Positions 1-59,011 of a DNA stretch of 59,011 nucleotides are shown in pieces. How positions within the stretch are numbered: the first letter of the stretch is position 1; each line of letters starts with the position of its first letter. The notes under the pieces are model-generated. The model saw nothing but the letters and a program-made list of their open reading frames with translations. It had not been told where the DNA came from and did not search any database. The position numbers were made by a program, and so were the translations under genes. Source of the DNA: an uncultured Dehalococcoidia bacterium (GTDB lineage: Bacteria > Chloroflexota > Dehalococcoidia > Lucifugimonadales > CAUZEB01); NCBI GenBank assembly GCA_964431885.1, contig CAYSLK010000138.1, forward strand, positions 1-59,011, read 5' to 3'.

Positions 1-202
1 CTCGTTCCAAGGTTTGAAGAATGGGTAATATGAAAGCTGCCGTTTTTCCGGTACCTGTCTGGGCCTGACCGATTACATCATGACCATCCAACATCAACGG
101 AATAATCTCCAATTGAATCGGTGTGGGGGTGATATAGCCAAGATCAGATAAGGTCTGCTCCAGTTGCAATATTAAACCCAATTGGGCAAATTCGGTTGTC
201 AT
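1..202 (-). CDS. DEAD-box ATP-dependent RNA helicase, N-terminal fragment (continues beyond window edge)
   Basis: My own minus-strand translation from ATG at 202-200 gives [62 protein letters not shown]. It carries the Q-motif (TPIQ) and motif I (AQTGTGKT). It is absent from the ORF track because no stop lies in the window. Confidence 0.8.
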
Positions 203-302
203 TATACTCTTACCTATTTCTTTTCTGGCTTAGGTTATGTGTTGTATGGTGGTGGATACCCGTAACAAATCGATAAAAACAAAATTGTATCAGGAGCTAG
301 AA

Positions 303-485
303 TTAGTGACGGTTATGACAATCCCTTATATCGGGTTTATCCTTCGTCATTATTGCCCCGCAATCAGGGCAAAACTTAGTGTCAGTCTTTACTGAATGTG
401 GTGGGATTTGGTACTTTAGAGAGTCAGATGGTGATCCACATGTTCTACAAAATTGTTCGTCTCTATCCATACTAGTATTATACAT
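303..485 (-). CDS. small zinc-ribbon protein (hypothetical)
   Basis: 60 aa ORF with two CxxC pairs (CRTCG ... CPDCG) spaced like a zinc ribbon. It lies upstream of the helicase on the same strand. No clear RBS. Confidence 0.4.
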   Translation of the reverse strand: MYNTSMDRDEQFCRTCGSPSDSLKYQIPPHSVKTDTKFCPDCGAIMTKDKPDIRDCHNRH

Positions 486-520
486 GTGATTTACTGATTA
501 TCTAAATTTAGGAGGCTGAA

Positions 521-1753
521 ATGAAAATCATTGATGTCAAATATTTCCCAATAGTCGCTGGTTGGTATTGTGACGATAAAGAAGCTTTGGAAAAAGGGTG
601 TGTCAAATCTGATTATTATTTATTGACCGGAAGCCCTGTAACTAAGGGATTTAATACAGTAAGAGAAGTCGGTACGGGCGTAGGTGTCTCAATAAAACTT
701 GAAAACCAGCGAGTGTTTTACGGCGATGGTACGAGCGTTACCTATGCCGGCACTGCCGGGAGAGACCAACTTTTCAGATATGAAGACTATGTTGATCATT
801 GCAAATCAGTATTAAATAAATTGTTGGTTGATAAAGACACAGAAGATTTCGCAGATATTTGCTCTGCAATTGAAGATCCAATGAATCTGCCTGGCAGTCA
901 TGCGGCCATTCGATATGCTGTAAGTTCTGCATTACTTGAAGCCTCAGCCGCAGTATCCAACATGTCCAAGGCATCTTTCTTATGCAATAAATTCAAGCTA
1001 CCCAAGATAAACAAGAATATTAAATACATGATTCAAGGCGGAAGTGATTGGTACAACAGCGTGGATAAAGCAATATATCACAGAGTAGATGCTTTACCTC
1101 ATGCCCTATTGCATTCAGTCGAAGACGATTTTGGCCCAGCAGGTGAAAAACTAATAGATTATGGGAAATGGATAAAACAGAGGATTGCTGAACATAAAGT
1201 CGAATCAGATTATAATCCCATATTCCATTTCGATTGTTATGGGACTATTGGCAGGGCTTTCAGGAACAATCTGGAAAAGATTTCCGATTATATTGCAGTA
1301 TTGGAAAATGCGATTAGCCCTTTCAACTTGCAATTGGAGTCTCCAATCGAAATGCAAAACAAAAACGACCAAATACAAATATTAGCTGACTTGAAACAAA
1401 CATTGCGAAATAAAGAAAGCCAGACATTAATAGTTGCTGATGAATGGTGCAATGACCTAAGTGATATTTCAGATTTCATCGAATCAAAATCTGTGGATAT
1501 GATTCAGATTAAAATGCCGGATTTAGGCTCAATCACTCAGTCTGTAAAGGCAGTCATGATTTGTCATGAGAATGGTGTGAAAGCTTATCTAGGTGGCAGT
1601 TGTAATGAAACAGATTTGAACGCAAAAAACGCCGTTCACGTAGCAGTAGCAACAGGAGCTGAACAGATTTTGGTTAGACCAGGTATGGGTATTGATGAAG
1701 GGTTTTCTATTATGAAGAATGAAGAGACGAGAATTTTATTGGATTTCCATTAA
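521..1753 (+). CDS. mal: methylaspartate ammonia-lyase (enolase superfamily)
   Basis: Full-length similarity to recalled clostridial MAL: MKIIDV.., DKAIYHRVDALPHAL, DYNPIFHFDCYGTIG, VADEWCN, MIQIKMPDLG, GGSCNETD, RPGMGIDEG. RBS aggagg sits 7 nt upstream of the ATG. Confidence 0.9.
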   Translation: MKIIDVKYFPIVAGWYCDDKEALEKGCVKSDYYLLTGSPVTKGFNTVREVGTGVGVSIKLENQRVFYGDGTSVTYAGTAGRDQLFRYEDYVDHCKSVLNKLLVDKDTEDFADICSAIEDPMNLPGSHAAIRYAVSSALLEASAAVSNMSKASFLCNKFKLPKINKNIKYMIQGGSDWYNSVDKAIYHRVDALPHALLHSVEDDFGPAGEKLIDYGKWIKQRIAEHKVESDYNPIFHFDCYGTIGRAFRNNLEKISDYIAVLENAISPFNLQLESPIEMQNKNDQIQILADLKQTLRNKESQTLIVADEWCNDLSDISDFIESKSVDMIQIKMPDLGSITQSVKAVMICHENGVKAYLGGSCNETDLNAKNAVHVAVATGAEQILVRPGMGIDEGFSIMKNEETRILLDFH

Positions 1754-1772
1754 CTGATAGCCTTACAGTGTT

Positions 1773-1824
1773 ACGCATCAAAACAATTCCAAGGTACCCT
1801 CAAACAGCACAGTGTTTGATGCGT
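1773..1824 (+). other. long imperfect hairpin 20 nt after the mal stop (possible terminator or structured RNA)
   Basis: ACGCATCAAAACA (1773-1785) pairs with TGTTTGATGCGT (1813-1824), giving 12 bp with one bulged A and a 27 nt loop. No U-tract follows, so this is not a classical intrinsic terminator. Confidence 0.35.
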
Positions 1825-1896
1825 CTACTTCATAAATGTATTCTTGTATGCTTATAGTCTTTTTTTGTCTACAATAAGTGAATAAATGACTTGGAA

Positions 1897-1966
1897 AATG
1901 AAGTTCTGTTGACTCAAAAACTGTGGTGAGTAATTTCCCGTTCCGGTTCGAGTCCCACCTTCGGCG
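1897..1966 (+). pseudogene. degenerate tRNA-Leu(CAA)-like remnant (non-functional)
   Basis: CCGGTTCGAGTCC (T-arm/T-loop, loop at 1947-1953) is followed by CTTCGGC-G, which matches the 3' acceptor of class II tRNA-Leu (5' GCCGAAG). Upstream, GTTGA-CTCAAAA (1908-1919) resembles an anticodon stem 5' half plus a loop with CAA. The D arm, the 5' acceptor and the stem complementarity are missing. Confidence 0.35.
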
Positions 1967-2090
1967 ACGGATATGCACTGTTCTTCATTTACTTAAGATT
2001 TATCCGACCCACTGAAATGCGCATTGACAGAAACCCTATGGTTTCATTACTATTACTGGTAGTACGTTGTGTCGGGTGTAGGAGATTTAT

Positions 2091-2912
2091 GTGACGACTC
2101 CAGTGAAATCAAAAAGGGTACTAGAAGCTGCTGGCCTCTTTCTGGATAGTATTAAAGGGAAAGATAATCAAGAGGCAGCCCACCGTGAACTTTATCGTTT
2201 TGTTGATTGGTGTGGAACAGAGCGAACTTTCGAGGCTATTAACCCATCAGAAATCGGAGAGTATGTTGAACAAGTACTTGGCACCGGTACGTCACCCCAG
2301 GCTCCTGTACGTCTTCAAGCTCTTAAAGACTTTTTGATCTACGCTCGCAAACAAGGATTATTGACGATAAATTTGGCACAGCATGTTAGGGTTAGAAAAT
2401 CTAAGGCGAGAGCTGAATCGTCCAACCAGCTCAACTCCCAAGATGTGATAGAACTTACGCGAGACGGCCATGCTCAACTTGTGGAGCAATTGGAGAAACT
2501 GAAGTCAGAGCGCGCTCCACTGGCTATACAAATACAAAAGGCAGCAGCTGATAAAGATGTGCGAGAAAATGCTCCCTTGGAAGCCGCTCGTGAACAATTA
2601 GGGTACGTTGAATCTAGGATCAGAACATTAGAAGAGACATTGAAGAAGGCCGTCATTATTAAAACGACCCGTAAGGGCAAGTCTCAGGTAGTAAAATTAG
2701 GTGTGCGGGTGTCAGTCAAGGATTTGGAAAGCGGTAAGCGTAACAGTTATAGATTGGTTAATTCTACGGAGGCAAACCCTTCAGAAGGCAAGATTTCAAA
2801 CGCCTCACCTCTGGGTAAAGCTCTTTTTAACAGACGAGCAGGAACTGAGATTAAAGTTGATACGCCCAAAGGCATATCTAGATTCGAAATATTGAAGATA
2901 TATTCTAAATGA
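2091..2912 (+). CDS. greA: GreA-family transcript cleavage factor with an extra ~115 aa N-terminal integrase-SAM-like (core-binding type) domain
   Basis: GTG start. Residues ~120-273 align with E. coli GreA: the coiled coil KDVRENAPLEAAREQLGYVESRI matches [23 protein letters not shown] with the acidic tip D and E conserved. The C-terminal domain is YRLVNSTEANPSEGKISNASPLGKALFNRRAGTEIKVDTPKG. The N-terminus (RELYRFVDWCG..I.PSEIGEYVE...RLQALKDFLIYARKQGLL.INLAQHV) resembles the tyrosine-recombinase N-terminal SAM-like domain. Confidence 0.8.
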   Translation: MTTPVKSKRVLEAAGLFLDSIKGKDNQEAAHRELYRFVDWCGTERTFEAINPSEIGEYVEQVLGTGTSPQAPVRLQALKDFLIYARKQGLLTINLAQHVRVRKSKARAESSNQLNSQDVIELTRDGHAQLVEQLEKLKSERAPLAIQIQKAAADKDVRENAPLEAAREQLGYVESRIRTLEETLKKAVIIKTTRKGKSQVVKLGVRVSVKDLESGKRNSYRLVNSTEANPSEGKISNASPLGKALFNRRAGTEIKVDTPKGISRFEILKIYSK

Positions 2913-3113
2913 TTTTTAGATCTGTCTATTGTACATCGAATTTCAAAGTAGCCTATGGCGATAATACCACCCCTTTCTCGACCAGATATATGGCACCCCA
3001 ATGTCCTCTAGAAGACTGTTATCCTGTCAGTCCATAATTTATTTGTTAGCTAGACTCCAATTAAAATACGTAAAATCCATGTCCGTGGTTTTATTTCTAA
3101 TAAGGAGCGAATA

Positions 3114-4238
3114 TTGGCAATCGGTGCAGATATGTCTGAAGAAAACGCCCCTCTTGATATGACAGGAAAAATCATGTCTGTGAAAGGTCCAATAGATCCC
3201 CAACAGGTTGGGATTACATTGATGCATGAACACCTATTTATTGATCTTCGCCTTCCAGGTGGCCTTGATATGAACATACCTGCAACACAAGCGGCCCTGT
3301 GGGACCAGCCCTTAACCCTGAACAATCTCCATGAGGCTAGAGAAAAAGTTCCAATTGCTGACAATGAAATATTTGCAGATGAAAAACTGATTACGGATGA
3401 AGTAACTGAATTTCGAGACGCCGGTGGAAATACTGTTGTAGATGTTACCAGCATAGGTATTAGAAGAGATCCAAGAGCGCTGCTTAAACTATCCAATACA
3501 ACAGGGTTAAATGTAATTATGGGAGCCGGGTGGTATGAAAAAAGATTCCATCCAGATGATATGGATAAGCGAACGGTGGACGATTTAACACAAGAAATTA
3601 TAGACGATTTGACAGTTGGTGTGCTAGATACAAACATAAGGTCCGGCATAATAGGTGAAGTCGGAATCGAAGGCCAGCCCATAGAACCCAACGAAGTTAA
3701 AAGCATACGGGCTTCAGCTAGGGCCAGCCGTGCCACAGGTGCACCGATCTCTTTCCACAGAGGAGGAGTCGGATGGGAGAAACTCGAAACTATCGGTATT
3801 CTTGGAGAGGAGGGAGTTGACTTCTCACGTGTGATTTTTGGGCATAGTGATCCTATAGCGGGAGACATGCCTCTTATGTTGGAACTATTAAGTCATGGCG
3901 TATATATAGAATTTGATCTACTAGGTCGTTTAACTGTGCCGATGAAATGGAAAGCAGAAAGCGATTCGTTCTCGGAATATTATCTAAGTGCCGGTGCAGC
4001 CGTAGTAGCAGACGCTATACCTAAATTAATCGAGGCGGGCTACGAAGATCGTATCCTACTTTCCCAAGACGTCTGTAATAAAATACACCTGAAAAACTAT
4101 GGTGGAACCGGTTACTCTTTCATTATGGATAAATTCCTGCCATACCTCAAAACAGCTGGTTTATCAGAGTCTCAAATCGATTTAATCATGAAAGATAACC
4201 CAAGACGTATTTTGACTTTTTCTAAACCTCGATCATAA
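3114..4238 (+). CDS. phosphotriesterase-family (PTE/Php) amidohydrolase
   Basis: GPIDPQQVGITLMHEHLFIDL is the typical N-terminal PTE metal-binding HxH context. TTG start at 3114 lies 6 nt after AAGGAG; an alternative ATG is at 3132. Confidence 0.85.
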   Translation: MAIGADMSEENAPLDMTGKIMSVKGPIDPQQVGITLMHEHLFIDLRLPGGLDMNIPATQAALWDQPLTLNNLHEAREKVPIADNEIFADEKLITDEVTEFRDAGGNTVVDVTSIGIRRDPRALLKLSNTTGLNVIMGAGWYEKRFHPDDMDKRTVDDLTQEIIDDLTVGVLDTNIRSGIIGEVGIEGQPIEPNEVKSIRASARASRATGAPISFHRGGVGWEKLETIGILGEEGVDFSRVIFGHSDPIAGDMPLMLELLSHGVYIEFDLLGRLTVPMKWKAESDSFSEYYLSAGAAVVADAIPKLIEAGYEDRILLSQDVCNKIHLKNYGGTGYSFIMDKFLPYLKTAGLSESQIDLIMKDNPRRILTFSKPRS

Positions 4239-4250
4239 ACATCAATGCGA

Positions 4251-7019
4251 CTAGACACCGGCTCCAGGACCGTCACTAATTGGGATCAATGAGTAGTGTC
4301 TATCTGCGAGGAGTGCTGCTCTAGCTGCAGCTATTCGAGCTATTGGTACTCTATATGGCGAACAGCTGACATAATCAAGACCTACCGCATGACAAAATTC
4401 TATGCTTGACGAATCTCCTCCGTGTTCTCCGCAAATCCCCAGCACAATATCAGGTCGCGTTTCCTTACCTAAACGAGCAGCTATACTAATAAGTTGCCCA
4501 ACTCCTCTCCGATCCAAAATTTCAAATGGGTCCTGAGAAATTATTCCGTTTTCTTTGTAAGTCGTAAGAAATTTTCCTTCTGCATCATCCCTGCTATAAC
4601 CAAAAGTTGTTTGGGTCAGATCATTCGTTCCGAAACTGAAAAATTCGGCAAATTCGGCGATTTCGTCAGCTGTTAGTGCGGCTCTGGGAATTTCAATCAT
4701 TGTCCCTATCTTATAATTAACACGATTTATTCCGTCCCCAAGATAATCCTCTATTGTTGTTTTTAATTGATCTCTCATATAGCGCATTTCATTCCTATGA
4801 CCCACCAAAGGTATCATTATCTCCGGTCGCACAGATATACCTTGCGCTTGAGTCTTTAAAACCGCAGCCATTATGGCACGGACTTGCATAGCATATATTT
4901 CAAAATACCTAATGCCCAATCTACATCCTCTCAGACCAAGCATAGGATTCGACTCTCGCATTTCATCTAGCACGCTAAGAAGTTTTTCCTTTTCTGATAA
5001 TAAGGCGCTGTCATCTCCTTCAAACCTTAGTTTTATGACCTCTTCCAGGATTTCATCACGATTTGGCAAAAATTCGTGCAATGGAGGATCAAGAAGACGA
5101 ATAACAACCGGTTTCCCTTGCATGACTTTAAATATATTTTCAAAGTCATTGGACTGAAACAATTGAAGTTGATTTATGGTATTAAAATAGTTTTCTCTAG
5201 TTAATGTATCATTCGATTTATTGGACGAAAGATGCGCATAAACAATCATATCCCTCATCAACGTAAGTCGTTCCGGCTCGAAAAACATATGTTCAGTGCG
5301 ACAAAGTCCTATTCCTTCTGCGCCCAGCTCAATGGCCGTCTGTGCATCCTTGGGATAATCTGCATTTGCCCATATCTGCAGAGTTCTTACATCATCTGCC
5401 CATGAAAGTAATTTAGTTAACTCTGATTGACTAGAGATACTGGGTGTTACACTGGTTAAAACGCCTCGGAAGACTTCTCCAGACAAGCCATCTATGCTTA
5501 TTTCTTCTCCTTGATGTACAGTTATATTATTACATGTGAGATATCCGTCTGCAGGATTCACTTCGATATCGGCAGCTCCAGTGACGCAAGGCTTTCCTAG
5601 GCCTCTAGCGACTACAGCTGCATGGCTAGTTGTACCTCCTCTACTAGTTAAAATACCTGCTGACGCCAACATCCCGTGAACATCATCCGGACTCGTCTCT
5701 GGACGTACTAAAATAACAGTCTCACCTGCTTGTGCCATGGTTTTTGCTAAATCCGGGTGAAATACGACTTTACCACTAGCACCTCCTGGGGAGGCTCCTA
5801 ATCCAGTGGCTATAAGCCTCTGATCGCTCTTGGCTTGCTTCTTAGCCTCTTCTTCAAGACTTGGGAGCAAAAGTTGATATATTTGATTAGGATCAATGCT
5901 CAACAAAGCATCTTCAACCTTGATCAAGCCTTCATCTACCATATCAACAGCTATTTTAACTGAGGCCTGTACTGAACGTTTAGCCGACCTTGTTTGAAGA
6001 ATATATAGCTTCCCCTCTTCAACCGTAAATTCGATATCTTGAGCATCCTTATAATGGGACTCAAGTCGAGACCCGACATCAATTAATTCTTTATATACAG
6101 CCGGCATTTCACTTTTCATATCACTTATGTCACGGGGAGTCATGAAACCTGAAACTACATCTTCACCTTGCGCGTTAACCAAGAATTCACCATATGTCCT
6201 GTTTTCTCCTGTCGATGGATCTCTAGTGAAAATCACTCCCGTACAACTTTGACATCCTCTGTTACCATAAACCATAGCCACCACACTCACTGCAGTACCT
6301 AAATCATGGTCGATACTGTGATAGTTTCGATAATCTGTAGCACGGCGACTATTCCAACTATCGAAAACAGCTTGAATCGCCAATTTGAGTTGTAATTTAG
6401 GATCAGAAGGTATACCGGTACCAGCAGACTCTTCTATCAATTCAGTGAATTTGGATATGATACTTCTCAGAGCTTTCGGTGGTAGTTGAGAATTTAAAAG
6501 ATCTCCGGCCAAGACTCTATGCTCATTAATAACGTCTTCAAAAAAATCAACTGGAACACCTAAAACCACATTTCCATACATTTGCACAAATCGCCTATAC
6601 AAATCTAAAGCGAATCGTTCGTTTCCAGTTTGAATCGCTATTCCATTAGCAATTTCCTCTGTCATACCTAAATTAAGAACAGTGTCCATCATGCCAGGCA
6701 TTGACACAGCAGCTCCGGACCTAACTGACACCAATAGAGGATTGGATGGATTTCCAAATATTTTACCCGTCTCAGCCTCAAGAGAAGAAACAGCTTCCAG
6801 AACTTCACTCCACGCAGTATCGGGCAATCTTTTATTTGAATCGTAATACACTTTGCAAGCTTGAGTCGTAACCGTAAAAGAAGGCGGGACAGGGACACCG
6901 AGGGAAGTCATTTCTGCTAATTCTGCACCTTTACCTCCCATCAAATGCCTAAGGTGACTTCCACCATTTTTAGAGTGAATCAACCATTTTGGCTTGCGAA
7001 TTAATCCGTCTGTATGCAA
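4251..7019 (-). CDS. ppdK: pyruvate, phosphate dikinase
   Basis: 922 aa with GGKGAELAEMTSLGVPVPPSFTVTT, the phospho-His loop GGTTSHAAVVARGLGKPCV, and a C-terminal PEP-utilizing domain (GICGEHGGD). Confidence 0.95.
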   Translation of the reverse strand: MHTDGLIRKPKWLIHSKNGGSHLRHLMGGKGAELAEMTSLGVPVPPSFTVTTQACKVYYDSNKRLPDTAWSEVLEAVSSLEAETGKIFGNPSNPLLVSVRSGAAVSMPGMMDTVLNLGMTEEIANGIAIQTGNERFALDLYRRFVQMYGNVVLGVPVDFFEDVINEHRVLAGDLLNSQLPPKALRSIISKFTELIEESAGTGIPSDPKLQLKLAIQAVFDSWNSRRATDYRNYHSIDHDLGTAVSVVAMVYGNRGCQSCTGVIFTRDPSTGENRTYGEFLVNAQGEDVVSGFMTPRDISDMKSEMPAVYKELIDVGSRLESHYKDAQDIEFTVEEGKLYILQTRSAKRSVQASVKIAVDMVDEGLIKVEDALLSIDPNQIYQLLLPSLEEEAKKQAKSDQRLIATGLGASPGGASGKVVFHPDLAKTMAQAGETVILVRPETSPDDVHGMLASAGILTSRGGTTSHAAVVARGLGKPCVTGAADIEVNPADGYLTCNNITVHQGEEISIDGLSGEVFRGVLTSVTPSISSQSELTKLLSWADDVRTLQIWANADYPKDAQTAIELGAEGIGLCRTEHMFFEPERLTLMRDMIVYAHLSSNKSNDTLTRENYFNTINQLQLFQSNDFENIFKVMQGKPVVIRLLDPPLHEFLPNRDEILEEVIKLRFEGDDSALLSEKEKLLSVLDEMRESNPMLGLRGCRLGIRYFEIYAMQVRAIMAAVLKTQAQGISVRPEIMIPLVGHRNEMRYMRDQLKTTIEDYLGDGINRVNYKIGTMIEIPRAALTADEIAEFAEFFSFGTNDLTQTTFGYSRDDAEGKFLTTYKENGIISQDPFEILDRRGVGQLISIAARLGKETRPDIVLGICGEHGGDSSSIEFCHAVGLDYVSCSPYRVPIARIAAARAALLADRHYSLIPISDGPGAGV

Positions 7020-7222
7020 AGCATATCACCTGATATTAAATTTCATTGGGAGGTACTTATAGACAAGCGCAATACATAGTACAACAATGTTAGAATAAAG
7101 TCTTCTTATTTCTTCCTTTTCTTGAAAATTAGCGAACCTTGAGAAGCAGATTTCCTATTACCTCTGTGTTAACCGTCTAAGCTATAGAATGTCTCACACA
7201 TTTTTCCTGTTTTTGTAGGTAT

Positions 7223-7251
7223 TTGCGTTGGCTAACAATCGTGGGTATAGT
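7223..7251 (+). promoter_or_regulatory. candidate sigma70-type promoter for the amidase gene
   Basis: TTGCGT (7223-7228), a 17 nt spacer, then TATAGT (7246-7251), ending about 40 nt upstream of ATG 7290. This is pattern match only. Confidence 0.25.
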
Positions 7252-7289
7252 ATGCACGTATTTCATGATTATTACTCGGAGATCATTAT

Positions 7290-8729
7290 ATGAATTTTAA
7301 ACTTAATGAATTCACGTTTATGGATGCGACCGAACAGGCGGAACTAGTTAAACACAAACAAGTGAAACCCATAGAACTTGTTGAGGCAGCTATAAGACGA
7401 ATCGAGTCCGTAAATCCAAGCTTAAACGCGGTCATCCTTACAATGTATGATCAGGCTCGTGATATATCGTCAGGCCCGTTACAACAAGGTGCGTTCACCG
7501 GAGTGCCTTTCTTGATAAAAGACTTCCTGGCTGAATGCGAAGGGTTTGAATTTAATGAGGGTAGTAAATTCTTAAAGGGATATGTCCCGTTATCTGACAG
7601 TGAATTGGTAAAACGATATAAAGCTTCTGGTTTGATATTCGTTGGAAAAACAAATACACCAGAGTTCGCTATAGGTCCAACTACAGAGCCACGACTCAAT
7701 GGACCTACTCATAATCCGTGGGATCTAAGTCGAACAGCTGGAGGATCTAGCGGAGGCGCTGCCGCAGCAGTGGCTGCAAGAATGCTGCCCATCGCACATG
7801 GTAATGACGCCGGAGGATCCATCCGTATTCCAGCTGGCTGTTGTGGAGTATTCGGTCTAAAGCCTACGAGAGGCCGGAATCCCCTAGGTCCACACTATGG
7901 GGATTTGATAAATGGACTAGTTTCAGAGCACGTTTTAACTATTTCCGTAAGAGACAGCGCAAATATATTAGATGTCTCGTCGGGGCCAAATGCAGGCGAT
8001 CCATATTCTGCTCCACCTCCAAAACGGAATTATATAGATGAGGTAACCACACACCCCGGGCAACTACGTATTGCGTTTTCAACTCAGACACCACTTGGGA
8101 CCAAACTGCATCCAGAAGCAATTAAGTCGGTTCGCGAGACAGCTCAGTTATGCATAGATCTAGGTCATCAAGTAACAGAAATATCTCCAAATTTTGACGC
8201 TGAAACAATGTGGCGTAATTTCACAACAATGCTTGCGGCAGGGTTTGCATGGAGTCTGAAAGACTGGGAAAGACGACTCAATAAGAAAGCCACTCAGGAA
8301 ACGATAGAACCATTTGTGTGGTCATTCATGGCGAGGGGCAATGAAATCAGTGGACCTGATTACCTCTTAGCAGTTCAGACCGTGCAAAGGATCGCTAGAG
8401 ACGTAGCATTATTTTTTGAAAAATATGACGTCTGGCTTGGACCGACTTTGGGCGAACCTCCAGTACCCCTAGGAACTTTCGCATATTCCGGCAACGACCC
8501 TTTTGAAGTTCGTCGAAAGATGACAGCCTTTACTCCTTTCAATTTCGTTAGTAATGCCACAGGACAACCATCAATGTCAGTGCCTCTTTATTGGACAGGC
8601 GATGGTCTACCGATAGGTTCTCACTTTACTGGAAAGTTTGGTGATGAAGCAACCTTATTCCGGTTAGCTGCTCAACTCGAAGATGCGCGTCCATGGGCTA
8701 GCCGACTACCTCCAACTGTTGCGAGCTAG
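7290..8729 (+). CDS. amidase (amidase-signature family)
   Basis: AS signature [13 protein letters not shown] plus the [12 protein letters not shown] motif; 479 aa. Confidence 0.9.
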
Positions 8730-8767
8730 GTCAAGAGAAATCACTTAAAACCAAGTTTATTTACCAC

Positions 8768-9535
8768 CTATCGGGCGGTGTACCCACCATCGACAATAAT
8801 AGTTTGTCCAGTTACAAAAGAAGCTTCCTCGGAACTCAGCCATAAAACCGCACTGGCTATTTCCTCGGATCTTCCTAATCTACCAATAGGGTACTTACAT
8901 ATTATATCGTCCGCCATCTCTGGATACTTTTTAAACGACTCCTCAACCAGAGGAGTCATAGTATGACCTGGGCTTACGGCATTTACTCTGATTCCGTCTC
9001 GTCCATATTCCAAAGCTGCTGTTTTAGTCAATCCCATTACGCCATGTTTGCTGGACACATACGCTGAACGGCCAGGAGCACCGACGTGTCCCCCTATAGA
9101 TGCAATATTTGTAATATTTCCTCCATCTACCTGATCCAACATCTGGGATATCTCGTATTTCATACAAATCCACACACCTTTCAGATTGACGCCGAGGACC
9201 CTATCCCATTCAGACTCTGAGGCGCGATGAATCGGTTCTCTATTAGCAGCTGTTATACCAGCGCAATTAAATGCAGCATCCAATCTGCCATATTCTAAAA
9301 CTGTCTTATCTATCATGGCTGTAACATCGTCAATGTGAGTAACATCGGATCTAATTGCAATGGCATGACCTCCACTTGACTCAATCAAATCAACGGTTTC
9401 TACTGCTTTCAGATAATCCAGATCTATAACTGCCACCTCAGCTTGCTCTCGGGCAAACATAATGGCCGTTGAGCGCCCAATACCAGATCCTGCTCCAGTG
9501 ACCAAAGTAACTTTATTTTTAAATCTTGCTACCAT
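8768..9535 (-). CDS. SDR-family oxidoreductase
   Basis: TGAGSGIGRS Rossmann motif and the YVSSKHG catalytic YxxxK. I chose ATG 9535 (MVARFKNKVTLVTGAG) over the upstream TTG at 9565 given in the ORF track. Confidence 0.9.
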   Translation of the reverse strand: MVARFKNKVTLVTGAGSGIGRSTAIMFAREQAEVAVIDLDYLKAVETVDLIESSGGHAIAIRSDVTHIDDVTAMIDKTVLEYGRLDAAFNCAGITAANREPIHRASESEWDRVLGVNLKGVWICMKYEISQMLDQVDGGNITNIASIGGHVGAPGRSAYVSSKHGVMGLTKTAALEYGRDGIRVNAVSPGHTMTPLVEESFKKYPEMADDIICKYPIGRLGRSEEIASAVLWLSSEEASFVTGQTIIVDGGYTAR

Positions 9536-9657
9536 ATCGATTACCAAACAAAGGATATTCAACAAATGTCAACGGAGGTCTTTCATAATGCCTCTATACT
9601 ACCTCAGTCTCAATGCATGAACTATTAAACTTTATCCATAAATACATACATTGCCAC

Positions 9658-10422
9658 TTAGTGCGCCAACAATCCCCCTTCTATAGGCAATACTGTTCCG
9701 TTGAGAAAAGTTGACTCTTCCGAACATAGCCATATCACTGCCGAAGCGACTTCCTCAGGTACTCCAAGGCGACCTAAAGGATAGTTTTTCAAAATTATCT
9801 CAGTCTGGTTTGGATTACTGTTCACAATGTCCTCCACCATAGGAGTATATATGTAACCTGGGCATACGGCGTTGACTCTAATGCCTCTACTTGCGTACTC
9901 TAGAGCTGCGACTTTCGTCAAACCTATGACAGCATGTTTTGATGCCGTGTACGCCAATTCTCCAGAGCTGGCAATCAATCCATTAGCCGATGAATTGTTA
10001 ACAATAACACCATGTCCTTGTCTCAGCATTTGGTCAATTTGATATTTCATACATAACCAAACACCCTTGAGATTAACATTAATGACTTTATTCCACTCGT
10101 CTTCCGGATATTGATGTGTGATTAAGTCAACCCCTAGATATCCTGCATTGTTGAACGCATAGTCTATGGTTCCAAAGGTATCCACGACCGTTCTCACTGC
10201 GTAAGCCACATCCTTATTTTTTGACACGTCTCCCTCTACAAAGGTAGCGTCCCTTCCATAGATCTCTCGAATCGTTTTAACGACGTTTTTACCTTCTCTA
10301 GACCTACGTGCCATTATGACCACTGTAGCTCCCATTCTAGCGAAATTTATGGCAGTTGCCTTACCTATTCCAGAATTGCCTCCAGTTATGAACGCAATCT
10401 TTCCTTCAAATATTTCGACCAT
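9658..10422 (-). CDS. SDR-family oxidoreductase
   Basis: ITGGNSGIGKAT and YTASKHA motifs; a paralogue of the neighbouring SDR. Confidence 0.9.
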   Translation of the reverse strand: MVEIFEGKIAFITGGNSGIGKATAINFARMGATVVIMARRSREGKNVVKTIREIYGRDATFVEGDVSKNKDVAYAVRTVVDTFGTIDYAFNNAGYLGVDLITHQYPEDEWNKVINVNLKGVWLCMKYQIDQMLRQGHGVIVNNSSANGLIASSGELAYTASKHAVIGLTKVAALEYASRGIRVNAVCPGYIYTPMVEDIVNSNPNQTEIILKNYPLGRLGVPEEVASAVIWLCSEESTFLNGTVLPIEGGLLAH

Positions 10423-10457
10423 CTGTGGATCCTACTCCATGGATAATTTATCATTCT

Positions 10458-11495
10458 TTAGGGTTTACACGCCTTCATCACAGCCCTCACAGATGCTAGT
10501 GACGGGCGCGCGCTAACCACTCTTACAATTGCAGTATCTAGTCCCTGAGCTAAAGAGGTGAGTGCCTTGCTAGCACCTTCCGGCTTACCATAATATCCTA
10601 CACTTAGAAGTAATTCTGGGGGGAATGCCTCTATGATCTCGGAACGTGGTGCTCCATCCACTCGCATTTTGTCTATTCTCTTAAGAGTGTCAGAAAATCC
10701 GATTCGCTCAAAATGAGCTCTGTATCCCATTCGTCTCTCTTGGGAAGTTGGTACACGAGCACCAAGAGCATAGGGCATAAGTGATTTCGTGAAGGCTTCT
10801 CTAGCTAATTCCACGTCGTCGTCTATGCAAACGCGTATATACTCAACGGTCTTTATCTCGGATGGATCTCGGCCTGAAATGGTAGCACCTTCTGCAATCT
10901 TCTCTTTGCTCCAGACTCTCTGCTCAGGTGTGCACCAATTAAGTGCGGCACCATCAGCGAGTTCTCCAGCTAACTTCAACATCTTGGGACCTAAAGAACC
11001 TAGGTATATTGGTGTGCGCGGTGGAGGCCTTATGCCCAACCTAACATCAGTCAAGGTAACCACTTCACCTCTATAATCCAACTTCTCTCCAGACAGTAGC
11101 AAACGAAGGGTTGTCAAATAATCTCTCATCATCGAAAGAGCTGAAATATCAGGAAGTCCCATGCTAAGACGCGATGCAGATTGGTATACGGATCCAGCAC
11201 CTATTCCCAAGATAAACTTACCACCGGTTAATTCACTCAAGGTTCCACCGCTCATCGCTAAAGCAACTGGAGAACGGTACATCACCGGAACTACGGATAT
11301 ACCTGTGGTCAAACCTGTAGATGCTTCCCGTTGACTAGCTCTCCAACGATGGGCACAAACCTGAAAAGAGTCCCGGCCTGTCGTCTCAGGTGTCCAAATA
11401 CTGGTATATCCAAGTCTCGCAGCTTCGTATGCCATCTCTGCTTCATCCTCAAAGGATAACCGTAGAGAAGCATCTAATCCAAGCCCTATATCCAT
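10458..11495 (-). CDS. LLM-class (luciferase-like) flavin/F420-dependent oxidoreductase
   Basis: The N-terminus MDIGLGLD...EAARLGYTSIWTPE and overall TIM-barrel LLM pattern (LGIGAG, GPKMLKLAGELADG). Confidence 0.85.
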   Translation of the reverse strand: MDIGLGLDASLRLSFEDEAEMAYEAARLGYTSIWTPETTGRDSFQVCAHRWRASQREASTGLTTGISVVPVMYRSPVALAMSGGTLSELTGGKFILGIGAGSVYQSASRLSMGLPDISALSMMRDYLTTLRLLLSGEKLDYRGEVVTLTDVRLGIRPPPRTPIYLGSLGPKMLKLAGELADGAALNWCTPEQRVWSKEKIAEGATISGRDPSEIKTVEYIRVCIDDDVELAREAFTKSLMPYALGARVPTSQERRMGYRAHFERIGFSDTLKRIDKMRVDGAPRSEIIEAFPPELLLSVGYYGKPEGASKALTSLAQGLDTAIVRVVSARPSLASVRAVMKACKP

Positions 11496-11576
11496 TTAAC
11501 TGTCCTCTGTTTGAAATCCGTAAACGATTATTAAATACTTTCTATTTGTTTGGCCGGTGAATGTAAAAGGGAAATT

Positions 11577-12473
11577 TCACTTTCCACTAATCTTTATACC
11601 AGCCATATCTTCGATTATATTCGCAATGGCAGAATGGTCAGCATCACCCTTTCCTGCGTTTATCAACGCACCCAGCATTTGTTGAACTAGACTAGTTACA
11701 GGTAATGGTACTCCCAATTCCTTACCAGTAAGTAAAGCATTATGCAAATCTTTCTGATGAAGTCTGACTCTGAAACCAGGTGCGAAATTTCCTTCGGCCA
11801 TCATTGGAGCTTTCGCATTCATTACAGTACTTCCAGCCAATCCGCCTTTAATAGCGTCGAAAACAGTTGTCGGATTTAACCCAGCTTTTGTAGCCAACAC
11901 CAGTGCTTCTGACAGAGCTTCGATGTTCGCTGCAACAATAATTTGATTAGCCAGCTTCGTAGTGTTGCCAGCTCCATAATCGCCGCAAAGAACAATGCTT
12001 CCACCCATGGAGGTCAAAAGCTCATATTGTCTGTCGAAGACTTCTCGTTTGCCTCCTACCATAACAGCTAGGGTGCCAGATATTGCGCCCGGTTCCCCTC
12101 CACTGACAGGGGCATCTAAAAACCCAACATCATTCGCCTCACACTCTGTCGCTATTTTTTGAGAACTTAGTGGTGCTATAGAACTCATATCTATAACCAC
12201 CTTTCCTTGAGATGCTCCTTCCAAAACACCATTTTCGCCCAGTATTACTCTCTCAGAATCTGCAGAATCTGGGACCATCGTAATCACTACATCAGATTGT
12301 TCTGCAACCTCTTTCGCAGATGAAGCCGCATTAGCGCCATCTCCCACCACTTCTTCTACGGCAGAACCAATAATGTCATATACAATAAGTGAATAGCCCG
12401 CCTTCATAATATTACGGGCCATGGGCTTACCCATGATACCTAAGCCAACTAGTCCAATCCTATCATCAGCCAT
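11577..12473 (-). CDS. beta-hydroxyacid dehydrogenase (2-hydroxy-3-oxopropionate / 3-hydroxyisobutyrate reductase family)
   Basis: GLVGLGIMGKPMARN NAD-binding motif, DAPVSGG, GAGNTTKLANQ. Confidence 0.9.
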   Translation of the reverse strand: MADDRIGLVGLGIMGKPMARNIMKAGYSLIVYDIIGSAVEEVVGDGANAASSAKEVAEQSDVVITMVPDSADSERVILGENGVLEGASQGKVVIDMSSIAPLSSQKIATECEANDVGFLDAPVSGGEPGAISGTLAVMVGGKREVFDRQYELLTSMGGSIVLCGDYGAGNTTKLANQIIVAANIEALSEALVLATKAGLNPTTVFDAIKGGLAGSTVMNAKAPMMAEGNFAPGFRVRLHQKDLHNALLTGKELGVPLPVTSLVQQMLGALINAGKGDADHSAIANIIEDMAGIKISGK

Positions 12474-12656
12474 CGAATTCTCCTTTCTTTTACTATCTCT
12501 TTCGTCAGTCTTAATTTAGATTATTAACTACAGTCCTCAGTGAAATCATTGTTTCTATTACTAAAGTTCATTCACACATTATTAGGTAACAAACTATTAT
12601 GGTCAAGTGCTCATTTTCTTTAGCCAAGAACTAGACATTTGTTCAATGGAAAAAGA

Positions 12657-12685
12657 TTGACGTCTTCGAACAGTATAGATAGTAT
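12657..12685 (+). promoter_or_regulatory. candidate sigma70-type promoter
   Basis: TTGACG (12657-12662), a 17 nt spacer, then TAGTAT (12680-12685), upstream of ORF 12763. This is pattern match only. Confidence 0.25.
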
Positions 12686-12762
12686 TGGATCGTTAACTCT
12701 ATTATTCTTCCTAAAGATAAAGAATAGATGAGTGAGGTTTCAATTTCATTTCGATTCTCGGT

Positions 12763-13092
12763 GTGCATACTTTGACTAAAGACATTGTTAGATGGCCACA
12801 AATAAGAGACATCCTCAATAGGATAATGGTCCGATGGGAAAGTAGGGAAGGCAGGAAAGGATTGCCTGGAATTCACGGTTACTACTGGGACAGCCCGCAA
12901 GCCCTGGCTAATGATTCAGCCATGGGAACTAGGTTTATTGAACCTGGCGTACCAGGAGCAGAAACTGCGCTAGTCGTCTCTCTCAAAAAAGGGTTCGGAA
13001 GTATCCCAAAAATGCCGATGAACGGTCCATTTCTAATCGAAGAAGAGATTCAGATCATCGCTAAGTGGATAGACAATGGTATGCCTGACTAG
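12763..13092 (+). CDS. hypothetical protein
   Basis: 109 aa ORF with GTG start. Its C-terminus (KMPMNGPFLIEEEIQIIAKWIDNGMP) is reminiscent of the tail of planctomycete-type cytochrome c domains, but no CxxCH is present. Confidence 0.5.
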   Translation: MHTLTKDIVRWPQIRDILNRIMVRWESREGRKGLPGIHGYYWDSPQALANDSAMGTRFIEPGVPGAETALVVSLKKGFGSIPKMPMNGPFLIEEEIQIIAKWIDNGMPD

Positions 13093-13149
13093 CTATTAAA
13101 TAAGTCAATCATTAGGCCTTATTCTGATATACAAAGGGACTCTGTCAAT

Positions 13150-14127
13150 ATGACCGATGCTAAAATAGTTTTTATCCATGGACTACCAAAATCAATCGTC
13201 GACGTTATTATCTCATATACCCCTCAAGGGTTTGTTACTAACCCCGTGGATGGGAGTTTACCAGAATCCGAACAGATAGAAGCTGTAGCGGAAGCAGATT
13301 TTATCATTGTCTACAGAGCTCAGCCTTCAGACATAGTATTACAATCAGCAAAAAAAACGAAACTTGTCCAACTGTTAGCAGCTGGATATGACACTATGAA
13401 TCTGAAACTCCTATCCGAACTCAAGATACCATGTTCAAATAACGGGGGTGCAAACTCGTGGGCTGTAGCTGACCATACAGTCCTACTAATGCTATCTCTA
13501 TACAGGCAACTCATTGTCGCCGAGAAATCTGTTCGAAGAGGAACTTGGAATGCACCAATAACAGGAACGAACACTTTCGAGATGGCAGGGAAACTGATCG
13601 GAATCATAGGTATGGGGAATATAGGCAGACTAGTTGCAAAAAGAGTCCTTTCATTCGATGCTAAGGTTCAATATTACGACAAATTTCTCTTAAATAACTC
13701 GCTTGAACCCGAAATAACTGCTCGAAGTGTTTCGCTTGACGAACTATGTAAGACGTCAGATGTCATCAGTTGCCATACTCCTCTGACACCCGACTCGCTT
13801 CATCTCGTAAACCACGATCGTATCTCTAAAATGAAGGAGACGGCAATGATTGTAAATACGAGTAGAGGTCCTGTCGTGGATGAACAAGCTCTTATAGAAG
13901 CATTGATGGAAGGTAGGATTGCTGGCTCCGGTTTGGACGTCTTCGAGCTTGAGCCGGTAGACCAAAATAACCCTTTGTTAAGAATGGATAATGTTGTGAT
14001 CACTCCACACATGGCAGGAACAACATGGAATACATGGTTCAGAAGAGCAGAATTTGCATACGCAAATATAAAGCGGGTTTGGGCTGGGGATCAGCCGCTT
14101 GCAAAAGCTGAGATTGACAAAGAGTGA
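13150..14127 (+). CDS. D-isomer-specific 2-hydroxyacid dehydrogenase
   Basis: GIIGMGNIGRLVAKR, NTSRGPVVDEQAL, GLDVFELEP, TPHMAG. Confidence 0.9.
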   Translation: MTDAKIVFIHGLPKSIVDVIISYTPQGFVTNPVDGSLPESEQIEAVAEADFIIVYRAQPSDIVLQSAKKTKLVQLLAAGYDTMNLKLLSELKIPCSNNGGANSWAVADHTVLLMLSLYRQLIVAEKSVRRGTWNAPITGTNTFEMAGKLIGIIGMGNIGRLVAKRVLSFDAKVQYYDKFLLNNSLEPEITARSVSLDELCKTSDVISCHTPLTPDSLHLVNHDRISKMKETAMIVNTSRGPVVDEQALIEALMEGRIAGSGLDVFELEPVDQNNPLLRMDNVVITPHMAGTTWNTWFRRAEFAYANIKRVWAGDQPLAKAEIDKE

Positions 14128-14148
14128 AACTAATCTGGGAGCTATAAA

Positions 14149-15777
14149 ATGGTACTAATGAGAGGATCACAACTCCTAGTGAATCAATTGTATTCAGAAG
14201 GAATAGACACAGTATTTTCACTTCCGGGCGTTCAAATCATGTCCGTCTTTGATAGTTTATATGAATTCAGAGATAGGATTAGATTAATTCAAACAAGACA
14301 CGAACAGGCTACTACTTATATGGCTGACGGATACGCTAAAGCTAGTGGTAAGCCCGCCGCGGCTATCGTTGTACCTGGTCCTGGACTGTTAAACGCTACA
14401 GCTGGTCTAGGTACAGCCTATTCTTCTTCATCTCCTGTTTTACTCATCTCTGGTCAGATTCAAAGTGACTCCATAGGAAAACAGAAAGGGGAACTGCATG
14501 AAATCGACGATCAACTGGATATTGTCGAACCTATTACCAAATGGAACCAGCGAGTCACGAAAACAGAAGATATACCTGAGGCAATCCATAATGCAATGCA
14601 TGAATTAAAAACAGGGCGTCCCAGACCGGTAGAATTAGAAATACCGTATGATTTCCTAACTGATACAGTCGAAACGAACCTTATGGCACCATCAGAATAT
14701 CCTCGCAAGGAAGGTTCACAAAACAATATTCAAAAGGCTGTGCAGTTATTGTCCAGTTCTGAAAATCCCACTATAATCGCCGGCGGCGGTACAACTATCT
14801 CGGATGCTTCAAGTGAATTATTAGAGTTGGCGGAACTTCTTCAAGCGCCTATTCTTACAACTAACCAGGCAAAAGGGATAATACCAAGTGATCACTATCT
14901 CAACATGGGAACAGAATTTGCGGGATTAGGCCCTGGAGAGAGAATCATCCCCTACAGTGATGTTGTAATCGGAATAGGTACTCGATTCATGACTGATTTT
15001 ACTATTAATAAAGAGCAAAGGATTATCCAGGTAAATATAGATCCAGATGAGTTAGGTAGGAATACTCGATGTGATATAGGAATCTTAGGAGATGCCAAAA
15101 CCATTGTCAGACAGATTCTAAATAATCTCCAATCTAGAGTAAAACAGAGACGATCGCGTAAAGATAGCATGATTCAACAGAAAAAGGAGTACAGGAAAGA
15201 GCTAAAAGAGATAGCACCAGCTCAAATGGAAATAGTAGAAATACTCCAGAATACACTGCCAGGAAATTCCATTCTTGTAGGTGGTATTACCAATGCAGCT
15301 TACTGGAACCATTTAGCATATGAGGTACGTAATCCAAGATCATATTTAACCTCGTCTTATTTTGGCACCCTAGGTTATGCTTTCCCGACCGCGTTAGGTG
15401 CGAAAATTGCACAACCTGAAAAACCCGTAGTCTCAATTTCCGGGGACGGTGGTTTCATGTTCAGTGCTCAGGAATTATCCACCGCCGTGAAATACAAAAT
15501 TAATATCGTTGCCCTGGTATTTAACAACAATGCATATGGAGCGTCTAGAAGAGATCAGACTGACAATTATGAAGAACGTTACATAGGTACAGATCTGTTT
15601 AACCCTGATTTTAAAGCGATGGCTGAATCATTTGGGGCCATAGGATTAAGATCAGATATAAAAGGGCTACCTAAAACTTTGGATATTGCGCTGAATGCGA
15701 ATGCCCCGGTCCTATTAGAAGTTCAAGTACCCATAATGCCAGTACCATCGCCTTCACTTAGAACGGAGAACCACTAA
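14149..15777 (+). CDS. thiamine-diphosphate-dependent enzyme (acetolactate synthase large-subunit-like), paralogue 1
   Basis: N-terminal Pyr domain (RHEQATTYMADGYAKASGKP, VPGPGLLNATAG) and C-terminal PP domain (ISGDGGFMF...NNNAYG). Confidence 0.9.
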   Translation: MVLMRGSQLLVNQLYSEGIDTVFSLPGVQIMSVFDSLYEFRDRIRLIQTRHEQATTYMADGYAKASGKPAAAIVVPGPGLLNATAGLGTAYSSSSPVLLISGQIQSDSIGKQKGELHEIDDQLDIVEPITKWNQRVTKTEDIPEAIHNAMHELKTGRPRPVELEIPYDFLTDTVETNLMAPSEYPRKEGSQNNIQKAVQLLSSSENPTIIAGGGTTISDASSELLELAELLQAPILTTNQAKGIIPSDHYLNMGTEFAGLGPGERIIPYSDVVIGIGTRFMTDFTINKEQRIIQVNIDPDELGRNTRCDIGILGDAKTIVRQILNNLQSRVKQRRSRKDSMIQQKKEYRKELKEIAPAQMEIVEILQNTLPGNSILVGGITNAAYWNHLAYEVRNPRSYLTSSYFGTLGYAFPTALGAKIAQPEKPVVSISGDGGFMFSAQELSTAVKYKINIVALVFNNNAYGASRRDQTDNYEERYIGTDLFNPDFKAMAESFGAIGLRSDIKGLPKTLDIALNANAPVLLEVQVPIMPVPSPSLRTENH

Positions 15778-17399
15778 TGGTTAAACTAACCGGAGCCGAA
15801 GCCCTTGTACAACAATTACAAAAAGAAAAAGTAACTACTATCTTCGGGTTGCCAGGCTTCCAGATCATGGAAGTGTTTGATGCTCTCTACGGAGCTCGCG
15901 ACAAAATTCAATTAATACATACTCGCCATGAACAAGCAACCTCCTTCATGGCTGATGGATATGCTAAAGTTACAGGAAAACCAGGTGTTGCCTTAGTCGT
16001 TCCAGGGCCGGGTGCTCTCAATGCAAGTGCTGGTATCGGAACCGCCTATGCATCGTCATCGCCAGTTCTCTTAATCTCAGGGCAAATACCAAGAGCATCC
16101 CTTGGTTTAAGAAAAGGTGAAACACACGAAATTGAGGATCAACTCGACTCATTTCGAGCTATAACGAAATGGAATCATCGTGTAGAAAAAGTTGCCGAGA
16201 TTCCAACCGCTGTAAATGAAGCAATCAGGCAATTAAAATCAGGACGGCCTCGTCCTGTAGAATTAGAAGTTCCTTTCGATTTATTCAAGGATTCATCTGA
16301 AGTTGCATTGATAGAGCCTGCGGTTCTTCCTGCCAATCGCGCCCAAACAAGTGATATTACCAGGGCAGTAGACATGCTTATCAAATCCAAGAACCCGACC
16401 ATTATCGCTGGCGGTGGAGCAATAATTGCCAATGCAACAACAGAATTGACAAACCTAGCCGAATTTTTTCAGGCTCCTGTAATAACAACACAAAATGGGA
16501 AAGGTATAATACCAGAGACTCACCATCTTTCCGTTGGAGTGAATTATTACACATTAGGTCCTTCCAAATTGGTTGGCCCTAACTGTGACGTAATTCTTGC
16601 AGTTGGGACTCGTCTTCTCTCAGATCTCCATATCAATAGTTCAACCAAAATAATTCACATTGATATTGACGCATCTGAAATTGCTAGGAATTATCCAACA
16701 CAGACAGAAATCAGTATAGTATCAGACGCGAAGAATGCTTTAGCACAGATGTTACAACAAGCGCAGCGTCTCGACCATCCCAAGCCATCCAGGACCAAAG
16801 AAGTAAATCAATATAGGACGCAATTCAAGAAAGAGATCCGTCTATATGCTCCTGAACAAATGAGCATAATAGACACATTAAGATCCGAACTCAACGACGA
16901 TGCAATCGTCGTCAGTGGAATAACGAACATAGGGTATTGGAGTCATCTAGGCTATCCAGTAAGCCACCCAAGATCCTATATTACATCCTCCTATTTCGCC
17001 ACTCTAGGATTCTCTTTTCCAACAGCCCTCGGAGCAAAGGTTGCCCATCCAGATCGTCAAGTGGTAGCTATTTCTGGAGATGGAGGATTCATGTACTCGT
17101 TTCAAGAGCTTTCAACAGCTGTTAAATATGGAATTAATGTCATCATATTGTTATTTAATAATAATGCCTACGGGGCATCAGAATGGGATCAAACTCACAG
17201 GTACAATAAACACTATCTTGGTACTGATCTGCACAATCCAAACTTCGTTAAATTAGCAAATTCGTTTGGGGTTCAGGCTATAAGGACGGACAGCAACGGC
17301 TTTAAATCTGGCCTCAGAAAAGCATTGAAAGTCGACGCTCCCGTTCTCCTAGAAGTTACTATCCCAACGATGATGCCGCCTTTTCAAATTGTGCAGTAG
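15777..17399 (+). CDS. thiamine-diphosphate-dependent enzyme, paralogue 2
   Basis: Same domain pattern (RHEQATSFMADGYAKVTGKP, ISGDGGFMY...NNNAYG). Its start overlaps the upstream stop (TAATG). Confidence 0.9.
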   Translation: MVKLTGAEALVQQLQKEKVTTIFGLPGFQIMEVFDALYGARDKIQLIHTRHEQATSFMADGYAKVTGKPGVALVVPGPGALNASAGIGTAYASSSPVLLISGQIPRASLGLRKGETHEIEDQLDSFRAITKWNHRVEKVAEIPTAVNEAIRQLKSGRPRPVELEVPFDLFKDSSEVALIEPAVLPANRAQTSDITRAVDMLIKSKNPTIIAGGGAIIANATTELTNLAEFFQAPVITTQNGKGIIPETHHLSVGVNYYTLGPSKLVGPNCDVILAVGTRLLSDLHINSSTKIIHIDIDASEIARNYPTQTEISIVSDAKNALAQMLQQAQRLDHPKPSRTKEVNQYRTQFKKEIRLYAPEQMSIIDTLRSELNDDAIVVSGITNIGYWSHLGYPVSHPRSYITSSYFATLGFSFPTALGAKVAHPDRQVVAISGDGGFMYSFQELSTAVKYGINVIILLFNNNAYGASEWDQTHRYNKHYLGTDLHNPNFVKLANSFGVQAIRTDSNGFKSGLRKALKVDAPVLLEVTIPTMMPPFQIVQ

Positions 17400-17560
17400 C
17401 ATTATAGTACCCTGAAACATGTAATGGTCATTCTAATATTGTCGGAACGAAACAAATTTGTGATAGAATGTGCCCTCTAGATACTTCGCACTAGAAATAA
17501 GTTGCGCCAAAGAGATTCCAGGGTTATTACTAAAATCAGATTCTATTAGGCCTATGAGTC

Positions 17561-18676
17561 TTGTGTAATTCTAAACGACATTCGACATCACACATCGATC
17601 AATCCTCTATAATCAGGAAGACTTCGGAAAAAAGGGAAGAATTGCTTTCTCCCCATGCCTGCAAATCTCAAACGAGTAGAGGCCGAGCAATTTCTGAAAG
17701 TCGATGTAGTATACGAACAGAGTTCCAACGTGACCGTGACCGTATAATTCATAGTAAGAGTTTCCGACGACTAAAACATAAGACACAAGTATTTATAGCC
17801 CCATCTGGAGATCATTTTGTTACACGGCTGACGCATACTTTAGAGGTCGCCCAAATAGCTCGTACGATAGCAAGGGCATTGAATCTCAATGAAGACCTGG
17901 CTGAAGCGATAGCTCTGGGCCATGATTTAGGCCATACCCCATTTGGACACATTGGGGAAGACGAACTAAATTTAATATATAGTAATGGTTTTAGGCACAG
18001 TCAGCAAAGTGTCAGGCTAGTTGAAAAATTAGAGAAAGACGGGAACGGACTAAATTTAACGTGGGAAGTTCGCCAAGGTATAGGACGTCATTCAAAACCG
18101 AGGGGTGATTTCTTGGACCCAAACCTGATTGAGGACCTAACGTTAGAAGGCCAAATCGTCCGAATATCAGACGCAGTAGCTTACCTTAATCATGATCTTG
18201 CCGACGCATTTCGGGCCGGAGTAATTGATCCTTCACAAGTACCAAAGTGCGTTTTTTCGACTCTGGGAGAACGCCATTCTGAGCGTGTGAACACAATGGT
18301 GACCGACATAGTGACAAATTCATGGGCGGCAACGGGACACACTCAAAGTCTTGTATCAGGGGCACCTATCATTACCATGAGTAATAACACTCGGAAAGCA
18401 ATCAATACTTTAAGAGAATTTATGTTCAGTAAAGTTTACGTGCCTGAAGATTTGGGATGCGAAGGTAAGGCAGCACGGAATGTAATTCGTCTCTTATTTT
18501 ATCATTACAAAAATAATCCAGATGCGATTCCTAACGAATATAAAAACGTTTCTGAATTTCGAAATCAAACTACCCTCGACTATATCGCTGGCATGACCGA
18601 TCTATATGCCATTCGCTCTGCTGAATCAATTCAACCTGGTATAGCAAAAGTATTTAAATCAAGGTTTTTGTCATGA
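17561..18676 (+). CDS. dgt: dGTP triphosphohydrolase-like HD-domain protein
   Basis: FQRDRDRIIHSKSFRRLKHKTQVF, TRLTHTLEVAQIAR, HDLGHTPFGH. It sits in the classical position upstream of dnaG-rpoD. Non-ATG start. Confidence 0.85.
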   Translation: MCNSKRHSTSHIDQSSIIRKTSEKREELLSPHACKSQTSRGRAISESRCSIRTEFQRDRDRIIHSKSFRRLKHKTQVFIAPSGDHFVTRLTHTLEVAQIARTIARALNLNEDLAEAIALGHDLGHTPFGHIGEDELNLIYSNGFRHSQQSVRLVEKLEKDGNGLNLTWEVRQGIGRHSKPRGDFLDPNLIEDLTLEGQIVRISDAVAYLNHDLADAFRAGVIDPSQVPKCVFSTLGERHSERVNTMVTDIVTNSWAATGHTQSLVSGAPIITMSNNTRKAINTLREFMFSKVYVPEDLGCEGKAARNVIRLLFYHYKNNPDAIPNEYKNVSEFRNQTTLDYIAGMTDLYAIRSAESIQPGIAKVFKSRFLS

Positions 18677-18933
18677 CTAATACCAGCCCTTCAGATAAGG
18701 TACGATCGAGAACTGTAAAGAATTACATTAAATTGATTTCTGAACATTTAGAGGCCATGCAACGAGATTCACATGGTTTGGAATATGATCCTTGGAAAAA
18801 AGAAGTTGACTTTTTATGGAAGCAGATCTTTTCACTTGTCAATCTTATGAATCCTAGCCTTCAGAAAACCGTTCTAGATTCAATTAGAGAACCATGGACT
18901 TCATATATAACGCATTACGGCATAATGAGGTGA
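18673..18933 (+). CDS. hypothetical protein
   Basis: 86 aa ORF whose ATG overlaps the dgt stop (ATGA). It ends at TGA 18931-18933 (see findings). Confidence 0.5.
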   Translation: MTNTSPSDKVRSRTVKNYIKLISEHLEAMQRDSHGLEYDPWKKEVDFLWKQIFSLVNLMNPSLQKTVLDSIREPWTSYITHYGIMR

Positions 18934-19023
18934 AAATCACTAGATACGTGCCTTGATGCCAAGGTTAGATATTTAAAAACTGGCATTTTTATATTAGAAC
19001 AGTCGCCGAGAAAGGAACTTCCC

Positions 19024-19380
19024 ATGAATTATAACCGTGACAACCAAAATGATTTGGCCAATCCTGACTTAAAGCAAGCCCGAATAACTGCCAATACTGC
19101 CCATAATATAGTAATTAAATTTAAAGAAATGGGACTCCCGGAAACCTTAGACAAAGAATTGGCAAACATAAGTACCGACCTTGGTGATCTACTTAATGCC
19201 CAAACCTTATTATCGGATCAGATATCGAACGTTTTTAAATGCCAAAATAACTGGGAGGTTATAGCCAATCTCCTAGTGGATATCAGATCAAATATTGAAC
19301 ACATTAGTTGGCATCAAAAAAATATCAAAAGTCCACTTGCTAAGATAGCACGCTATGCATACAGTCAATCATCGCAGTGA
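19024..19380 (+). CDS. hypothetical protein
   Basis: 118 aa ORF with an AAAGGA RBS-like motif upstream. It is in the same frame as the preceding ORF with no other stop between them. Confidence 0.5.
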   Translation: MNYNRDNQNDLANPDLKQARITANTAHNIVIKFKEMGLPETLDKELANISTDLGDLLNAQTLLSDQISNVFKCQNNWEVIANLLVDIRSNIEHISWHQKNIKSPLAKIARYAYSQSSQ

Positions 19381-19617
19381 TTACCCTCTAATGAGCTTAA
19401 TGACAACTCATTACTCAGCGAGTCCAAACACATTGAATCGGTTTCTGTTAACATCTATGGAAACTTACCTGAGTTTTGATAATACCGGTGGTGAAAAGGA
19501 CATGCCCATCTATAATTGGGTACTGAACTACTAGAATCGCAAATGGCTCCCAGCTAGTATCCTAACGTAAGTACAAGCGGTCCTATCTATAAATCAGTAG
19601 CCTTAATTGCTTCATAG

Positions 19618-21432
19618 GTGTATATGAGTGTAATTGAAGACATAAAAAGCAGATCTGATATTGTTGACATTATATCGAGTTACGTACCACTACAAAAAGC
19701 TGGACGAAACTTCAAGGTACAGTGTCCATTCCATTCAGAAAAAACTCCTTCTTTCATAGTGAATCCCGAAAGGCAAAGTTGGCGGTGTTTTGGAGCATGC
19801 GCTACAGGAGGAGATATTTTTGCATTTGTCATGAGATTTGACAGAGTAGAATTTAGTGAAGCACTAAGAATACTGGCTGGCAAGACTGGAGTGATATTAT
19901 CTAAAAAATCGAATGATAATAGAGAAAAACACCAAGCTCTCTACAAGATTAATGAAGTCACAGCCATGTTTTTTGAACAGTCTCTCTCCTCACCTCAAGG
20001 AGAAATTGCGGCCAAATACCTTGAAGCAAGAGGCGTCGCTAATGATGTCGCAAAAAGGTTTCGCTTAGGATATAGCCCGAATAGCTGGGGCGCGTTAAAA
20101 TCTCATTTGTCTAGCCTCAATATCTCCCTAGAAGAAGCGGTTTCCGCTGGAGTCTTATACAAAAGTACTGACGGGGAAATCAGGGATTTCTTTAGAGGAC
20201 GACTGATGTTCCCTATTGAGGATAAGCAAGGTCATATCTCAGGATTCGGCGCACGCGCTCTAGAAGACACCAATCCAAAATACTTAAATACTGCCAAAAG
20301 AGAAACTTTCGATAAGAGTGCTATTCTCTATGGTCTAGGATTGGCTAGAGACGCCATTAGATTTGAAAATGAAGGCGTGATTGTAGAAGGATACATGGAT
20401 GTAATAACTGCACATCAATACGGCTATACCAACGTGGTAGCATCAATGGGAACAGCTCTTACTAAACAGCAGGTTGCCCAATTAAAACCGTTAGCTAAGA
20501 CATTTCTTTTAGCACTTGACCCGGATAACGCGGGTCAAGAAGCTACACTACGGAGCCTAGAATCCTCTTGGAAGGTAATGGGCAAGAACGTACCAGTTAC
20601 CCAAAGTCGTTCCGCCGGGCCTCTATATCAAAAAGAACCTATGGTTCTTAAAATTGTGGATCTACCAATAAATAAAGATCCCGATTCCTTGATAAGAGAT
20701 GACGAAACAGAATGGCGCAGGCTAACAAAAGAAGCACTTCCACTGATCGACTATTTGATACCGGTCGTATCATCTAGATTTGATCTGGAAACAGGATATG
20801 GAAAGTCGCAGGCGGTAGAAGCACTTCTTCCACTTATTCAATCTGCCAATTTCTTTGATCAAGAATCATATTTAACTAAGCTTTCTGATGTGCTCGGTGT
20901 CCGAGAGGAAACACTTAAGGCCAGCATAGGCAAATTAAATACTAGTAGTTACAGAATTACTAGGAGACAAGCAGGCCAGAAACTTTCCAGTGAAATGAGT
21001 TCCATCCTATCCGTAAAAACCGGCGACCCTCTTGAAGAACACCTATTAGCTCTATTGTTGTCCAAACCTGAGTTAAAAAAGCATATGCTAGACTTTGATG
21101 CTGAGTATTTCAACAATTCTGTGACTAGAGAGGTATTTACGCAATGGTTAACCTGTTCTACAATGGATGATCTGGTTGATAGAATTGACGAATCCTTACG
21201 AGGCGAATTTGATCGATTGGCTCGTACTCAGCTTGTACCCAGTAACAGTTCTGAAAATGAAGCGGATCTTAAACAATGTATGCGGAGATTAGAGAAACGT
21301 CATCTCCAAATGCTTCAGGAGCAACTTTTGTTATCGTTAGATACTGGTGCACCTCCGCCTAAGACCTTAGAGGTGCAAATTGCAGATGTGAATGCCAGGC
21401 TAAAAGACATATTCGGATGGCGAGTTAAATAA
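19618..21432 (+). CDS. dnaG: DNA primase
   Basis: Zinc finger [25 protein letters not shown] and TOPRIM motifs (EGYMDV, LDPDNAG). The GTG at 19618 or the ATG at 19624 could be the start. Confidence 0.95.
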   Translation: [604 protein letters not shown]

Positions 21433-21462
21433 TATATTCGTTGCAAAAATAAGGGTGAATAC

Positions 21463-23001
21463 ATGAATAGAACTATGGATGGCGAAGATTCCGACGATAT
21501 ACTAAAAGGATTCATTAGAAGTTCTAGATCGTCGAATGAGTTGGAATCATTGAACGACCCGAGAGAAGGCCGACTTTTCTCATCAGAAGACAGAGACATA
21601 ATCAGTACAAAATCTAGAGAATCTATCAATGGAGACTCTCAGTCGTTTGTAGATGACGAGGAAAAACAGGAAACTGATAGTGACTCCGAAAATGAATGGG
21701 ATAAAGAATTAGATAATGTTGAAATCATTGACGATCCCGTCCGTATGTATCTCCGAGAAATAGGAAGAGTAAGGCTACTTAAAGCGGTAGAAGAACGTAG
21801 CCTTGCAAGAAAGATGGAGGCGTCAAAATATCTCCGCACCCTTGAACAGGGATTTGCGTCCATCAATGATAGACCCTTACGGGCCTTCAATTATTACCAT
21901 CAGATGTTGAAAGGCGCATGTCACGCACAGACTCTGATTGATGCATTATGCCGTTATAAAGGGATCGACCGTGAATTGAGTATATCCGAGATAATGAATC
22001 TCGAGGAATTTAGGAGTTTGATCGACGGTGAACTCCCAGAAGAAATGCTGAATTTTATCGCAGAAATTATGAACAAGGAACCAGATGAAATTAAACCTGA
22101 AATTCAAGAACTGTCTCTAAATAGCGGACTTCTTCCCAAAGAAATATTAGAAATCATTGGCCAGGAATGTACTCTCAACCAGCTAGCATCCAAAATAGAC
22201 GCTCCAGATTTTATGGCAACTCTGGAATCCTACGAACTTGTATTCAATAATTATGTTACTAAAATAAATGAAGGTGGCAATAAGGCACAGAAGCATCTAG
22301 CTGAGGCCAATCTCCGGTTGGTAGTAAGTGTGGCAAAGAAATATATAGGTAGAGGTATGTCACTCTTAGACCTTATTCAGGAAGGTAATATTGGACTCAT
22401 AAGGGCCGTGGAAAAATTCGATTACCGTAAAGGCTACAAATTTAGCACATACGCAACTTGGTGGATTCGACAAGCCATCACAAGAGCCATAGCTGACCAA
22501 GCCAGAACGATTAGAATTCCTGTACACATGGTGGAAACAATCAATAAATTACTTAGGGTTAGTCGAAGATTAGTGCAAGAATATGGCCGAGAACCAACTA
22601 GTGAAGAAATAGGCTCTGGTATGGAAGTACAATCAGATAAAGTACGAGAAATTCTAAAAATTTCTCAAGAACCTGTGTCTCTAGAAACACCAATAGGTGA
22701 AGAAGAAGATAGCCATTTAGGAGATTTTATTGAAGACAGGGGTGCACTCGCACCCTCGGATGCAGCTTCCTATCAACTTCTAAAAGAACAAGTGGAGGAC
22801 ATACTAGGTACCCTAAGTGAACGCGAGGCTCGTGTTCTTCAACTGAGATTTGGATTGGAAGACGGTAGAAGCCGTACTCTAGAAGAAGTAGGTAGAGATT
22901 TTGGAGTAACCAGAGAACGTATCAGACAAATAGAAGCAAAGGCCTTGAGAAAATTAAGGCACCCTAATCGCTCCAAAAAGTTGAGAGACTTTTTGGAGTA
23001 A
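21463..23001 (+). CDS. rpoD: RNA polymerase primary sigma factor
   Basis: Region 2 [32 protein letters not shown], region 4 [30 protein letters not shown], and an acidic N-terminus. Confidence 0.95.
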
Positions 23002-23036
23002 TGAGAAGTCGAAACCTCAAGGAATAGAAGTTTATT

Positions 23037-24128
23037 ATGGGCAGTAATGATAGCAATATTAAATCAAAAGTAGCAGTAACATACACAGCGCCTAAAACAG
23101 TCCTTGACGATATTTCGAACGTCATGCATCTGGCGAATTACAATCATCATTTAGATAGTAGTCTTGCAACTCTTCTCAAGATAAACATTTCATGGCAACA
23201 TTATTACCCGGCATGTTCAACAACACCATGGCAATTAGAAGGTGTTATTAAAACTCTATTAGCTGATGGATTCGATGATCTTGTTCCGACTCATAATGGG
23301 ACAGTGGTAGTAGATGCGAAAGAAGGCTCAATCAAAAATAAACATAAGATAGTGGAAGACAAATACAACCTTTCTAGTTTACACCTAGAAGAAGTTAAAT
23401 GGATTCGATACCGTCCCAAAACACCTATGAAGGTCCTGGACAGTATATATCCTGAAGGCATCTTTATCCCTGAATCACTTATAGGGAAAAACATTGTGCA
23501 TTTGCCGACTCTTAAAACACATGTCTTCACAACATTGACTGGTGCAATGAAGAACGCATTCGGTGGATTATTGAATCACAGACGTCATTGGACCCATTCA
23601 GTGATTCATGAAACACTTGTAGACCTTTTGCAAATTCAGAAGGAGATTCATCCAGGAATTTTCGCCGTAAGTGATGGTACTCTAGCAGGAGACGGTCCAG
23701 GCCCTCGGGCTATGCGATGGCATAGAAAAAATATCATGCTTGCCAGCTCAGACCAAGTTGCTATAGATGCCGTATCGGCCAAATTGATGGGCTTTGACCC
23801 GATGTCAATTAAATTTATCCGTTTAGCTCATGAAGCTGGCTTAGGATGTGGAGATATAAACCAAATAGATATCGTAGGAGAAGATATATCTGACGTTAAT
23901 TGGCATTTCACTGGATCAGAAAACACTTTTGCCAGTCTGGGCCAAAAGCTAGTCTATTGGGGACGCCTTAAGCCCCTAGAGAAGTTTTTACTCCGTACCC
24001 CATTAGTAGCCTTAGGAATCCTAGCATCCAATCTGTACCATAATGGATACTGGTTACCTGTTAAAGGTAGAAGCCGAGTTAATGCTGCTTTGAAGACCGA
24101 CTGGGGGCAATTATTTAAAAGATACTGA
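23037..24128 (+). CDS. DUF362-domain protein
   Basis: The pattern KINISWQ...LKTHVFTTLTGAMKNAFGG...GDGPGP is typical of DUF362, recalled from memory. Confidence 0.7.
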   Translation: MGSNDSNIKSKVAVTYTAPKTVLDDISNVMHLANYNHHLDSSLATLLKINISWQHYYPACSTTPWQLEGVIKTLLADGFDDLVPTHNGTVVVDAKEGSIKNKHKIVEDKYNLSSLHLEEVKWIRYRPKTPMKVLDSIYPEGIFIPESLIGKNIVHLPTLKTHVFTTLTGAMKNAFGGLLNHRRHWTHSVIHETLVDLLQIQKEIHPGIFAVSDGTLAGDGPGPRAMRWHRKNIMLASSDQVAIDAVSAKLMGFDPMSIKFIRLAHEAGLGCGDINQIDIVGEDISDVNWHFTGSENTFASLGQKLVYWGRLKPLEKFLLRTPLVALGILASNLYHNGYWLPVKGRSRVNAALKTDWGQLFKRY

Positions 24129-24230
24129 TTCTATAAATTCCCTCCTAACAAATTAACGAATCTGTCCGTGAGGGACCGTATAAATGTTTATCATAGCCTA
24201 TTCCGCAATATCCTACTTGATGAAGTAAAT

Positions 24231-24920
24231 ATGTGCGGACGTTACACATTATCAACGCCAATAGAACTTCTTCAAAAACGATTCTTGTTCAAGATATCGC
24301 CTCTATCCTACGTCGTTAATTATAACATCGCACCCAGTGAACCCGTACTAACGATAACTGGAAACGGAGTCAACACAGGCCAGTACATGAAATGGGGTCT
24401 TATACCTTCTTGGTCGAAGAACTCCTCAATGGGTAGTAAAATGATTAACGCTAGAGCAGAAACGCTTGGCGAACGTCCTAGCTTCCGTGGAGCTATACGA
24501 ACAAACCGATGTCTTATCATTGCTGACAGCTTTTATGAATGGCGAAACGTAAGAGGAAAGAAAATTCCGTTTCGTATAATGCTGGAAAATAATCAGCCTT
24601 TTGCGTTTGCCGGACTTTGGGCTAGATGGAATGATTTCACAGGCAACTCGGTATTATCGTGTACAATCATTACTACTAACCCAAATTCGCTAATTAAACC
24701 CGTACACAAACGTATGCCTGTCATCTTACCCGCCCAGGCTGAAAAAATATGGCTAGATCCACAAATACAGGATACAGAGATGTTATCAAATATTCTCGTA
24801 CCATATCCTTCAAATGAAATGAGAGTTTACGAGGTCTCTAAGTTAGTCAATTCTCCTAAAAACAACTTCCCCGAACTCATAAAGGAAATAGAGTATTCGT
24901 CGTACTACGATCAATGCTAA
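24231..24920 (+). CDS. SOS response-associated peptidase (SRAP/YedK family)
   Basis: MCGRYTL N-terminus (catalytic Cys2). The start is therefore set at ATG 24231, not the upstream GTG 24168. HKRMPVIL motif also present. Confidence 0.9.
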   Translation: MCGRYTLSTPIELLQKRFLFKISPLSYVVNYNIAPSEPVLTITGNGVNTGQYMKWGLIPSWSKNSSMGSKMINARAETLGERPSFRGAIRTNRCLIIADSFYEWRNVRGKKIPFRIMLENNQPFAFAGLWARWNDFTGNSVLSCTIITTNPNSLIKPVHKRMPVILPAQAEKIWLDPQIQDTEMLSNILVPYPSNEMRVYEVSKLVNSPKNNFPELIKEIEYSSYYDQC

Positions 24921-25060
24921 CTGTATTCATAAACATATACGCCTCTGACAATGCTGACATCCGAAGCTATTGCAATTTCCCTTTCTTATATACGTTCAGA
25001 GTTTAGAAGTATCAACGTTTATTCTGTGATCCGAAAACCCTTGTTTAGATTGAATTTAAG

Positions 25061-26833
25061 TTGCGTACGCTGTATAAAACATATGATAATTTCTTTATAT
25101 CGGATTGCAGGACCATATTCATGACCGAAGTTCCCTTAAACATCGACGGCATAGTTGCAAGTTATGCTAGTACAAGGCCTGATATGTGGGTCGTATCAGC
25201 CTGTGGCATAACTTCTGACGGTACGCCTATTCCAGTTTTATTACATCGGGATTCATATGTAACACATTCCGATCAAATTCGAGTCCTATTATTAGGAGGG
25301 CTCTCAGGTTACACAGATGAAGTTGAATTAATAGTGCAGGCTCTAAAGTTGATTTTAGAAACCGATAATATTGCAACTAAAGGCTTAGCTATAAGTGCAA
25401 TTCCCTGTGCGAATATAGACGGGTTTATCACAACAAAAGCTCCTCTGAATTCAAAGGGCGGAAATTTATTGTCGGGTTATCCTCCCTCGAATGCCTTCTT
25501 CTATCATCCAGTTAATTCTGAACTGAGGTACATATGGCGCTGGATTTGCTTTCTAGCCCCTGATCTAATTATAGAATTAGTCTCGGGTCAAGTGATTTCT
25601 TGGGAAGCCAATTTGACAGCAGTTAAACAATTCCCGCATTTAAAATGTAAGGATATAACTGGAGATGGTAGTTTAATTGGCACCCTAGGAACTGAAAATC
25701 GAGCAGACTTTCATACTATTCCAGGGCTGAGATTGACAATACCAAAAAATAGTCTGCCTCAACAGCTAAACCAAATATGGGATTCACTGACAAAAAACCC
25801 ATCACCAACTCCCTCGCCTGCGCGCCTAAATTTACTCTCACTTGGGTCACGAAGTCCTAAGAAAATAGCGTCCCTACTAGCCAGATACTATGGCCATAAG
25901 TTCGACTCGCCAGTGATGTACACTCAAGGCGTAGGGATAAGTGGGCGTCTACGTCTATGGGCCATGGATAAGACCATTTCTAATCCCATTCCAGATATTA
26001 TCCATATGACCTCTCCATTCCTATCCGGGAATCTAACCTTGTTCGAAATGAATGCAGAAGCTCATAATCTGGGTGCAGTTCTATGGGCTGATGAACTCGC
26101 CGAAGTTACCAATAATAGCGCACATGCCAAGTTACTCCTTCATTCGGCCCAACATATTACTCAAAGAGGGCACGGTGAGCCCCCTCATCCGGCTGACCCA
26201 GACTTTCGTACAGAAGATCTTTTCCTCCTTGGAACCATTTTAGGACGAGCCTATCGTCTTACTAATGACACCACTTATATAGAGATAGCCATCGACATGT
26301 TCTTACATCATGAAACCCAACAAGCTAACGGATTATACTGGCATAGTCGATCTAATCCTTTCTACTGGGGTAGGGGTAATGGATTCGCCGCCTTAGGACT
26401 AGCAGAGCTATTAACTTATATGCCACAAAACCATCTACAGAGACAGAGAATAATAGAAATGCATGTTAAATTGCTAGACGGATTGATACCAACGCAGGAA
26501 CCATCTGGTATGTTCCCACAGTTGCTTAACTATAGAGGTTCCTATCATGAACATTCTGCCACGTCCATGATAGGCTACTCCGTAGCAAAGGGAATACTTC
26601 TAGGATGGTTAGAATACTCCCAGTGTATAAAATTACTCGATGCAGCATGGAAAGGCGTCATAGAGCGTATAGACCTTCACGGTAAATTAGTCGACGTCTG
26701 TACGAGCACTGGAGTCTATGACGATAATTCAGGCTATTTGAACAGGCCAGCTATAAGCGGTTACGATGATCGTGGTGGTGGGATGGCACTATGGTTCGCT
26801 ATTGAGATGTGTAAATTATATGAAACACAGTGA
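25061..26833 (+). CDS. two-domain protein: N-terminal M14/AstE-like region (weak) plus C-terminal GH88/GH105-like (alpha/alpha)6 hydrolase
   Basis: C-terminal half: YWGRGNGFAALGLAELLTYMP and MFPQLLN..YHEHSATSMIGYSVAKGILLGWL match the YteR/UGL-type signature. N-terminal half: RVLLLGGLSGYTDEVE...AIPCANIDGF resembles a carboxypeptidase-like fold without clear metal ligands. Alternative start at ATG 25121. Confidence 0.7.
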   Translation: MRTLYKTYDNFFISDCRTIFMTEVPLNIDGIVASYASTRPDMWVVSACGITSDGTPIPVLLHRDSYVTHSDQIRVLLLGGLSGYTDEVELIVQALKLILETDNIATKGLAISAIPCANIDGFITTKAPLNSKGGNLLSGYPPSNAFFYHPVNSELRYIWRWICFLAPDLIIELVSGQVISWEANLTAVKQFPHLKCKDITGDGSLIGTLGTENRADFHTIPGLRLTIPKNSLPQQLNQIWDSLTKNPSPTPSPARLNLLSLGSRSPKKIASLLARYYGHKFDSPVMYTQGVGISGRLRLWAMDKTISNPIPDIIHMTSPFLSGNLTLFEMNAEAHNLGAVLWADELAEVTNNSAHAKLLLHSAQHITQRGHGEPPHPADPDFRTEDLFLLGTILGRAYRLTNDTTYIEIAIDMFLHHETQQANGLYWHSRSNPFYWGRGNGFAALGLAELLTYMPQNHLQRQRIIEMHVKLLDGLIPTQEPSGMFPQLLNYRGSYHEHSATSMIGYSVAKGILLGWLEYSQCIKLLDAAWKGVIERIDLHGKLVDVCTSTGVYDDNSGYLNRPAISGYDDRGGGMALWFAIEMCKLYETQ

Positions 26834-26871
26834 CTCTCGAGGGTAATTTATTTATGGCGTGCGATTAATTG

Positions 26872-28146
26872 CTATTCTCGTACATGGCCTGAACCCAACA
26901 CAATCCACTTGTATGATGTTAACTCCCTAAGACCCATTGGGCCCCTGACGGGGAATTTACTGGTACTTATGGCCACTTCAGCTCCCAGACCAAACTCGCC
27001 CCCGTCGTTAAATCGAGTGGATGCGTTAACCATTACTGCACTAGAGTCTATTTCATTTAAGAATTTCATGGCAGAAGAGTAATCTTCCGTCACTATGGCT
27101 TCCGAATGTCCTGTGCCAAACGTTTCTATGTGATTAATAACTTCATCTATAGAAGAGACAATTTTGATCGATGCTTTTAATGACAAGTATTCTGTGCCCC
27201 AATCTTCTTTTCCTGCAGGAATGGCGCTAGGTCCCACCACAGAACTCAAGATATCCATACTCGCGGGATCACAGCGCATTTCCACTCCGGCATCCGACCA
27301 CATCTTTCCAATCTTGGGTAAGTATTCAGAGGCTATATCTGAGTGGACTATTAATGTGTCGAGTGCGTTACACACAGAAGGACGCTGGACTTTAGCATTA
27401 AAGACAATATTTAAGGCCATATCTATGTTGGCAGACCTATCAACGTACGTGTGGCAAACGCCAATACCGCCGGTGATAGCAGGTATAGTCGATTCTTCAG
27501 ACACACGGTGGATTAAATTTGCACCACCGCGGGGAATTATAAGATCAATCTCATCTTTCATCTTAAGCATTCTACCCACAATTTCTCTATCAGTGGATTC
27601 GATAAACTGAACGGTATTCTCAGGAATACCCGCACATAGAACAGAATCTCTAATCACTTTGACGAGTGCCTTATTCGTATGTATTGACTCCTTACCTCCG
27701 CGAAGAATTACAGCATTTCCAGATTTGAGGCAAAGTACAGATATATCCACTGTCACGTTAGGCCTGCTCTCATATATGGCTCCTATTACTCCCAAGGGGA
27801 CCCTTCTTTTACTAACCTGTAGTCCATTTGGCATAGTGCGCATATCGATGGTCTCACCCACAGGATCTGGAAGATTGGATACTGCACGAACATCTGAAGC
27901 AAGTAATTGTAATCGCTCATTATCAAGAAGCAAACGATCCAATAAAGCTTCTGACATTCCGTCTGATTTGCCGTTCTTGTAATCTTCTTCGTTAGCTTTT
28001 AATATCTCGTGATTAGACGACGTGAGTGTTTCAGCTATATTAAGTAGAGCCTGGTTCTTAACATGCCCAGTTATATTAGCTAAATCACGGGCCGCTTTCC
28101 TCGCAGCTTTTGCTTTTATGTTTAATTCATTTCCGGACATTAGCAT
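26872..28146 (-). CDS. proA: gamma-glutamyl phosphate reductase
   Basis: Full-length ProA pattern (VPLGVIGAIYESRPNVT, catalytic CNALDTLIVH, GTGHSEAIVT, ASTRFNDGGEFGLGAE). Confidence 0.95.
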   Translation of the reverse strand: MLMSGNELNIKAKAARKAARDLANITGHVKNQALLNIAETLTSSNHEILKANEEDYKNGKSDGMSEALLDRLLLDNERLQLLASDVRAVSNLPDPVGETIDMRTMPNGLQVSKRRVPLGVIGAIYESRPNVTVDISVLCLKSGNAVILRGGKESIHTNKALVKVIRDSVLCAGIPENTVQFIESTDREIVGRMLKMKDEIDLIIPRGGANLIHRVSEESTIPAITGGIGVCHTYVDRSANIDMALNIVFNAKVQRPSVCNALDTLIVHSDIASEYLPKIGKMWSDAGVEMRCDPASMDILSSVVGPSAIPAGKEDWGTEYLSLKASIKIVSSIDEVINHIETFGTGHSEAIVTEDYSSAMKFLNEIDSSAVMVNASTRFNDGGEFGLGAEVAISTSKFPVRGPMGLRELTSYKWIVLGSGHVRE

Positions 28147-28171
28147 TACAAAAGATCTCCCAACGTCTATT

Positions 28172-29338
28172 TTAGACTATGACCATGTTGCTACGATGCA
28201 CCGCCTCTTCACCATAACTATGTTGTAAAATATTTTCTATATTCTCCGAGTGTAATCCTTTAATACTTGACAGATCCTCAGAACTATAGTTAGTTATTCC
28301 AGCTGCTATTTGCTTGCCTTTAGTATCCAGGATGGATACGATCTCACCTCTGTCGAAAGATCCCGTAATATCAATTACACCAGCTGGTAAAAGACTACGA
28401 TGCTTAGTGCAAATTGCACGAACAGCTCCGTCATCAACTAGTATTTCACCTTTAGTGGACAGTCCACTTAGCATCCATCTTTTCCTACTTTCCATTTTTG
28501 TTCTGCTTGCAGGAAAGAAAGTTCCAATACTCTCACCATCAATCAACCTTCTGACGACATCCTCTTCCTGCCCGTTGGCTATCACAACATCTACACCAGA
28601 TACAGCTGCAATACGAGAGGCTTCAATTTTCGTAGTCATGCCTCCTCTACCTCTACCATCTCTAGAAGGGCCTCCCATAGACTCTACATCTTGATTAACT
28701 TCGTCCACAATTTGGACAAGTTTAGCTTTAGGGTCAATGTTAGGATCTGAAGTAAATAAACCATCCACTTCTCCCAGCATAACTAATAAATCTGCATCTA
28801 CTAAATTAGCCACCAAGGCTGACAGGGTATCGTTATCACCGAAACCTTCACCTATCAATTCATCAATAGAGACCACATCGTTTTCATTTATTATTGGCAC
28901 AATTTTGTGTTCCAAGAGGGCTAGAAGTGTATTACGCACATTAAGATATCCAAGCCTATCGGATAAATCTTTGCGGGATAGTAATGCCTGGCCGACTCTT
29001 ATATCGTATGACTCAAACAATTGTTGGTAAACGTGCATAAGACGGCCTTGACCGACTGCAGCTAGAACTTGCCTAAACGATATATCTTTGCTGTCCTGAG
29101 GTAATTCTAAAGCATTTCTTCCTGCAGCTACAGCACCGGAGGATACGAGTAAAATTTCAGCACCCTTACAATGAAGATAAGCTATTTGACCAACAATATT
29201 TGACATAATTCCCAGGTTAAGACTATCTGTCCCACTTGTGAGTAGGCTAGTTCCCGCCTTAACCACTATACGTCTATAAGACTCCTGAGACTTATATGTG
29301 GAAATGTCACTTGAATCTGAAATAAAGTTGGCCGACAT
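28172..29338 (-). CDS. proB: glutamate 5-kinase (with C-terminal PUA domain)
   Basis: RIVVKAGTSLLT, VSSGAVAAG, GDNDTLSA, GGMTTKIEA, and a PUA tail. Located immediately upstream of proA. Confidence 0.95.
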   Translation of the reverse strand: MSANFISDSSDISTYKSQESYRRIVVKAGTSLLTSGTDSLNLGIMSNIVGQIAYLHCKGAEILLVSSGAVAAGRNALELPQDSKDISFRQVLAAVGQGRLMHVYQQLFESYDIRVGQALLSRKDLSDRLGYLNVRNTLLALLEHKIVPIINENDVVSIDELIGEGFGDNDTLSALVANLVDADLLVMLGEVDGLFTSDPNIDPKAKLVQIVDEVNQDVESMGGPSRDGRGRGGMTTKIEASRIAAVSGVDVVIANGQEEDVVRRLIDGESIGTFFPASRTKMESRKRWMLSGLSTKGEILVDDGAVRAICTKHRSLLPAGVIDITGSFDRGEIVSILDTKGKQIAAGITNYSSEDLSSIKGLHSENIENILQHSYGEEAVHRSNMVIV

Positions 29339-29422
29339 TCGGGATTCTCGTTATCTTTATATTCGTTAGTTCATCTTCTACAGTGTCCCTATAGTAACAC
29401 ATTCAGACCTGCCTTAAGATTG

Positions 29423-30397
29423 CTACCATGAGGGACTAAGGTCTTCAGAGTTGTTACTGGTAAGACGTACCTGATCTTCGCCATTTGTATTCATTACGAA
29501 GATTTCTGAATCTCCATCCAAAAAAGACACGAAAGCTATTTGCCGGCCACCGGGCGACCATACGGGACTCTCATCAATGACATCATTGAATGTAAGCCTG
29601 ATTTGGCTGGTTCCATCAAGATTGGTAGTGTAAACCTCAGGGTTACCATCCCTTTCAGAAATGAATAGGATCTGTCTGCCATTAGGTGACCAAGAGATTT
29701 GAGACTCGCCCTCATTAGTCCTGGTAATTCTTTTCTGTTCACTCCCATCTGATTTCATAACATATATCTCTGGATTACCATCCCTAGACGATATAAATGC
29801 AATCCTTTTGGAATCAGGTGACCAAACAGGACTATAATCGGGAGTTTCGGATAACCGAACTTCATTTACGCCTCTGGGATTACGTGTCCAAATACCTTGT
29901 AGGTGCCCATCAGTTACCGAGAATGCGACAGCATTTCCATCAGAGGACCATGTCCCTAGATCCGAGGCTGGAATCGAAGTCAATTGTAAAGATTCTGTCC
30001 CATCAACGTTAACTGTAAATAAATGATGAACACCTTTTTTACTTTCAACGTACACTAACCCATCACTAGTGGGAGACCAATAATGGCTGCCGTGTGTACC
30101 TTCGTCTAAATCCAATCGGACACGTGTATTCTTCTCGAAGTCCATTATCTCGATCTGTTTGGCCAGTCCAAATCCAGAGAGGAAGGATATCAATTTCTTA
30201 TTAGGTGATAGTTTAGGAGACACTTCATCGTCTAGGCTCTTACTGGCATTTTCCTGGTTTTCACCATTGGAATCCATCGTATAAATCTCCCAGTTGCCAT
30301 CACGATTAGAAGTAAATACGATCGAAGATTCAGTGGAGCTACAAGCGACAGACATGAAGATCATGAACGCTAGGAAGAAAGTTCGTATCTGTTTCAT
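29423..30397 (-). CDS. TolB-like PD40/WD40 beta-propeller protein, probable lipoprotein
   Basis: Signal peptide ending in SVAC, and repeated S.DG..IAF.S.RDGN.EIY motifs (PD40 repeats). Confidence 0.8.
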   Translation of the reverse strand: MKQIRTFFLAFMIFMSVACSSTESSIVFTSNRDGNWEIYTMDSNGENQENASKSLDDEVSPKLSPNKKLISFLSGFGLAKQIEIMDFEKNTRVRLDLDEGTHGSHYWSPTSDGLVYVESKKGVHHLFTVNVDGTESLQLTSIPASDLGTWSSDGNAVAFSVTDGHLQGIWTRNPRGVNEVRLSETPDYSPVWSPDSKRIAFISSRDGNPEIYVMKSDGSEQKRITRTNEGESQISWSPNGRQILFISERDGNPEVYTTNLDGTSQIRLTFNDVIDESPVWSPGGRQIAFVSFLDGDSEIFVMNTNGEDQVRLTSNNSEDLSPSW

Positions 30398-30792
30398 AGT
30401 TATACCCTCTGCCTAGAAAAATAATTAAGGATCTAGATTAGCATAATTTCCTATAGCGTATCCTAGCTTTATCACAGACGACATTTGTAGGGCAAGGTTT
30501 TCCTAGGTGCCGACACTCGTTGTTTGTTATAATCCCTGCAGTCCTTAGGCTCATATTTGTCAAAAGATATCAGATCATGGAATCATCCAAAGGGCTTAGA
30601 TAACAAAACATACACCCGGTGAACTTCTTAGATTCATCACGTTTTCAGTCTCTATGCTATACAATTTTGGATATCTTGGTCCAAAATCACATATTTGATC
30701 TACGATCAAATGTCCTGGGACCTACTCCTATGCATATTAATCTTAATTATCGTCAATGAAGAAGTTAACACGGGCTCTCATTATGCTTTTAC

Positions 30793-31938
30793 TTAGCTGC
30801 GTAAAGCGCGAGCGAGTTTCCGGAGACCAGAAAAACTTGTACAAGAGATAAAATGGTCAATAAAAGGTTTTGCTTCAAGCAAACACCTGGTGAGAGGTTC
30901 ATAGTCTTTCGTTTCCATCAGTGGATTCAGCCATATAATCCGTTGTACTCGTTTCTTCATGCTTTTTAATGCCCCTGATACTGTACTAGGTTCACCCGTA
31001 TCCCAACCGTCACTGACTATGATTACATTTGTATAGCGTGTCTGTAGAAAACGATAATCAGAATTCATTTTACCAATCGTGTATCCAATACGAGTTCCGC
31101 CGGACAGTTGAGGGGTTAGTGACAAAATACCATCCATAGCATCTTCAAATGAGGTAGATGTAAGTGTGGAAGTTACTCGACTAACTTTTGTGCTAAATAC
31201 AAAAGTTTCTATTCTACTTGTGCATTTGGAAATGGCATATACCAGTTGCAATAATGAGTTAGTACTCTTGTCCATAGAACCGCTTACATCGAGGAGAACC
31301 AACAATCGTGGAGTCCTTTTACCCTTGTAGCGACGTGGTAGACTTACGAAATCGCCGCCGGTATTCGGCGTTTGTCTCAAGACTCTACGCATATCTACGA
31401 CACCTTTACTATTATGTCTCTTAAGTCTCCTTGCAGGCCTTGAAATCAAGGATTTAACTATGTTAGCTGCTATAACATTAAATTCCGGGTTTTCTTGCCT
31501 CTGAATCTGTAATTTATTTTTTGCTGTGACTAATTCGTTGATGCTAGCACTTGTACGAAATGGCTCGATACTTTCTCTCTTCGGCTCTACGTCACTTATA
31601 GTCTGTATAATTCTACGAGAAGCAATCTCGGGTACACGTGACTTAAGCTCTTCCGTCAACATAGAATGAGGATTAGCCTCTCTATCATGAGGTTTAAATT
31701 CCCAGAACTCATTAAAAAGACGATCAAATAGAAGACGATCTTCCTGTTTAGACAAAAATATCGTCAAAAGTACCAGATATGCTTTTCCTTTGTCGAAAAA
31801 ATTTATGGATCTAAGACCAACTACAGAATCACTGACTTTCGCAGGCTCTACCGGCAAACCGTTATCCCTTAATCGCCTGGCAAAAAGTGTTAAGAAAGAG
31901 ATCAAATCATATTCGGATTTTTCGATAATTTCTTTCAA
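30793..31938 (-). CDS. VWA-domain CoxE-like protein
   Basis: N-terminal CoxE-type helix region (FARRLRDNGLPV..., FDRLFNEFW) and a VWA MIDAS motif (LLDVSGSM). TTG start overlaps the upstream stop. Confidence 0.8.
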   Translation of the reverse strand: MKEIIEKSEYDLISFLTLFARRLRDNGLPVEPAKVSDSVVGLRSINFFDKGKAYLVLLTIFLSKQEDRLLFDRLFNEFWEFKPHDREANPHSMLTEELKSRVPEIASRRIIQTISDVEPKRESIEPFRTSASINELVTAKNKLQIQRQENPEFNVIAANIVKSLISRPARRLKRHNSKGVVDMRRVLRQTPNTGGDFVSLPRRYKGKRTPRLLVLLDVSGSMDKSTNSLLQLVYAISKCTSRIETFVFSTKVSRVTSTLTSTSFEDAMDGILSLTPQLSGGTRIGYTIGKMNSDYRFLQTRYTNVIIVSDGWDTGEPSTVSGALKSMKKRVQRIIWLNPLMETKDYEPLTRCLLEAKPFIDHFISCTSFSGLRKLARALRS

Positions 31939-32795
31939 ATTAACGATCCTGTCTCACATCCTTTTGTGTTCACTGCCCACTGCCCGGCTTGAACAGCAGC
32001 TAAAAATTCTTGAATAGTTCTATTAAATAAATCCGGCTCCTCTAAATTGATAGCATGTCCCGACTGGGGGAAAACTACCAACCCAGAAGATGGAATATAT
32101 TTTTTCATAAATATACCTGGTTCAATACAGGGTTCATCTTCGTCTCCAAACATAATTAAGGTTGGAGCACTTAACGAACGTAGTTCTGATTCCAAAGAAA
32201 AAATAGGCAGTCGTTTACCTTGAACGCCTCTAAAGGTCATAGCTGACCCTAGGCTAGAGTGCTGAAAAAATTGAGTGTGAAACTCCCGCCAGCTATCCGG
32301 GTCTTTGCGTAGCAATTGAACTCGGGTGGGACCATTAACGTAATCACTCATACCTTGCATCCCTTCAGAATCCATGGATTGCGCAAATCTTTCTAAGTTT
32401 TTTTTGAATAACCTAGGTTTAGTGGACCCGGTACCTGTGCCAGCAATTATCAATGATTCTGTCATATTTGGATACTTGATGCCAAAATTCAGAGCAACAT
32501 TTCCTCCCATCGATAACCCGACAATATGCGCCCTGTTTATATTCAGGTAATTTAAAAGTCCGAACAGATCTTCAACTGCCTGTTCTTGACTATACATACC
32601 TATATCATTCGGGACGTCAGAAGGGGGATATCCCCGGGCATTATATGTTATGACCTTGTATCTTTTACGAAAGAACCTGACTTGAGACTCCCATGACCTA
32701 AAGTCACCTGCAAACTCATGACAGAAAACTAGAGGAAATCCCTCCCCACTTATCTCGTAATAAAAGTTTACTTTATTTACCATGGCTTTAGACAT
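31935..32795 (-). CDS. alpha/beta hydrolase
   Basis: GLSMGG nucleophile elbow and a C-terminal HAINLEEP His motif. The start is set at ATG 32795, which lies 6 nt after GGAGG, rather than at the upstream TTG 32849. Confidence 0.85.
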   Translation of the reverse strand: MSKAMVNKVNFYYEISGEGFPLVFCHEFAGDFRSWESQVRFFRKRYKVITYNARGYPPSDVPNDIGMYSQEQAVEDLFGLLNYLNINRAHIVGLSMGGNVALNFGIKYPNMTESLIIAGTGTGSTKPRLFKKNLERFAQSMDSEGMQGMSDYVNGPTRVQLLRKDPDSWREFHTQFFQHSSLGSAMTFRGVQGKRLPIFSLESELRSLSAPTLIMFGDEDEPCIEPGIFMKKYIPSSGLVVFPQSGHAINLEEPDLFNRTIQEFLAAVQAGQWAVNTKGCETGSLI

Positions 32796-33142
32796 ATCTA
32801 CCTCCCGGTTACTACACCAAGCGAATAACATCGTGTTTAATAATGCCAAAGAGTTTATCGTTCATAATTCCCTATAAGTCACTCTACGGTGTAGAGTGTA
32901 TAACAATTATATCTCTTCCCAAACTTTACTGATATGATGTATGTTAAGAATACAAAAGGATCCCATATAGCTAAGTCTTGTGATTATCACGACAGTCTAT
33001 ATCTACTAACCTAACGACACTAGAAATCATCTGGATATACTATAATTTATCAGTGGCATACCCATTTGAACAGTCAATTTAAAAGTCATGCTGCAATCGG
33101 AGATCCGATCCCAGTATTTCCTATTCAACAGACGGTTTCCTT

Positions 33143-33172
33143 ATTGCAAATTGCAATCCGCGAATTACGGAT
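33143..33172 (+). promoter_or_regulatory. two overlapping inverted repeats upstream of the methyltransferase cluster (candidate operator)
   Basis: ATTGCAA-A-TTGCAAT is a perfect 7-1-7 palindrome at 33143-33157. ATCCG-CGAATTA-CGGAT is at 33156-33172, ending 27 nt before ATG 33199. Confidence 0.25.
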
Positions 33173-33198
33173 CCTATTACCACTAACAGAGGTTTTAA

Positions 33199-34086
33199 AT
33201 GACAAACACTTTGACAATCATAGAAAGACTAGAAAGAGGGGATATTTTAATATCCGATGGAGCCACTGGCACTTATCTTCAAGCCCACGGGCTTGAACCT
33301 GGCGGTTGCCCGGAAGAATTTAATATTAGTCATCCTGAAATTATAAGACGCATGGCTCGCGAATACTTTGACGCAGGATCAGACTTGGTTCTAACAAATT
33401 CATTCGGTGGCAACAGATTTATGCAAGAGAAATACGGCTTAGGCGACAAGGTAAAAGAAATCAATCGTTTAGCAGCTGAACATGCAAAGAGCCAAACTCC
33501 ATCCGGTTGTTATGTAGTGGGTTCAATCGGCCCCACAGGCGAATTTCTGGAGCCACTTGGGCCGGTAACAGAAGAACAGATGCTAAACGCTTTCACAGAA
33601 CAAGCATGCGCCCTAGAAGAAGGAGGTGCTGATGCTGTAGTTATAGAGACACTTACTTCTATCGAAGAATGCGTTCTGGCAATAAAAGCTGCGAAGGAAA
33701 ATACAAAGCTGACAGTTATGGCTACCCTAACCTATGACAAAGGGCCAAGGGGTTTCTTCACTATGATGGGGGTAACACCTCAAATAGGAGTTACTGCTTT
33801 GAAAGAAGCAGGAGCTGATGTAATAGGTGCCAACTGTGGTAATGGGATAGACGTAATGGTCGAATTGGCCGCTGAGTTACGAGCTGTTACAAACGACTAC
33901 CTACTAATCCACTCAAACGCAGGAATACCATCTCTGCAAAACGGTGAAATAATATATCCCGAATCACCTAACTACATGGTCGATGGATTTCTACAATTAG
34001 TGGATCTTGGAGTAAATATACTAGGCGGCTGTTGCGGTTCGAATCCTGAACATATCAGAGCCTTAGCCAAGGCTATAAAAAATTGA
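33199..34086 (+). CDS. homocysteine S-methyltransferase-domain protein (MetH N-terminal / BHMT / MmuM type)
   Basis: ILISDGATGT, LVLTNSFG, and the Zn-ligand cysteines in GANCG and LGGCCGSNPEHI. Confidence 0.85.
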   Translation: MTNTLTIIERLERGDILISDGATGTYLQAHGLEPGGCPEEFNISHPEIIRRMAREYFDAGSDLVLTNSFGGNRFMQEKYGLGDKVKEINRLAAEHAKSQTPSGCYVVGSIGPTGEFLEPLGPVTEEQMLNAFTEQACALEEGGADAVVIETLTSIEECVLAIKAAKENTKLTVMATLTYDKGPRGFFTMMGVTPQIGVTALKEAGADVIGANCGNGIDVMVELAAELRAVTNDYLLIHSNAGIPSLQNGEIIYPESPNYMVDGFLQLVDLGVNILGGCCGSNPEHIRALAKAIKN

Positions 34087-34141
34087 ATCATTTTACTATC
34101 ATAAGATGAAATCTCTCGAATAGTAGGGGAAAGGAATTCTA

Positions 34142-34819
34142 ATGACTCTTGGTAAAAACGAAATATCGTATCAAGTCTACGACGTCCTGAACCGATATGG
34201 AACATGTGTTGAACTGATACCAGTAGACAAATATTTTCACGATATTACTATCGGTCTTTATCTAAAAAATAAGGTTTGCACTGTATGGACATTCAGTAAA
34301 CGACAAGGTGTTCATGAGAGAATTCTTCAAATCAGAAATCAGCTAGTCTCCCTTGGAGGAATGGTCCCAGTTGACGGAACCCACAATCAAGCTGAGTTCT
34401 CCTGCGGATATTTACACTTCAGACCTGCTAAATTTCTACTCAACCAAGCTGTAAATAAGAGCCCAGAATATTCTGCAAGTAATAATCCAATGACCATTAG
34501 AGATACGAAGAGTACATTGACTATCCAAGCAGTCGCTGTACAAAGAGATGATCAATGGGTCTACCAGATAGCTGGAAAGGGTGAAGCGCCCAACAAAGCC
34601 ATACGTATTCGGATGATAGTCGCAGGTTTCATTCGATATGGTGAAATGAATAAGGTTAATGACACGGAAGTATCCTTTTCCTGTGGCCAGCGTCACGATG
34701 ACATAACCAGGCTGTTACTGCCTTTTTCACGGAACATTTCTAGCGTGGAAAGCATGATCGCCGCAGAAGCTCTACGAGGTCAAATGACTACTGGCACTTT
34801 AGGTTTCACCCCGATCTAA
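34142..34819 (+). CDS. hypothetical protein with internal duplication (two FSCG..H repeats)
   Basis: 225 aa. MVPVDGTHNQAEFSCGYLHFRPAKFLL (residues ~74-100) and MNKVNDTEVSFSCGQRHDDITRLLL (~169-193) are clearly related repeats. I recognise no family. Confidence 0.6.
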   Translation: MTLGKNEISYQVYDVLNRYGTCVELIPVDKYFHDITIGLYLKNKVCTVWTFSKRQGVHERILQIRNQLVSLGGMVPVDGTHNQAEFSCGYLHFRPAKFLLNQAVNKSPEYSASNNPMTIRDTKSTLTIQAVAVQRDDQWVYQIAGKGEAPNKAIRIRMIVAGFIRYGEMNKVNDTEVSFSCGQRHDDITRLLLPFSRNISSVESMIAAEALRGQMTTGTLGFTPI

Positions 34820-34904
34820 CCCAACTGTAAACAACTTATTTGCTTTTATAGCCAGACTTCAACTTAACAGACCATGTTTTTACAAACATTGAGGAGGCCA
34901 TTAC

Positions 34905-35942
34905 ATGCCCACCAGTGCAACAATGACACCAAGAGAGCGAGTTTTAAACGCCCTGTCCGGCTCTCCTGTCGATCGTACTCCCGTAGCCAATCCAACAAGT
35001 GTGGCGACCGTAGAACTCATGGATATGGTGGATGCTCCATTTCCTGGCGCATGCCGTGATCCCGAAATGGCTGCTCGTCTAGCAGCTACGGGTCATACGA
35101 TACTGGGATTCGATTCCGTAATGCCGTATTTCACTATTATTCAGGAGTCTTCTGCGTTAAATTGTGAAATGCAGTGGGAAGGGAAAGATAATTGGCCAAC
35201 AGTGCGCATGTACAATCCGATTTGGAGAGGTCCTAACGACATCTCAATACCTCCCGATTTCCTTGATCATCCTGATAATCAGACAATCACCAAATCAATT
35301 GCGATGTTAAAGTCGGAATTTGGCAACGAAGTTGCAATAATAGGGAAAACTATGGGCCCATGGACACTAGCTTACCATGTATTTGGTGTGGAAAGTTTTC
35401 TTTTAAGTACTGTTGATGACCCTTCACTAGTTAAAAAAGGATTGAATAAATTGAAAGAGATTTCTATTCTCTTTGGGGAAGCACAAATTGACGCTGGGGC
35501 AGATATACTAACTTTTCCTGATCACGCAACAGGAGACTTAGTTAGTGGCGATTATTACAGAAGATTTCTTCAAGAACTGCACGTGGAAATGGCTGAACGA
35601 CTCTCAGTACCCCTAATTCTCCATATTTGCGGTAATACGCTCGACAGAATGAAATATATTGCTGAAACCGGCATGGCGGCTTTCCATTTCGATTCTAAGA
35701 ATGATCCTCAGTTAGCTATGGACGCAGTTGAAGGCAAAATAGCTATGGTTGGTAACATAAATAATCCTGAAACCCTGTACGCCAGAGGACCTGAGGAGGT
35801 TCGAGAGGAAGTATTCAGAGCTTTAGACGCTGGCGTAGATTTAATTGCTCCAGAATGTGCGATTCCTCTGGCAACGAAACTCGAAAATCTTCTTGAAATT
35901 CCTAGATCAGTAATAAAATGGCATGAAGAACGGGATGGATAG
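34905..35942 (+). CDS. uroporphyrinogen-decarboxylase-family methyltransferase (MtaA/MtbA/MtsA-like, Zn-dependent methylcobamide:thiol type)
   Basis: MTPRERVLNALSG.PVDR.P N-terminus, Zn motif LILHICGNT (H-x-C) and a distal Cys in APECAIP. RBS GGAGG 7 nt upstream. Confidence 0.85.
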   Translation: MPTSATMTPRERVLNALSGSPVDRTPVANPTSVATVELMDMVDAPFPGACRDPEMAARLAATGHTILGFDSVMPYFTIIQESSALNCEMQWEGKDNWPTVRMYNPIWRGPNDISIPPDFLDHPDNQTITKSIAMLKSEFGNEVAIIGKTMGPWTLAYHVFGVESFLLSTVDDPSLVKKGLNKLKEISILFGEAQIDAGADILTFPDHATGDLVSGDYYRRFLQELHVEMAERLSVPLILHICGNTLDRMKYIAETGMAAFHFDSKNDPQLAMDAVEGKIAMVGNINNPETLYARGPEEVREEVFRALDAGVDLIAPECAIPLATKLENLLEIPRSVIKWHEERDG

Positions 35943-36143
35943 TCCCTATCACACTATAGAGTCCGTACTTCCAAAGGTGATTATTTTTCAAATGCCTAAT
36001 CTATTGCTTCAAAATCACATCTTTCCAATACAAAGTGGCTAGATTTAAATTTAACTGATAAAATCTTTTATGATCATCAATGTCTATTTATAGATGACCA
36101 CAATCTATGGAGGTCTATACCTAAATGGTGGGGAAGAAAACAA

Positions 36144-36887
36144 ATGCCCATTACACATGATGGTTTGAAGAAGGAATTTGAATATATCGGTAAGCCCTTT
36201 GAGTTGAATCACATCCAAAGTCTATTCAACGACTCCGACCCATTAATGCACGAAATGGCTCACAACCTCATAATAGGCAATCAACACGAAGTAGATCGTC
36301 TAACAAAAAAAGCTCTTGACTCAGGGTTTTCCGCTAATACTATCCTAGACGATGGTCTCATATCTGGTATGGCTATTGTCGGGATTAAATTTAGAGACAA
36401 TTTTATTTTCGTCCCTGAGGTTTTAGTGGCGGCTCGTGCAATGAAAGCAGGGATGGCACACTTGGAACCTATATTGTCAGCCTCTGGTATAAAACCAATT
36501 GGCACTATCATAATGGGTACCGTAAAGGGCGATCTGCACGACATAGGTAAAAACCTTTGCATCATGATGCTAAGAGGAGCCGGATTCACTGTTCACGATC
36601 TCGGAGTTGACACCACATCAGACACATTCATTGAAGCGGTATCTGAACACAATGCTGATATTTTAGGAATGTCAGCATTGTTAACCACAACCATGCCTAA
36701 TATGGGCAAGACTATAGAAGCATTTGAAGAGTTGGGGCTACGTTATGAAGTTAAAATCATGGTCGGAGGTGCTCCATTGACACAAGAATTCGCCGATGAT
36801 ATGGGTGCCGATGGGTACGGACAGGACGCTATATCCTGCGTAGATCTCGCTAAAACATTTGTAGGCATCCAGACATTAAATCAATAG
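36144..36887 (+). CDS. corrinoid (cobalamin-binding) protein, MtaC/MtbC-like
   Basis: B12-binding motifs GDLHDIGKN (DxHxxG), MSALLTTT (SxL) and MVGGAP (GG), preceded by a helical cap domain. Confidence 0.9.
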   Translation: MPITHDGLKKEFEYIGKPFELNHIQSLFNDSDPLMHEMAHNLIIGNQHEVDRLTKKALDSGFSANTILDDGLISGMAIVGIKFRDNFIFVPEVLVAARAMKAGMAHLEPILSASGIKPIGTIIMGTVKGDLHDIGKNLCIMMLRGAGFTVHDLGVDTTSDTFIEAVSEHNADILGMSALLTTTMPNMGKTIEAFEELGLRYEVKIMVGGAPLTQEFADDMGADGYGQDAISCVDLAKTFVGIQTLNQ

Positions 36888-36923
36888 GTGATTTCAACTA
36901 CTCGTCAATCAGGATAGAATTAT

Positions 36924-37166
36924 ATGCGGCAAGAAGTTGATAAGGAAAGTTACAAAGCCAGTATAGAACGTCTTCATGATATCTTCAAAGACATGTCTAA
37001 AAGTGTTGACAAAGTGTCGCGTTGGCGCTGTCCATACAAGAATGCGAAAGATAGATGTACCGCTAATTTCGGCTGTCGAAACCAGGATCGAGACGTAACA
37101 CCAGGTACCTTATACATTTGCAATGATAATAACGAATTAGACTACCGTAGCGCTTGGGAAATCTAA
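36924..37166 (+). CDS. hypothetical small four-cysteine protein
   Basis: 80 aa with WRCPYKNAKDRCTANFGCRNQ...YICND (C-x7-C-x5-C-x14-C). Begins 36 nt after the corrinoid protein gene. Confidence 0.5.
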   Translation: MRQEVDKESYKASIERLHDIFKDMSKSVDKVSRWRCPYKNAKDRCTANFGCRNQDRDVTPGTLYICNDNNELDYRSAWEI

Positions 37167-37364
37167 AGCAAGAAGCACACAGTAATATTGATTTTGTAAT
37201 AATATGTATAATTGCTAAGCCCTTGTGATAATTACCTTAGCTTTGTTAACATATTACCGACGATTTGTCATAGACTAAAAGAATACATGATTGTCTGAAC
37301 CAAAATACTTACTCTAAAAGAGAGGTGTTTCGTTATACTTGACGCAAATTGTGAAACAATAGAG

Positions 37365-37697
37365 GTGATGAAGAAGGATCGCTCTCCGACACTGAAAGAA
37401 ATCGGTGATTTGATTTCCCATTCGCTAGATGCGGGAATTAAGTTGAAACGCTTACAAGGCTTTGACATAGACCTTTCAGCTAATAAGGATTTTCACAAAG
37501 TATTTTTTTCAGCCATATGCTCGTGTGGTACTGCAGCTGTACTTAGCGTAGAGGTTTCCAATAATAAAACCATGAATGAAATCAAACGCGCGCTCCCGTC
37601 ACTAGTAAATAAACTCACAGTTCAGAGTGAAATGTTCTATCGTATGTCCTGCGACATGCACAAGAAAATGCGGAGCGGTCTCACAGACAAACTCTAA
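37365..37697 (+). CDS. hypothetical protein
   Basis: 110 aa ORF (GTG 37365 or ATG 37368 after GAGG). Contains a CSC motif. No family recognised. Confidence 0.45.
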   Translation: MMKKDRSPTLKEIGDLISHSLDAGIKLKRLQGFDIDLSANKDFHKVFFSAICSCGTAAVLSVEVSNNKTMNEIKRALPSLVNKLTVQSEMFYRMSCDMHKKMRSGLTDKL

Positions 37698-37727
37698 ACA
37701 CCAAGATCTCTTGATAAAAGGATTAAC

Positions 37728-38165
37728 ATGGCAAGGCGTCCAAAAAAGCAATTTACAGAGGCAGAGGCATTACAACGAGCCAAAAAGTTTTCCGAAGGCT
37801 ATGTTAAAAAAGGTCCGTACGAATTTTTCCCCGAACAAGATGTTGTTCAGGTGGTGCAAGAAGGATTGGGAGAAAATGAAAGGAAATTCGGATATCGTTA
37901 TTGCCCTTGAATGCCCCTAAGCGGTGATCCCGTCGAGGATCGCAAGAAAATATGTCCTTGTGAGCGTCATCATGAAGACATAGAACGAGATGGATTCTGT
38001 ATATGAATGTTTTTTGTAAGCGAAGAGTTTCTTCGCAAGTATGAATCTGGGGAAGATTTCAGCCAAACTATAGACGAGGCTGTTCCGCTTGGCGAAGAGT
38101 TGTTTGGCGAGGGTGGAGGCAAACGAGAGTTCAACGATAAAAAACGTAAACAAGCTTCAGAATAG
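37728..38165 (+). CDS. ferredoxin:thioredoxin reductase catalytic-subunit-like protein, predicted selenoprotein with two Sec (TGA 37908-37910 and 38004-38006)
   Basis: Reading through the two in-frame TGAs gives a 145-residue protein, KKFSEGYVKKGPYEFF..VVQVVQEGLGENERKFGYRYCP-U-MPLSGDPVEDRKKICPCERHHEDIERDGFCI-U-MFFVSEE... It is collinear with the FTR catalytic chain (..KFSEQYA.R..TYF...VI.GLA.HK..LG.PLCPCRHY..NCPCVPMRERKECHCMLFL). The TGAs fall on the second Cys of the first motif and the second Cys of the third motif. RBS AAGGA lies upstream of ATG 37728, and a stem-loop follows each TGA. Confidence 0.8.
37924..37943 (+). promoter_or_regulatory. SECIS-like stem-loop for TGA 37908
   Basis: 7 bp stem GUGAUCC/GGAUCGC (one G-U pair) with loop CGUCGA. 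20 nt separate the UGA from the loop, and G is the second loop base. Confidence 0.55.
38020..38036 (+). promoter_or_regulatory. SECIS-like stem-loop for TGA 38004
   Basis: Perfect 7 bp stem GCGAAGA/UCUUCGC with loop GUU. 20 nt separate the UGA from the loop, and G is the first loop base. Confidence 0.6.
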
Positions 38166-38206
38166 CTTAACATTTATTATATAAGCAAATTGAAAGGAAC
38201 GAAGTC

Positions 38207-38455
38207 ATGGAAGATACAGGAGTTCAAGTTTATAGCTCCAACGGCTGAGGTCCCTGCCAAATGGTGAAGGTGTACCTTTCACGAAAGGGAATTCCATTTG
38301 AGGAATTTAATGTGTCATTAGACAGAGAAGCATTGACACGGCTGGTTAAAATGGGTTACAGAACGACACCCGTTGCGATTATTGGTAACGAGAAGGTAGT
38401 TGGATATAGCCCTTCCAAACTCGATTCTGCATTGAATACCGCCGGGCTGAGTTGA
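38207..38455 (+). CDS. NrdH/glutaredoxin-like redoxin, predicted selenoprotein (Sec at TGA 38246-38248; active site U-G-P-C)
   Basis: ATG 38207 (RBS AAGGA about 8 nt upstream) gives MEDTGVQVYSSNG-U-GPCQMVKVYLSRKGIPFEEFNV..TPVAIIGNEKVVGYSPSKL. It is collinear with NrdH/Grx (IYT..DCVQC...L...G..FE..NV...LPVV....GF.P), with the TGA at the first Cys of CxxC. The ORF track only reports the part after the TGA (38261..38455). Confidence 0.8.
38264..38282 (+). promoter_or_regulatory. SECIS-like stem-loop for TGA 38246
   Basis: Stem GUGAAGG/CC(U)UUCAC (7 bp, one bulged U) with loop UGUA. 22 nt separate the UGA from the loop, and G is the second loop base. Confidence 0.5.
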
Positions 38456-38544
38456 GATTCTAATATCTGAGCAATACTTCTGGCCTATTCGCAATAATTA
38501 CACAGACGTATACGACAATTTAATCTAATATGAACCGATGTCTA

Positions 38545-38574
38545 TTGACCAAACATCTGGTCACGGTCTAGAAT
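38545..38574 (+). promoter_or_regulatory. candidate promoter for tRNA-Asp
   Basis: TTGACC (38545-38550), an 18 nt spacer, then TAGAAT (38569-38574), ending about 35 nt before the tRNA 5' end. This is pattern match only. Confidence 0.25.
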
Positions 38575-38608
38575 TCATCGAAGGCATTGACTGACAGTTT
38601 AGAAACGG

Positions 38609-38683
38609 GGCCCCGTGGTGTAGTGGTTTTAACACACTGCCCTGTCAAGGCAGAGATCGCCGGTTCGAATCCGGTCGGGGTCG
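38609..38683 (+). tRNA. tRNA-Asp (anticodon GTC)
   Basis: Hand-folded cloverleaf. Acceptor GGCCCCG/CGGGGTC (one G-U pair), D stem GTGT/ACAC, anticodon stem CTGCC/GGCAG with loop CTGTCAA, T arm GCCGG-TTCGAAT-CCGGT. CCA is not encoded. Confidence 0.9.
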
Positions 38684-38771
38684 CTTCTCAATTTAAACAA
38701 AATAGATAGCGCCTAAAGCACGAGCATACAATAAAACAGAAAGGCCCATAGTTATCAATGGAGGTGTATTG

Positions 38772-40142
38772 ATGAAGGTATCAGATAATGAATTGAAGCG
38801 CGATGAACTTTTCGGATGTGACACCATGGTCTCTCTCCCATCTTCCTCTGCCGATGGGCAAACTCTATTCGCTAAAAATAGTGACAGACAATCTGAAGAA
38901 TGCCAACCATTAACCCAAACGCAAAGAATTACACATAATGACGGAGAAACCGTGAATTGCGACTTCACAACTATCCCGCAGGTTGACGTTACATATAGCC
39001 ATGTAGGTTCACGCCCATATTGGTGCTGGGGATATGAACACGGTTTCAACGAACATCAGGTCGTGATAGGAAACGAAGCCGTAAGATCAAGGCTACCTAT
39101 GGGCAAGGAACCAAGGCTGAACGGAATGGATTTGGTCCGACTTGGCTTGGAGAGAGGTAAAACTGCTGCTGAATCTGTCAATGTGATTACAGGTTTAATT
39201 ACAAAACACGGTCAAGGTCGATTCGTTGGAAATTCCGAATATAGTGATTATGACAATGGTTTTATAGTAGCCGATCCTAACGAAGCCTATATAATAGAAT
39301 CAGCCGGCCACGAATGGGCTGTAAAGACCGTAAATAATGCTATAGGAATAAGTAACACACATTCTATAGGCACAGACTGGACGAGCTTATCGAATACAGC
39401 CGAGAAAACTGCTGTAAATAACGGTTGGTTTGAACCTAACGGAGAACGCTTTAATTTCAGAGATTCCTATATAGACTTTGACGGCACCTTTTCCGGAAGT
39501 GGACCCAACCGGAGGTCGCGATTGTGTTCCTTCCTAGACGGTCTTAAGGATACAGTTGAATTACAAGATATGATGAAGTTAGTTAGGGACCACTCAGACG
39601 GCAGCAATCCTGGCGAGCCTCACCGATCAACCATGCCCTCTGAAGGGTCAGTCTGCATGCACCGCACCCCCAACACCAAGGGTAATACTGCTGCTACACT
39701 GATAGCGCATTTATGCGATGACGGTTCTAGACTTCCAATATATTGGTGCAGCTTCTATTCTCCATGTTTAGGGATTTTTCTACCCACGTTTTCTGAAGGT
39801 GCGATTCCAAGCATTCTAAGCATAGGCGATAAAGAAACGGATGATAGAAGTCCCTGGTGGCTATTCCGTCAATTAGAAAAGAAGACCAGAAAAGAAATGG
39901 AGTTCGACGAAGACAAAGTTGCATTGATTCGAAACACTTGGGCACCTATTCAGGATTCACTAATCGAAAGTTCATATTTAATAGCTGCGGAGGCAAACAC
40001 ACTAATAAAAGTAGGCAAATCCAATGAGGCATATAGTCTTTTAAATGACTACATGACTGACAATGCTAATGTAGTTCTTTCAGAAATACGAAAATTACTT
40101 TCAATTATAAATGCTGTTCCAATTACTGCGGATAACTATTAA
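38772..40142 (+). CDS. peptidase C69 / secernin-like Ntn-hydrolase
   Basis: An N-terminal nucleophile context GCDTMVSLPSSSADGQTLFAKNSDR. ATG 38772 lies 7 nt after GGAGG. Confidence 0.8.
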   Translation: MKVSDNELKRDELFGCDTMVSLPSSSADGQTLFAKNSDRQSEECQPLTQTQRITHNDGETVNCDFTTIPQVDVTYSHVGSRPYWCWGYEHGFNEHQVVIGNEAVRSRLPMGKEPRLNGMDLVRLGLERGKTAAESVNVITGLITKHGQGRFVGNSEYSDYDNGFIVADPNEAYIIESAGHEWAVKTVNNAIGISNTHSIGTDWTSLSNTAEKTAVNNGWFEPNGERFNFRDSYIDFDGTFSGSGPNRRSRLCSFLDGLKDTVELQDMMKLVRDHSDGSNPGEPHRSTMPSEGSVCMHRTPNTKGNTAATLIAHLCDDGSRLPIYWCSFYSPCLGIFLPTFSEGAIPSILSIGDKETDDRSPWWLFRQLEKKTRKEMEFDEDKVALIRNTWAPIQDSLIESSYLIAAEANTLIKVGKSNEAYSLLNDYMTDNANVVLSEIRKLLSIINAVPITADNY

Positions 40143-40434
40143 GTTGAATTAGAAGATTCTCTATCGCTGTGGGCTTGTAAAACTTAAGGCCGTCTAATCA
40201 AAGTGTTTTGCAGATGCCATTTGCCTTTCTGCCCACTATTATTCGTCACTATCGCCGTTTACAATAAACCCTTCATTTTCATGCACAACTATAATTTATA
40301 CCTGGACTACAATATTAACACAAGTGTAATGGTATACTGGTTTAATAATATAACATCGTATATTCCCTATCTACAGTACATTTATATATCAGGTCATGAT
40401 CCTAATAAACTAATCGCACATACAGGGCATTCGT

Positions 40435-42180
40435 ATGGAATCTAAAGTATCAGAAGCAAAATTCTTCAAAGTAGTTCTAGAACAAGACTTAAAGGTAGTA
40501 ATGCGAGACGGTACCATCCTGCGGGCAGATGTTTATCGTCCAGACAGCCCAGACAAGTTCCCTGTCCTACTGCAAAGAACTCCATACGACAAGTCTAGGC
40601 CAACCTCTATTGAAATGACTCAGTTACTCGCCGAGCGTGGCTATATATCCATAATACAAGATGTAAGAGGGCGATATGCCTCTGAAGGTGATTTTCACCC
40701 AGGTTTCTATTCTGGGAAACATTACGATGCCGAAGACGGTTATGACACGGTGGAATGGGCAGCAAGACTCCCATGGTCAACAGGTAAGGTAGGCACAGTA
40801 GGTAACTCCTATTGTGGATGGACTCAGTGGGAATTAGCTCATACACGTCCACCTCATTTATTTGCAATGCTTCCTCAAGGATGCGTTGCAAACCTATTAG
40901 ACCGAGAGTTAAGCGCCGTGCCACGACTTGGAAGGATACTATCTTGGACTATAGGACTATCCACAGACCAAAGGCGTCGTGATGAAGAAATATGGGGTCC
41001 GAAGTGCCAAGATGAGGCAGATCTTTTATGGATGAAACACGAGAGATCTAAATGGTTGTGGTTTCTACCGATTCAAGATATTCCTGAGAGCTCAATATAC
41101 GGCATGTCTCAACAATGGAAACTCTGGCTCAACAGCCATACAGAAGATAATTTTAGTTTCGAGAGTAAGCATCATCTCATTGATGTGCCAGTTCTTAATA
41201 CAACCGGCTGGTATGATCAACAAATTTGGACAACCAAACAATTCACTGGTATGTCATCTAACGGTATGACGAAGCATGCTAGAAATAACCAACATATCAT
41301 GATAGGCCCTTGGACACATACTGCTGTTAACTGGGATAGAAAGGTTGGAGACATTGATTTCGGTACTCAAGCTGAGTTAAGTTACTACGATATTGCTGAC
41401 GAATGGTTTTCATATTGGTTGAAGGGAGAAAATAACGCGGTAGCAGACTGGTCACCGGTGCAAATATTTGTCATGGGTGCCAACCAGTGGAGATCAGAAA
41501 TGGAATGGCCTTTGAAAAGAACAGTATACACTGATTTTTTCATCCATAGTGGTGGTAACGCTAACACAGCGAAAGGTGACGGTACACTGTCCAAAACGTT
41601 TCCTTCCGAAGAAATTCCAGATTCCTTTACCTATGATCCAAGAGATCCATTAATGACCCTTTACTCTCCTGCCGGGCAACAGGAGCCTCAAGATCAGAAA
41701 GTGTTTGATGGCAGACAAGACGTCTTGATGTATATCTCAAAGCCACTAATTAATGAGATGGAGGTAACAGGTGTACCAGAGGTTCAACTATACGCAGCTT
41801 CCTCGGCCACTGATACCGATTTTGTAGCCAAGTTATTAGATGTTTGGCCGGATGGTTTTACTCAGGAAATATGTCACGGAATACTTCGGGCTAGATACCG
41901 TGAATCATACACAGATCCTACATTAATTGAACCTGGCAAAATATACGAATATACTATCAGATTAAACCCAACTAGCAACTTGTTTAAAGAAGGACATCAG
42001 ATTAGACTTGATATTACCAGTAGTGATTTCCCGAACTTCGATCGAAATCACAACACGGGAGGCGATGACTCTACGGAAACCACATTGATTTCAGCTGACC
42101 AAACTGTATTTCATGACACAGTCCGACCTTCTAAAATCATACTCCCTGTTATACCAAAAAGAAATGCTAAGGTGACCTAG
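40435..42180 (+). CDS. CocE/NonD-family hydrolase (X-Pro dipeptidyl-peptidase S15 family)
   Basis: MRDGTILRADVYRP...FPVLLQRTPYDK, the GNSYCG nucleophile motif, and a C-terminal jelly-roll domain (FHD..RPS.I.LPV). Confidence 0.9.
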   Translation: MESKVSEAKFFKVVLEQDLKVVMRDGTILRADVYRPDSPDKFPVLLQRTPYDKSRPTSIEMTQLLAERGYISIIQDVRGRYASEGDFHPGFYSGKHYDAEDGYDTVEWAARLPWSTGKVGTVGNSYCGWTQWELAHTRPPHLFAMLPQGCVANLLDRELSAVPRLGRILSWTIGLSTDQRRRDEEIWGPKCQDEADLLWMKHERSKWLWFLPIQDIPESSIYGMSQQWKLWLNSHTEDNFSFESKHHLIDVPVLNTTGWYDQQIWTTKQFTGMSSNGMTKHARNNQHIMIGPWTHTAVNWDRKVGDIDFGTQAELSYYDIADEWFSYWLKGENNAVADWSPVQIFVMGANQWRSEMEWPLKRTVYTDFFIHSGGNANTAKGDGTLSKTFPSEEIPDSFTYDPRDPLMTLYSPAGQQEPQDQKVFDGRQDVLMYISKPLINEMEVTGVPEVQLYAASSATDTDFVAKLLDVWPDGFTQEICHGILRARYRESYTDPTLIEPGKIYEYTIRLNPTSNLFKEGHQIRLDITSSDFPNFDRNHNTGGDDSTETTLISADQTVFHDTVRPSKIILPVIPKRNAKVT

Positions 42181-43378
42181 ATATTTTATGCCAATAACTC
42201 TCACTAGCTTCGCCCCAGGGATGTTCCTTGGCAACTTCTTCATTTAAATCGGTCCCCCATCCCACTCCTGATGGAATAGTCATATATCCTTCTTTTATTA
42301 AGGGTTGGTTTGTGACTAAATCATCCTTCCAGCTTACGTCATCTACGTCTGTTTCCATGATACGAACATTTGGCAAAACTCCACACAGACTTGCAGCTAT
42401 AAAAGTGGAGAGATGACTGTAATAATTGTGAGGAGCAACATTAAGTTGATAAACTTCAGCTAAATCACCTATTTTCTTCGACTGACTAAATCCATTCCAA
42501 GGTACGTCCACCATAAAGACATCTGCAGAATGCCGTTCAAAATAGGGGATATATTCCCTCATATAATACAGATTTTCCCCTGTACATATCTTAGTAGATG
42601 TAGACTGCTTGATTTGAAGAATAGCTTCAGGATCATACATGTCAACTTCCAACCACAGTAAATCAAATTGCTCCAAAACTTTGGCTATACGTATTGCACC
42701 CTCAGTCTTGAAATTGAAATTCAAATCAAGATTGATATCAATATCGGGTCCAACAGATTCTCTAAATGTGCCTATGAGATCTTCAATTTGGCCTAACAAT
42801 TGAGTTGTTACTATTTGATCCGTTGTACCCAGTCCACCCCCAAATCCCGCAAATAATGCCGTGCTAGGAACTCCAGGTAAAATAATATTAGTTTTTAATG
42901 CTGTATACCCCTTAGATTTTACTTCCTTACCCAATAATTTAATGTCATTTAGGGTCTCTATAGGCGCAGTGTTTAGGATGTCATGGTGACGAACTCGATA
43001 GGTACCACAATGAGACCAATAGAGTCGAACATCTTCTCGTGTTGGTCCTCCAAAAAGTTCTACGACCGATATTTTTAAGGCTTTGGCTTTAATATCTAGT
43101 AAAGCCAACTCTATACCCGCAATTGCCTTTGCTGCTATGCCGCCAGGGCTTTGTCTAGTACCTCTCAGCATATCCCAAAATCGCATTTCAAAAGGTCGGA
43201 CATCCTTCCCTATAAGCAAAGGTTTCAGATCTTGAATAGTTCCCACAATACCATGTGGGTTCCTACCATCACTACATTCACCATAACCAGTAACGCCTTC
43301 ATCTGTCTCAATCTTAACAAAGATCCAAGGACGCCATCCGGCATCAACTAATAAACTTTCGATATTAATGATTTTCAT
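42167..43378 (-). CDS. enolase-superfamily enzyme (mandelate racemase / acid-sugar dehydratase subgroup)
   Basis: MKIINIE...IFVKIETDEGVTGYGE N-terminal capping domain and barrel-domain motifs. ATG 43378 follows AGGAG; the ORF-track start 43414 is probably too long. Confidence 0.9.
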   Translation of the reverse strand: MKIINIESLLVDAGWRPWIFVKIETDEGVTGYGECSDGRNPHGIVGTIQDLKPLLIGKDVRPFEMRFWDMLRGTRQSPGGIAAKAIAGIELALLDIKAKALKISVVELFGGPTREDVRLYWSHCGTYRVRHHDILNTAPIETLNDIKLLGKEVKSKGYTALKTNIILPGVPSTALFAGFGGGLGTTDQIVTTQLLGQIEDLIGTFRESVGPDIDINLDLNFNFKTEGAIRIAKVLEQFDLLWLEVDMYDPEAILQIKQSTSTKICTGENLYYMREYIPYFERHSADVFMVDVPWNGFSQSKKIGDLAEVYQLNVAPHNYYSHLSTFIAASLCGVLPNVRIMETDVDDVSWKDDLVTNQPLIKEGYMTIPSGVGWGTDLNEEVAKEHPWGEASESYWHKISRSP

Positions 43379-43596
43379 CTCTCTCCTCGCTGACTCTGAT
43401 CCATATATATACAAATGCTACCATATGAATATTCTATAAGTCAGTTTATATTGATCCCCAAAAAGCTAATCTCCCTACTTGAATCCAAGAAACCTACCGA
43501 TGGTGATCTTCTCCTTGACACATAACGATTTGATCCCTAGGATAATTCTATTGCCTACGATACTTACCATTATTATTTGTAAGGAGACCTCCCACA

Positions 43597-45021
43597 ATGG
43601 ACGAAACTTTAGTATTCCTACCTGCTACCGAATTATTAGAATTGATTGCTTCCAAACAGATATCGCCCGTGGAACTAACCAAACTTTATTTCAGACGTAT
43701 AGAACGCATAGACCCGCAATTAAATTCTTACCTTATTACAATGGAAGATGAGGCATTAAAGACGGCTGTAACTGCTGAACAAACCATCATGAAGGGTGAA
43801 GAATTAGGTGCATTACATGGCCTGCCAATTTCTATTAAAGACACGCAAATGACCAAAGGAGTAAGAACAACGACAGGCTCGCTTGTTTTCCAAGATCGAA
43901 TTCCTGACAAAGATTCAGCCGTGGTGGAACGAGTTAGGAAAGCCGGAGCAATATTACTTGGTAAAACAAATACTCCCGAGTTTGGGTTGGTAGGCACATG
44001 TGCAAACAATTTGGGAGATCACGGTCGTAATCCGTGGAACACTGAGTATACTCCTGGAGGGTCGAGTGGTGGAGCCGCAGCAGCCATGTCTGCTTGTTTA
44101 TGTGCTTTATCAACTGGCGGAGATGGAGGAGGTTCAATACGTATTCCCGCAAGTTTCTGTGGTATCTACGGCATAAAGCCAACTCAAGGCAGAGTATCCG
44201 GCTACACAGGAATCCAAACACCACCTATTCTTAATATATTTGGCCAACAGGGACCGCTAAGTCGGACCGTTAAAGACTCCGCTCTTCTTTTACAAGTTAT
44301 GGCTGGGTACGACCCTAGAGATCCCTCATCATTGCGTGAGGCTACACCCGATTTTCTCGCAGCTGTTGATCAAGACATACGCGGATTACGGGTAGCGTGG
44401 AGTCCGGATTATGGCTTCGCGAATGTAGATCAGGAAGTAAATGAAGTAACCCAGACAGCAGCAAAGGCATTCGAAGATCTAGGGTGCCATATTGAAACCA
44501 TAGACTTGAGATTAGAATCGCCGTACGACGCATATGGACCTATCTATGAAACTGCCGCATACGCATCCTACGGTCAATACATAAAATCGCATGGTGAACA
44601 ACTGACTGAATTCTCCAGATTTTTTATAGAAGCTGGATCGAAAATCTCCGGCGCCGACTATGCTAGAGCCCTTGGTCTGATAGATAGACTTAGATCGCAA
44701 ATGGACGATGTATTCACCGAGTATGATCTACTACTGTCACCCACCCTATCCGTACCCGGTGTTCGGGTCGGTGAATTTCCTGCAGAGATAGCCGGAAAGC
44801 CTGCTTATCCCCACCGATATTTTGGCTTTCATCCTTTCACTTATCCTATTAATGCAATAGGTCACGCAGCAGCCAGTATCCCAGCCGGCTTCTCCTCAAC
44901 AGGATTACCTATTGGTTTACATATAGTGGGAAAAAGAGGCGCCGAAACAACAGTAATAGCTGCTTCAGCCGCTTTTGAGAAGGCAAAGCCATGGATCCAC
45001 CATAACCCACCTGTGTCTTAA
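43597..45021 (+). CDS. amidase (amidase-signature family)
   Basis: [11 protein letters not shown] and [12 protein letters not shown] motifs. Confidence 0.9.
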   Translation: MDETLVFLPATELLELIASKQISPVELTKLYFRRIERIDPQLNSYLITMEDEALKTAVTAEQTIMKGEELGALHGLPISIKDTQMTKGVRTTTGSLVFQDRIPDKDSAVVERVRKAGAILLGKTNTPEFGLVGTCANNLGDHGRNPWNTEYTPGGSSGGAAAAMSACLCALSTGGDGGGSIRIPASFCGIYGIKPTQGRVSGYTGIQTPPILNIFGQQGPLSRTVKDSALLLQVMAGYDPRDPSSLREATPDFLAAVDQDIRGLRVAWSPDYGFANVDQEVNEVTQTAAKAFEDLGCHIETIDLRLESPYDAYGPIYETAAYASYGQYIKSHGEQLTEFSRFFIEAGSKISGADYARALGLIDRLRSQMDDVFTEYDLLLSPTLSVPGVRVGEFPAEIAGKPAYPHRYFGFHPFTYPINAIGHAAASIPAGFSSTGLPIGLHIVGKRGAETTVIAASAAFEKAKPWIHHNPPVS

Positions 45022-45114
45022 GCTCCATTCGCTATTGAGGCTCAAGCGAGAGGGCTCTCAAGGTACTACAAAGCACGTAGCTAACCTCGTCACCCTCACT
45101 CCGGTGCCGTTAAC

Positions 45115-45480
45115 CTAATCATGAATGGTAGTGATACTATCTGCACTCTGCAGAGCTATATGAGAAAACTCGCCCTCGGAAGTGGCACCGTGCCAATGTT
45201 TCTCTCCAGCAGGGATAAAAGCAGTATCGCCCACATTGATCTCAACTTCCTCTGTCTCAGAAGCTATAATACCGGTGCCATTTGTGACGTATAACACTTG
45301 ATCACTAGTATGGCTATGAAACTTATTCCGTGCACCCTTAGCAAAGCTCACAATATTGAAATTAAAGTACCTACTATCCTTCTCACCCACAATTGGACGC
45401 CTACCCACCTTGCCTCCAAAGAATATAGGCGCTTCAGACATGTCTTCTTCAGCGTTCTGGTTTTTCTTGATAACGTTCAT
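45115..45480 (-). CDS. cupin-domain protein
   Basis: Cupin motifs (FHSHTSDQVLYV..G; GEKHWHGA). ATG 45480 lies 5 nt after AAGGAG. Confidence 0.8.
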   Translation of the reverse strand: MNVIKKNQNAEEDMSEAPIFFGGKVGRRPIVGEKDSRYFNFNIVSFAKGARNKFHSHTSDQVLYVTNGTGIIASETEEVEINVGDTAFIPAGEKHWHGATSEGEFSHIALQSADSITTIHD

Positions 45481-45603
45481 GATACTCCTTACTACAGTTA
45501 GTTCTTTTACAACATCTCGTTTGAACAGCAATAAAGCTTGAAATTCACCTTATGTTAATATATAACTTGTTATATATTCAATAGATAGAGGTATATCCTA
45601 ATA

Positions 45604-46587
45604 ATGCGAGCAGCTCGTATAAACGGACCAAAACAATTTGAAATAATAGATGTTGATATTCCGGAAATTGGGAATGAACAATGCCTGATCAAACTCGAAT
45701 GCTGGTCTGTATGCGGTAGTGATATCAGGCATTTTTATGATCCGGTTTTCCCAGAGGAACGATACCCCTTAGGTGTTGGATCGCCTTGCCATGAAGCTGC
45801 AGGTACAGTAGTTGAATCAAGATCAGATAAATTTAAGGTGGGACAACGTGTTATTGCTCTTCCTAATTTCGATGGTACAGGTGCTATGGTCGAGTACCTA
45901 TCCACTGACTCCGGTCGCATGGTAGCCGTACCAGAGGTGGGAGATCTAACAGAATGGGTTACATGCCAACCCGCTGGGACCGTAATACATGCCTGTCAGA
46001 AAGTAGGATCCCTTTTAGGGAAAGTGGTATTAATCGTCGGTCAAGGGAGCATCGGTCTCTCTTTCACAGCTATAGTTTCTAGGTCAGGAGCTAAGCAAAT
46101 TATTGCCATTGATCCTCTGGATTACCGTCTCGCATATGCCCGAAAGTTTGGAGCCACTCACACAATAAATCCCGAGAATACTAATGTGGTAGAGGCAGTT
46201 GCTGAAATAACAAAAGGATCAATGGCGGACATTTCGGTTGAAGCTACTGGCTATCCGGATGGTCTTAAATCGGCATTTAAGCTGGTTACCGATATGGGAA
46301 TTGTATTGATGTTTGGCATGCAAGGTGAGTATTCTCCTCACAGGGAATTCACTCCTGTGCAAACAAATTTACTGCACCAAAGCACACCAACGATCATACC
46401 TATCGCAGCCAGTCGTAGTGCAGATCCCATAAGTCATATAGAGGCTATGGTGGATCTAAAATCAAGAGGATGGTGGGATCCCGGTGAAATGGTAACTCAC
46501 AGATTGAATTTTAATGATGTGAAAAAAGCACATGATATGTATGAGAAAAGAGAAGATAATATCATAAAAGTAGTGATGACCTCATAA
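45604..46587 (+). CDS. zinc-type medium-chain alcohol dehydrogenase family protein
   Basis: CGSDIRH, CHEAAGTV, and the GQGSIGL Rossmann motif. Confidence 0.85.
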   Translation: MRAARINGPKQFEIIDVDIPEIGNEQCLIKLECWSVCGSDIRHFYDPVFPEERYPLGVGSPCHEAAGTVVESRSDKFKVGQRVIALPNFDGTGAMVEYLSTDSGRMVAVPEVGDLTEWVTCQPAGTVIHACQKVGSLLGKVVLIVGQGSIGLSFTAIVSRSGAKQIIAIDPLDYRLAYARKFGATHTINPENTNVVEAVAEITKGSMADISVEATGYPDGLKSAFKLVTDMGIVLMFGMQGEYSPHREFTPVQTNLLHQSTPTIIPIAASRSADPISHIEAMVDLKSRGWWDPGEMVTHRLNFNDVKKAHDMYEKREDNIIKVVMTS

Positions 46588-46686
46588 CTTCTAGTATAGT
46601 ACTCCGTTTATAATCTTGGTCTTTTTATCAACATTTTCCTTATATTTCTTTCATGGGTCCGCTAACCGACTACAATACATGACTCC

Positions 46687-48207
46687 TTAAGTAAGATTTT
46701 CCCATTCGACATTACTCTCGAAAGCGTATGCGGTATTCAAAAGGCCAGCATCATCGAAATGTCGACCTATCAGCATTAGGCCCACAGGTAGACCGCTAGG
46801 CTTTCCACAAGGGACACTAATGGCCGGATGGCCCGTAATATTTGTTGGAGCGGTATTCCCCGACATATTCGAGCTATACTCCATAAGTTCACTAAGGCTT
46901 GCATTAGACCTGTATTGATGGGCCTTCATGGGAGTTGTAGGCATAGCTAACATATCTACTTGCTGAAAAGCACGATCATAACTATCTCGCAAAATTTTAG
47001 CAGCGTTCTGCGCTCTGCCATACACACTTCCATGATAAGTTTGATTTAGGTAAGTTCCCAATAAGAGCATAATCTTTACACTGGGGGGGAAATCATTCCC
47101 GTTCGTGATACGAGACTTACCAAGAACGTTGGCAAATGCGACATTATGGTGTCCACCAGAATGGTACCCTACGCCATTTTCACGTAACCCCATTGCACCA
47201 CCTTCGGCCGCAATTGCCCACGCAATGACTTTTCCGATATCTCGGTGCTCTGGAATTGACACTTCTTTAATTTCAGCACCCAAATCGCCCAAGACAGTCA
47301 AAGCATTACGAACCGAAGTATCCACCTCAGGATCTGATATCTTAAGACCAAAACCTTCCCTAACCAATCCTATTCTTAGGCCACTTATATTCTTTGATAA
47401 ATTATCAACATAGGATTCTACATTAAATTCAATTTGACGCGGATCCTTATGATCATTACCAGCTATAACTTCTAGTAATAGGGCAACGTCTTCTACATTA
47501 CGAGCCATGGGACCGGCATGATCGATGGTCGCATCTGCTCCTACTATTCCAGTATATCGAACTAGTCCAACCGTTGGCTTTAGACCCACCACGTCAAACC
47601 ATGATTCCGGCATACTGATGGATCCACCCTGATCACAACCGATAGTCATATCGACGTAATCATAATATAGAGATGCCGCTGACCCTCCGGAAGAACCTCC
47701 CGCCAGATAATGAGTATTATGCGGATTTAAAATGGGACCATAAGCACTTATCGCCCCTGCTCCAGAATAGGCGAAATCGTCCATGTTAAGTATCGCTGTG
47801 ATTTTCCCACCTTCTCCCAAGATCCTCGTAACTATCGTTGCATCGTCATCCGGCACAAATCCATCTAAGACTGTGGATCCACATGTCAAGGGTATGCCAG
47901 CAACACTTATATTGTCTTTCAAGCCAATTCTTTTTCCTGCCAACTTACCATTACTGCTGCCAGAAACCACGCATCTCCGTATAATGGCATTGAAAGGATC
48001 TTCCCTACAACTCGGCTTATCTAGAATCGAAACATCCCTCGTTATACTTGATCCGTTAGTAGGTCTAATACTAAAAAATTTGTCGAATGATTTTACCATT
48101 GGTTTCATTAGTGACTCAAACACTTCCAGTTCCTCATCATTTAACTCCATATGATTTTCGTTTGCTAAACGGTACAAATCATTTTTTGACGGTGGTCTGA
48201 TTTTCAT
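46687..48207 (-). CDS. amidase (amidase-signature family)
   Basis: GGSSGGSAAS and the CDQGGSISMP motif; 506 aa. Confidence 0.9.
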   Translation of the reverse strand: MKIRPPSKNDLYRLANENHMELNDEELEVFESLMKPMVKSFDKFFSIRPTNGSSITRDVSILDKPSCREDPFNAIIRRCVVSGSSNGKLAGKRIGLKDNISVAGIPLTCGSTVLDGFVPDDDATIVTRILGEGGKITAILNMDDFAYSGAGAISAYGPILNPHNTHYLAGGSSGGSAASLYYDYVDMTIGCDQGGSISMPESWFDVVGLKPTVGLVRYTGIVGADATIDHAGPMARNVEDVALLLEVIAGNDHKDPRQIEFNVESYVDNLSKNISGLRIGLVREGFGLKISDPEVDTSVRNALTVLGDLGAEIKEVSIPEHRDIGKVIAWAIAAEGGAMGLRENGVGYHSGGHHNVAFANVLGKSRITNGNDFPPSVKIMLLLGTYLNQTYHGSVYGRAQNAAKILRDSYDRAFQQVDMLAMPTTPMKAHQYRSNASLSELMEYSSNMSGNTAPTNITGHPAISVPCGKPSGLPVGLMLIGRHFDDAGLLNTAYAFESNVEWENLT

Positions 48208-48387
48208 TAAGTTACCTCTCGTCTTTTATATAATTGATTTATATTGCCTCGACTGTAGATTCAGGTATGTTTATTTTAGTAAATGGACAGTACTGTTAAA
48301 GGTGATTTAAGGATGAAATCTAGGTAATAGATCCCTAATGTATTAAGCCTACTCCTTGCCTAGCATAGATGCCCCTAATGACTTACC

Positions 48388-49629
48388 TTACAGTTTGCGT
48401 AATTTAGGCAATATCAGAAGACTTACGATTGCCGTGATACCAAGAAGCGTACCATTACTCACTAGAGCGAGTGTGACACCAAACACCGAAGCAAGAGCAC
48501 CGGCTTGAATGTTACCCGCAGGCATGACCCCTATCGCAAAATTCCAAACCCCCATAGCACGTCCACGAAATTCATCTGGAACAGCAAACTGCATCAGGCT
48601 CTGTGAAAAAATATCAGATAGTCCAGTCATACCACTAACCAATATAATAAAGAGTATTGCCAAGTATAAATTCGTTGATAACCCCAACCCAATAAGAGCA
48701 CAAGCGAATCCTAGTAAGACTAACAGCCACAATAAACCCTTACGCCTAACATCTTTGAAAAGGGATAATACAACAATCCCTAACATACCTCCTCCAGACA
48801 TAAAAGCGAATAATACTCCTAGTCCTTCAGCACCTATGTTAAGTACATCCTTCGCCAAAACAGGTAACAATGCCATATACGAAAATCCCAACACTTCTAC
48901 GACTGCCACTAATACGGCTAGAATTCTCAATTCACTGTTGCGACGCACCTCGATCCCAAGGTCCCTTAAATTTCCCCACACTGTTCCCTTCTTGGTTAAT
49001 CCTGTCCTACCAGTAAAACGAATGGGAATAAGGGTTAATGTTGAAAGAACATATGACAGTACCATCACGAAATATGCAATATCAGCACCAAATTTTCCTA
49101 ATATAACACCTAATACTAACGATCCTATCAATCCTCCCATTCGCATGCCAATATTGGTAAACGCTAAGCCCTTAACCAATTTTTCTGGACCTGAAATATC
49201 GTAGGTGAATCCTGAACGTGAAGTCATATATAAAGTCATCATACTACCACTAAGGAACGTAAGGGCGAGTATATGCCAAATCTCTACTATATCAAGGAAT
49301 ATCAAGATCCCTATGGCTCCATTGGCGAGAGCATTAATTAGGTTGACTATTTGCATTAATCTCCGCCGGTCAAACATGTCAGCTATTGTTCCAGCGAGAA
49401 TACCCAAAAAGAAGTTAGGAGCGAATCTAATTCCCATAGCAATCCCAACCATAAATGGTGATTCGGTTATTTCAAGGATTACCCATCCTAGGACAACCTG
49501 TCCTCCCATCATTCCAATAGAATTGCTGAGCCCTGATAACCAAAGAAATCTCATATCCTGTATCTGAATGTGGGACAAACCCACAGGATTCCTTATGAAG
49601 GATAAAAAGGGCTTAAGCATAGTAATCAA
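48388..49629 (-). CDS. MFS transporter
   Basis: About 12 hydrophobic segments and the MFS loop motif (G.IADMFDRRRLM). Confidence 0.85.
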   Translation of the reverse strand: MITMLKPFLSFIRNPVGLSHIQIQDMRFLWLSGLSNSIGMMGGQVVLGWVILEITESPFMVGIAMGIRFAPNFFLGILAGTIADMFDRRRLMQIVNLINALANGAIGILIFLDIVEIWHILALTFLSGSMMTLYMTSRSGFTYDISGPEKLVKGLAFTNIGMRMGGLIGSLVLGVILGKFGADIAYFVMVLSYVLSTLTLIPIRFTGRTGLTKKGTVWGNLRDLGIEVRRNSELRILAVLVAVVEVLGFSYMALLPVLAKDVLNIGAEGLGVLFAFMSGGGMLGIVVLSLFKDVRRKGLLWLLVLLGFACALIGLGLSTNLYLAILFIILVSGMTGLSDIFSQSLMQFAVPDEFRGRAMGVWNFAIGVMPAGNIQAGALASVFGVTLALVSNGTLLGITAIVSLLILPKLRKL

Positions 49630-50056
49630 AATTTCAATTCCACCTTTAGGATCGTATGTTACAACTCCTATATAGAATCCAAAAAGTTTATCTATCTTCT
49701 AGATATCATCATATCGTTTCTCACGATAGTAGGTTCGAGTTTAGTTTTCGTTTATATCGTCCAACGATTCTGGATACTACTCTGTTAGAAAGTATACATT
49801 CTTTCCTCCTACCACATTAACAAAGCATTTCAGCCTCTATCTGATTGCGTAGGACTAAAGATCAATTATGCACTTACCTTTAACTATGTACAACATAGAG
49901 AGTAAAGGAAATTCCCAAGATCTTTACGATCAATTCCCATATTGACAGCTAGAATATGCAGATATAGTATGGTCCCCAGTTGACTGACGACGGCATTTCC
50001 CTTTCTTTAAGTGAAAGAATCTGACTCTCGGGGCTTGTAGCTCCTTAAACAAATTT

Positions 50057-50848
50057 ATGACTGAGGTACGCATGAGTGAATTAGAGATTACCAATCTAAA
50101 GATTAAAGTTGCTGGCAATGATATATACCTACAGAGAGGAGGATCCGGGCGGCCTTTGATCATATTACACAACGATATGGGTGGATCCGGCTGGCTACAG
50201 CTCCATAACAGGCTAGCACGTGATTTCACAGTCTACCTACCATCCCTTCCCGGATATGGAAAGTCCGGTCGTCCTGAATGGATGAGAAGCGTGAGAGATA
50301 TGGCCTTAGTGCAGAATTGGCTAATAAAAGAGCTAGGAATAGGTTCAACAAACATACTGGGAATCGGCATTGGGGCCTGGGTAGCAGCAGAAATGGCTAC
50401 AATGTGCCATGACCAATTTAATAGTATGGCTCTCGTGTCTCCTGTTGGACTGCAGCCAAAATCTGGAGAGATAATAGATCAGTTTCTTTTGAGTGCAGAG
50501 GAATATGTCGAACTCTGTTTCCGTGATAGTTCAAAGTTTAAAGAGATTTTTGGACCTGTTCCATCAGATGAACAGAAGGAGGCTTGGGAACTAAACCGGG
50601 AAATGACAGTGCGTGTGGCGTGGAAACCCTATATGTTCAATCAATCTTTACCTTACTTACTACCTGGAGTAACAACCCCAACCCTCATTGTATCTGGAAG
50701 TGACGATAAAGTTGTCCCTTTGAGCTGTAGTGAGCACTATAGAGAAGTCCTTCCCAATTCCAGACTTGAGGTCATTAAGGATTGCGGACACTACGTCGAT
50801 ATGGAAAAACCAAACGAATTGGCCCAACTCCTCACAAGTTTCTTTTAA
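50057..50848 (+). CDS. alpha/beta hydrolase
   Basis: PLIILHN, the GIGIGA nucleophile-elbow region, and a C-terminal DCGHYV His motif. Confidence 0.85.
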   Translation: MTEVRMSELEITNLKIKVAGNDIYLQRGGSGRPLIILHNDMGGSGWLQLHNRLARDFTVYLPSLPGYGKSGRPEWMRSVRDMALVQNWLIKELGIGSTNILGIGIGAWVAAEMATMCHDQFNSMALVSPVGLQPKSGEIIDQFLLSAEEYVELCFRDSSKFKEIFGPVPSDEQKEAWELNREMTVRVAWKPYMFNQSLPYLLPGVTTPTLIVSGSDDKVVPLSCSEHYREVLPNSRLEVIKDCGHYVDMEKPNELAQLLTSFF

Positions 50849-50912
50849 GAATGCCTAGTGATGTAATCGGAGAGACCGCTCCAATGAACCTATGCCATAA
50901 CGGAGGCCTACT

Positions 50913-52139
50913 ATGCATCTGATGTACTTTACAGAACAGCCGATGTCAACATATCCAGAGCAAGAAGCTCTCGATGCAGGAGGTGTGAGTGCTTTAATGC
51001 TCTCAAATAAACACTTCAACCCAGAGGAAGGGAGCAGGCTATATAACGAGCGGTTAGAAGAGTATATTTACGCAGAGGAAATGGGTGTGGATGGAATCAT
51101 GTTAAATGAACACCATAACGCCCCTTTTTGCATGCAAGCCAGAGTCAACATATTTGCAGCCGCATTAGCTGCTGTAACTGAAAGAGTTAAAATAGTCCTT
51201 CTAGGCAACCCTTTGCCCGTCAATGAAAACCCACTCCAGACTGCTGAAGAAATAGCTATGGTAGACATGATGAGCAAAGGTCGTCTAGTATCTGGCTTTG
51301 TAAGAGGTGGAGGAACAGAACAATTTGCTAACAATACGAACCCTGCATATAACCGTGAACGTTTTACAGAAGCTCATGATTTACTAATTAAGACCTGGAC
51401 TGAACCTGGTCCTTTTAGATGGGAAGGTAATCATTACCAATTCCGAGTGGTAAATCCATGGGCATTACCCCTACAAAAACCTCATCCTCGCATCTGGATA
51501 CCAGGGGTAGCTAGTTTGGAAACTATCATATGGGCTGCTGAACACAGATATCCCTATATATGCTTGAACACTAGTATAGAACAAACAAAACAGATTTGGG
51601 AACTCTATGATCGAACGGCTGAAAAATCAGGATATATCGCAGGGCCGGAGCAAAGAGGTTACCTAATCCGATGCCATGTAGCAGAAACCGAAGAGAAAGC
51701 AATTAAAAATGGCAGAGAATTTATGTGGATGCAGGGTGAATTTACTGGCGTAGGGCACCCGACCTGGTTCAGTCCCCCTGGTTATACTTCTGCTCAGTCA
51801 CGTAAGCGGGCTGCTGAAGGACAAAAACTTAGGAGTAAGACTACCTTTGAAGATATGCTAAACATGGGGATGATAATTGCTGGAACCCCAGATCAAGTTG
51901 TAGAAAGGTTAAAGAAAATAATGGAGGAAACCCGCCCATCCATTTTAGCTCTATGGGGAAACGACGGTAAAGTAGATCACAAGGATTCCTTGGAATGTAT
52001 TCGTTTATTAGGGCAAGAAGTCATGCCGAAAGTAAGAGAAATTGGAGATAGGCTTGGTCTCCTAAGCCCATTTGAGTTAAATTCTCCTGTCAGTCTAGCA
52101 GCCTCACAACTAAACAACCAGTGGACTGCCTCAGCATGA
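50913..52139 (+). CDS. LLM-class flavin-dependent oxidoreductase
   Basis: GVDGIMLNEHH and a luciferase-like barrel pattern; 408 aa. Confidence 0.85.
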   Translation: MHLMYFTEQPMSTYPEQEALDAGGVSALMLSNKHFNPEEGSRLYNERLEEYIYAEEMGVDGIMLNEHHNAPFCMQARVNIFAAALAAVTERVKIVLLGNPLPVNENPLQTAEEIAMVDMMSKGRLVSGFVRGGGTEQFANNTNPAYNRERFTEAHDLLIKTWTEPGPFRWEGNHYQFRVVNPWALPLQKPHPRIWIPGVASLETIIWAAEHRYPYICLNTSIEQTKQIWELYDRTAEKSGYIAGPEQRGYLIRCHVAETEEKAIKNGREFMWMQGEFTGVGHPTWFSPPGYTSAQSRKRAAEGQKLRSKTTFEDMLNMGMIIAGTPDQVVERLKKIMEETRPSILALWGNDGKVDHKDSLECIRLLGQEVMPKVREIGDRLGLLSPFELNSPVSLAASQLNNQWTASA

Positions 52140-52498
52140 ATAGCCCGGATTTTCAAAGTTTAGTACGTCAAGCACTGCTATGCGTCCCAGATGATATTAA
52201 GTCTAATTTGGACAATGTTGACATCTTGATTGAGGACTGGCCTTCGAAACAGCAATTATTTGGATCCGCAATTGAAGATGATCAGTATTTGCTGGGTCTT
52301 TATGAAGGTATTCCACGCACCGAACGTTTTGGATACGACATGGTTCTTCCTGACAAAATCACTCTATTTCAGAAATCCATAGAGGCTATATCTTCAAACG
52401 AATCTGAAATCATCGAGAACGTCAAAACGACAATTCTTCATGAATTAGCGCATCATTTCGGGATTGATGATCCCACTCTTGAGAAAATGGGCTTGTGA
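52136..52498 (+). CDS. small zincin-like metallopeptidase-family protein
   Basis: HELAHHFG (HExxH) near the C-terminus. ATG 52136 overlaps the upstream TGA (ATGA). Confidence 0.75.
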   Translation: MNSPDFQSLVRQALLCVPDDIKSNLDNVDILIEDWPSKQQLFGSAIEDDQYLLGLYEGIPRTERFGYDMVLPDKITLFQKSIEAISSNESEIIENVKTTILHELAHHFGIDDPTLEKMGL

Positions 52499-52628
52499 CG
52501 ACAATTCGTGCCACCAAGATGGGTAAAGCCAGAAACACATAACCCACAGGTCTAAATAAGCAAAAGGCTCTGTAAACTTATCAAAAACTAGTAGTCCGAA
52601 TATGAAATCCACTTCGTCAATCACTTAT

Positions 52629-53132
52629 TCAATCGATTTGAAGTTGATCGCCCTCTATAACAATTACCTGGCCACGAAAAGATACTATAGCTCTCGTGAA
52701 ACGCCTCAATTCTTGTCGAAGTCCATCCATACGTCGCATAACTTCTGATTCGTAAGGTTCATTAGGTGCCATAGCCATAGATTTACCCCAAAGTCCGGGT
52801 TGAGGTAAATTCTTTAAGAACTGACGTAAGTGAATCAAAAAGGCCTCAAATGTTTGTGAGGACACTTCATATATAGGCGTAGCAGTCTGTGGTTCAGTAA
52901 ACATAAACTGCAGTATCCACTCATCATTTGTAACCCTGTTAGACATGACAAGACTAGGCCAGGGTTGACTAGAAAAGACCGTCCTAGTCTCGTCGTTATC
53001 TTTTCCGACCTCCCTGAGTGTTGCTTGTAAAACTCTTAATAAGGAAGAAACATACGACACTGGCAAATGTTCGGATCTTAAAGCGATTTCCAGCCCTAGC
53101 AGACCTTTTTGTTCCTGGTTTACTTTATTCAT
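52629..53132 (-). CDS. hypothetical protein, probably co-transcribed with selB
   Basis: 167 aa ORF starting 18 nt downstream of the selB stop on the same strand. No family recognised. Confidence 0.55.
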   Translation of the reverse strand: MNKVNQEQKGLLGLEIALRSEHLPVSYVSSLLRVLQATLREVGKDNDETRTVFSSQPWPSLVMSNRVTNDEWILQFMFTEPQTATPIYEVSSQTFEAFLIHLRQFLKNLPQPGLWGKSMAMAPNEPYESEVMRRMDGLRQELRRFTRAIVSFRGQVIVIEGDQLQID

Positions 53133-53150
53133 ATTAAATATGAATCCTAA

Positions 53151-55013
53151 CTAACGTAGGATACGTACATCTCCTACACGACGAGTAATCCGTTCTTTAT
53201 CTAAATAATCCATAAGGGCCAAAGCATATTTACGACTCGTTCCAAATATATCCCTAACGTTAGCGATAGTTATCTGACCGTGTTCGTTGATATGTTTACC
53301 AATTCCGTCTACCATTTCCACATATGCCGACATGGAAAATGTAACACTATCACTTACTCTGACTACTTGACCTTGATCAACAAGAGCGTTCACCACTTCC
53401 GGATCGATTATTACATCAGTAGGCGGTGCGAATCTATCCGATTCCAGCAAACTTATATATTGCCCTACAACTTCTTGATGTAACTCACTAAAACTAGGAC
53501 TGTGTCCAGTGAGCCTAACTATGGCACCACTTTCAACTATATTCAATTCTCTTACAAGCATGGCCAGTATTTGATTAAATATTTGAGGTGTTATATCTAG
53601 CCTACTGCGAACCTCCTCTTTGGGAGCTCCTTGACGTAAAGGAAACTGTGCATGATAACGCTTCAAATATTCTACGGTCTCCTGCACAACACTATCGAAT
53701 CCTGTCTTTGTATATAAGTAGTCACCTGGTTTGACAACTTTCTGCCCAAGTACAACCACTAAACTATCTGATGCCATGCGATCTATTATATTTTTTGCAT
53801 ACTCGAACTCAAGATTAGCCTTGGAAACCAGCTCGCTAAACTCACAAGGCTCTGACATTTCTATAGTTTTTAGAATTATATCGCTTTCAGACCCTTTAGA
53901 CATAGTCTCCAGTCTGCTCAGGGTAGGGGAATGCATTCTCCTATGACGACGAGCATGAGTGTCCACAATAGTTCCACCACCGAGTGTAGTTCTATTTGAC
54001 CTTACAACAAAATAATCACCCTTTACCACTGCGATCGGAGAATTCAATTTAAGTTGTGCCCACGTAATATCTCCTGGATTGGAACGTTGTTTATCAAGTA
54101 AACGAACTTTTGCTATCACTTCGTTGCTTCCAGAATGTACAGTTACAAACATGTTATGCGATATAGGAAATTGCGAGTCAGTCACAACTCTCAAACTGAC
54201 ATCAATCGCCATAGTAGGATTTAACCAGCCTGGAGATGCCATCACTTCGCCTCGGCTAATTTTATCCGGGGATATACCACTCAAATTGGCGGCCACACGA
54301 TTCCCTGGTAAAGCGTGAGTCTGATTCCGTTTGTGTGTTTGTAACCCTCTTATACGGGTCTTCTCCCCAGACAACACTAACTCCATTTCAGTACCAATAG
54401 TTAAAGAACCATCTGTTAGAGTTCCGGTTACTACCGTACCAAATCCTTGTACAGTAAACGATCGGTCAATAGGGAGGCGTGGCCTCCCTAGACTGCGCTT
54501 TATGGGGACATCTTGTAACAGGTTATCAAGTTTTGAAATTAGCAAAGACATGCCCTCGCCTGTTACACCCGAAACTCTCAAGACTGGAATTCCTTCCATT
54601 GTCGTACCTTGGAGAGCTTCGTTAATATCACCTTCCACTAGATCAAGCCAATCACTATCAACAAGATCACTTTTTGTTAAAGCTACCAAGCCATGTTTGA
54701 CCTGAAGAAGATCCAATATCGCTACGTGTTCCCTCGTTTGAGGCATCACCGATTCGTCAGCAGCTACTACTATCAAAGCCAGATCTATACCACCAATGCC
54801 TGCTAACATATTATTTATAAAACGCTCGTGGCCGGGAACATCAACAATACTTACTTGGTTGCCGCTAGGCAAATCGAGCCAAGCAAAACCCAAGTCGATA
54901 GTCAATCCTCGTTCTTTTTCTTCGACGAATCTATCTGGATCTATTCCAGTAAGTCTCTCAACTAGAGTTGACTTACCATGGTCTACATGACCAGCAGTCC
55001 CCACAACATACAT
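53151..55013 (-). CDS. selB: selenocysteine-specific translation elongation factor
   Basis: GTAGHVDHGKSTL, DVPGHERF and TKSDL GTPase motifs, EF-Tu-like domains II/III, and a C-terminal winged-helix tail (RDIFGTSRKYALALMDYLDKERITRRVGDVRIL). ATG 55013 has GGAG 7 nt upstream; the ORF-track ATG is at 55028. Confidence 0.9.
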   Translation of the reverse strand: MYVVGTAGHVDHGKSTLVERLTGIDPDRFVEEKERGLTIDLGFAWLDLPSGNQVSIVDVPGHERFINNMLAGIGGIDLALIVVAADESVMPQTREHVAILDLLQVKHGLVALTKSDLVDSDWLDLVEGDINEALQGTTMEGIPVLRVSGVTGEGMSLLISKLDNLLQDVPIKRSLGRPRLPIDRSFTVQGFGTVVTGTLTDGSLTIGTEMELVLSGEKTRIRGLQTHKRNQTHALPGNRVAANLSGISPDKISRGEVMASPGWLNPTMAIDVSLRVVTDSQFPISHNMFVTVHSGSNEVIAKVRLLDKQRSNPGDITWAQLKLNSPIAVVKGDYFVVRSNRTTLGGGTIVDTHARRHRRMHSPTLSRLETMSKGSESDIILKTIEMSEPCEFSELVSKANLEFEYAKNIIDRMASDSLVVVLGQKVVKPGDYLYTKTGFDSVVQETVEYLKRYHAQFPLRQGAPKEEVRSRLDITPQIFNQILAMLVRELNIVESGAIVRLTGHSPSFSELHQEVVGQYISLLESDRFAPPTDVIIDPEVVNALVDQGQVVRVSDSVTFSMSAYVEMVDGIGKHINEHGQITIANVRDIFGTSRKYALALMDYLDKERITRRVGDVRILR

Positions 55014-55431
55014 ATGGTGACTCCACATTTCAAAGTGATCCTAAGAATAGCATAGGCATCGTTTAGGGGCAATTTGATAAACATTGGTCGTCCCTACCAA
55101 ACGTCCAATAACTTTAGAAGATGCTAATAAGAAGTAACCTAATAGGCTGGCATCTCTTTATCTTGTATTTTCATGTATAAAGGATCTGAATAGTCTCACC
55201 TCTAATTGTCCAATGAAGAATCAAGTTAATCTTCTCTGATAAAAAAGAATACTGTGTCGCTACAAAATCTATATCGTAGGTGCATACATACATGTGGACT
55301 CATTAGCTTTCATAGCATACAATCCTATCTAGACATGTAATATAGAAAGCGTTGCCACCAAGCCAAGAATCTATTACTAGCTTTTATTGACTTGGCCATT
55401 AAAGCCATCCCGTGAATTAGGAGGATGATAA

Positions 55432-56619
55432 ATGCGACAGGCTGTAATCGTAAGCGGGTCTCGGACCCCCGTGGGGAATTTCGGGGGTGTGTTTAAGGAT
55501 ATATCCGCGGCCGATTTGGGAGCAATCTCTATAAGAGCGGCTATAAATCAAATTGAACTACAACCAGAATTTATCGATGAAGTTATTATAGGTAACGCCC
55601 TTCAAGCGACACAATCGGGATATGCAGCTAGATTGGCATCTCTGAGAGCTGGTATCCCAGAGGAGATTCCTACCATAAGTATCAATCGCCAGTGTTCCTC
55701 CGGGCTCGAAGCTATCAATTTCGCCGCTCAACTCATACTAACGGGTGAGGCGGATATTGTAATCGCAGGCGGTGCCGAAAATATGAGCCAGACACCCTTC
55801 CTACTTCATTACGGTGCTCGCTTCGATGGACTTCGTCTCGGTGATTCTACACTGAAAGATGGTCTAATCGAAGGGTTGGGATGTCCGGTTAATCGTTATC
55901 ACATGGGGGTTACAGCAGAAAACGTCGCTGAACGATTTGGAATTAGTAGAACAGATCAAGATGAGCTCGCCCTGCTTAGTCATCGACGTGCAGCTGTTGC
56001 AGTGCAAAATGATCTCTTTAAGGACCAAATAGCTAATGTCCCCGTGCCTCAAAAAAAATCTACTCCTCTCATTGCTTCCCAAGACGAAGGCCCAAGAAAT
56101 GACACCACTATGGAACGCCTGGCTAATCTCAGTCCCGTCTTTAAGAAAGGTGGTTCTGTTACTGCTGGTAACTCTTCCAGCATTAATGATGGTGCAGCAG
56201 CATTAGTGATGATGTCATCAGAAAAGGCAAAGGAACTCAACCTGCCAGCCAGATTACGTTGGACAACACGGTCGGTAGCAGGGGTAAGCCCTGCTCTAAT
56301 GGGAACTGGTCCAATTCCTGCTGTTAGAAAAGCTTTAGAAAAATCGGGGATGCATATTAGTGATATAGATCTTTTCGAACTTAACGAAGCATTCGCCTCG
56401 CAGGCGTTGCATTGTATACGCGAGTTAGAATTGGATATTGACAAAACCAACGTCAATGGAAGTGGTATTAGTTTAGGACACCCGGTAGGAGCTACTGGAG
56501 CTATTCTAACAGTAAAACTTATGGAAGAACTTGAGAGAACAGATCAACAGACGGGCCTGGTTACTATGTGCGTGGGAGGTGGACAGGGCGTCGCCACCAT
56601 TTTCGAAAGAATAAGCTAA
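55432..56619 (+). CDS. acetyl-CoA C-acetyltransferase (thiolase II)
   Basis: NRQCSSGLEA active-site Cys, NGSGISLGHPVGATG, CVGGGQGVA. RBS AGGAGG. Confidence 0.95.
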   Translation: MRQAVIVSGSRTPVGNFGGVFKDISAADLGAISIRAAINQIELQPEFIDEVIIGNALQATQSGYAARLASLRAGIPEEIPTISINRQCSSGLEAINFAAQLILTGEADIVIAGGAENMSQTPFLLHYGARFDGLRLGDSTLKDGLIEGLGCPVNRYHMGVTAENVAERFGISRTDQDELALLSHRRAAVAVQNDLFKDQIANVPVPQKKSTPLIASQDEGPRNDTTMERLANLSPVFKKGGSVTAGNSSSINDGAAALVMMSSEKAKELNLPARLRWTTRSVAGVSPALMGTGPIPAVRKALEKSGMHISDIDLFELNEAFASQALHCIRELELDIDKTNVNGSGISLGHPVGATGAILTVKLMEELERTDQQTGLVTMCVGGGQGVATIFERIS

Positions 56620-56656
56620 TATTTTGCTCTGACTAAACCAACAAAGCGAATATTCA

Positions 56657-57823
56657 TTAAACCAGTTCCAAATACTTGAGTCCAGATCCTGTATTGAGTA
56701 AGAGAATTTTTTCGTCTTCAGTCAGAATATTCTTGCCTAGTAGATGAGCTAAGGCGGCAGTAATAGCCCCACCCTCTGGGCAAACGAAAATTCCTTCTAG
56801 CGACGCGACTACTCCCATTTGGTGTAATAGCTCATCATCACTTACTGTTATTCCATCGCCTCCACTTTCCCGTATAGATCTTAATATAAGGTAGTCGCCA
56901 ATAGCAGCAGGCACTCTTATCCCTGACGCTACCGTGTTGGCATTAATCCATGTTTCGGCAAATTCTGATCCCTCATGTAGAGCTTTAACAATGGGTGCGC
57001 AATTTTCCGACTGCACACAAAACATTTTTGGCCGCTTGTTCCCAATCCACCCTAATTCCTCCATTTCCTGAAAAGCTTTCCACATACCTACTATACCCGT
57101 GCCCCCTCCAGTAGGATAAATAATGGCATCCGGAAGATTCCATCCCATCTGCTCGGCAATCTCATAACCCATCGTCTTTTTCCCTTCCACACGATATGGT
57201 TCTTGCAAAGTAGATATGTCAAAAAACCCCTTTGCTTTCCCTTCTTCTTTTGAAATACGTCCCGCATCGTTAATCAGTCCATCAATCAAGTTCAGAGAAC
57301 CACCCGTTATCAGTACTTCCTTTTGATTAGCTTCTGGTGCATCTTTGGGCATAAAGACATGAGCTTCCATACCACCTTTGGCAGCATAGGCTGTCATAGC
57401 TCCAGCTGCATTACCCGCTGATGGCATAGTTATTTTTGTTATACCTAGTTCCTTAGCTTTGGAGACAGCTGCTGAAAGACCTCTGGCTTTAAAGGATGCA
57501 GTAGGATTCAGGCCTTCATCTTTTATGTAAAGATTCTTGAAACCCATGTGCTTACCCAGACGTTCTGTTTTAAATATTGGTGTGAAGCCTTCCCCAAGTG
57601 TAAGAACATTCCTCTCATCTCTAACAGGCATCATTTCAAAATAACGCCACATATTATTGGGACGATCTCGGAATGTATTTCGATCTAACGCCCGCTTTGC
57701 TGACAGCAAATCGTACCTAGGGTATAGGACTTTACCACATTCTTCGCAAACCCTTTGGAGAATATCAGCATTATGAATACGATAACAAAAGGTGCATTCC
57801 AAATGAGTTATATAACTTTTCAA
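56657..57823 (-). CDS. thrC: threonine synthase
   Basis: SFKARG PLP-lysine motif, an N-terminal CxxC...CxxC zinc ribbon, and the GNAAGA and PTGGGTG motifs. Confidence 0.9.
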   Translation of the reverse strand: MKSYITHLECTFCYRIHNADILQRVCEECGKVLYPRYDLLSAKRALDRNTFRDRPNNMWRYFEMMPVRDERNVLTLGEGFTPIFKTERLGKHMGFKNLYIKDEGLNPTASFKARGLSAAVSKAKELGITKITMPSAGNAAGAMTAYAAKGGMEAHVFMPKDAPEANQKEVLITGGSLNLIDGLINDAGRISKEEGKAKGFFDISTLQEPYRVEGKKTMGYEIAEQMGWNLPDAIIYPTGGGTGIVGMWKAFQEMEELGWIGNKRPKMFCVQSENCAPIVKALHEGSEFAETWINANTVASGIRVPAAIGDYLILRSIRESGGDGITVSDDELLHQMGVVASLEGIFVCPEGGAITAALAHLLGKNILTEDEKILLLNTGSGLKYLELV

Positions 57824-57984
57824 TTATCTGCTCCTGATCCGTTATTTGAATTTCATGGTACCAGAGGGATTAATAATCCGCACGTTTACATTATCATTAG
57901 CTATGTATATAATTAGCGGCTAATATATTCGATTACTTTTTAGTCCTTATTACTAAAATCGTAACCTTGATAAGGAGATTTTTT

Positions 57985-59011
57985 ATGGTAACTCCAATAG
58001 AGCAGCAATATATAGACTCCCATCCAGGATCAGCTGAAAGAGCATCAGTCGCTAAAGATCTATTTCCCGATGGAGTCACGCACGATGCCAGACGACTAAC
58101 TCCATTTCCTCTATACGTGACACATGCAAGCGGATCTTACAAATGGGATGTAGACGGAAATAGGATTCTCGACTATAGGACTGGCCACGGTTCTATGATT
58201 CTAGGACACTCACATCCCGACATAGTAGCCGCAATAACGAATCAAATATCAAAAGGCACCATGCACAGTGCCTCTACTGATCTCGAAATTCTCTGGGGCC
58301 AATTAGTGCGAGAGCTGATACCAAGTGCAGAGAAAGTACGCTTCCACAGCTCTGGCACCGAGGCAACTATGATGGGTATACGTATGGCGAGAGCATATAC
58401 AGGTAAAACAAAGATCATTAAATTTGAAGATCATTTTCATGGATGGAGTGACTATCTCGTTGCAGGTAGTGACGGCCTTGGTGGTATACCACAAGAAACC
58501 CTCAGTACCATGATAGTCTTACCCCCTAACGACATTTCAATCGTGGAAGATACACTACAAAACAATTCAGATATAGCTGCAATAATACTTGAACCCACCG
58601 GTGCCCACATGGGCCAATTCCCCATAAGGCCCAGTTTCCTAAACGAATTAAGACAGGTTACCGAAAAGTACAAAGTTATCTTAATGTTTGACGAAGTGGT
58701 TACAGGATTCCGAACTTCCAAAGGCGGGGCTCAAGCCTATTACGGAGTGACACCTGATATGACAACGATGGCAAAAATTCTCGGAGGAAGTCTGCCAGGA
58801 GGAGCAGTCTCTGGCAGAGCCGATATAATCAATATGATAGAAACGAGAGAGGATCCGATTTGGAACAAGACTCGGCGTATTGCCCATAACGGCACCTTTA
58901 ATGCAAATCCATTGTCTGCCGCAGCTGGCACGACAGCTTTGAACCTAGTGAAAACAACTCCCGTCAATGAAAAAACAGACGCAAGAGGAAAGCGTTTAAA
59001 AGAAGGGTTAT
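57985..59011 (+). CDS. class III aminotransferase (glutamate-1-semialdehyde aminomutase-like), 3' end beyond window
   Basis: My own translation from ATG 57985 (AAGGAG 7 nt upstream) gives ...GHGSMILGHSHP..., SGTEATMMGIRMARAYTGK, FDEVVTGFR, and TTMAKILGG (PLP Lys). There is no stop before the window end, so it is absent from the ORF track. Confidence 0.85.
   Translation, partial: MVTPIEQQYIDSHPGSAERASVAKDLFPDGVTHDARRLTPFPLYVTHASGSYKWDVDGNRILDYRTGHGSMILGHSHPDIVAAITNQISKGTMHSASTDLEILWGQLVRELIPSAEKVRFHSSGTEATMMGIRMARAYTGKTKIIKFEDHFHGWSDYLVAGSDGLGGIPQETLSTMIVLPPNDISIVEDTLQNNSDIAAIILEPTGAHMGQFPIRPSFLNELRQVTEKYKVILMFDEVVTGFRTSKGGAQAYYGVTPDMTTMAKILGGSLPGGAVSGRADIINMIETREDPIWNKTRRIAHNGTFNANPLSAAAGTTALNLVKTTPVNEKTDARGKRLKEGL

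Follow-up and report, generated by a model that had tools for sequence, protein, structure and literature searches.

A five-gene cluster for probable methyl transfer in a SAR202 genome

The window analyzed here is a stretch of 59,011 nucleotides from a marine SAR202 bacterium (an uncultured Dehalococcoidia bacterium), and positions 33199–37166 contain five genes on the same strand (Table 1). An earlier note on this DNA had singled out three of them, encoding a homocysteine-type methyltransferase, a UroD-family protein and a corrinoid protein. HMM assignment (PF02574, PF01208 and PF02607/PF02310, respectively) bore out both the families and the coordinates proposed for these genes, and all three are syntenic in relatives (73–80 of 80 loci). 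The set itself had been drawn too narrowly, as the conserved unit consists of five genes plus a RamA-type activase; the 225-aa gene falls inside the interval given in the note (33199–36887), and the 80-aa gene comes shortly past its end. Each of the five genes is kept in 71–80 of the 80 SAR202/Dehalococcoidia loci compared, and the metal and cobalt ligands of the cluster enzymes and of the carrier are all invariant among 72–81 orthologues. The cluster is conserved and also undescribed; in the literature searched we found no paper linking SAR202 with an MtaA-type enzyme.

Table 1. Genes of the cluster, with positions in the window.
Product	Length (aa)	Position	Strand	Family
Stand-alone MetH-type homocysteine S-methyltransferase	295	33199..34086	+	PF02574
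unk225, uncharacterized protein	225	34142..34819	+	No Pfam or NCBIfam family
MtaA/CmuA-family zinc methyltransferase (UroD fold)	345	34905..35942	+	PF01208
Corrinoid (B12) carrier protein	247	36144..36887	+	PF02607 + PF02310
c80, conserved four-cysteine protein	80	36924..37166	+	No Pfam family

Beyond this core, the only conserved neighbors are the activase gene and a gene for a 2-hydroxyacid dehydrogenase, and no donor-related gene, such as one for a transporter or a lyase, lies beside the operon. Nothing credible was found around the cluster in the search for riboswitches and other RNA elements, and promoter and terminator scans of the cluster performed no better than on shuffled sequence.

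The homocysteine methyltransferase and the MtaA-like enzyme

The first protein of the cluster matches PF02574 over the complete model (positions 1–283 of 283) and scores 215 bits, far above the cut-off (22). The motifs GANCG and GGCCG are found at residues 210 and 276, and the cysteines Cys213, Cys278 and Cys279, of the zinc-binding type, are invariant in 74 orthologues. The best solved relative is the homocysteine domain of Thermotoga maritima MetH (1Q7M, 172.6 bits), with much lower scores against BHMT (81.6 bits) and against the S-methylmethionine-type enzyme 5DML (42.9 bits). The gene was detected in 75 of the 80 related loci and is the only PF02574 gene of this genome. We propose its product as a candidate exit enzyme, which would transfer the methyl group from the methyl-corrinoid to homocysteine; its closeness to the MetH module and the synteny of its gene with that of the corrinoid protein are indirect indications that it may accept methyl groups from such a carrier.

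The UroD-family protein matches PF01208 with 210.7 bits and surpasses, though marginally, the cut-off of the MtaA/CmuA subfamily model TIGR01463 (235.9 vs 235.4), and also that of PRK06252 (246.5 vs 244). It remains below the cut-offs of the equivalog models for MtaA and MtbA proper, NF040654 (229.8 vs 400) and NF041608 (192.8 vs 600). Assignment as a true uroporphyrinogen decarboxylase (HemE) was rejected, as the score against TIGR01464 was 68.5 for a cut-off of 302.95, in agreement with the MtaA-like identity suggested before. Methanosarcina MtaA (4AY7) shares 32% identity with the protein and gives around 176–177 bits, compared to 31–48 bits for the UroD proteins in the PDB. The placement in this family rests on curated HMM cut-offs and the sequence of the MtaA structure; a search of a plasmid collection for characterized bacterial relatives (CmuA) returned only hemE-type matches, with 24–28% identity to the MtaA-like protein. 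Residues His240, Cys242 and Cys318 align with the ligand motifs of MtaA and are invariant in 81 sequences. No gene of the cluster is better conserved, orthologues being 75–95% identical across the 80 loci, and no other PF01208 gene exists in the genome. [quoted passage not shown]

The corrinoid carrier and its activase

Both domains of the corrinoid protein score above their cut-offs (PF02607, 70 bits; PF02310, 95.6 bits). The DxHxxG motif is present as DLHDIG at residues 130–135, and its His132 is invariant across orthologues. The nearest models are those of the MtgC/MtbC corrinoid proteins, yet the scores stay below the respective cut-offs (187.1 vs 215.3 for TIGR02370; 210.9 vs 370 for MtgC). 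The gene was found in 73 of the 80 related loci, and in this genome the carrier is the only protein found with a B12-binding domain (a single PF02310 match). It is proposed here as the methyl shuttle of the cluster.

A RamA/RACo activase with Fer2, Raco_middle and RACo_C_ter domains is encoded on another contig of this genome (C108:10550-12205). Its gene lies directly 3' of the c80 gene in 44 of the 80 loci, and likewise in locus L098, which belongs to a genome of another class; the linkage between cluster and activase has been lost in the genome studied here.

Two proteins without a known family

The remaining proteins, unk225 and c80, matched nothing in Pfam and NCBIfam, even when all 28 aligned members were included and E-values up to 5 were considered. 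The gene for unk225 is present in 79 of the 80 loci, in every case upstream of the MtaA-like gene, and all the copies in a 301-genome sample of the phylum are linked to the cluster. The protein has an alpha/beta architecture with an internal duplication and carries at its C-terminus a flexible, conserved tail, in which the sequence RGQMTTGTLGF is nearly invariant. Nearly invariant are also Cys88, His92, Cys181 and His185, the four of which are lost jointly in two loci (L072 and L090). Among 1.8 billion representatives, homologues of unk225 account for just 245 clusters, and a profile search for distant relatives led to a second group of around 210 aa with the tail RGVLxAPSAQ. Comparison of its AlphaFold2 model (mean pLDDT 83.7, pTM 0.76) with PDB folds gave no match at E ≤ 0.001, the best E-value being 0.09. 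We propose unk225 as a partner of the MtaA-like enzyme.

The c80 gene was located in 71 of the 80 loci, directly 3' of the corrinoid protein gene, and in relatives it sits between this gene and that of the activase. No variation occurs in 26 sequences at Cys36, Cys45, Cys51 and Cys66 or in the motif RCPY..CTAxFxCRNQ..C..DYRxAW, and c80 is a candidate metal-binding accessory protein. Its 772 homologues, none of them named, all belong to Chloroflexota/Dehalococcoidia. The AlphaFold2 model (pLDDT 73.7) shows a long helix at residues 7–32 and had no match among PDB folds at E ≤ 0.001.

Pterin module and methionine synthases in cluster carriers

The genome assembly is 95.7% complete. In it, Pterin_bind (PF00809) matches only FolP, adjoining FolK, a tblastn search with the pterin module of relatives retrieved nothing, and the MttB family (PF06253) has no match; in addition, no cluster protein matched the MtaB family (PF12176) in profile searches. 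The absence of a pterin module, MttB and MtaB noted earlier consequently extends to the whole genome for the first two and applies to the cluster proteins for MtaB. The description of the system as folate-module-less is accurate for this genome, but it corresponds to a minority state. The MtaA-like gene is carried by 75 of the 151 genomes sampled from the order, which are mostly MAGs and related to each other, so that the counts do not represent independent events. A pterin-binding module is encoded in the cluster in 56 of these 75 carriers, in most relatives between the MtaA-like and corrinoid genes. Conversely, all 56 genomes with this module carry the MtaA-like gene, nearly always adjoining it; none of them has a reading frame of MetH length, and a split MetE occurs in just one.

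In the 19 carriers that lack the pterin module, the genes for the homocysteine methyltransferase, the MtaA-like enzyme and the corrinoid protein still stay together. Twelve of them have a full-length MetH, four (including this genome) a split MetE, and three have neither. As the MtaA-corrinoid-homocysteine set is kept in carriers that already have MetH or split MetE, it evidently serves a purpose other than that of the folate enzymes, and a folate-independent role is indicated.

The question of whether metH or metE is present, raised in the earlier note, has a divided answer in this genome: no full-length MetH was found, and a split MetE, a candidate for the cobalamin-independent, folate-type methionine synthase, is encoded on contig C187. 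MTHFR is also present, as are three core-MetE-like paralogues. Given MTHFR and the split MetE, methionine synthesis in this genome does not depend on the relay, and the cluster is not needed to get around methyl-THF. Presumably, this genus lost the pterin module and relies on the split MetE for folate-dependent methionine synthesis.

The situation is different in G040, a single-contig genome, 99% complete, which has S-adenosylhomocysteine hydrolase. It contains no MetH and no MetE-family gene, and its only pterin enzyme is of the FolP-FolK type. The cluster is the only candidate for homocysteine remethylation in G040. Like G031 and G081, G040 has an MTHFR homologue and S-adenosylhomocysteine hydrolase, with no recognized methyl-THF-using methionine synthase or methyltransferase found in any of the three, and the retention of MTHFR leaves room for an unrecognized folate link.

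A proposed corrinoid relay from a non-folate donor to homocysteine

The protein families, conserved ligands and synteny observed, and the distribution of the genes among genomes, lead us to infer a direction of transfer, a class of donor and roles for unk225 and c80. The B12 protein would be held in the Co(I) state by the ATP-dependent activase of RamA/RACo type, and the MtaA-like His-Cys-Cys zinc enzyme, probably with unk225 working alongside, would take the methyl group of a donor other than folate and load it onto Co(I). Zinc-activated homocysteine would then receive the methyl group of methyl-Co(III) through the MetH-type enzyme, yielding methionine, with c80 as an accessory that may transfer electrons or assist docking during reactivation. 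In most relatives, the pterin-binding methyltransferase of the operon would also tie the carrier to methyl-tetrahydrofolate, as a split MetH. The likeliest donors would be methyl thioethers and methylthiols (for instance methanethiol, dimethylsulfide and methylmercaptopropionate), or else a selenium analogue; the DMS/DMSP-type substrate brought up in the earlier note is speculative. MtsA and MtpA are MtaA-family enzymes that demethylate thioethers onto corrinoid proteins (MtpA: bioRxiv 10.1101/548461), and the His-Cys-Cys zinc site is a mark of the S/Se-methyl enzymes within the UroD family (PMC10418091). A pathway from methyl-S/Se compounds to methionine has already been proposed for MtaA-like clusters (PMC10418091), and modular corrinoid hubs in which one carrier is common to several modules are described in roseobacters (PMC12478193). 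A relay from a non-folate, probably sulfur-bound donor through the B12 carrier to homocysteine, in the order anticipated by the earlier note, is the best-supported reading, and we assign it a probability of around 0.5. More tentatively, the MtaA-like enzyme and unk225 may constitute a new methyl-donor module, by which SAR202 bacteria would make methionine directly from methylated S/Se compounds without folate, this being the sole remethylation route in some complete genomes (G040).

The order of transfer might also be the opposite at the MtaA-like protein, which would then use the methyl-corrinoid to methylate a small thiol, be it sulfide, methanethiol, mercaptopropionate or some cofactor, as MtaA does with coenzyme M, while the carrier would be loaded by a pterin module or by the homocysteine-type enzyme using a sulfonium compound, for example S-methylmethionine, as donor. 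MtaA, the closest characterized relative, does run this way, the His-Cys-Cys zinc site activates thiolates (PMC10418091), and an inflow from methyl-THF would be available in the 56 genomes with a pterin module. Nevertheless, this arrangement appears unlikely, since the loading enzymes searched for (MttB and the pterin module) are absent here, the latter also from 18 other carriers, and the homocysteine enzyme is closer to the MetH module than to the S-methylmethionine- and betaine-type enzymes. We also know of no PF02574 enzyme that loads a corrinoid, which speaks against it. A hidden folate link, with the MtaA-like enzyme alone or with unk225 as an unrecognized methyl-tetrahydrofolate:corrinoid methyltransferase and the cluster as a complete if unusual split MetH, is a possibility raised for MtaA-like proteins by Kountz and Balskus (PMC10418091). 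It would fit the gene inventories of G040, G031 and G081, and the high identity of the MtaA-like gene among loci is what a housekeeping enzyme would be expected to show. However, we hold it to be improbable: the enzyme would be redundant in the 56 of 75 carriers where a true pterin-binding module adjoins, 16 of the 19 module-less carriers have MetH or split MetE, as if the MtaA-like enzyme were no substitute, and the His-Cys-Cys zinc site indicates S/Se chemistry. To our knowledge, moreover, no UroD-fold enzyme binds folate.

A further alternative is selenium salvage, in which methylselenol or dimethylselenide would be demethylated to provide selenide for selenoproteins and the methyl group discarded onto homocysteine. 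MtaA-like clusters of anaerobes have been tied to methyl-selenide use, and one of their enzymes methylates selenide in vitro (PMC10418091). In the window, two selenoprotein genes follow the cluster and SelB is encoded at 53151-55028, with SelA present in the genome. Yet these selenoprotein neighbors are genus-specific (1 of 80 loci), and SelA occurs in 136 of the 151 genomes of the order irrespective of the cluster, with which it thus shows no particular association, and we consider this explanation quite improbable.

In the dark ocean, SAR202 rank among the most abundant bacteria, and how they meet their need for methionine and use vitamin B12 matters for models of the marine sulfur, one-carbon and cobalamin cycles. 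If true, the relay from a non-folate donor to homocysteine would be a new methionine route in aerobic marine bacteria and might act as a sink for methylated sulfur compounds. With two protein families lacking known relatives and fold matches, the operon is a well-defined target for biochemistry.

Comparison with described corrinoid systems

We rate the cluster as a variant of the split-MetH/MtgBCDE kind. As in the MtgBCDE hub of Phaeobacter inhibens and Ruegeria pomeroyi (PMC5764234, PMC12478193), the homocysteine methyltransferase (MtgE), the corrinoid protein (MtgC) and the RamA-type activase are separate proteins, one carrier serves several methyltransferase modules, and most SAR202 relatives have an equivalent of the pterin module MtgD. 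Unlike that hub, this genome has neither the pterin module nor an MttB-family MtgB, and an MtaA/CmuA-type zinc methyltransferase takes their place. Furthermore, the lineage-specific 225-aa and 80-aa proteins are integral to the cluster, the carrier falls below the MtgC cut-offs, and no cluster protein matched DUF1638 in a Pfam scan.

The UroD-fold methyltransferase with a His-x-Cys...Cys zinc site, the DxHxxG corrinoid protein and the ATP-dependent activase are shared with the MtaA, MtsA and MtpA systems of methanogens. In contrast to these, the present system is bacterial, scores below the MtaA and MtbA equivalog cut-offs, and has as acceptor a MetH-type module instead of coenzyme M. Type 1 mlp clusters (Kountz and Balskus, PMC10418091) resemble it in the His-Cys-Cys site and in the proposed methyl-S/Se demethylation ending in methionine. 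Those clusters are defined by having two or three different MtaA-like proteins and are found in strict anaerobes, chiefly Firmicutes; the SAR202 cluster differs in its single MtaA-like gene (one PF01208 gene in the genome, with the activase present but unlinked), its explicit homocysteine methyltransferase and its two new proteins. Finally, the core (folate-independent) methionine synthases MesA-MesD (PMC7857596) represent a comparable concept, methionine made from a methyl-corrinoid protein with no folate-binding domain, but they have the MetE fold, whereas the homocysteine enzyme described here has the MetH N-terminal fold.

Gene content of the cluster

Five tightly packed genes were identified on the + strand of the window between positions 33199 and 37166, separated by gaps of 55, 85, 201 and 36 nt. 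The homocysteine methyltransferase matched best the homocysteine-binding module of Thermotoga MetH (1Q7M, 172.6 bits), with 81.6 bits against BHMT and 42.9 against the S-methylmethionine-type enzyme 5DML. The URO-D-fold protein narrowly passed the MtaA/CmuA subfamily cut-offs and failed all of the MtaA, MtbA and hemE equivalog cut-offs; it was 32% identical to Methanosarcina MtaA (176 bits), whereas true decarboxylases scored 31–48 bits. Due to these scores and the failed hemE cut-off, its identity as a true UroD, which the earlier note had asked to be checked, was discarded; judging from its sequence the protein belongs to the MtaA type and has a His-Cys-Cys zinc site, by which the family's S- or Se-methyl members are recognised (PMC10418091).

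The motifs that had been read by eye in three of the proteins are real: GANCG at residue 210 and GGCCG at residue 276 of the homocysteine methyltransferase, LHICG at 239 and PEC at 316 of the MtaA-like protein, and DLHDIG at 130 of the corrinoid protein, with their Cys and His residues invariant in 74, 81 and 72 orthologues, respectively. A perfect palindrome (ATTGCAA-A-TTGCAAT) lies 42 nt 5' of the first gene and is kept only in part at the congeneric locus L013: ATTGCTTGTTGCAAT. No regulator acting on it was identified.

Coordinates of features in the window and on other contigs (C) of the host genome
Feature	Position	Strand	Match or motif
Palindrome	33143-33157		
Homocysteine S-methyltransferase, 295 aa	33199-34086	+	PF02574
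225-aa protein	34142-34819	+	matches no family
URO-D-fold protein (MtaA-like), 345 aa	34905-35942	+	URO-D fold
Corrinoid protein, 247 aa	36144-36887	+	B12-binding_2 + B12-binding
Cysteine-rich 80-aa protein	36924-37166	+	four invariant cysteines
110-aa ORF and two selenoprotein genes	37365-38455		
Two tandem thiamine-pyrophosphate enzymes, 542 and 540 aa	14149-17399		
SelB, the selenocysteine elongation factor	53151-55028	-	
SelA	C144:14119-15201		
Split MetE pair	C187:1782-3757	-	
Core-MetE-like paralogue	C52:3431-4459		His-x-Cys, Cys-Gly
Core-MetE-like paralogue	C26:18472-19563		His-x-Cys, Cys-Gly
Core-MetE-like paralogue	C124:27428-28501		His-x-Cys, Cys-Gly
Activase and 2-hydroxyacid dehydrogenase	C108:10550-13241		

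Methyl metabolism of the host genome

The host MAG (2.06 Mb, 95.7% complete), of which the window is contig C138, contains a single PF02574, a single PF01208 and a single B12-binding-domain gene, all inside the cluster. FolP, adjoining FolK, is its only pterin-binding enzyme and no MttB-family gene was found in it, in keeping with the earlier note, which had described the cluster as lacking a folate module and an MttB- or MtaB-type enzyme. The genome was also searched for metH and metE, as proposed there: MetH is absent, with no match to its activation domain, and a split MetE, as such a paired-gene arrangement has been named (PMC7857596), is present. The two neighbouring genes overlap and encode proteins of 335 and 323 aa, of which the upstream one is a better match to Meth_synt_1 and lacks the His-x-Cys motif, and the downstream one amounts to a complete catalytic domain (279 bits). 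Among 151 genomes sampled from the order, 42 have orthologous pairs, and most of these lack the corrinoid cluster. Three more core-MetE-like paralogues (342–363 aa) keep the H-x-C and C-G zinc motifs, and might likewise be served by the one corrinoid protein of the genome. MTHFR is encoded beside FolD on contig C78, and a RamA/RACo-type activase (Fer2, Raco_middle and RACo_C_ter) on C108.

Synteny in relatives

Thousands of homologues of the MtaA-like protein were found, the best of them (77–83% identical) in SAR202/Dehalococcoidia MAGs. In a set of 80 loci, each from a distinct species genome, the order homocysteine methyltransferase, 225-aa protein, MtaA-like protein, corrinoid protein and 80-aa protein was observed on one strand, with the genes present in 75, 79, 80, 73 and 71 loci, respectively, confirming the synteny of the first, third and fourth on which the earlier proposal depended. 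In 21 of these loci the MtaA-like and corrinoid genes flank the gene of a pterin-binding protein of 355 aa (PF00809, 69.5 bits). The activase directly follows the cluster in 44 loci, and likewise in a compact six-gene version (L098) from a different class of the phylum.

In the host genome the activase has moved away from the cluster. It is paired on C108 with a 2-hydroxyacid dehydrogenase, and comparison with L035 and 14 other loci placed the same pair 3' of the 80-aa gene in relatives; therefore, the break in the host's genus lies directly after this gene, where a genus-specific selenoprotein module, together with a 110-aa ORF, now stands.

Small mobile cassettes (DUF433 + DUF5615 pairs, Uma2, Fic) are often found in the intergenic spaces of relatives. 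Toxin-antitoxin-like or mobile cassettes lie within the operon of most of them (L014–L092; DUF433 + DUF5615 pairs in about 50 of the 80 loci), in the 225-aa/MtaA-like and MtaA-like/corrinoid gaps, leaving core order and strand unaffected; none separates the cluster genes in the window. Two tandem MtaA-like copies, 66–78% identical to the query, are present in genomes G055, G059, G060, G097, G098 and G127, which suggests diversification of the donor-side enzyme. Elsewhere in the window, the tandem thiamine-pyrophosphate enzymes follow a D-2-hydroxyacid dehydrogenase; beyond them come an enolase-superfamily gene and genes for two amidases and a luciferase-like monooxygenase, the kind of assortment usual for the catabolic paralogue families of SAR202.

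Distribution across the order

The MtaA-like gene is present in 75 of the 151 genomes, all-or-none by family. It accompanies the pterin module in all 56 genomes that have the latter, nearly always adjacent to it. Among the PF02574 matches listed, where the MetH-type proteins score highest, no MetH-length reading frame belongs to any of these 56 genomes, and a split MetE orthologue is found in one (G053). Full-length MetH occurs in 12 of the 19 carriers without the module (reading frames of 1173–1346 aa, apart from one truncated to 566 aa at the end of its contig), split MetE in four (the host genome, its congener G009, G049 and G054) and neither in three (G031, G081 and G040). The pterin module is complementary in distribution to MetH and split MetE. 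These counts suggest that the module, the carrier and the homocysteine enzyme would serve for housekeeping methionine synthesis in genomes with no other synthase, acting as a split MetH as in roseobacters, and that only the module was lost where another folate-dependent synthase is present, the remaining five genes being retained and highly conserved. As these five are kept despite that loss, they should have a function of their own, one requiring homocysteine methylation.

The single-contig genome G040 (99% complete) encodes S-adenosylhomocysteine hydrolase, so homocysteine is made there. No MetH or MetE-family gene was found in it and its pterin enzymes are only FolP-FolK; the only candidate for homocysteine remethylation is the cluster along with a second stand-alone homocysteine methyltransferase.

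Proposed relay and alternatives

The best reading of the cluster is a corrinoid relay from a non-folate donor to homocysteine. The activase would hold the carrier as Co(I), the MtaA-like zinc enzyme would put the methyl group from the donor onto it, and the MetH-type enzyme would hand it on to homocysteine, with the 225-aa and 80-aa proteins, whose accessory roles we infer, acting as helpers. Work of the MtaA-like enzyme in the entry direction is likewise the best reading, by analogy with MtsA and MtpA, which demethylate thioethers onto corrinoids (bioRxiv 10.1101/548461), and because genomes without the pterin module have no other known loading enzyme. Its possible use as an exit to a thiol would be workable where the module provides methyl groups, but would leave the genomes lacking it without methyl inflow. 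Were the MtaA-like enzyme an undiscovered methyl-THF methyltransferase, this would explain the MTHFR retained in G040, G031 and G081; however, the neighbouring pterin module would then be redundant, and the presence of MetH or split MetE in 16 of the 19 genomes without the module fits poorly.

For the relay from a non-folate donor, an S- or Se-bound methyl group is the proposed donor class, judged only from the His-Cys-Cys site. DMS or DMSP, put forward in the earlier note, gained no direct support. The relatives' loci share no conserved transporter or catabolic gene next to the operon. Selenium salvage is a reading prompted by PMC10418091 and by the window's selenoprotein genes and SelB, the latter 16 kb 3' of the cluster, but the selenoprotein neighbours are genus-specific. 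Moreover, SelA is present in 136 of the 151 genomes whether they carry the cluster or not, which makes selenocysteine use near-universal in the order, and the distribution does not back a selenium link.

In its modular design, the SAR202 cluster would work like the split-MetH/MtgBCDE hub, split MetH being known from roseobacters (PMC5764234, PMC12478193). It falls outside the MtgBCDE set because the host genome has neither a pterin module nor an MttB enzyme, and differs from the type 1 mlp cluster in having a single MtaA-like gene. Our literature search found no paper connecting SAR202 with MtaA.

The 80-aa and 225-aa proteins

In the 80-aa protein, a long helix at the N-terminus precedes four invariant cysteines (C-x8-C-x5-C-x14-C); homologue and fold searches found no relatives outside the Chloroflexota/Dehalococcoidia lineage. 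The 225-aa protein, for which a search of 1.8 billion representative proteins yielded only 245 clusters, was confidently modeled (pLDDT 83.7, pTM 0.76) as two similar beta-beta-beta-alpha-beta-beta-alpha halves, with no fold match in the PDB. Each half carries an F-x-C-G-x-x-H motif, and as the four Cys/His are nearly invariant and were lost together in two orthologues, a single metal site shared by both halves is suggested. The C-terminal 15 residues (RGQMTTGTLGF) hardly vary yet are disordered in the model, as tails that dock into a partner typically are. More distantly related is a second group of proteins (P0264, P0269, P0271, P0275 and P0284; ~210–220 aa), which has another conserved tail, RGVLxAPSAQ, and keeps both F-x-C-G/R-x-x-H motifs.

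Follow-up and report, generated by a model that had tools for sequence, protein, structure and literature searches.

The locus and its genes

The DNA analysed here, a stretch of 59,011 nt (the window), comes from a marine SAR202 (Dehalococcoidia) bacterium, and the reductase gene described below is real. This gene occupies positions 37728-38165 of the forward strand. It opens at ATG 37728 and runs for 145 codons, two of which are internal in-frame TGAs, to a TAG stop at 38163-38165. The first TGA (TGA-1; 37908-37910) is found directly 3′ of ...GYRYCP, and the reading frame then runs on as MPLSGDPVEDRKKICPCERHHEDIERDGFCI; the second (TGA-2; 38004-38006) is followed in the same frame by MFFVSEEFLRKYESGEDF... 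up to the TAG. A sequence-only reading of this DNA had described these coordinates, both TGAs and the 145-codon frame, all of which were found in the sequence. It had also claimed homology to the catalytic chain of ferredoxin:thioredoxin reductase (FTR), with the TGAs falling on the redox-active pair and Cys retained at the four cluster ligands. Profile searches, PDB alignments and distant homologues bear out these claims.

The Pfam family FeThRed_B (PF02943) matches residues 15-107, spanning both TGAs, with an E value of 2.4e-22 and 79.4 bits (gathering cutoff 22). The NCBIfam model NF041072, “FtrB family double-selenoprotein,” scored with Cys put in at both TGA positions, returns 226.3 bits (E 5.3e-68; profile positions 1-120 of 121), which is above its equivalog cutoff of 160. 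Comparison with PDB chains using phmmer gave E values of 3e-12 for 4tpu and 5e-11 for 7pwe, and of about 1e-5 to 1e-6 for classical FTR chains, with 1dj7 among the matches. In the top three alignments (4tpu, 7pwe, and 7bzk) C59-P-(TGA61) is aligned with the CPC motif and C91-I-(TGA93) with the CYC/CHC motif; C76 and C78 align with the second CPC of the FTR-type chains. The predicted cluster ligands, C59, C76, C78, and C91, are 100% conserved over 84 orthologous loci. C91 and Sec93 are separated by Ile in 81 of these, by Leu in three and by His in none. Membership of PF02943 is indicated by the score together with the four retained [4Fe-4S] Cys ligands, and that of NF041072 by the score together with an in-frame UGA at both positions of the redox pair. 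An AlphaFold model of the reductase, built from a 9-sequence alignment with Trp at the Sec sites and no cluster, had a pLDDT of 55 and was discarded.

The gene downstream (38207-38455, forward strand) specifies an 82-aa glutaredoxin, which is YruB/NrdH-like and possesses a G-U-G-P-C active site. Its in-frame TGA (TGA-3; 38246-38248, forward strand) is read as Sec14, the first position of the UxxC motif. The match to PF00462 (E 5.2e-13; 49.4 bits against a cutoff of 22.9), the UGA at the first position of CxxC within the conserved G-U-G-P-C, and a conserved downstream hairpin place it among the Sec-glutaredoxins. Its best NCBIfam matches, YruB and NrdH, score under their cutoffs. Assignment to the “GOS_C” or “Uxx-star” families was rejected, NF045500 giving no match and the Uxx-star models remaining under cutoff. 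A gene for this G-U-GPC protein adjoins the FTR gene in 80/84 loci, in 72 downstream on the same strand and in eight divergently upstream; the glutaredoxin is also present in locus L004.

Upstream of the reductase lies an orphan gene (37368-37697, forward strand) for a protein of ~109 aa with invariant C51, C53, C95, and H98 (CxC...CxxH). The listed ORF opens at GTG 37365; the start is likely to be ATG 37368, as in the database protein P0163. A profile HMM, in line with tblastn, places the orphan gene immediately 5′ of the reductase gene and in the same orientation in 77/84 loci, with a median gap of 21 nt. The protein matched no Pfam or NCBIfam family. Its AF2 model has a pLDDT of 87, and a fold search against the PDB returned nothing significant (best E 0.2, TM 0.33); no function was assigned. 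The genes for the orphan, the reductase and the Sec-glutaredoxin constitute a conserved three-gene module. A functional link to the corrinoid methyltransferase genes that lie a short way upstream (33199-36887), for example through reductive activation of corrinoid proteins, was weighed and rejected because they are neighbors only in the closest relative, L005.

Two TGA codons read as selenocysteine

The 84 loci compared include 80 from species-level SAR202/Dehalococcoidia genomes, out of 199 genome matches, and range from 34 to 68% GC. Complete SAR202 chromosomes, among them OZ242014.1, OZ245405.1, and OX638292.1, also carry the gene. At the first site, read as Sec61, 83/84 loci have TGA and the remaining one, L002, has TGC (Cys); at the second, read as Sec93, TGA is present in 84/84. 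Since the same two TGAs recur in orthologous loci to this extent, their placement is far beyond chance. In the Synechocystis numbering of FTR, Sec61 is the counterpart of Cys57, the interchange Cys exposed to solvent, and Sec93 that of Cys87, the cluster-interacting Cys. Both columns are Cys in all 22 distant full-length homologues (≤39% identity), so that Cys/Sec pairs exist at site 1 through L002 and at both sites through the nearest full-length relatives. The frame past each TGA is open in 84/84 loci, other frames in 5-24 of them. The pN/pS values of the three segments delimited by the TGAs are 0.24, 0.045, and 0.23, with synonymous sites saturated; all three are under purifying selection.

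These data bear upon the possibility of a pseudogene or natural truncation, in which translation stops at TGA-1 to leave a 60-aa fragment and the downstream similarity is a decaying remnant. Standard gene callers do yield such fragments (N-terminal pieces of 56-62 aa and C-terminal pieces of 52 aa), and P0012, a protein from a 573-bp metagenome contig, has a garbled N-terminus, and Ser occupies its site 1. Yet both TGAs, and intact coding sequence downstream of them, are maintained under purifying selection in the 84 loci across their whole GC range; constraint on the gene is strongest in the middle segment; and a 60-aa product would hold only one of the four cluster ligands. We regard truncation as vanishingly improbable, and conservation effectively refutes it, in agreement with the sequence-only reading, which had doubted that a random pseudogene would put stops on the two catalytic residues. 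Among the checks which that reading had proposed, those for conservation after each TGA, for Cys/Sec orthologue pairs, and for SECIS elements in the read-through region gave positive results. By comparison of the loci, both UGAs are shown to be decoded and not used as stops.

A second possibility is that TGA encodes Trp or Gly throughout the genome or the lineage (code 4 or 25), and some public gene calls do give a full-length protein with W at both positions. However, TGA ends 11 of the 42 long ORFs in the window, and it terminates the FTR gene itself in 25/84 loci; at both columns the homologues carry Cys instead of Trp or Gly, and SelB as well as SECIS hairpins are encoded. The best explanation for the W calls is that gene callers picked an alternative code on short contigs. 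Reassignment has next to no probability and is refuted by the use of TGA as a stop both on this contig and in the reductase gene; the recoding is thus judged to be local, as the sequence-only reading had maintained. Terminal TGAs are followed by weak folding (mean -4.5 kcal/mol).

Each of the two UGAs in the reductase gene is followed by a SECIS-like hairpin which starts 13 nt past it, inside the coding sequence, with a UGA-to-loop spacing of 20 nt. Hairpin 1 (37924-37943, forward strand) has a 7-bp stem (37924-30/37937-43; GUGAUCC/GGAUCGC), a 6-nt loop (37931-36; CGUCGA), and an MFE of -10.1 kcal/mol. The loop pattern in the family is NGUNGA, with G-U at loop positions 2-3. Over the 84 loci synonymous entropy collapses at the stem codons only, here as in hairpin 2, and wobble positions in the loop of hairpin 1 remain variable. 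Only 1.45% of synonymous recodings of hairpin 1 give an equally good fold (p = 0.0145). An A-C mismatch and a shifted folding register occur in 17/84 loci. Hairpin 2 (38020-38036, forward strand; MFE -9.2 kcal/mol) likewise has a 7-bp stem (38020-26/38030-36; GCGAAGA/UCUUCGC), closed by the loop GUU (38027-29), which is found in 84/84 loci. The Leu codon is CTT in 84/84 despite six-fold degeneracy, and only 0.65% of synonymous recodings fold equally well (p = 0.0065). Two independent compensatory changes were observed, C-G to U-A (L032/L036) and G-C to A-U (L080/L083), each of them coupled to an amino acid change. As the stems hardly vary, they offer limited support from covariation.

At the gathering threshold Rfam identified only a tRNA-Asp in the window and no family at the hairpins, which were therefore evaluated by hand. 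The bSECIS criteria of PMC13188914 are a loop of 3-9 nt, a stem of 4-16 bp, G within the first two loop positions, a UGA-to-loop distance of 16-37 nt, and an MFE ≤ -7.5 kcal/mol; hairpins 1 and 2 lie within all of these limits. The glutaredoxin gene possesses a third hairpin (38264-38282, forward strand), a consensus structure obtained with Alifold over 81 loci, with a 7-bp stem (38264-70/38276-82; GUGAAGG/CUUUCAC), the loop UGUAC, and a UGA-to-loop spacing of 22 nt. It folds at -7.2 kcal/mol in its minimal 24 nt and at -14.3 in a 50-nt context, and 1.15% of synonymous recodings fold equally well.

SelB is the elongation factor that binds bacterial SECIS hairpins. A selB gene for a selenocysteine-specific factor of 625 aa is located in the same window on the reverse strand (53151-55028), 15 kb from the reductase gene; it matches the Pfam families GTP_EFTU (8.6e-34), SelB-wing_3 (5.1e-21), SelB-wing_2 (1.8e-13), and Beta-barrel_SelB (1.5e-12). 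Neither selA nor selD was found among the ORFs of the 59-kb window, nor did ARAGORN or Rfam detect tRNA-Sec within it.

The gene might alternatively be split, with termination at each TGA and re-initiation at the next ATG producing peptides of 60, 31, and 52 aa that assemble non-covalently. The arrangement resembles stop-start coupling, ATG being the next codon after TGA-1 in 84/84 loci and after TGA-2 in 78/84. In the remaining six, however, the codon after TGA-2 is CTG, and a Shine-Dalgarno-like motif precedes either internal ATG in 0/84 loci versus 51/84 at the true start. Furthermore, the assembled protein would be without both catalytic residues, the hairpins obey the bSECIS spacing and loop rules, and in L002 a sense Cys codon at site 1 leaves the coding uninterrupted. 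A split gene is consequently considered extremely improbable.

Finally, SECIS-dependent or near-cognate read-through could insert Cys or a Sec/Cys mixture, in which case the enzyme would often hold a selenenylsulfide or disulfide in place of a diselenide. Under selenium limitation, mis-insertion of Cys at Sec codons can occur, and selenium is scarce in seawater; in addition, site 1 tolerates Cys in L002. Against this, one base change, to TGC or TGT, would suffice for Cys, yet TGA is kept at both sites with the one exception mentioned, which argues that Sec itself is selected, and SelB is present. Insertion of Cys is accordingly deemed very improbable. With high confidence, then, we assign the gene to NF041072 as encoding a [4Fe-4S] disulfide reductase, related to the FTR catalytic chain, in which both residues of the redox pair are Sec.

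Relation to known reductases and selenoproteins

The sequence-only reading had left open whether a Sec-containing FTR had been reported before, and one has been. Zhang and Gladyshev reported in 2008 (PMC2398784), from GOS reads, an FTR selenoprotein with two Sec at exactly both redox-active Cys positions and a SECIS predicted downstream. There is no family-level difference between it and the SAR202 protein, the family is curated at NCBI as NF041072, and it is treated further in PMC9312934 and PMC13188914. The finding is therefore correct and not new; as a discovery it adds little. What goes beyond the prior literature that we found is the placement of the gene in at least 80 SAR202/Dehalococcoidia species, the occurrence of Cys at site 1 in one locus, the description of a SECIS hairpin of its own for each UGA, backed by synonymous-site and compensatory evidence, and the conservation of the three-gene neighborhood, including the pairing of a Sec-glutaredoxin with double-Sec FtrB. 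Literature searches for biochemical work on Sec-FTR returned bioinformatic papers only, and no report of selenium demonstrated in this polypeptide. The family itself is known; for its module, partner protein and chemistry we found no characterisation in the literature.

The SAR202 protein resembles the classical FTR catalytic subunit of cyanobacteria and chloroplasts (PF02943; 1dj7, 2pu9, 7bzk) in its scaffold, which is collinear over CPC...CPC...CxC, in the four Cys that serve as ligands of a [4Fe-4S] cluster, and in the redox-active pair next to that cluster. The relationship is distant, as the E values above indicate. By contrast with the classical enzyme, Sec/Sec takes the place of Cys/Cys as the redox pair, the histidine of the CHC motif is Ile, and there is a conserved, clade-specific C-terminal extension of ~45 aa. 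The host is a non-photosynthetic marine heterotroph, and no variable-subunit gene adjoins the reductase gene. FeThRed_A was not found among the scanned ORFs of the window, and such a partner could be encoded elsewhere in the genome; the orphan protein has neither a Pfam match nor a PDB fold match, although FTR variable chains are in the PDB. On sequence grounds the reductase is filed as FTR-like (FtrB family) and not as a classical FTR.

The closest solved relatives are 4tpu (deposited as “Rubredoxin”) and 7pwe (“Ferredoxin-thioredoxin reductase subunit B”), which represent the single-subunit, FTR-like ferredoxin:disulfide reductases of anaerobes and archaea and function outside photosynthesis. 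Like the SAR202 protein they have a non-His residue in the CxC motif (CYC in their case). They differ in having Cys at both redox positions and extra domains (chains of 173 and 196 aa), whereas the SAR202 reductase carries no fused domain and has as its genomic neighbor a gene for an independent small CxC...CxxH protein or, in the clade of L002 and L003, a desulforedoxin-like gene.

Paired Sec residues are also found in eukaryotic SelL, as UxxU. Bacterial UxxU entries comprise Prx-like proteins, the metal-binding protein NF041115, and the FmdB family (PMC13188914). In all of these, as in the reductase, two Sec replace a dithiol redox or metal-binding pair. The UxxU proteins have their Sec pair within one motif and one SECIS region; in the reductase, on the other hand, nature has encoded the two Sec separately, at a distance of 32 codons and with one SECIS for each, and only the fold would bring them together beside an Fe-S cluster. 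The neighboring glutaredoxin resembles the established Sec-glutaredoxin selenoproteins (PF00462, UxxC) in family and motif, and differs in falling under the NCBIfam cutoffs for the YruB, NrdH, and “Uxx-star” families.

Proposed mechanism and a tentative selenium relay

The FTR mechanism is taken as established after Dai et al. 2007, as cited in PMC2398784. By analogy, a low-potential donor (reduced ferredoxin or another) would pass electrons one at a time to the cluster, Sec93 (corresponding to Cys87) would transiently bond cluster iron as a selenolate, and Sec61 (the Cys57 equivalent) would attack the oxidised substrate; the oxidised resting state would be a Sec61-Sec93 diselenide. Mechanistic details may differ from those of classical FTR, since the His beside the cluster-interacting Cys is Ile here. 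Synteny suggests that the co-encoded Sec-glutaredoxin (UGPC) is probably the physiological substrate of the reductase, and that the upstream CxC...CxxH protein may be a further partner.

More speculatively, the three genes could specify a dedicated selenium relay in aerobic deep-ocean SAR202, running from the orphan protein through double-Sec FtrB to the Sec-glutaredoxin, a proposal which we consider possible though somewhat doubtful. Under such a scheme the orphan-fold CxC...CxxH metalloprotein would serve as electron donor, or as a cluster-shielding subunit replacing the plant variable chain, and would thereby feed or protect the FTR-like [4Fe-4S]/diselenide enzyme, which in turn would reduce the Sec-glutaredoxin. 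If the relay exists, every thiol-exchange step would proceed via selenium, with an Fe-Se intermediate unobserved for this enzyme class. The double-Sec reductase would provide a clean system for the effect of selenium on the one-electron mechanism of FTR (Fe-Se versus Fe-S, diselenide potential).

An abundant deep-ocean clade, whose richness in selenoproteins was known before, carries the module almost universally, and this prevalence ties selenium supply to thiol redox control in that clade; Dehalococcoidia MAGs with 46-49 selenoproteins have been described (PMC13326102). Public collections hold the reductase gene mostly as fragments of 52-62 aa or with Trp at both sites, and SAR202 redox metabolism is therefore systematically under-annotated.

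Reading frame and kinship with ferredoxin:thioredoxin reductase

The FtrB-family gene (37728-38165, forward strand) starts with ATG at 37728 and meets its first TGA at 37908-37910, immediately 3′ of ...GYRYCP; the frame continues as MPLSGDPVEDRKKICPCERHHEDIERDGFCI to a second TGA (38004-38006) and then as MFFVSEEFLRKYESGEDF..., ending at TAG 38163-38165, just as the sequence-only reading had described. When Cys is put at both TGA positions, Pfam FeThRed_B (PF02943) aligns to residues 15-107 of the 145-residue product, a span that takes in both TGAs, with an E-value of 2.4e-22. A phmmer search against all PDB chains returned FTR-type proteins only, namely the single-chain FTR-like enzymes 4tpu (3e-12) and 7pwe (5e-11), which are the nearest solved relatives, and, at approximately 1e-5, the classical FTR catalytic chains 7bzk, 1dj7, 2pu9 and others. 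The proposed homology to the FTR catalytic chain across both TGAs therefore stands. Alignments to 4tpu, 7pwe and 7bzk match C59-P-[TGA] with the CPC motif and C91-I-[TGA] with CYC/CHC, and therefore set the TGAs at the positions that the FTR literature identifies as the redox-active pair. All four cluster-ligand positions (C59, C76, C78 and C91) are Cys, and the cluster-binding scaffold is intact. The earlier observation is confirmed, and its interpretation, that both redox-active cysteines are encoded by in-frame TGA, is supported.

Whether a Sec-containing FTR had been reported before was left open by that reading; it has. "Ferredoxin-thioredoxin reductase" is on the list of seven selenoprotein families newly described from the GOS metagenome (Zhang & Gladyshev, PLoS Genet 2008, PMC2398784) and recurs in later reviews (PMC9312934 and PMC13188914), the second of which gives it as NF041072 with 2 Sec. 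The window protein scores 226.3 bits against NCBIfam NF041072.1, "FtrB family double-selenoprotein" (equivalog; cutoff 160). The finding thus correctly re-discovers a family that is already known and curated. Dehalococcoidia MAGs, at 46-49 selenoproteins each, appear in a list of the bacteria richest in selenoproteins (PMC13326102). What gives the finding value is that the gene is widely mis-annotated as fragments, that the three-gene module is uncharacterised, and that no biochemical characterisation of the enzyme was found in the literature searched. The window protein is not a classical photosynthetic FTR, to which it is only distantly related: the CHC histidine of the latter is replaced by Ile or Leu in double-Sec FtrB loci, no FTR variable-subunit gene is found near the FtrB gene, and, unlike classical FTR, double-Sec FtrB carries a clade-specific conserved C-terminal extension of approximately 45 residues.

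Conservation through both TGA codons

Among 5.8 billion proteins, a word-indexed search found 13 close homologues, nine of them full-length with "W" at both TGA positions and three ending after ...FCI. At the DNA level the orthologous loci L001 and L003 have TGA/TGA and L002 has Cys/TGA, so the W residues most likely result from gene callers taking TGA as Trp. Searched exhaustively with an HMM, 1.84 billion cluster representatives reveal the family only as fragments, the N-terminal pieces stopping at profile position 56 and the C-terminal ones starting at 90; full-length relatives there all show ≤39% identity and carry Cys at both columns. Cys/Sec pairs, which the sequence-only reading had proposed to look for, therefore exist at both sites, with L002 providing Cys at site 1 (residue 61). 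Public gene calls keep the family either as fragments of 52-62 aa or, with both sites given as Trp, at full length; the Trp versions most probably come from callers that treated TGA as a sense codon on short contigs.

Scanning a single genome for each GTDB species revealed 199 loci encoding relatives, the best 80 of which all belong to Dehalococcoidia, SAR202 or Chloroflexota MAGs and single-cell genomes; together with three metagenome contigs and the window, these 80 genomes make up a set of 84 loci ranging from 34 to 68% GC. At site 1, 83 loci carry TGA and one carries TGC; site 2 (residue 93) is TGA throughout. The frame is open after each TGA in 84/84 loci, versus 5-24 of 84 for the other two frames, and pooled pN/pS, for which synonymous sites are saturated, is 0.24 in the N-terminal segment, 0.045 in the 31-codon stretch that separates the TGAs and 0.23 in the C-terminal segment. 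The whole protein is under strong constraint, and this conservation past both TGAs, which had been proposed as a check, indicates that translation continues across them and excludes a pseudogene or truncation. An alternative genetic code with TGA as sense is likewise excluded: 11 of 42 long ORFs in the window end in TGA, in agreement with the earlier claim that recoding is local, and the FtrB gene's own terminator is TGA in 25 of the 84 loci, so that there the codon is read two ways in one mRNA (three TGAs, two meanings).

A split gene, in which translation stops and restarts at the internal TGAs to give three peptides, is suggested by the ATG that comes next after the first TGA in 84/84 loci and after the second in 78/84; however, the other six have CTG at the second, a Shine-Dalgarno-like motif precedes either internal ATG in none of the 84 loci versus 51 at the true start, L002 codes in sense straight across site 1, and the three peptides would be without both catalytic residues. 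The UGAs may instead receive Cys or a Sec/Cys mixture, but TGA is retained though one mutation gives Cys, which argues that Sec itself is selected. Met directly after the Sec codons (ATG 37911-37913 and 38007-38009 in the window; Leu in the six CTG loci) could reflect codon context in the decoding of UGA as Sec, or a part that Met plays in the structure beside Sec; in Cys homologues, unlike the Sec genes, the residue after the redox Cys is variable.

A second, more divergent double-Sec clade (approximately 57-65% identity) is represented by L002:397-834, with Cys at site 1, and L003:52-480, with Sec. The pair of FtrB and Sec-glutaredoxin genes known from the window is also found at L004:2032-2749, on a 328-kb long-read metagenome contig with a GC content of about 60% or higher, where the FtrB gene is frameshifted by apparent indel errors and several IS/transposase genes lie 3′ of the pair.

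SECIS hairpins and selenocysteine machinery

Across the 84 loci, synonymous entropy per codon is near its maximum throughout the FtrB gene except in two blocks, codons +4 to +12 after the first TGA and +5 to +10 after the second, where frozen codons include Gly GGC (81/84), Asp GAT (81/84), Glu GAG (82/84), Arg CGC (78/84) and the six-fold degenerate Leu CTT (84/84). The two blocks correspond to the paired arms of two hairpins. Hairpin 1 (37924-30/37937-43, forward strand; GUGAUCC/GGAUCGC; -10.1 kcal/mol) has a 6-nt loop of family pattern NGUNGA, in which wobble positions vary freely, and hairpin 2 (38020-26/38030-36, forward strand; GCGAAGA/UCUUCGC; -9.2 kcal/mol) has the loop GUU in all 84 loci; each stem starts 13 nt, and each loop 20 nt, from its UGA. 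Both fit the published bacterial SECIS model in every respect (loop 3-9 nt, stem 4-16 bp, G within the first two loop positions, UGA-to-loop 16-37 nt, MFE ≤-7.5 kcal/mol; PMC13188914, Fig. 2), so that SECIS-like hairpins are present after both TGAs, where the earlier reading had proposed to look. When the same peptides were recoded with window codon usage (2000 trials), an equally stable fold arose in 1.45% (hairpin 1) and 0.65% (hairpin 2) of trials, and folding 3′ of the terminal TGAs is weak (mean -4.5 kcal/mol). Two independent compensatory changes in hairpin 2, C-G to U-A in L032/L036 (with R to H) and G-C to A-U in L080/L083 (with S to N), each cost an amino-acid replacement. SelB/SECIS-type recoding signals are thus present at both UGAs.

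The window itself encodes SelB (53151-55028, reverse strand; 625 aa), which lies 15 kb away from the selenoprotein genes and has EF-Tu GTPase, SelB β-barrel and winged-helix 2 and 3 domains. Within the 59 kb, selA, selD and tRNA-Sec were sought and not found. A 167-aa ORF immediately downstream of selB (52629-53132, reverse strand) has no Pfam match.

Gene neighbourhood and proposed chemistry

A Sec-glutaredoxin gene (38207-38455, forward strand) lies 41 nt downstream of the FtrB gene, with an in-frame TGA of its own (38246-38248) in the active site G-U-G-P-C and a SECIS-like hairpin (38264-38282) separate from those of FtrB. Such a gene adjoins FtrB in 80 of the 84 loci (72 downstream, 8 divergent upstream); the window's glutaredoxin falls under the NCBIfam cutoffs for the YruB, NrdH and Uxx-star families, which leaves it without a subfamily assignment. 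By analogy with the established FTR mechanism, one electron delivered to the [4Fe-4S] cluster would open a Sec61-Sec93 diselenide, with the cluster-side Sec93 kept as a selenolate bound to one of the cluster irons; the exposed Sec61 would then attack the oxidised substrate, and a second electron would resolve the mixed intermediate. Synteny points to the Sec-glutaredoxin as the likely substrate.

Directly upstream of FtrB on the same strand is an orphan CxC...CxxH ORF of approximately 109 aa (37368-37697), found in this arrangement in 77/84 loci (median gap 21 nt) and with C51, C53, C95 and H98 invariant. It belongs to no family in Pfam or NCBIfam, and its confident AlphaFold (AF2) model (pLDDT 87) resembles no PDB fold significantly (best E 0.2). 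Synteny makes the product a candidate partner of the reductase, one that would bind metal and serve as electron donor or cluster shield. No mention of the three-gene module was found in a non-exhaustive literature search, and this syntenic grouping seems to be a new detail beyond the known family. In the L002/L003 clade, both partner genes are replaced beside FtrB by a 47-aa desulforedoxin-like gene (PF06397; L002:913-1056, L003:570-713), recalling the rubredoxin-type protein name of 4tpu.

A corrinoid-dependent methyltransferase cluster (33199-37166, forward strand) opens with a homocysteine/betaine S-methyltransferase-like gene (33199-34086) and an unknown ORF (34142-34819). A gene for an MtaA/CmuA-family methyltransferase (34905-35942) comes next, then one for a corrinoid protein that is MtgC-like, of the glycine-betaine type (36144-36887); a small Cys-rich ORF of no family (36924-37166) closes the cluster. 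Since the window shares these neighbours of FtrB only with its closest relative, L005, they are incidental and outside the module. Elsewhere in the window, a 273-aa GreA/GreB-family transcription elongation factor (2091-2912, forward strand) has GreA domains at residues 121-271 and an N-terminal extension of approximately 120 aa with no Pfam match. Three amidase paralogues (7290-8729, 43597-45021 and 46687-48207), two luciferase-like (flavin-dependent) monooxygenases (10458-11495 and 50913-52139), and SDR, enolase-superfamily and α/β-hydrolase genes make up the paralogue-rich catabolic content typical of SAR202.

Follow-up and report, generated by a model that had tools for sequence, protein, structure and literature searches.

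The locus examined here raises the question of whether three hairpins, each lying a short distance downstream of an in-frame TGA codon, are SECIS elements for the insertion of selenocysteine (Sec). It lies in a 59,011-nucleotide stretch of DNA from an uncultured Dehalococcoidia bacterium (contig CAYSLK010000138.1), referred to below as the window. The best 80 genome matches are all Dehalococcoidia, SAR202 or Chloroflexota, and the host is a marine Dehalococcoidia/SAR202 bacterium that carries the three TGAs in two adjoining genes.

Genes carrying the TGA codons and the SelB factor

The first of the two is an FtrB-family double-selenoprotein gene (37728-38165, forward strand; 145 aa), whose product is a homologue of the catalytic subunit of ferredoxin:thioredoxin reductase (FTR; Pfam FeThRed_B, E = 2.4e-22) with the motifs C-P-U ... 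C-P-C ... C-I-U. UGA-1 (37908-37910) corresponds to Sec61 in the C-P-U motif and UGA-2 (38004-38006) to Sec93 in the C-I-U motif. The protein is assigned to NCBIfam NF041072, 'FtrB family double-selenoprotein', by a score of 226.3 bits (cutoff 160) covering model positions 1-120 of 121, with UGA at both CxU positions (residues 61 and 93). It would carry Sec in place of each of the two residues of the FTR redox-active disulfide, beside the Cys residues that ligate the 4Fe-4S cluster.

The second is a glutaredoxin-like selenoprotein gene (38207-38455, forward strand; 82 aa) with the motif U-G-P-C, in which UGA-3 (38246-38248) corresponds to Sec14 at the first position of a CxxC-type motif. Its product matches Pfam Glutaredoxin (PF00462) with 49.4 bits against a cutoff of 22.9 and is a UxxC glutaredoxin (Grx) with Sec first in the motif. 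Compared with the specific NCBIfam families YruB, NrdH and Uxx-star, it scored under the cutoff in every case (best YruB, 74.8 against 88.55 bits), and no subfamily is therefore claimed. Both redox genes are members of selenoprotein families already described, and the three TGAs fall exactly on catalytic Cys positions, the CxC of FTR and the CxxC of Grx.

If TGA were read as Trp or Gly in this organism (genetic code 4 or 25), or if the genes were pseudogenes or held sequencing errors, the hairpins would be irrelevant. Public gene calls of the homologues P0001-P0009 do show W at both FtrB positions, which indicates that they were translated with code 4. In the window, however, TGA is the stop codon of 10 of the 40 Pfam-supported genes, and recoding or gene decay is also at odds with the placement of the TGAs at catalytic positions, their retention in about 155 independent assemblies, the presence of selB and the curation of the FtrB family as a selenoprotein family (NF041072). 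Such an explanation is extremely unlikely.

The selB gene (53151-55028, reverse strand) lies in the window, 15 kb from the hairpins. Its product contains the Pfam domains GTP_EFTU, Beta-barrel_SelB, SelB-wing_2 and SelB-wing_3, scores 341.7 bits with TIGR00475 (cutoff 242) and matches E. coli SelB (5lzb_z) over its full length (E = 2.4e-66). The window therefore encodes a cognate SelB of the bacterial type with C-terminal winged-helix domains. The 59-kb window yielded no tRNA-Sec, selA or selD.

Two features of the locus have an archaeal look, a tRNA-Asp (38609-38684) and an AT-rich spacer ahead of the Grx gene that resembles a TATA element. They would fit a SECIS of the archaeal or eukaryote-like kind in a 3'-UTR; one such element downstream of the Grx gene might, for example, act on all three UGAs, and the in-frame hairpins would be incidental. 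This arrangement is vanishingly improbable. The relatives are all Chloroflexota bacteria and the SelB is of the bacterial type; moreover, the Grx gene is opposite in strand to ftrB in 9 of 80 genome loci, which makes a shared 3' element impossible there. Searches against Rfam gave no SECIS family at gathering thresholds across the whole window, including 38456-38608 downstream of the Grx gene, or at E-values up to 10 in 37600-38620, and the only matches were tRNA and a chance snoRNA-like match. With their location within coding sequence, the lack of an Rfam match and a bacterial host, the elements do not belong to the archaeal/eukaryotic 3'-UTR class.

Hairpin geometry and folding in the window

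One hairpin follows each UGA on the forward strand. SECIS-1 has a 7-bp stem (37924-37930/37937-37943; arms GUGAUCC and GGAUCGC, with one U.G pair) that starts 13 nt after UGA-1 and closes the loop CGUCGA (37931-37936). SECIS-2, also 13 nt after its UGA, is a perfectly paired 7-bp stem (38020-38026/38030-38036; arms GCGAAGA and UCUUCGC) with the loop GUU (38027-38029). SECIS-3 starts 15 nt after UGA-3 and has a 7-bp stem (38264-38270/38276-38282) with one G.U pair and the loop UGUAC (38271-38275). The dinucleotide G-U occurs at loop position 1 or 2 in each of the three. The original prediction had described the first two stems and loops and the 5' arm of the third exactly as found here, and recounting gave the same distances from UGA to loop (20, 20 and 22 nt) and the same places of the loop G (+25, +24 and +27 from the U of UGA). 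For the third hairpin it had proposed a bulged U and a UGUA loop; the 7-bp stem is there, but both the orthologues and ViennaRNA give an unbulged stem with the 5-nt loop UGUAC, which is the register of the family, and the bulged-U register is an alternative possible in the window sequence only.

These features were compared with the bacterial SECIS model of bSECISearch (Zhang & Gladyshev 2005, as presented in Fig. 2 of PMC13188914). As given in that figure, the model has an apical loop of 3-9 nt, an upper stem of 4-16 bp, a G in loop position 1 or 2 that is mostly followed by G or U, a distance of 16-37 nt between UGA and apical loop, and a minimum free energy not above -7.5 kcal/mol. The window hairpins lie in coding sequence just after in-frame UGAs at Cys-equivalent sites, and their loops (6, 3 and 5 nt), stems (7 bp each), loop G and spacing (20, 20 and 22 nt) all fall within these bounds. 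The energies of -10.1, -9.2 and -7.2 kcal/mol leave hairpin 3 marginally above the cutoff, which may refer to another segment length. The likeness to the model thus consists in an in-coding hairpin directly after the Sec-UGA, a 7-bp upper stem and a loop of 3-6 nt with G then U; unlike in the model, RNAalifold detected no conserved lower helix that would extend to the UGA or include it.

Folded in isolation, SECIS-1 reaches -10.1 kcal/mol (z = -3.3) and SECIS-2 -9.2 kcal/mol (z = -3.5). SECIS-3 gives about -7.2 to -7.3 kcal/mol in the window, -8.1 kcal/mol as the family consensus and -15.2 kcal/mol in the 60-nt fold. Hairpin 1 is missing from the 60-nt minimum-free-energy fold and is present in the 36-nt local, isolated and RNAalifold consensus folds. 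The z-scores of the 60-nt folds are weak (-2.1, -1.6 and -0.5 for hairpins 1, 2 and 3), too weak to decide the matter, and local folds, synonymous recoding and comparative analysis were used instead. Against 3000 synonymous recodings, the local folds gave values of 0.020, 0.005 and 0.038, and against coding background 0.033, 0.056 and 0.14, in the same order. In the proposed comparison of folds with controls, the local folds beat synonymous recodings; the 60-nt folds are unimpressive.

The rate of similar hairpins was estimated in the window with a strict motif (a 7-bp stem starting 13-15 nt downstream, a loop of 3-6 nt and GU at the loop start). It occurs at 0.13% of all window positions and after 5 of 2213 TGA triplets, three of them UGA-1, UGA-2 and UGA-3, rates that are somewhat flattering because the motif was defined after the three hairpins had been seen. 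Any 7-bp hairpin in the same place is found at about 1.2% of all window positions. Besides the one hairpin per UGA, no other such hairpin lies within the ftrB and grx genes. The claim that three such hairpins are unlikely to arise by chance agrees with the 0.13% frequency; it is the comparative evidence, rather than the rates in the window alone, that settles the reality of the hairpins.

A scan of the window for further TGA-plus-hairpin candidates with open frames on both sides of the TGA yielded 35057 (forward), 31956 (reverse) and 1506 (reverse), and the strict motif yielded 6458 (forward) and 17615 (reverse). All five are off-frame or antisense to Pfam-supported genes and were rejected on that ground.

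Constraint on the hairpins among orthologues

Two sets of orthologues were compared, one of 80 Dehalococcoidia/SAR202 genome loci and one of 77 more distant metagenome loci that form a second clade from sediment and soil. Every one of the 80 genome orthologues has both FtrB TGAs, as do 75 of the 77 in the second clade, where the stems are identical, and UGA-2 is TGA in all 157 orthologues examined. A Grx orthologue adjoins ftrB in 79 of the 80 genome loci, with TGA in all 79 found. Wherever these TGAs are kept the hairpins are kept with them, as the original prediction would have it, in about 150 related bacteria overall. The spacing between UGA and hairpin is constant in all orthologues, and the alignments are gap-free. 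In the second clade, the SECIS-1 loop is UGAUGA, in which the loop G is kept and the U following it is lost.

The stems are paired throughout these alignments. In SECIS-1, 95.9% of alignment cells are paired, compared with 14-44% in slid registers; in SECIS-2 and SECIS-3 the value is 99.6% each, and slid registers of the three hairpins overall range from 14 to 71%. RNAalifold recovered all seven pairs in SECIS-2 and SECIS-3 and 5 of 7 in SECIS-1, in which the fourth pair is an uncompensated A.C in 14 of 70 sequences. Compensatory substitutions, which had been suggested as a check, are present in hairpins 2 and 3 in small number and absent from hairpin 1 in the orthologue alignment. SECIS-2 has two compensated pairs (C-G to U-A in L028 and L032, and G-C to A-U in L076) and SECIS-3 has one (G-C to U-A in L024 and L062), which amounts to about three independent events at most in all three hairpins. 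Some of them come at the price of a changed residue (R to H; S to N; V to L together with L to I). Such near-invariant stems leave little classical covariation to be seen.

Selection on the structure is instead seen in frozen synonymous sites together with the 96-99.6% of paired cells. Synonymous entropy was scored for 84 columns in both genes, and the 15 lowest are all stem or loop-G codons; the mean normalised entropy is 0.15 for stem and loop-G codons and 0.86 for the others (Mann-Whitney p = 7.8e-10). In SECIS-1, the codons GGC, GAU and GAG are frozen (0.17, 0.23 and 0.10 bits of synonymous entropy), GAU and CGC of the 3' arm are only partly so (0.74 and 0.70 bits), and the loop and the flanking Pro and Val codons vary (1.65-1.9 bits). 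The SECIS-2 codons AGC GAA GAG UUU CUU CGC are nearly invariant, and in SECIS-3 GUG AAA GUG ... CUU UCA are frozen while the third position of the loop codon UAY is free. In SECIS-2 and SECIS-3 the loop G occupies a synonymous third position and is also frozen (GAG in 81/81 and GUG in 75/75, respectively). Likewise, Leu is CUU in 81/81 and 77/77 sequences, Ser is UCA in 78/79, and the Glu-Glu pair is GAA in 78/81 followed by GAG in 81/81. This freezing is restricted to stem codons and the loop G, and wherever a lineage retains the TGA, purifying selection acts strongly on the hairpin nucleotides, synonymous positions and loop G among them.

The hairpins could in principle be chance structures or codon-usage by-products of the conserved peptides GDPVEDR, SEEFLR and VKVYLS. 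These peptides are indeed strongly conserved, and both the weak 60-nt z-scores and the roughly 1.2% background of 7-bp hairpins are in keeping with such an origin. However, amino-acid conservation cannot freeze synonymous sites such as CUU, UCA and GAA-GAG, and residues that are just as conserved but lie outside the stems are encoded by their full range of codons. The stem codons also stay frozen in GC-rich relatives in which the flanking codons have moved to G or C, and amino acids change where pairing is thereby kept. A by-product origin is accordingly very improbable.

Two metagenome singletons, L081 and L082, have TGC (Cys) at site 1 with hairpin 1 still intact. They are nested in the TGA clade, and the downstream sequence of L083 is identical; the Cys codon probably arose recently, or stems from sequencing or assembly. 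As a natural control, these Cys variants number only two, both of which retain hairpin 1. The persistence of hairpin 1 in these two contigs, and the A.C mismatch left uncompensated in 20% of SECIS-1 sequences, are what might be expected if the hairpins served another RNA role beside or instead of SelB recruitment, for example ribosome pausing for co-translational Fe-S cluster insertion, mRNA stability or the binding of another protein. Against such a role, the Cys variants are singletons inside the TGA clade, there is one hairpin per UGA and no other in either gene, and the stems share no common sequence, the common features being the UGA distance, the small loop and the loop G, all of which are relevant to SelB. 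We consider another role quite unlikely.

The reading that best accounts for these observations is that each UGA is served by its own bacterial-type SECIS element, namely the hairpin downstream of it; we assign this a probability of about 93%. This was the reading proposed originally, and it is upheld by the conservation of the hairpins, the frozen synonymous sites, the agreement with the model geometry, the presence of SelB and the use of TGA as a stop codon elsewhere in the window.

Proposed decoding, known systems and a possible redox cassette

Binding of the hairpins by SelB and actual Sec insertion are predictions from this reading. As the ribosome neared the UGA, the hairpin 13-15 nt beyond that codon would not yet have been unfolded, and the C-terminal winged-helix domain of SelB would bind its apical part, chiefly through contact with the loop G (usually G-U). 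The SelB-GTP-Sec-tRNA(Sec) complex would thereby be tethered 20-22 nt from the codon and would deliver Sec-tRNA to the A site, competing there with release factor 2. After this, the hairpin would be melted by the ribosome and read as ordinary codons, giving G-D-P-V-E-D-R, S-E-E-F-L-R and V-K-V-Y-L-S. The SECIS hairpins may in this way have locked the peptide sequences that they encode.

One point of comparison is the SECIS of E. coli fdhF, for which a sequence was used that has an exact match annotated as fdhF in 5419 of 5426 E. coli genomes. Like the window hairpins, it is a stem-loop just 3' of the UGA, with the apical loop GGUC containing G-U. Its loop begins 18 nt after the UGA, compared with 20-22 nt here; its fold is longer, with two helices over about 40 nt, and it shares no sequence with the window hairpins. 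The fdhF SECIS has a bulged U in its 5' arm, unlike the window hairpins, which are plain 7-bp stems without a conserved bulge.

For the FtrB protein, the closest precedent is a two-Sec selenoprotein of the FTR catalytic subunit from Global Ocean Sampling reads, published in 2008 (Zhang & Gladyshev, PMC2398784), with Sec at both redox-active Cys positions and a bacterial SECIS predicted after the UGA. It rested on two reads, and verification was called for. That protein, now represented by NF041072 (FtrB_double_U), belongs to the same family as the window FtrB, with two Sec at the redox-active Cys positions, and the novelty of the present finding is therefore low. What is added is about 155 orthologues with synonymous-site evidence for both elements, the linked Sec-glutaredoxin, the conserved upstream gene and the assignment to Dehalococcoidia/SAR202. 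Glutaredoxin selenoproteins of the UxxC type are also known, for example the Clostridium selenoprotein Grx (Kim et al. 2011, as cited in PMC9312934). As described there, it resembles the window protein in its glutaredoxin fold, in Sec being first in the redox motif and in a SECIS directly downstream; the window Grx differs in scoring below every specific NCBIfam Grx cutoff and in being linked to FtrB in this lineage.

A further conserved gene of unknown function, orf110 (37365-37697, forward strand; 110 aa), lies outside the SECIS elements and provides context only. In 75 of 80 genome loci it immediately precedes ftrB, and its residues C52, C54, C96 and H99 are invariant. No Pfam or NCBIfam match was obtained for it, and its confidently predicted fold had no significant match in the PDB (best E = 0.23, TM at most 0.33). 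In the second clade, neither Grx nor orf110 is found within 1.2 kb of ftrB. The FtrB and Grx proteins are predicted to act as a redox couple. More tentatively, we hypothesize that orf110 (CxC...CxxH), the two-Sec FtrB and the one-Sec Grx, as a conserved cassette of three genes in marine Dehalococcoidia/SAR202, might form a dedicated selenium-based ferredoxin-to-disulfide reduction chain, in which an FtrB diselenide or selenylsulfide would pass electrons to a selenolate Grx and orf110 would be a new metal-binding partner replacing the FTR variable subunit; this arrangement as a whole is rather doubtful.

The finding leaves knowledge of how bacterial SECIS elements work unchanged. For annotation, public records routinely truncate these genes at the TGA or translate Sec as W; once the SECIS elements are recognised, the proteins can be called correctly over their full length. 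The alignments are unusually clean evidence that each FtrB UGA has a SECIS of its own, where the earlier prediction had two metagenome reads (PMC2398784), and the motif of this lineage (UGA, 13-15 nt, a 7-bp stem and a small loop starting (N)G) is usable in searches for SAR202/Dehalococcoidia selenoproteins. For the biology of the organism, the redox-active pair of FtrB is probably a diselenide, in a ferredoxin-dependent reductase linked genetically to a Sec-glutaredoxin, and such a reductase would be present in one of the most abundant bacterial groups of the deep ocean.

Two genes with in-frame TGA codons and their hairpins

Three in-frame TGA codons were found in two neighbouring genes. The first, ftrB (37728-38165, + strand, 145 codons), contains TGAs at 37908 (UGA-1) and 38004 (UGA-2). 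Its product, with TGA read as Cys, matches the Pfam family FeThRed_B, the ferredoxin:thioredoxin reductase (FTR) catalytic chain (E = 2.4e-22), scores 226.3 bits (cutoff 160) for NCBIfam NF041072, the "FtrB family double-selenoprotein" equivalog, and carries the cysteine motifs C-P-U ... C-P-C ... C-I-U. The second, grx (38207-38455, + strand, 82 codons, starting at ATG 38207 and not 38208), contains TGA 38246 (UGA-3) within a U-G-P-C motif. Its product belongs to Pfam Glutaredoxin (49.4 bits; cutoff 22.9) and falls under the cutoff of each of the specific NCBIfam glutaredoxin families. A tRNA-Asp gene (38609-38684) follows grx. Among public predictions of FtrB homologues, P0001-P0009 show W at both Sec codons, indicating gene calling under genetic code 4, and P0010-P0012 end at TGA; the family is systematically mis-annotated.

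Examination of the sequence downstream of the UGAs located the hairpins SECIS-1 (37924-37930/37937-37943), SECIS-2 (38020-38026/38030-38036) and SECIS-3 where they had originally been predicted, with 20, 20 and 22 nt from UGA to the first loop base and a loop G at +25, +24 and +27. The bulged-U register first drawn for SECIS-3 is replaced by a stem at 38264-38270/38276-38282 with one G.U pair and the 5-nt loop UGUAC. This register is the one picked by ViennaRNA for the window and the only one possible in most orthologues; the bulged-U form depends on AAG and UAC of the window, where most relatives carry AAA and UAU.

When the 60 nt following each UGA were folded, as the original prediction had proposed, z-scores of –2.1, –1.6 and –0.5 were obtained for hairpins 1, 2 and 3. 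Hairpin 1 lay outside the 60-nt minimum-free-energy fold; it forms in a local 36-nt segment, and in isolation folds at –10.1 kcal/mol. Local folds were better than those of 3000 synonymous recodings (0.020, 0.005 and 0.038, respectively), and the corresponding values against coding background were 0.033, 0.056 and 0.14. The window sequence by itself thus gives the hairpins only moderate statistical support. Their shared motif, a 7-bp stem that begins 13-15 nt downstream and carries a 3-6-nt loop beginning (N)GU, occurs at 0.13% of window positions and after 5 of the 2213 TGA triplets (UGA-1, UGA-2 and UGA-3 being three of the five), frequencies that are indicative only because the motif was defined post hoc. 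Scanning the window for more TGA-plus-hairpin genes gave no credible candidate.

Conservation of the hairpins among orthologues

It is the comparative evidence that decides the SECIS question. TGA is present at both ftrB sites in 80/80 genome orthologues (the best 80 of 199 relatives), and a grx gene with TGA-GGN-CCN-TGY adjoins ftrB in 79/80 of the loci, mostly downstream and in nine on the opposite strand. In a second, more distant clade, drawn from metagenomes of sediment and soil, 75/77 loci keep TGA at both sites, with the same stems. The hairpins, whose loss or disruption in TGA-retaining orthologues would have counted against the original prediction, are kept throughout: in 80/80 genome loci for ftrB, 79/80 for grx and 75/77 in the second clade.

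The hairpin nucleotides are nearly unchanging, and the surrounding codons use all synonyms. After UGA-1, the codons GGC GAU ... GAG GAU CGC (Gly-Asp ... Glu-Asp-Arg) have entropies of 0.17, 0.23, 0.10, 0.74 and 0.70 bits, and the Pro and Val codons of the loop vary freely (1.65 and 1.66 bits). After UGA-2, AGC GAA GAG UUU CUU CGC is nearly invariant, with CUU and GAG each in 81/81 sequences, and holds even in GC-rich relatives with neighbouring UUC, GUG and UAC. After UGA-3, GUG AAA GUG ... CUU UCA is frozen and UAY is free at its loop position. The 15 lowest normalised synonymous entropies among the 84 columns scored in both genes all belong to stem or loop-G codons, whose mean is 0.15 versus 0.86 (Mann-Whitney p = 7.8e-10); as the same tree underlies all columns, relatedness cannot explain the contrast. 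The loop G of hairpins 2 and 3 falls at a third codon position and is frozen there, which is direct evidence of selection on the nucleotide required by the SECIS model.

The codons just 5′ of the UGAs are CCU or CCC in 78/81 sequences for UGA-1 (37905-37907), AUA or AUU in 77/78 for UGA-2 (38001-38003) and GGU or GGC in 76/79 for UGA-3 (38243-38245). Their synonymous freedom is reduced, a hint that the context of the UGA may affect its decoding.

Pairing is kept in 95.9% of cells for SECIS-1, 99.6% for SECIS-2 and 99.6% for SECIS-3, compared to 44%, 71% and 62% in the best slid register. Compensatory substitutions, also sought at the suggestion of the original prediction, were found for two pairs of SECIS-2 and one of SECIS-3 and for none of SECIS-1, covariation being sparse because the stems vary so little. 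In SECIS-2, L028 and L032 have U-A in place of a C-G pair, at the cost of an Arg-to-His change, and L076 has A-U in place of a G-C pair, with Ser-to-Asn; in SECIS-3, L024 and L062 replace G-C by U-A and carry the changes Val-to-Leu and Leu-to-Ile. The fourth pair of SECIS-1 is an uncompensated A.C in 14/70 sequences. From the alignments only, RNAalifold recovered the same hairpins (7/7 pairs of SECIS-2 and SECIS-3, 5/7 of SECIS-1), and no conserved lower helix reaching the UGA in the three alignments.

Site 1 of ftrB is TGC (Cys) in two metagenome contigs, L081 (565-567) and L082 (596-598), both of which have hairpin 1 intact and keep UGA-2. Since they are singletons nested among TGA sequences (L083 is identical to them downstream), TGC is probably a recent Sec-to-Cys change, or else a sequencing or assembly variant. 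In the sediment/soil clade (L083-L162; for example L084:1201-1635), the stems are identical and the loops differ: UGAUGA in SECIS-1 (Val to Asp) and GUA in SECIS-2 (Phe to Tyr), with the G kept and the following base not always U. L084 also has, downstream and on the opposite strand, a gene for a 47-aa desulforedoxin-like protein.

Decoding machinery and known SECIS elements

A bacterial-type selB (53151-55028, – strand) lies 15 kb from the selenoprotein genes. Its product contains GTP_EFTU, Beta-barrel_SelB, SelB-wing_2 and SelB-wing_3 domains, scores 341.7 bits on TIGR00475 (cutoff 242) and matches E. coli SelB (5lzb_z) along its entire length (E = 2.4e-66). The adjoining 167-aa ORF (52629-53132, – strand) has no family match. 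No tRNA-Sec, selA or selD was seen within the 59-kb window. TGA terminates 10 of the 40 Pfam-supported genes of the window, and is therefore not reassigned genome-wide.

An archaeal host would imply SECIS elements in the 3′-UTR and make the original interpretation untenable. This possibility was dropped: the window encodes a bacterial SelB, and a search in which each prokaryotic species was represented by one genome gave 199 FtrB relatives, of which the best 80 belong without exception to Dehalococcoidia, SAR202 or Chloroflexota; the nearest is a marine Dehalococcoidia MAG (90% identity).

The bacterial SECIS model (PMC13188914, Fig. 2) has a 3-9-nt loop, a 4-16-bp stem, a G as the first or second loop base, in most cases with G or U next to it, a UGA-to-loop distance of 16-37 nt and a folding energy no higher than –7.5 kcal/mol. 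SECIS-1, SECIS-2 and SECIS-3 agree with it in loop and stem, loop G and spacing; in energy, hairpins 1 and 2 lie below this limit and hairpin 3 is marginal in the window (–7.2 kcal/mol), with a family consensus at –8.1 kcal/mol. The comparison with E. coli fdhF, made in the original prediction, stands: the fdhF SECIS sequence matches exactly under fdhF in 5419/5426 E. coli genomes, and its folded loop, GGUC, starts 18 nt past the UGA, 2-4 nt nearer than the loops studied here. Rfam holds no model matching the three hairpins.

The FtrB selenoprotein family is not new. Global Ocean Sampling reads yielded an FTR catalytic-subunit selenoprotein with two Sec exactly at both redox-active Cys positions and a predicted SECIS (Zhang and Gladyshev 2008, PMC2398784), and the family appears in two later reviews. 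Glutaredoxin UxxC selenoproteins are likewise an established kind.

Structure, selection on that structure, geometry, the presence of SelB and the otherwise normal use of TGA as a stop all support the bacterial SECIS reading; the hairpins were correctly found, and we place the probability of this reading at roughly 0.93. Standard bacterial Sec decoding, three times over, is the best-supported mechanism. SelB, loaded with Sec-tRNA(Sec), would use its winged-helix end to bind the hairpin 13-15 nt past each UGA; with SelB tethered 20-22 nt away as the UGA enters the A site, Sec would be inserted, and the hairpin would then be unwound by the ribosome and translated. In the predicted products, FtrB would probably form a diselenide or selenylsulfide beside its 4Fe-4S cluster, and the glutaredoxin would use a selenolate nucleophile.

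Gene neighbourhood and significance

Directly upstream of ftrB in 75/80 marine Dehalococcoidia loci is orf110 (37365-37697, + strand, 110 aa), which has no Pfam or NCBIfam family. Its residues C52, C54, C96 and H99 (CxC...CxxH) are invariant, and its AlphaFold model is confident (pLDDT 87.6, pTM 0.77) but matches no PDB structure significantly. In the marine clade orf110, ftrB and the Sec-glutaredoxin gene together make up a conserved cassette, and the orf110 protein may act as a new partner for FtrB and Grx; in the sediment/soil clade, neither orf110 nor a Sec-Grx gene lies within 1.2 kb of ftrB.

Just upstream lies a methyl-transfer cluster (33199-36887, + strand) with genes for a homocysteine S-methyltransferase-family protein (33199-34086, +), a URO-D/MtaA-like methyltransferase (34905-35942, +) and a B12-binding corrinoid protein (36144-36887, +), a neighbourhood common only to the closest relative, L001. 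The catabolic gene content of the window is rich in paralogues, including three amidases (7290-8729, +; 43597-45021, +; 46687-48207, –), two luciferase-like monooxygenases (10458-11495, –; 50913-52139, +) and two tandem TPP enzymes (14149-17399).

SECIS-1, SECIS-2 and SECIS-3 are bacterial SECIS elements of the ordinary kind, and the selenoprotein families that contain them have been described before. What the analysis adds is confirmation, a search motif specific to the lineage and a correct annotation, not new biology.

Follow-up and report, generated by a model that had tools for sequence, protein, structure and literature searches.

The closest described relative of the reductase considered here is a 'ferredoxin-thioredoxin reductase' (FTR) containing two selenocysteines (Sec), which was recovered from GOS reads and reported together with its SECIS hairpins (Zhang and Gladyshev, 2008; PMC2398784). 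One of these reads, JCVI_READ_1093012271142 (Dataset S2 of PMC2398784), contains the segment YRYCPUMPLSGDPVEDRKKICPCERHHEDIARDGFCIUMFFVSEE. The selenoprotein reviews of 2022 and 2026 mention neither a partner redoxin nor an upstream gene for it, and the module described below is absent from the 2026 list of selenoprotein operons (PMC13188914). An electron route leading from an FTR-like enzyme to a glutaredoxin-like NrdH has been described for Methanosarcina barkeri (Wei et al., 2015, as cited in PMC9176816 and PMC6262447); as these two articles relate it, the Methanosarcina FDR feeds small redoxins, among them an NrdH-like protein that serves the class III ribonucleotide reductase (RNR), and it also reduces the atypical MaTrx. 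A pair of consecutive redox partners that both use Sec is known from Clostridium sp. OhILAs, in which a Sec-glutaredoxin reduces a Sec-MsrA (Kim et al., 2011, as cited in PMC9312934).

The window, by which we mean the whole 59,011-nucleotide stretch of DNA that was analysed, carries an FTR-like gene with two in-frame TGA codons, a redoxin gene with one such codon immediately downstream, and a gene for a small uncharacterised protein, s37365, immediately upstream (Table 1). From the gene linkage and the homology of the encoded proteins we consider it reasonably probable, though by no means assured, that this module is a three-component selenium-based relay from ferredoxin to redoxin. The three genes probably form one operon in marine SAR202 (Dehalococcoidia). 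The linkage of a double-Sec FTR with a Sec-redoxin and the upstream gene appears to be a new element, whereas the double-Sec FTR is already known, having been published in 2008 and curated as NF041072. The novelty which the first-pass annotation of this DNA attached to the paired arrangement was overstated, an identical core sequence of the Sec-FTR being present in Dataset S2 of PMC2398784 and an FTR-like and NrdH route having been published for M. barkeri (cited in PMC9176816 and PMC6262447). The annotation had also treated the FTR-like and redoxin genes as a two-gene unit, missing the CxC...CxxH protein upstream which makes it a unit of three; its coordinates for the two genes, and the 41-nt gap between them on the same strand (38166-38206), are as we re-read them from the sequence.

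Table 1. Features of the selenoprotein module and their positions in the window.
Feature	Position	Strand	Description
Upstream partner gene 's37365'	37368..37697	+	~109 aa, uncharacterised family
FTR-like gene (ORF A)	37728..38165	+	145 aa, FtrB-family double-selenoprotein
UGA for Sec61	37908..37910	+	Position of FTR Cys57, interchange nucleophile
SECIS-like hairpin 1	37924..37943	+	7-bp stem GUGAUCC/GGAUCGC, loop CGUCGA
UGA for Sec93	38004..38006	+	Position of FTR Cys87, cluster-interacting residue
SECIS-like hairpin 2	38020..38036	+	GCGAAGA-GUU-UCUUCGC
Redoxin gene (ORF B)	38207..38455	+	82 aa, NrdH/YruB-like glutaredoxin-fold selenoprotein
UGA for Sec14	38246..38248	+	N-terminal (attacking) position of redox motif
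SECIS-like hairpin 3	38264..38282	+	GUGAAGG-UGUAC-CUUUCAC

With U replaced by C, the FTR-like protein matches the Pfam domain PF02943 at E=2.4e-22, far beyond chance, and it scores 226.3 bits against the NCBIfam model 'FtrB family double-selenoprotein' (NF041072; cutoff 160) over model positions 1-120 of 121. It could be aligned to 4TPU, 7PWE and 1DJ7, its best solved relative being the M. acetivorans FDR (4TPU). The motif layout is CPU-x14-CPC-x12-CIU, corresponding to Cys59-Pro-Sec61, Cys76-Pro-Cys78 and Cys91-Ile-Sec93, in which the four cluster-ligand cysteines (C59, C76, C78 and C91) are invariant and Sec61 and Sec93 align with the redox-active Cys57 and Cys87 of classical FTR (1DJ7). The middle residue of the third motif, Ile in the window protein, is Leu in the homologues from loci L099-L106. 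The CIU motif is followed by an acidic segment, which is conserved, and by a tail rich in Lys/Arg; the C-terminal 45 residues contain no Cys. The 145 residues hold no domain other than PF02943, and thus no rubredoxin domain.

All three TGA codons are strictly maintained among homologues. The codon for Sec61 is TGA in 79 out of 79 distinct FTR-like sequences from other contigs and that for Sec93 is likewise invariant across them, while for the redoxin all 69 distinct sequences of other contigs have TGA at Sec14. Counted by loci of the metagenome survey, for which the 31-aa inter-Sec core of the FTR-like protein served as query, the first of the two UGAs that define NF041072 is kept in 97 of 98 and the second in 97, with a Cys codon at the first site in the L017 clade only. 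The FTR-like gene has no in-frame stops besides these two, and on either side of each of the three TGAs most of the nucleotide diversity falls at third codon positions. The Sec read-through proposed at first pass for both proteins is upheld by this invariance and by the coding-type variation that surrounds it. Were the codons instead true stops within fragments or pseudogenes, sequencing errors, or TGA reassigned to Trp or Gly, one could account for public gene callers, which break the two genes into unnamed fragments (60+52 aa; 64 aa) or decode TGA as W, and for the window itself, in which selA, selB, selD and tRNA-Sec were not seen and the sole tRNA is a tRNA-Asp. Such readings are nevertheless extremely improbable and effectively refuted, since TGA occupies the catalytic Cys positions without exception in 60-79 distinct sequences drawn from many samples and under purifying selection on both sides, the variant at site 1 carries a Cys codon and not one for Trp, a hairpin follows each UGA, and the FTR family is both curated and published as a selenoprotein. 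Genome-wide reassignment was rejected, TGA being the ordinary stop of 10 of the 40 long ORFs of the window. When the window was scanned crudely for further in-frame TGAs in a Cys context, only noise came up besides the three sites.

A bacterial SECIS hairpin after each UGA is part of the description of NF041072, and the FTR-like gene possesses both, with 7-bp stems that begin 13 nt past the UGA; the loops after all three UGAs of the module contain G-U. Pairing is retained in 95.6% of stem cells for hairpin 1 (71 distinct sequences; loop consensus NGUNGA), 99.2% for hairpin 2 (69 distinct sequences) and 99.8% for hairpin 3 (60 distinct sequences). Covariation is sparse: hairpin 1 shows no compensatory changes among its 71 sequences, hairpin 2 a single C-G to U-A pair, obtained at the price of an Arg to His change in the protein, and hairpin 3 a single G-C to U-A pair. 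Folding of the single sequence reproduces the three hairpins, but with a stability that is not significant when compared with shuffled sequence (z -1.1 to -1.7), so the case for them is one of positional conservation and not of folding stability. With the gathering thresholds Rfam recognised only the tRNA, and over 37300-38620 it gave no match at E<=1; none of the curated SECIS families applies. Scans for promoters and terminators around the module gave matches no better than those of shuffles; their sole notable promoter-like match lies just 5' of the tRNA-Asp.

The redoxin presents the active site UGPC (Sec14-Gly-Pro-Cys17), embedded in a motif G-U-GPC-[HQRK] that is present in 87 loci. With U read as C it matches the Pfam Glutaredoxin family PF00462 (E=5.2e-13); like other glutaredoxin-fold selenoproteins it has its UGA at the first residue of the active site, followed here by a hairpin, and a cis-Pro segment, TTPV, that is conserved. 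Its scores lie below the curated cutoffs both for NrdH (TIGR02194, 62.6 vs 85.75) and for YruB (TIGR02196, 74.8 vs 88.55). NrdH redoxins are recognized by a CVQC active site and a WSGFRP motif and are reduced by dedicated reductases, not by glutathione; the protein described here has UGPC in place of CVQC, and its VVGYSPSKL is only partly like WSGFRP. Among solved structures the protein comes nearest to NrdH-type and small Trx-like redoxins, the closest being 7C10, an 84-aa glutaredoxin. What had been annotated as a thioredoxin-fold UGPC redoxin keeps its active site but changes its class, being NrdH/YruB-like with a Trx-type active site and not a thioredoxin. The further suggestion that every exchange step of the system would be selenol chemistry goes too far, for the redoxin retains the resolving Cys17, so that on oxidation it would form a selenenylsulfide.

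The pairing of reductase and redoxin extends well beyond the window. A Sec-redoxin gene lies downstream of the FTR-like gene in 71 of the 73 loci with enough downstream sequence and in 16 of 16 species genomes, and a homologue of s37365 lies directly upstream in 84 of the 86 loci with at least 400 nt of upstream sequence. The order, strand and short spacing of the FTR-like and redoxin genes are kept in those 71 loci and across very divergent members, while the farther flanks vary among loci that keep the trio. In L099-L106, for example, the trio is intact between rpoC/CN-hydrolase or futalosine genes, and the s37365 homologues are only 29-36% identical. The module is also carried by complete SAR202 genomes, OY282365.1 and CBDAVT010000002 among them. 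Co-occurrence of the two genes in related genomes, which the first-pass annotation had named as a check on their pairing, thus holds both for the 71 of 73 loci and where members are divergent and their flanks unrelated. All linkage loci come from one lineage, SAR202 and relatives, and shared ancestry explains part of the linkage.

Linkage of this kind might also mark a co-regulated cluster of selenoproteins, sharing Se-dependent expression or a stress regulon without direct electron transfer, in which the redoxin would be reduced by an NADPH thioredoxin reductase (TrxR) while the FTR-like enzyme acts elsewhere. NrdH-type redoxins, the nearest relatives of the redoxin, are classic TrxR substrates, and Sec-FTR genes without a redoxin occur in two contexts, in L038 and its viral-contig copies (L108-L110) and in the L017/L107 clade, so the enzyme can exist apart from its redoxin partner. 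The lone double-Sec FTR is carried by IMG/VR contigs of 14-29 kb, presumed to be viral; for the genes next to it in L038/L109, searches with PHROGs and Pfam gave no viral hallmark matches. Other selenoprotein gene clusters with an unclear functional connection have been reported (PMC13188914). We nonetheless regard co-regulation alone as unlikely, in view of an arrangement held constant amid unrelated flanks, of the FDR to NrdH-like route which, according to the accounts in PMC9176816 and PMC6262447, has been demonstrated in Methanosarcina, and of the position of the redoxin Sec, which is exactly where a bond with the FTR nucleophile is expected. From this we infer that electrons pass from the FTR-like protein to the redoxin.

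The third component, s37365, has a start placed only to within a few codons (GTG 37365 or ATG 37368) and invariant residues Cys51, Cys53, Phe90, Cys95 and His98, which give the pattern CxC...CxxH. Its family is rare, with only 69 representative clusters among 1.84 billion. Profile searches of Pfam, NCBIfam and PDB returned no match, and a Foldseek comparison of the AF2 model (pLDDT 86.9) with the PDB revealed no known fold, the best match having E=0.18 and TM 0.34; weak matches to TBP and kinase were dismissed as chance. An identity as FTR variable subunit was rejected, there being no sequence or fold likeness to solved structures in a PDB that includes FTR variable chains. None of eight scanned proteins around the module matched a variable-subunit family either, which agrees with the earlier statement that no such subunit is encoded nearby, although that statement overlooked the conserved partner gene immediately upstream.

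Since the upstream gene is linked to the FTR-like gene as tightly as the redoxin gene is, in divergent loci too, and since its family is restricted to the module and its cysteines are invariant, s37365 might be the dedicated substrate or target of the system, with a redox-switched CxC disulfide, or the true partner of the FTR-like enzyme, the redoxin then being an accessory and not the main acceptor. We judge this to be improbable. The invariant His gives a pattern of 3Cys+1His that resembles a metal site more closely than it does a redox disulfide; none of the roles is backed by homology; and a target of this type would be compatible with the relay and not exclusive of it. A tentative elaboration of the relay, and one we would not yet expect to hold in full, is that s37365 is a new small metal-centre (Fe or Fe-S) subunit for electron input, or an adapter, that docks on the FTR-like enzyme with its two Sec. 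On this view the three proteins would make up a complete relay of their own, a redox wire specific to selenium in which the diselenide is cut at the Fe-S cluster via an Fe-Se intermediate and passed on by an intermolecular Se-Se bond, and whose enzyme component was maybe borrowed by phages (L038/L108-L110).

The mechanism that we propose for the relay is modelled on FTR and on the Methanosarcina FDR, and it is from this analogy that we infer cluster binding, the direction of electron flow and its partners, and the role of the upstream protein. A low-potential one-electron donor would reduce a [4Fe-4S] cluster held by Cys59, Cys76, Cys78 and Cys91. The donor may be a ferredoxin, no gene for which lies within the three-gene module, or s37365 itself if its 3Cys+1His set binds metal. 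Metal-centre partners recur in this clade of FTR-like enzymes, as a rubredoxin domain in 4TPU and as a desulforedoxin gene with a CxxC...CC motif that adjoins the Sec-FTR gene of a sister clade. The Sec61-Sec93 diselenide beside the cluster would be cleaved, with Sec93 retained at the cluster, and the surface-exposed Sec61 would attack the oxidised redoxin at Sec14 of its Se-S bond to form an intermolecular Se-Se intermediate. A second electron would free Sec93, which would resolve this intermediate and release the reduced redoxin in its selenol/thiol form. The redoxin could in turn reduce cellular disulfide targets, for which RNR, a peroxiredoxin or Msr are guesses only, and no RNR gene lies near the module.

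Should the proposed relay be real, selenium would occupy three redox-active positions in a row in two partner proteins, and the module would offer a test bed for why evolution retains Sec over Cys, for the behaviour of a diselenide beside a [4Fe-4S] cluster and for the co-evolution of Sec residues in a reductase and its substrate. It also provides a testable context for the orphan s37365 family with its invariant 3Cys+1His set. Standard gene calling hides the module by fragmenting its genes or reading TGA as Trp. SAR202 bacteria abound in the dark ocean, so the module may bear on the thiol redox homeostasis of this group and on its need for selenium, and an electron-input or adapter role for s37365, if true, would mean that a group of bacteria among the most abundant in the deep ocean has a redox wire specific to selenium. 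The headline is limited in that the double-Sec FTR has been known since 2008.

Compared with the classical plant and cyanobacterial FTR-thioredoxin system (1DJ7, 2PU9), the locus shares the PF02943 fold family, the four cluster-ligand cysteines, a redox pair beside the cluster and an xGPC acceptor, but the similarity to the window protein is weak (E about 1e-5). The classical enzyme has x16/x8 spacing and a CHC motif with the catalytic His, where the window protein has x14/x12 and Ile, and it works only as a heterodimer with a variable subunit, its acceptor being a true thioredoxin (WCGPC). The Methanosarcina FDR (4TPU) is a far closer match (E=3.1e-12), with CPC-x14-CPC-x12-CxC spacing, a non-His middle residue and no variable subunit; in M. 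barkeri the FDR and NrdH genes reportedly lie in one cluster. That system is all-Cys and carries a fused rubredoxin domain, whereas the window presents three Sec, no rubredoxin domain, a separate CxC...CxxH protein and no RNR gene nearby. SelL-type selenoproteins, with a Prx-like fold and a UxxU motif, contain two Sec that are thought to form a diselenide redox centre. They resemble the FTR-like protein as natural two-Sec proteins but differ in their Prx-like fold, in having UxxU within one turn and in the lack of an Fe-S cluster. The Sec-glutaredoxin and Sec-MsrA of Clostridium sp. OhILAs, as cited in PMC9312934, likewise place Sec in two consecutive redox partners; there the Sec-redoxin donates to a Sec-enzyme, whereas here it would accept from a double-Sec reductase. 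The GOS selenoprotein (PMC2398784), equivalent to NF041072, belongs to the same family as the window protein and has its two Sec at the same redox-active positions, but was described from two single reads with the FTR gene only, to which the window adds the redoxin and the upstream gene.

The FTR-like gene (ORF A) and the Sec-redoxin gene (ORF B) belong to a conserved unit that also includes the small gene directly upstream. The coordinates assigned to the two genes in the first-pass annotation are exact, as is their spacing, ORF B starting 41 nt past the end of ORF A, and ribosome-binding sites of the AAGGA type precede both. Homologous loci were gathered from 16 species-representative genomes, 80 metagenome loci and several contigs obtained through protein look-ups, the genomes most similar to the window being SAR202/Dehalococcoidia MAGs. 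A redoxin gene containing a UGA lies 3' of the FTR gene, in the same orientation, in 16/16 species genomes, and in 71 of the 73 loci with at least 400 nt downstream (motif G-U-GPC-[HQRK]). The proposed linkage of FTR and redoxin in related genomes thus stands, but the unit had been taken to comprise two genes, the upstream one having been overlooked; a homologue of the latter is present in 84 of the 86 loci whose upstream sequence extends to 400 nt or more. The family's most distant homologues (29-36% identical to the window protein), reached by look-ups with neither FTR nor redoxin as query, lie directly 5' of a double-Sec FTR (CP-U-M...FCL-U-LF) followed by a G-U-GPCH redoxin. Since the trio is maintained there in wholly different surroundings (rpoC and CN-hydrolase, or futalosine-pathway genes), the conserved unit is one of three genes.

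Features of the window and of two sister-clade contigs (L017, L107) that carry Sec-FTR genes
Feature	Position	Strand	Remarks
URO-D-family methyltransferase	34905-35942	+	upstream of module
Corrinoid B12-binding protein	36144-36887	+	upstream of module
Cys-rich ORF	36924-37166	+	upstream of module; 80 aa; no family match
Upstream orphan-family gene	37368-37697	+	directly 5' of FTR gene; ~105 aa
ORF A, FTR-like double-selenoprotein	37728-38165	+	145 aa; two TGA read through
In-frame TGA, site 1 (predicted Sec61)	37908-37910	+	ORF A
In-frame TGA, site 2 (predicted Sec93)	38004-38006	+	ORF A
ORF B, Sec-redoxin	38207-38455	+	82 aa; one TGA read through
In-frame TGA (predicted Sec14)	38246-38248	+	ORF B
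tRNA-Asp (GUC)	38609-38684	+	~150 nt 3' of redoxin gene
L017 Sec-FTR	397-822		CPC...CIU, single Sec
L017 desulforedoxin-type gene	913-1056	-	
L107 Sec-FTR	52-480		CPU...CIU
L107 desulforedoxin-type gene	570-713	-	

The wider neighbourhood is less constant. The tRNA-Asp gene is kept in most close SAR202 relatives and absent from the divergent loci (L099-L106), and its conservation among closer relatives only indicates synteny rather than membership of the module; a promoter-like TTGACC-18-TAGAAT lies ahead of it at 38545-38574. The genes lying farther out (URO-D-type methyltransferase, corrinoid protein, peptidases) are common only to the window and its closest relative, L001, and this holds for the whole set at 34905-37166, which looks like a corrinoid-dependent methyltransferase system. 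On one long-read contig (L018, 1525-2910) the three genes and the tRNA-Asp are accompanied by IS/transposase genes directly 3' of the module, and the FTR gene is frameshifted, probably through assembly errors rather than as a pseudogene. Public gene calls (P0001-P0009, P0091-P0111) either break the FTR into unnamed pieces of 60 and 52 aa and the redoxin into one of 64-65 aa, or read TGA as Trp, presumably because short contigs were called with code 4/25; routine annotation therefore misses the module.

The read-through assignments made in the first-pass annotation are upheld by the homologous loci. Both FTR TGAs are invariant in 79 distinct FTR sequences and the redoxin TGA in 69 distinct redoxin sequences, with no other in-frame stop in the FTR gene and one in the redoxin set (L105). 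On either side of every TGA, nucleotide diversity is heavily concentrated at third codon positions; between the two FTR UGAs it is 0.05, 0.01 and 0.45 at positions 1, 2 and 3. A 7-bp hairpin with a G-U in its loop (NGUNGA, GUU and UGUAY) lies 13-15 nt past each UGA, the stem cells being paired in 95.6%, 99.2% and 99.8% of cases for hairpins 1, 2 and 3; hairpins 2 and 3 each show one compensatory pair, in both cases at the cost of an amino-acid substitution. Because single-sequence folding gives stabilities not significantly greater than those of shuffled sequences (z -1.1 to -1.7) and no Rfam family matches, the support from the hairpins lies in their position and conservation. In a sister variant (CPC...CIU) the first site is encoded as Cys, the usual Sec/Cys interchange. 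Genome-wide reassignment of TGA is excluded, since it serves as an ordinary stop here, ending 10 of the 40 long ORFs in the window. On this sequence evidence the reading of all three UGAs as selenocysteine is secure, short of proteomics.

When C is put in place of U, ORF A falls into the FTR catalytic chain family (PF02943, E=2.4e-22). It also fits the NCBIfam equivalog NF041072 ('FtrB family double-selenoprotein') with 226 bits, where the cutoff is 160. Its closest solved relative is the FTR-like protein of Methanosarcina acetivorans (4TPU, E=3e-12, CPC-x14-CPC-x12-CYC), with 7PWE also among the nearest, and the classical catalytic chains 1DJ7 and 2PU9 are far more distant (E ~1e-5). Alignment of its core (...YRYC59-P-U61-MPLSGDPVEDRKKI-C76-P-C78-ERHHEDIERDGF-C91-I-U93-MFFVSEEF...) to these structures places Cys59, Cys76, Cys78 and Cys91 at the four [4Fe-4S] ligands and Sec61 and Sec93 at the positions of Cys57 and Cys87, the redox-active pair; Ile takes the place of the catalytic His found in the classical CHC motif. 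ORF B (...SSNG-U14-GP-C17-QMVKVYL...) is assigned to Glutaredoxin in Pfam (E=5e-13); in NCBIfam the glutaredoxin-like YruB and NrdH families score highest, each under its cutoff, and among solved structures the closest are small redoxins of the Grx, Trx-like and NrdH kinds (7C10, 3ZIT, 4HS1, 1H75). It is indeed a small redoxin with a UGPC site, but these matches indicate an NrdH/YruB-like fold bearing a thioredoxin-type xGPC active site rather than a thioredoxin.

The family of the upstream protein is very small (69 representative clusters among 1.84 billion); Cys51, Cys53, Phe90, Cys95 and His98 are invariant in it, giving CxC...CxxH. The protein has no sequence match in Pfam, NCBIfam or the PDB, and its confident AlphaFold2 model (pLDDT 86.9; a helix, three strands and two helices) resembles no PDB structure significantly (best E=0.18, TM 0.34). 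The protein adjoining the FTR is therefore unrelated to the FTR variable subunit, in keeping with the earlier statement that none lies nearby. In the window its gene shares one reading frame with the FTR gene, a single TAA intervening, which looks coincidental because other loci use different frames. In one family member (P0056, 150 aa) Pfam recognises ribosomal protein L29 at the N terminus (E=1.9e-24), which reflects either a true fusion or two genes merged by the gene caller.

The double-Sec FTR is itself not new: two FTR selenoprotein reads were published from Global Ocean Sampling data (Zhang & Gladyshev 2008, PMC2398784), the FTR sequence in Dataset S2 of that paper belongs to the family of the window protein, and the family is named in the 2022 and 2026 prokaryotic selenoprotein reviews, the latter (PMC13188914) listing NF041072 with '2' Sec. 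Glutaredoxins with Sec (UxxC) are also a listed selenoprotein family. The operon section of the 2026 review covers grdA-grdB, prdB-prdC, frhA-frhD-hdrA, SAO, Tso, Prx with SelW-like and Prx-like with AhpD-like, and the FTR-redoxin pair is absent from it; full-text literature searches returned no description of the pair, although this does not prove that none exists. What is apparently new is the three-gene module as a conserved unit with three Sec residues, together with its orphan CxC...CxxH member.

A selenocysteine-based relay to the redoxin, with ferredoxin as a candidate donor, can be proposed by analogy, and we consider it moderately probable. Its steps are modelled on the FTR mechanism reportedly established by Dai et al. 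in 2007. One electron would enter the [4Fe-4S] cluster and the adjacent Sec61-Sec93 pair would be cleaved, Sec93 being kept at the cluster while the exposed Sec61 would attack the oxidised redoxin at its N-terminal active-site Sec14, yielding an intermolecular Se-Se intermediate; a second electron would then free Sec93, which would resolve the intermediate. Such a chain would be selenium-rich but not selenium-only, since the redoxin retains Cys17 as resolving residue and would, when oxidised, form a selenenylsulfide. Published precedents are cited in PMC9176816 and PMC6262447: an FTR-like 'ferredoxin disulfide reductase' supplies electrons to the class III RNR of M. barkeri, whose reductant is the glutaredoxin-like NrdH, and an atypical M. 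acetivorans thioredoxin is likewise reduced by an FDR-type enzyme. Sec in consecutive redox partners also has a published precedent, Sec-Grx with Sec-MsrA, as cited in PMC9312934. Gene linkage and precedent lend good support to the proposed reading as a cognate reductase-redoxin pair.

Sec-FTR genes are found without the redoxin and upstream genes in two contexts. On L038 (2830-3294) a lone double-Sec FTR gene, which keeps both of its TGAs, is flanked by large ORFs (421, 642 and 889 aa) with no PHROG match and, in Pfam, only a sub-threshold CarboxypepD_reg in the 889-aa ORF. Three IMG/VR contigs catalogued as viral (UViG_3300009414_000100, UViG_3300025267_000081 and UViG_3300008218_001355) share 99.9% identity with L038, and on these putatively viral contigs the gene may be an auxiliary selenoprotein gene carried by phages. 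The sister clade (L017 and L107) has as its conserved convergent neighbour a 47-aa desulforedoxin gene (CxxC...CC). Partners of three types recur among these enzymes: the rubredoxin fused to the enzyme in 4TPU, the neighbouring desulforedoxin and, in the window, the protein with three Cys and one His. This pattern suggests that small metal-centre proteins may feed these FTR-like enzymes.
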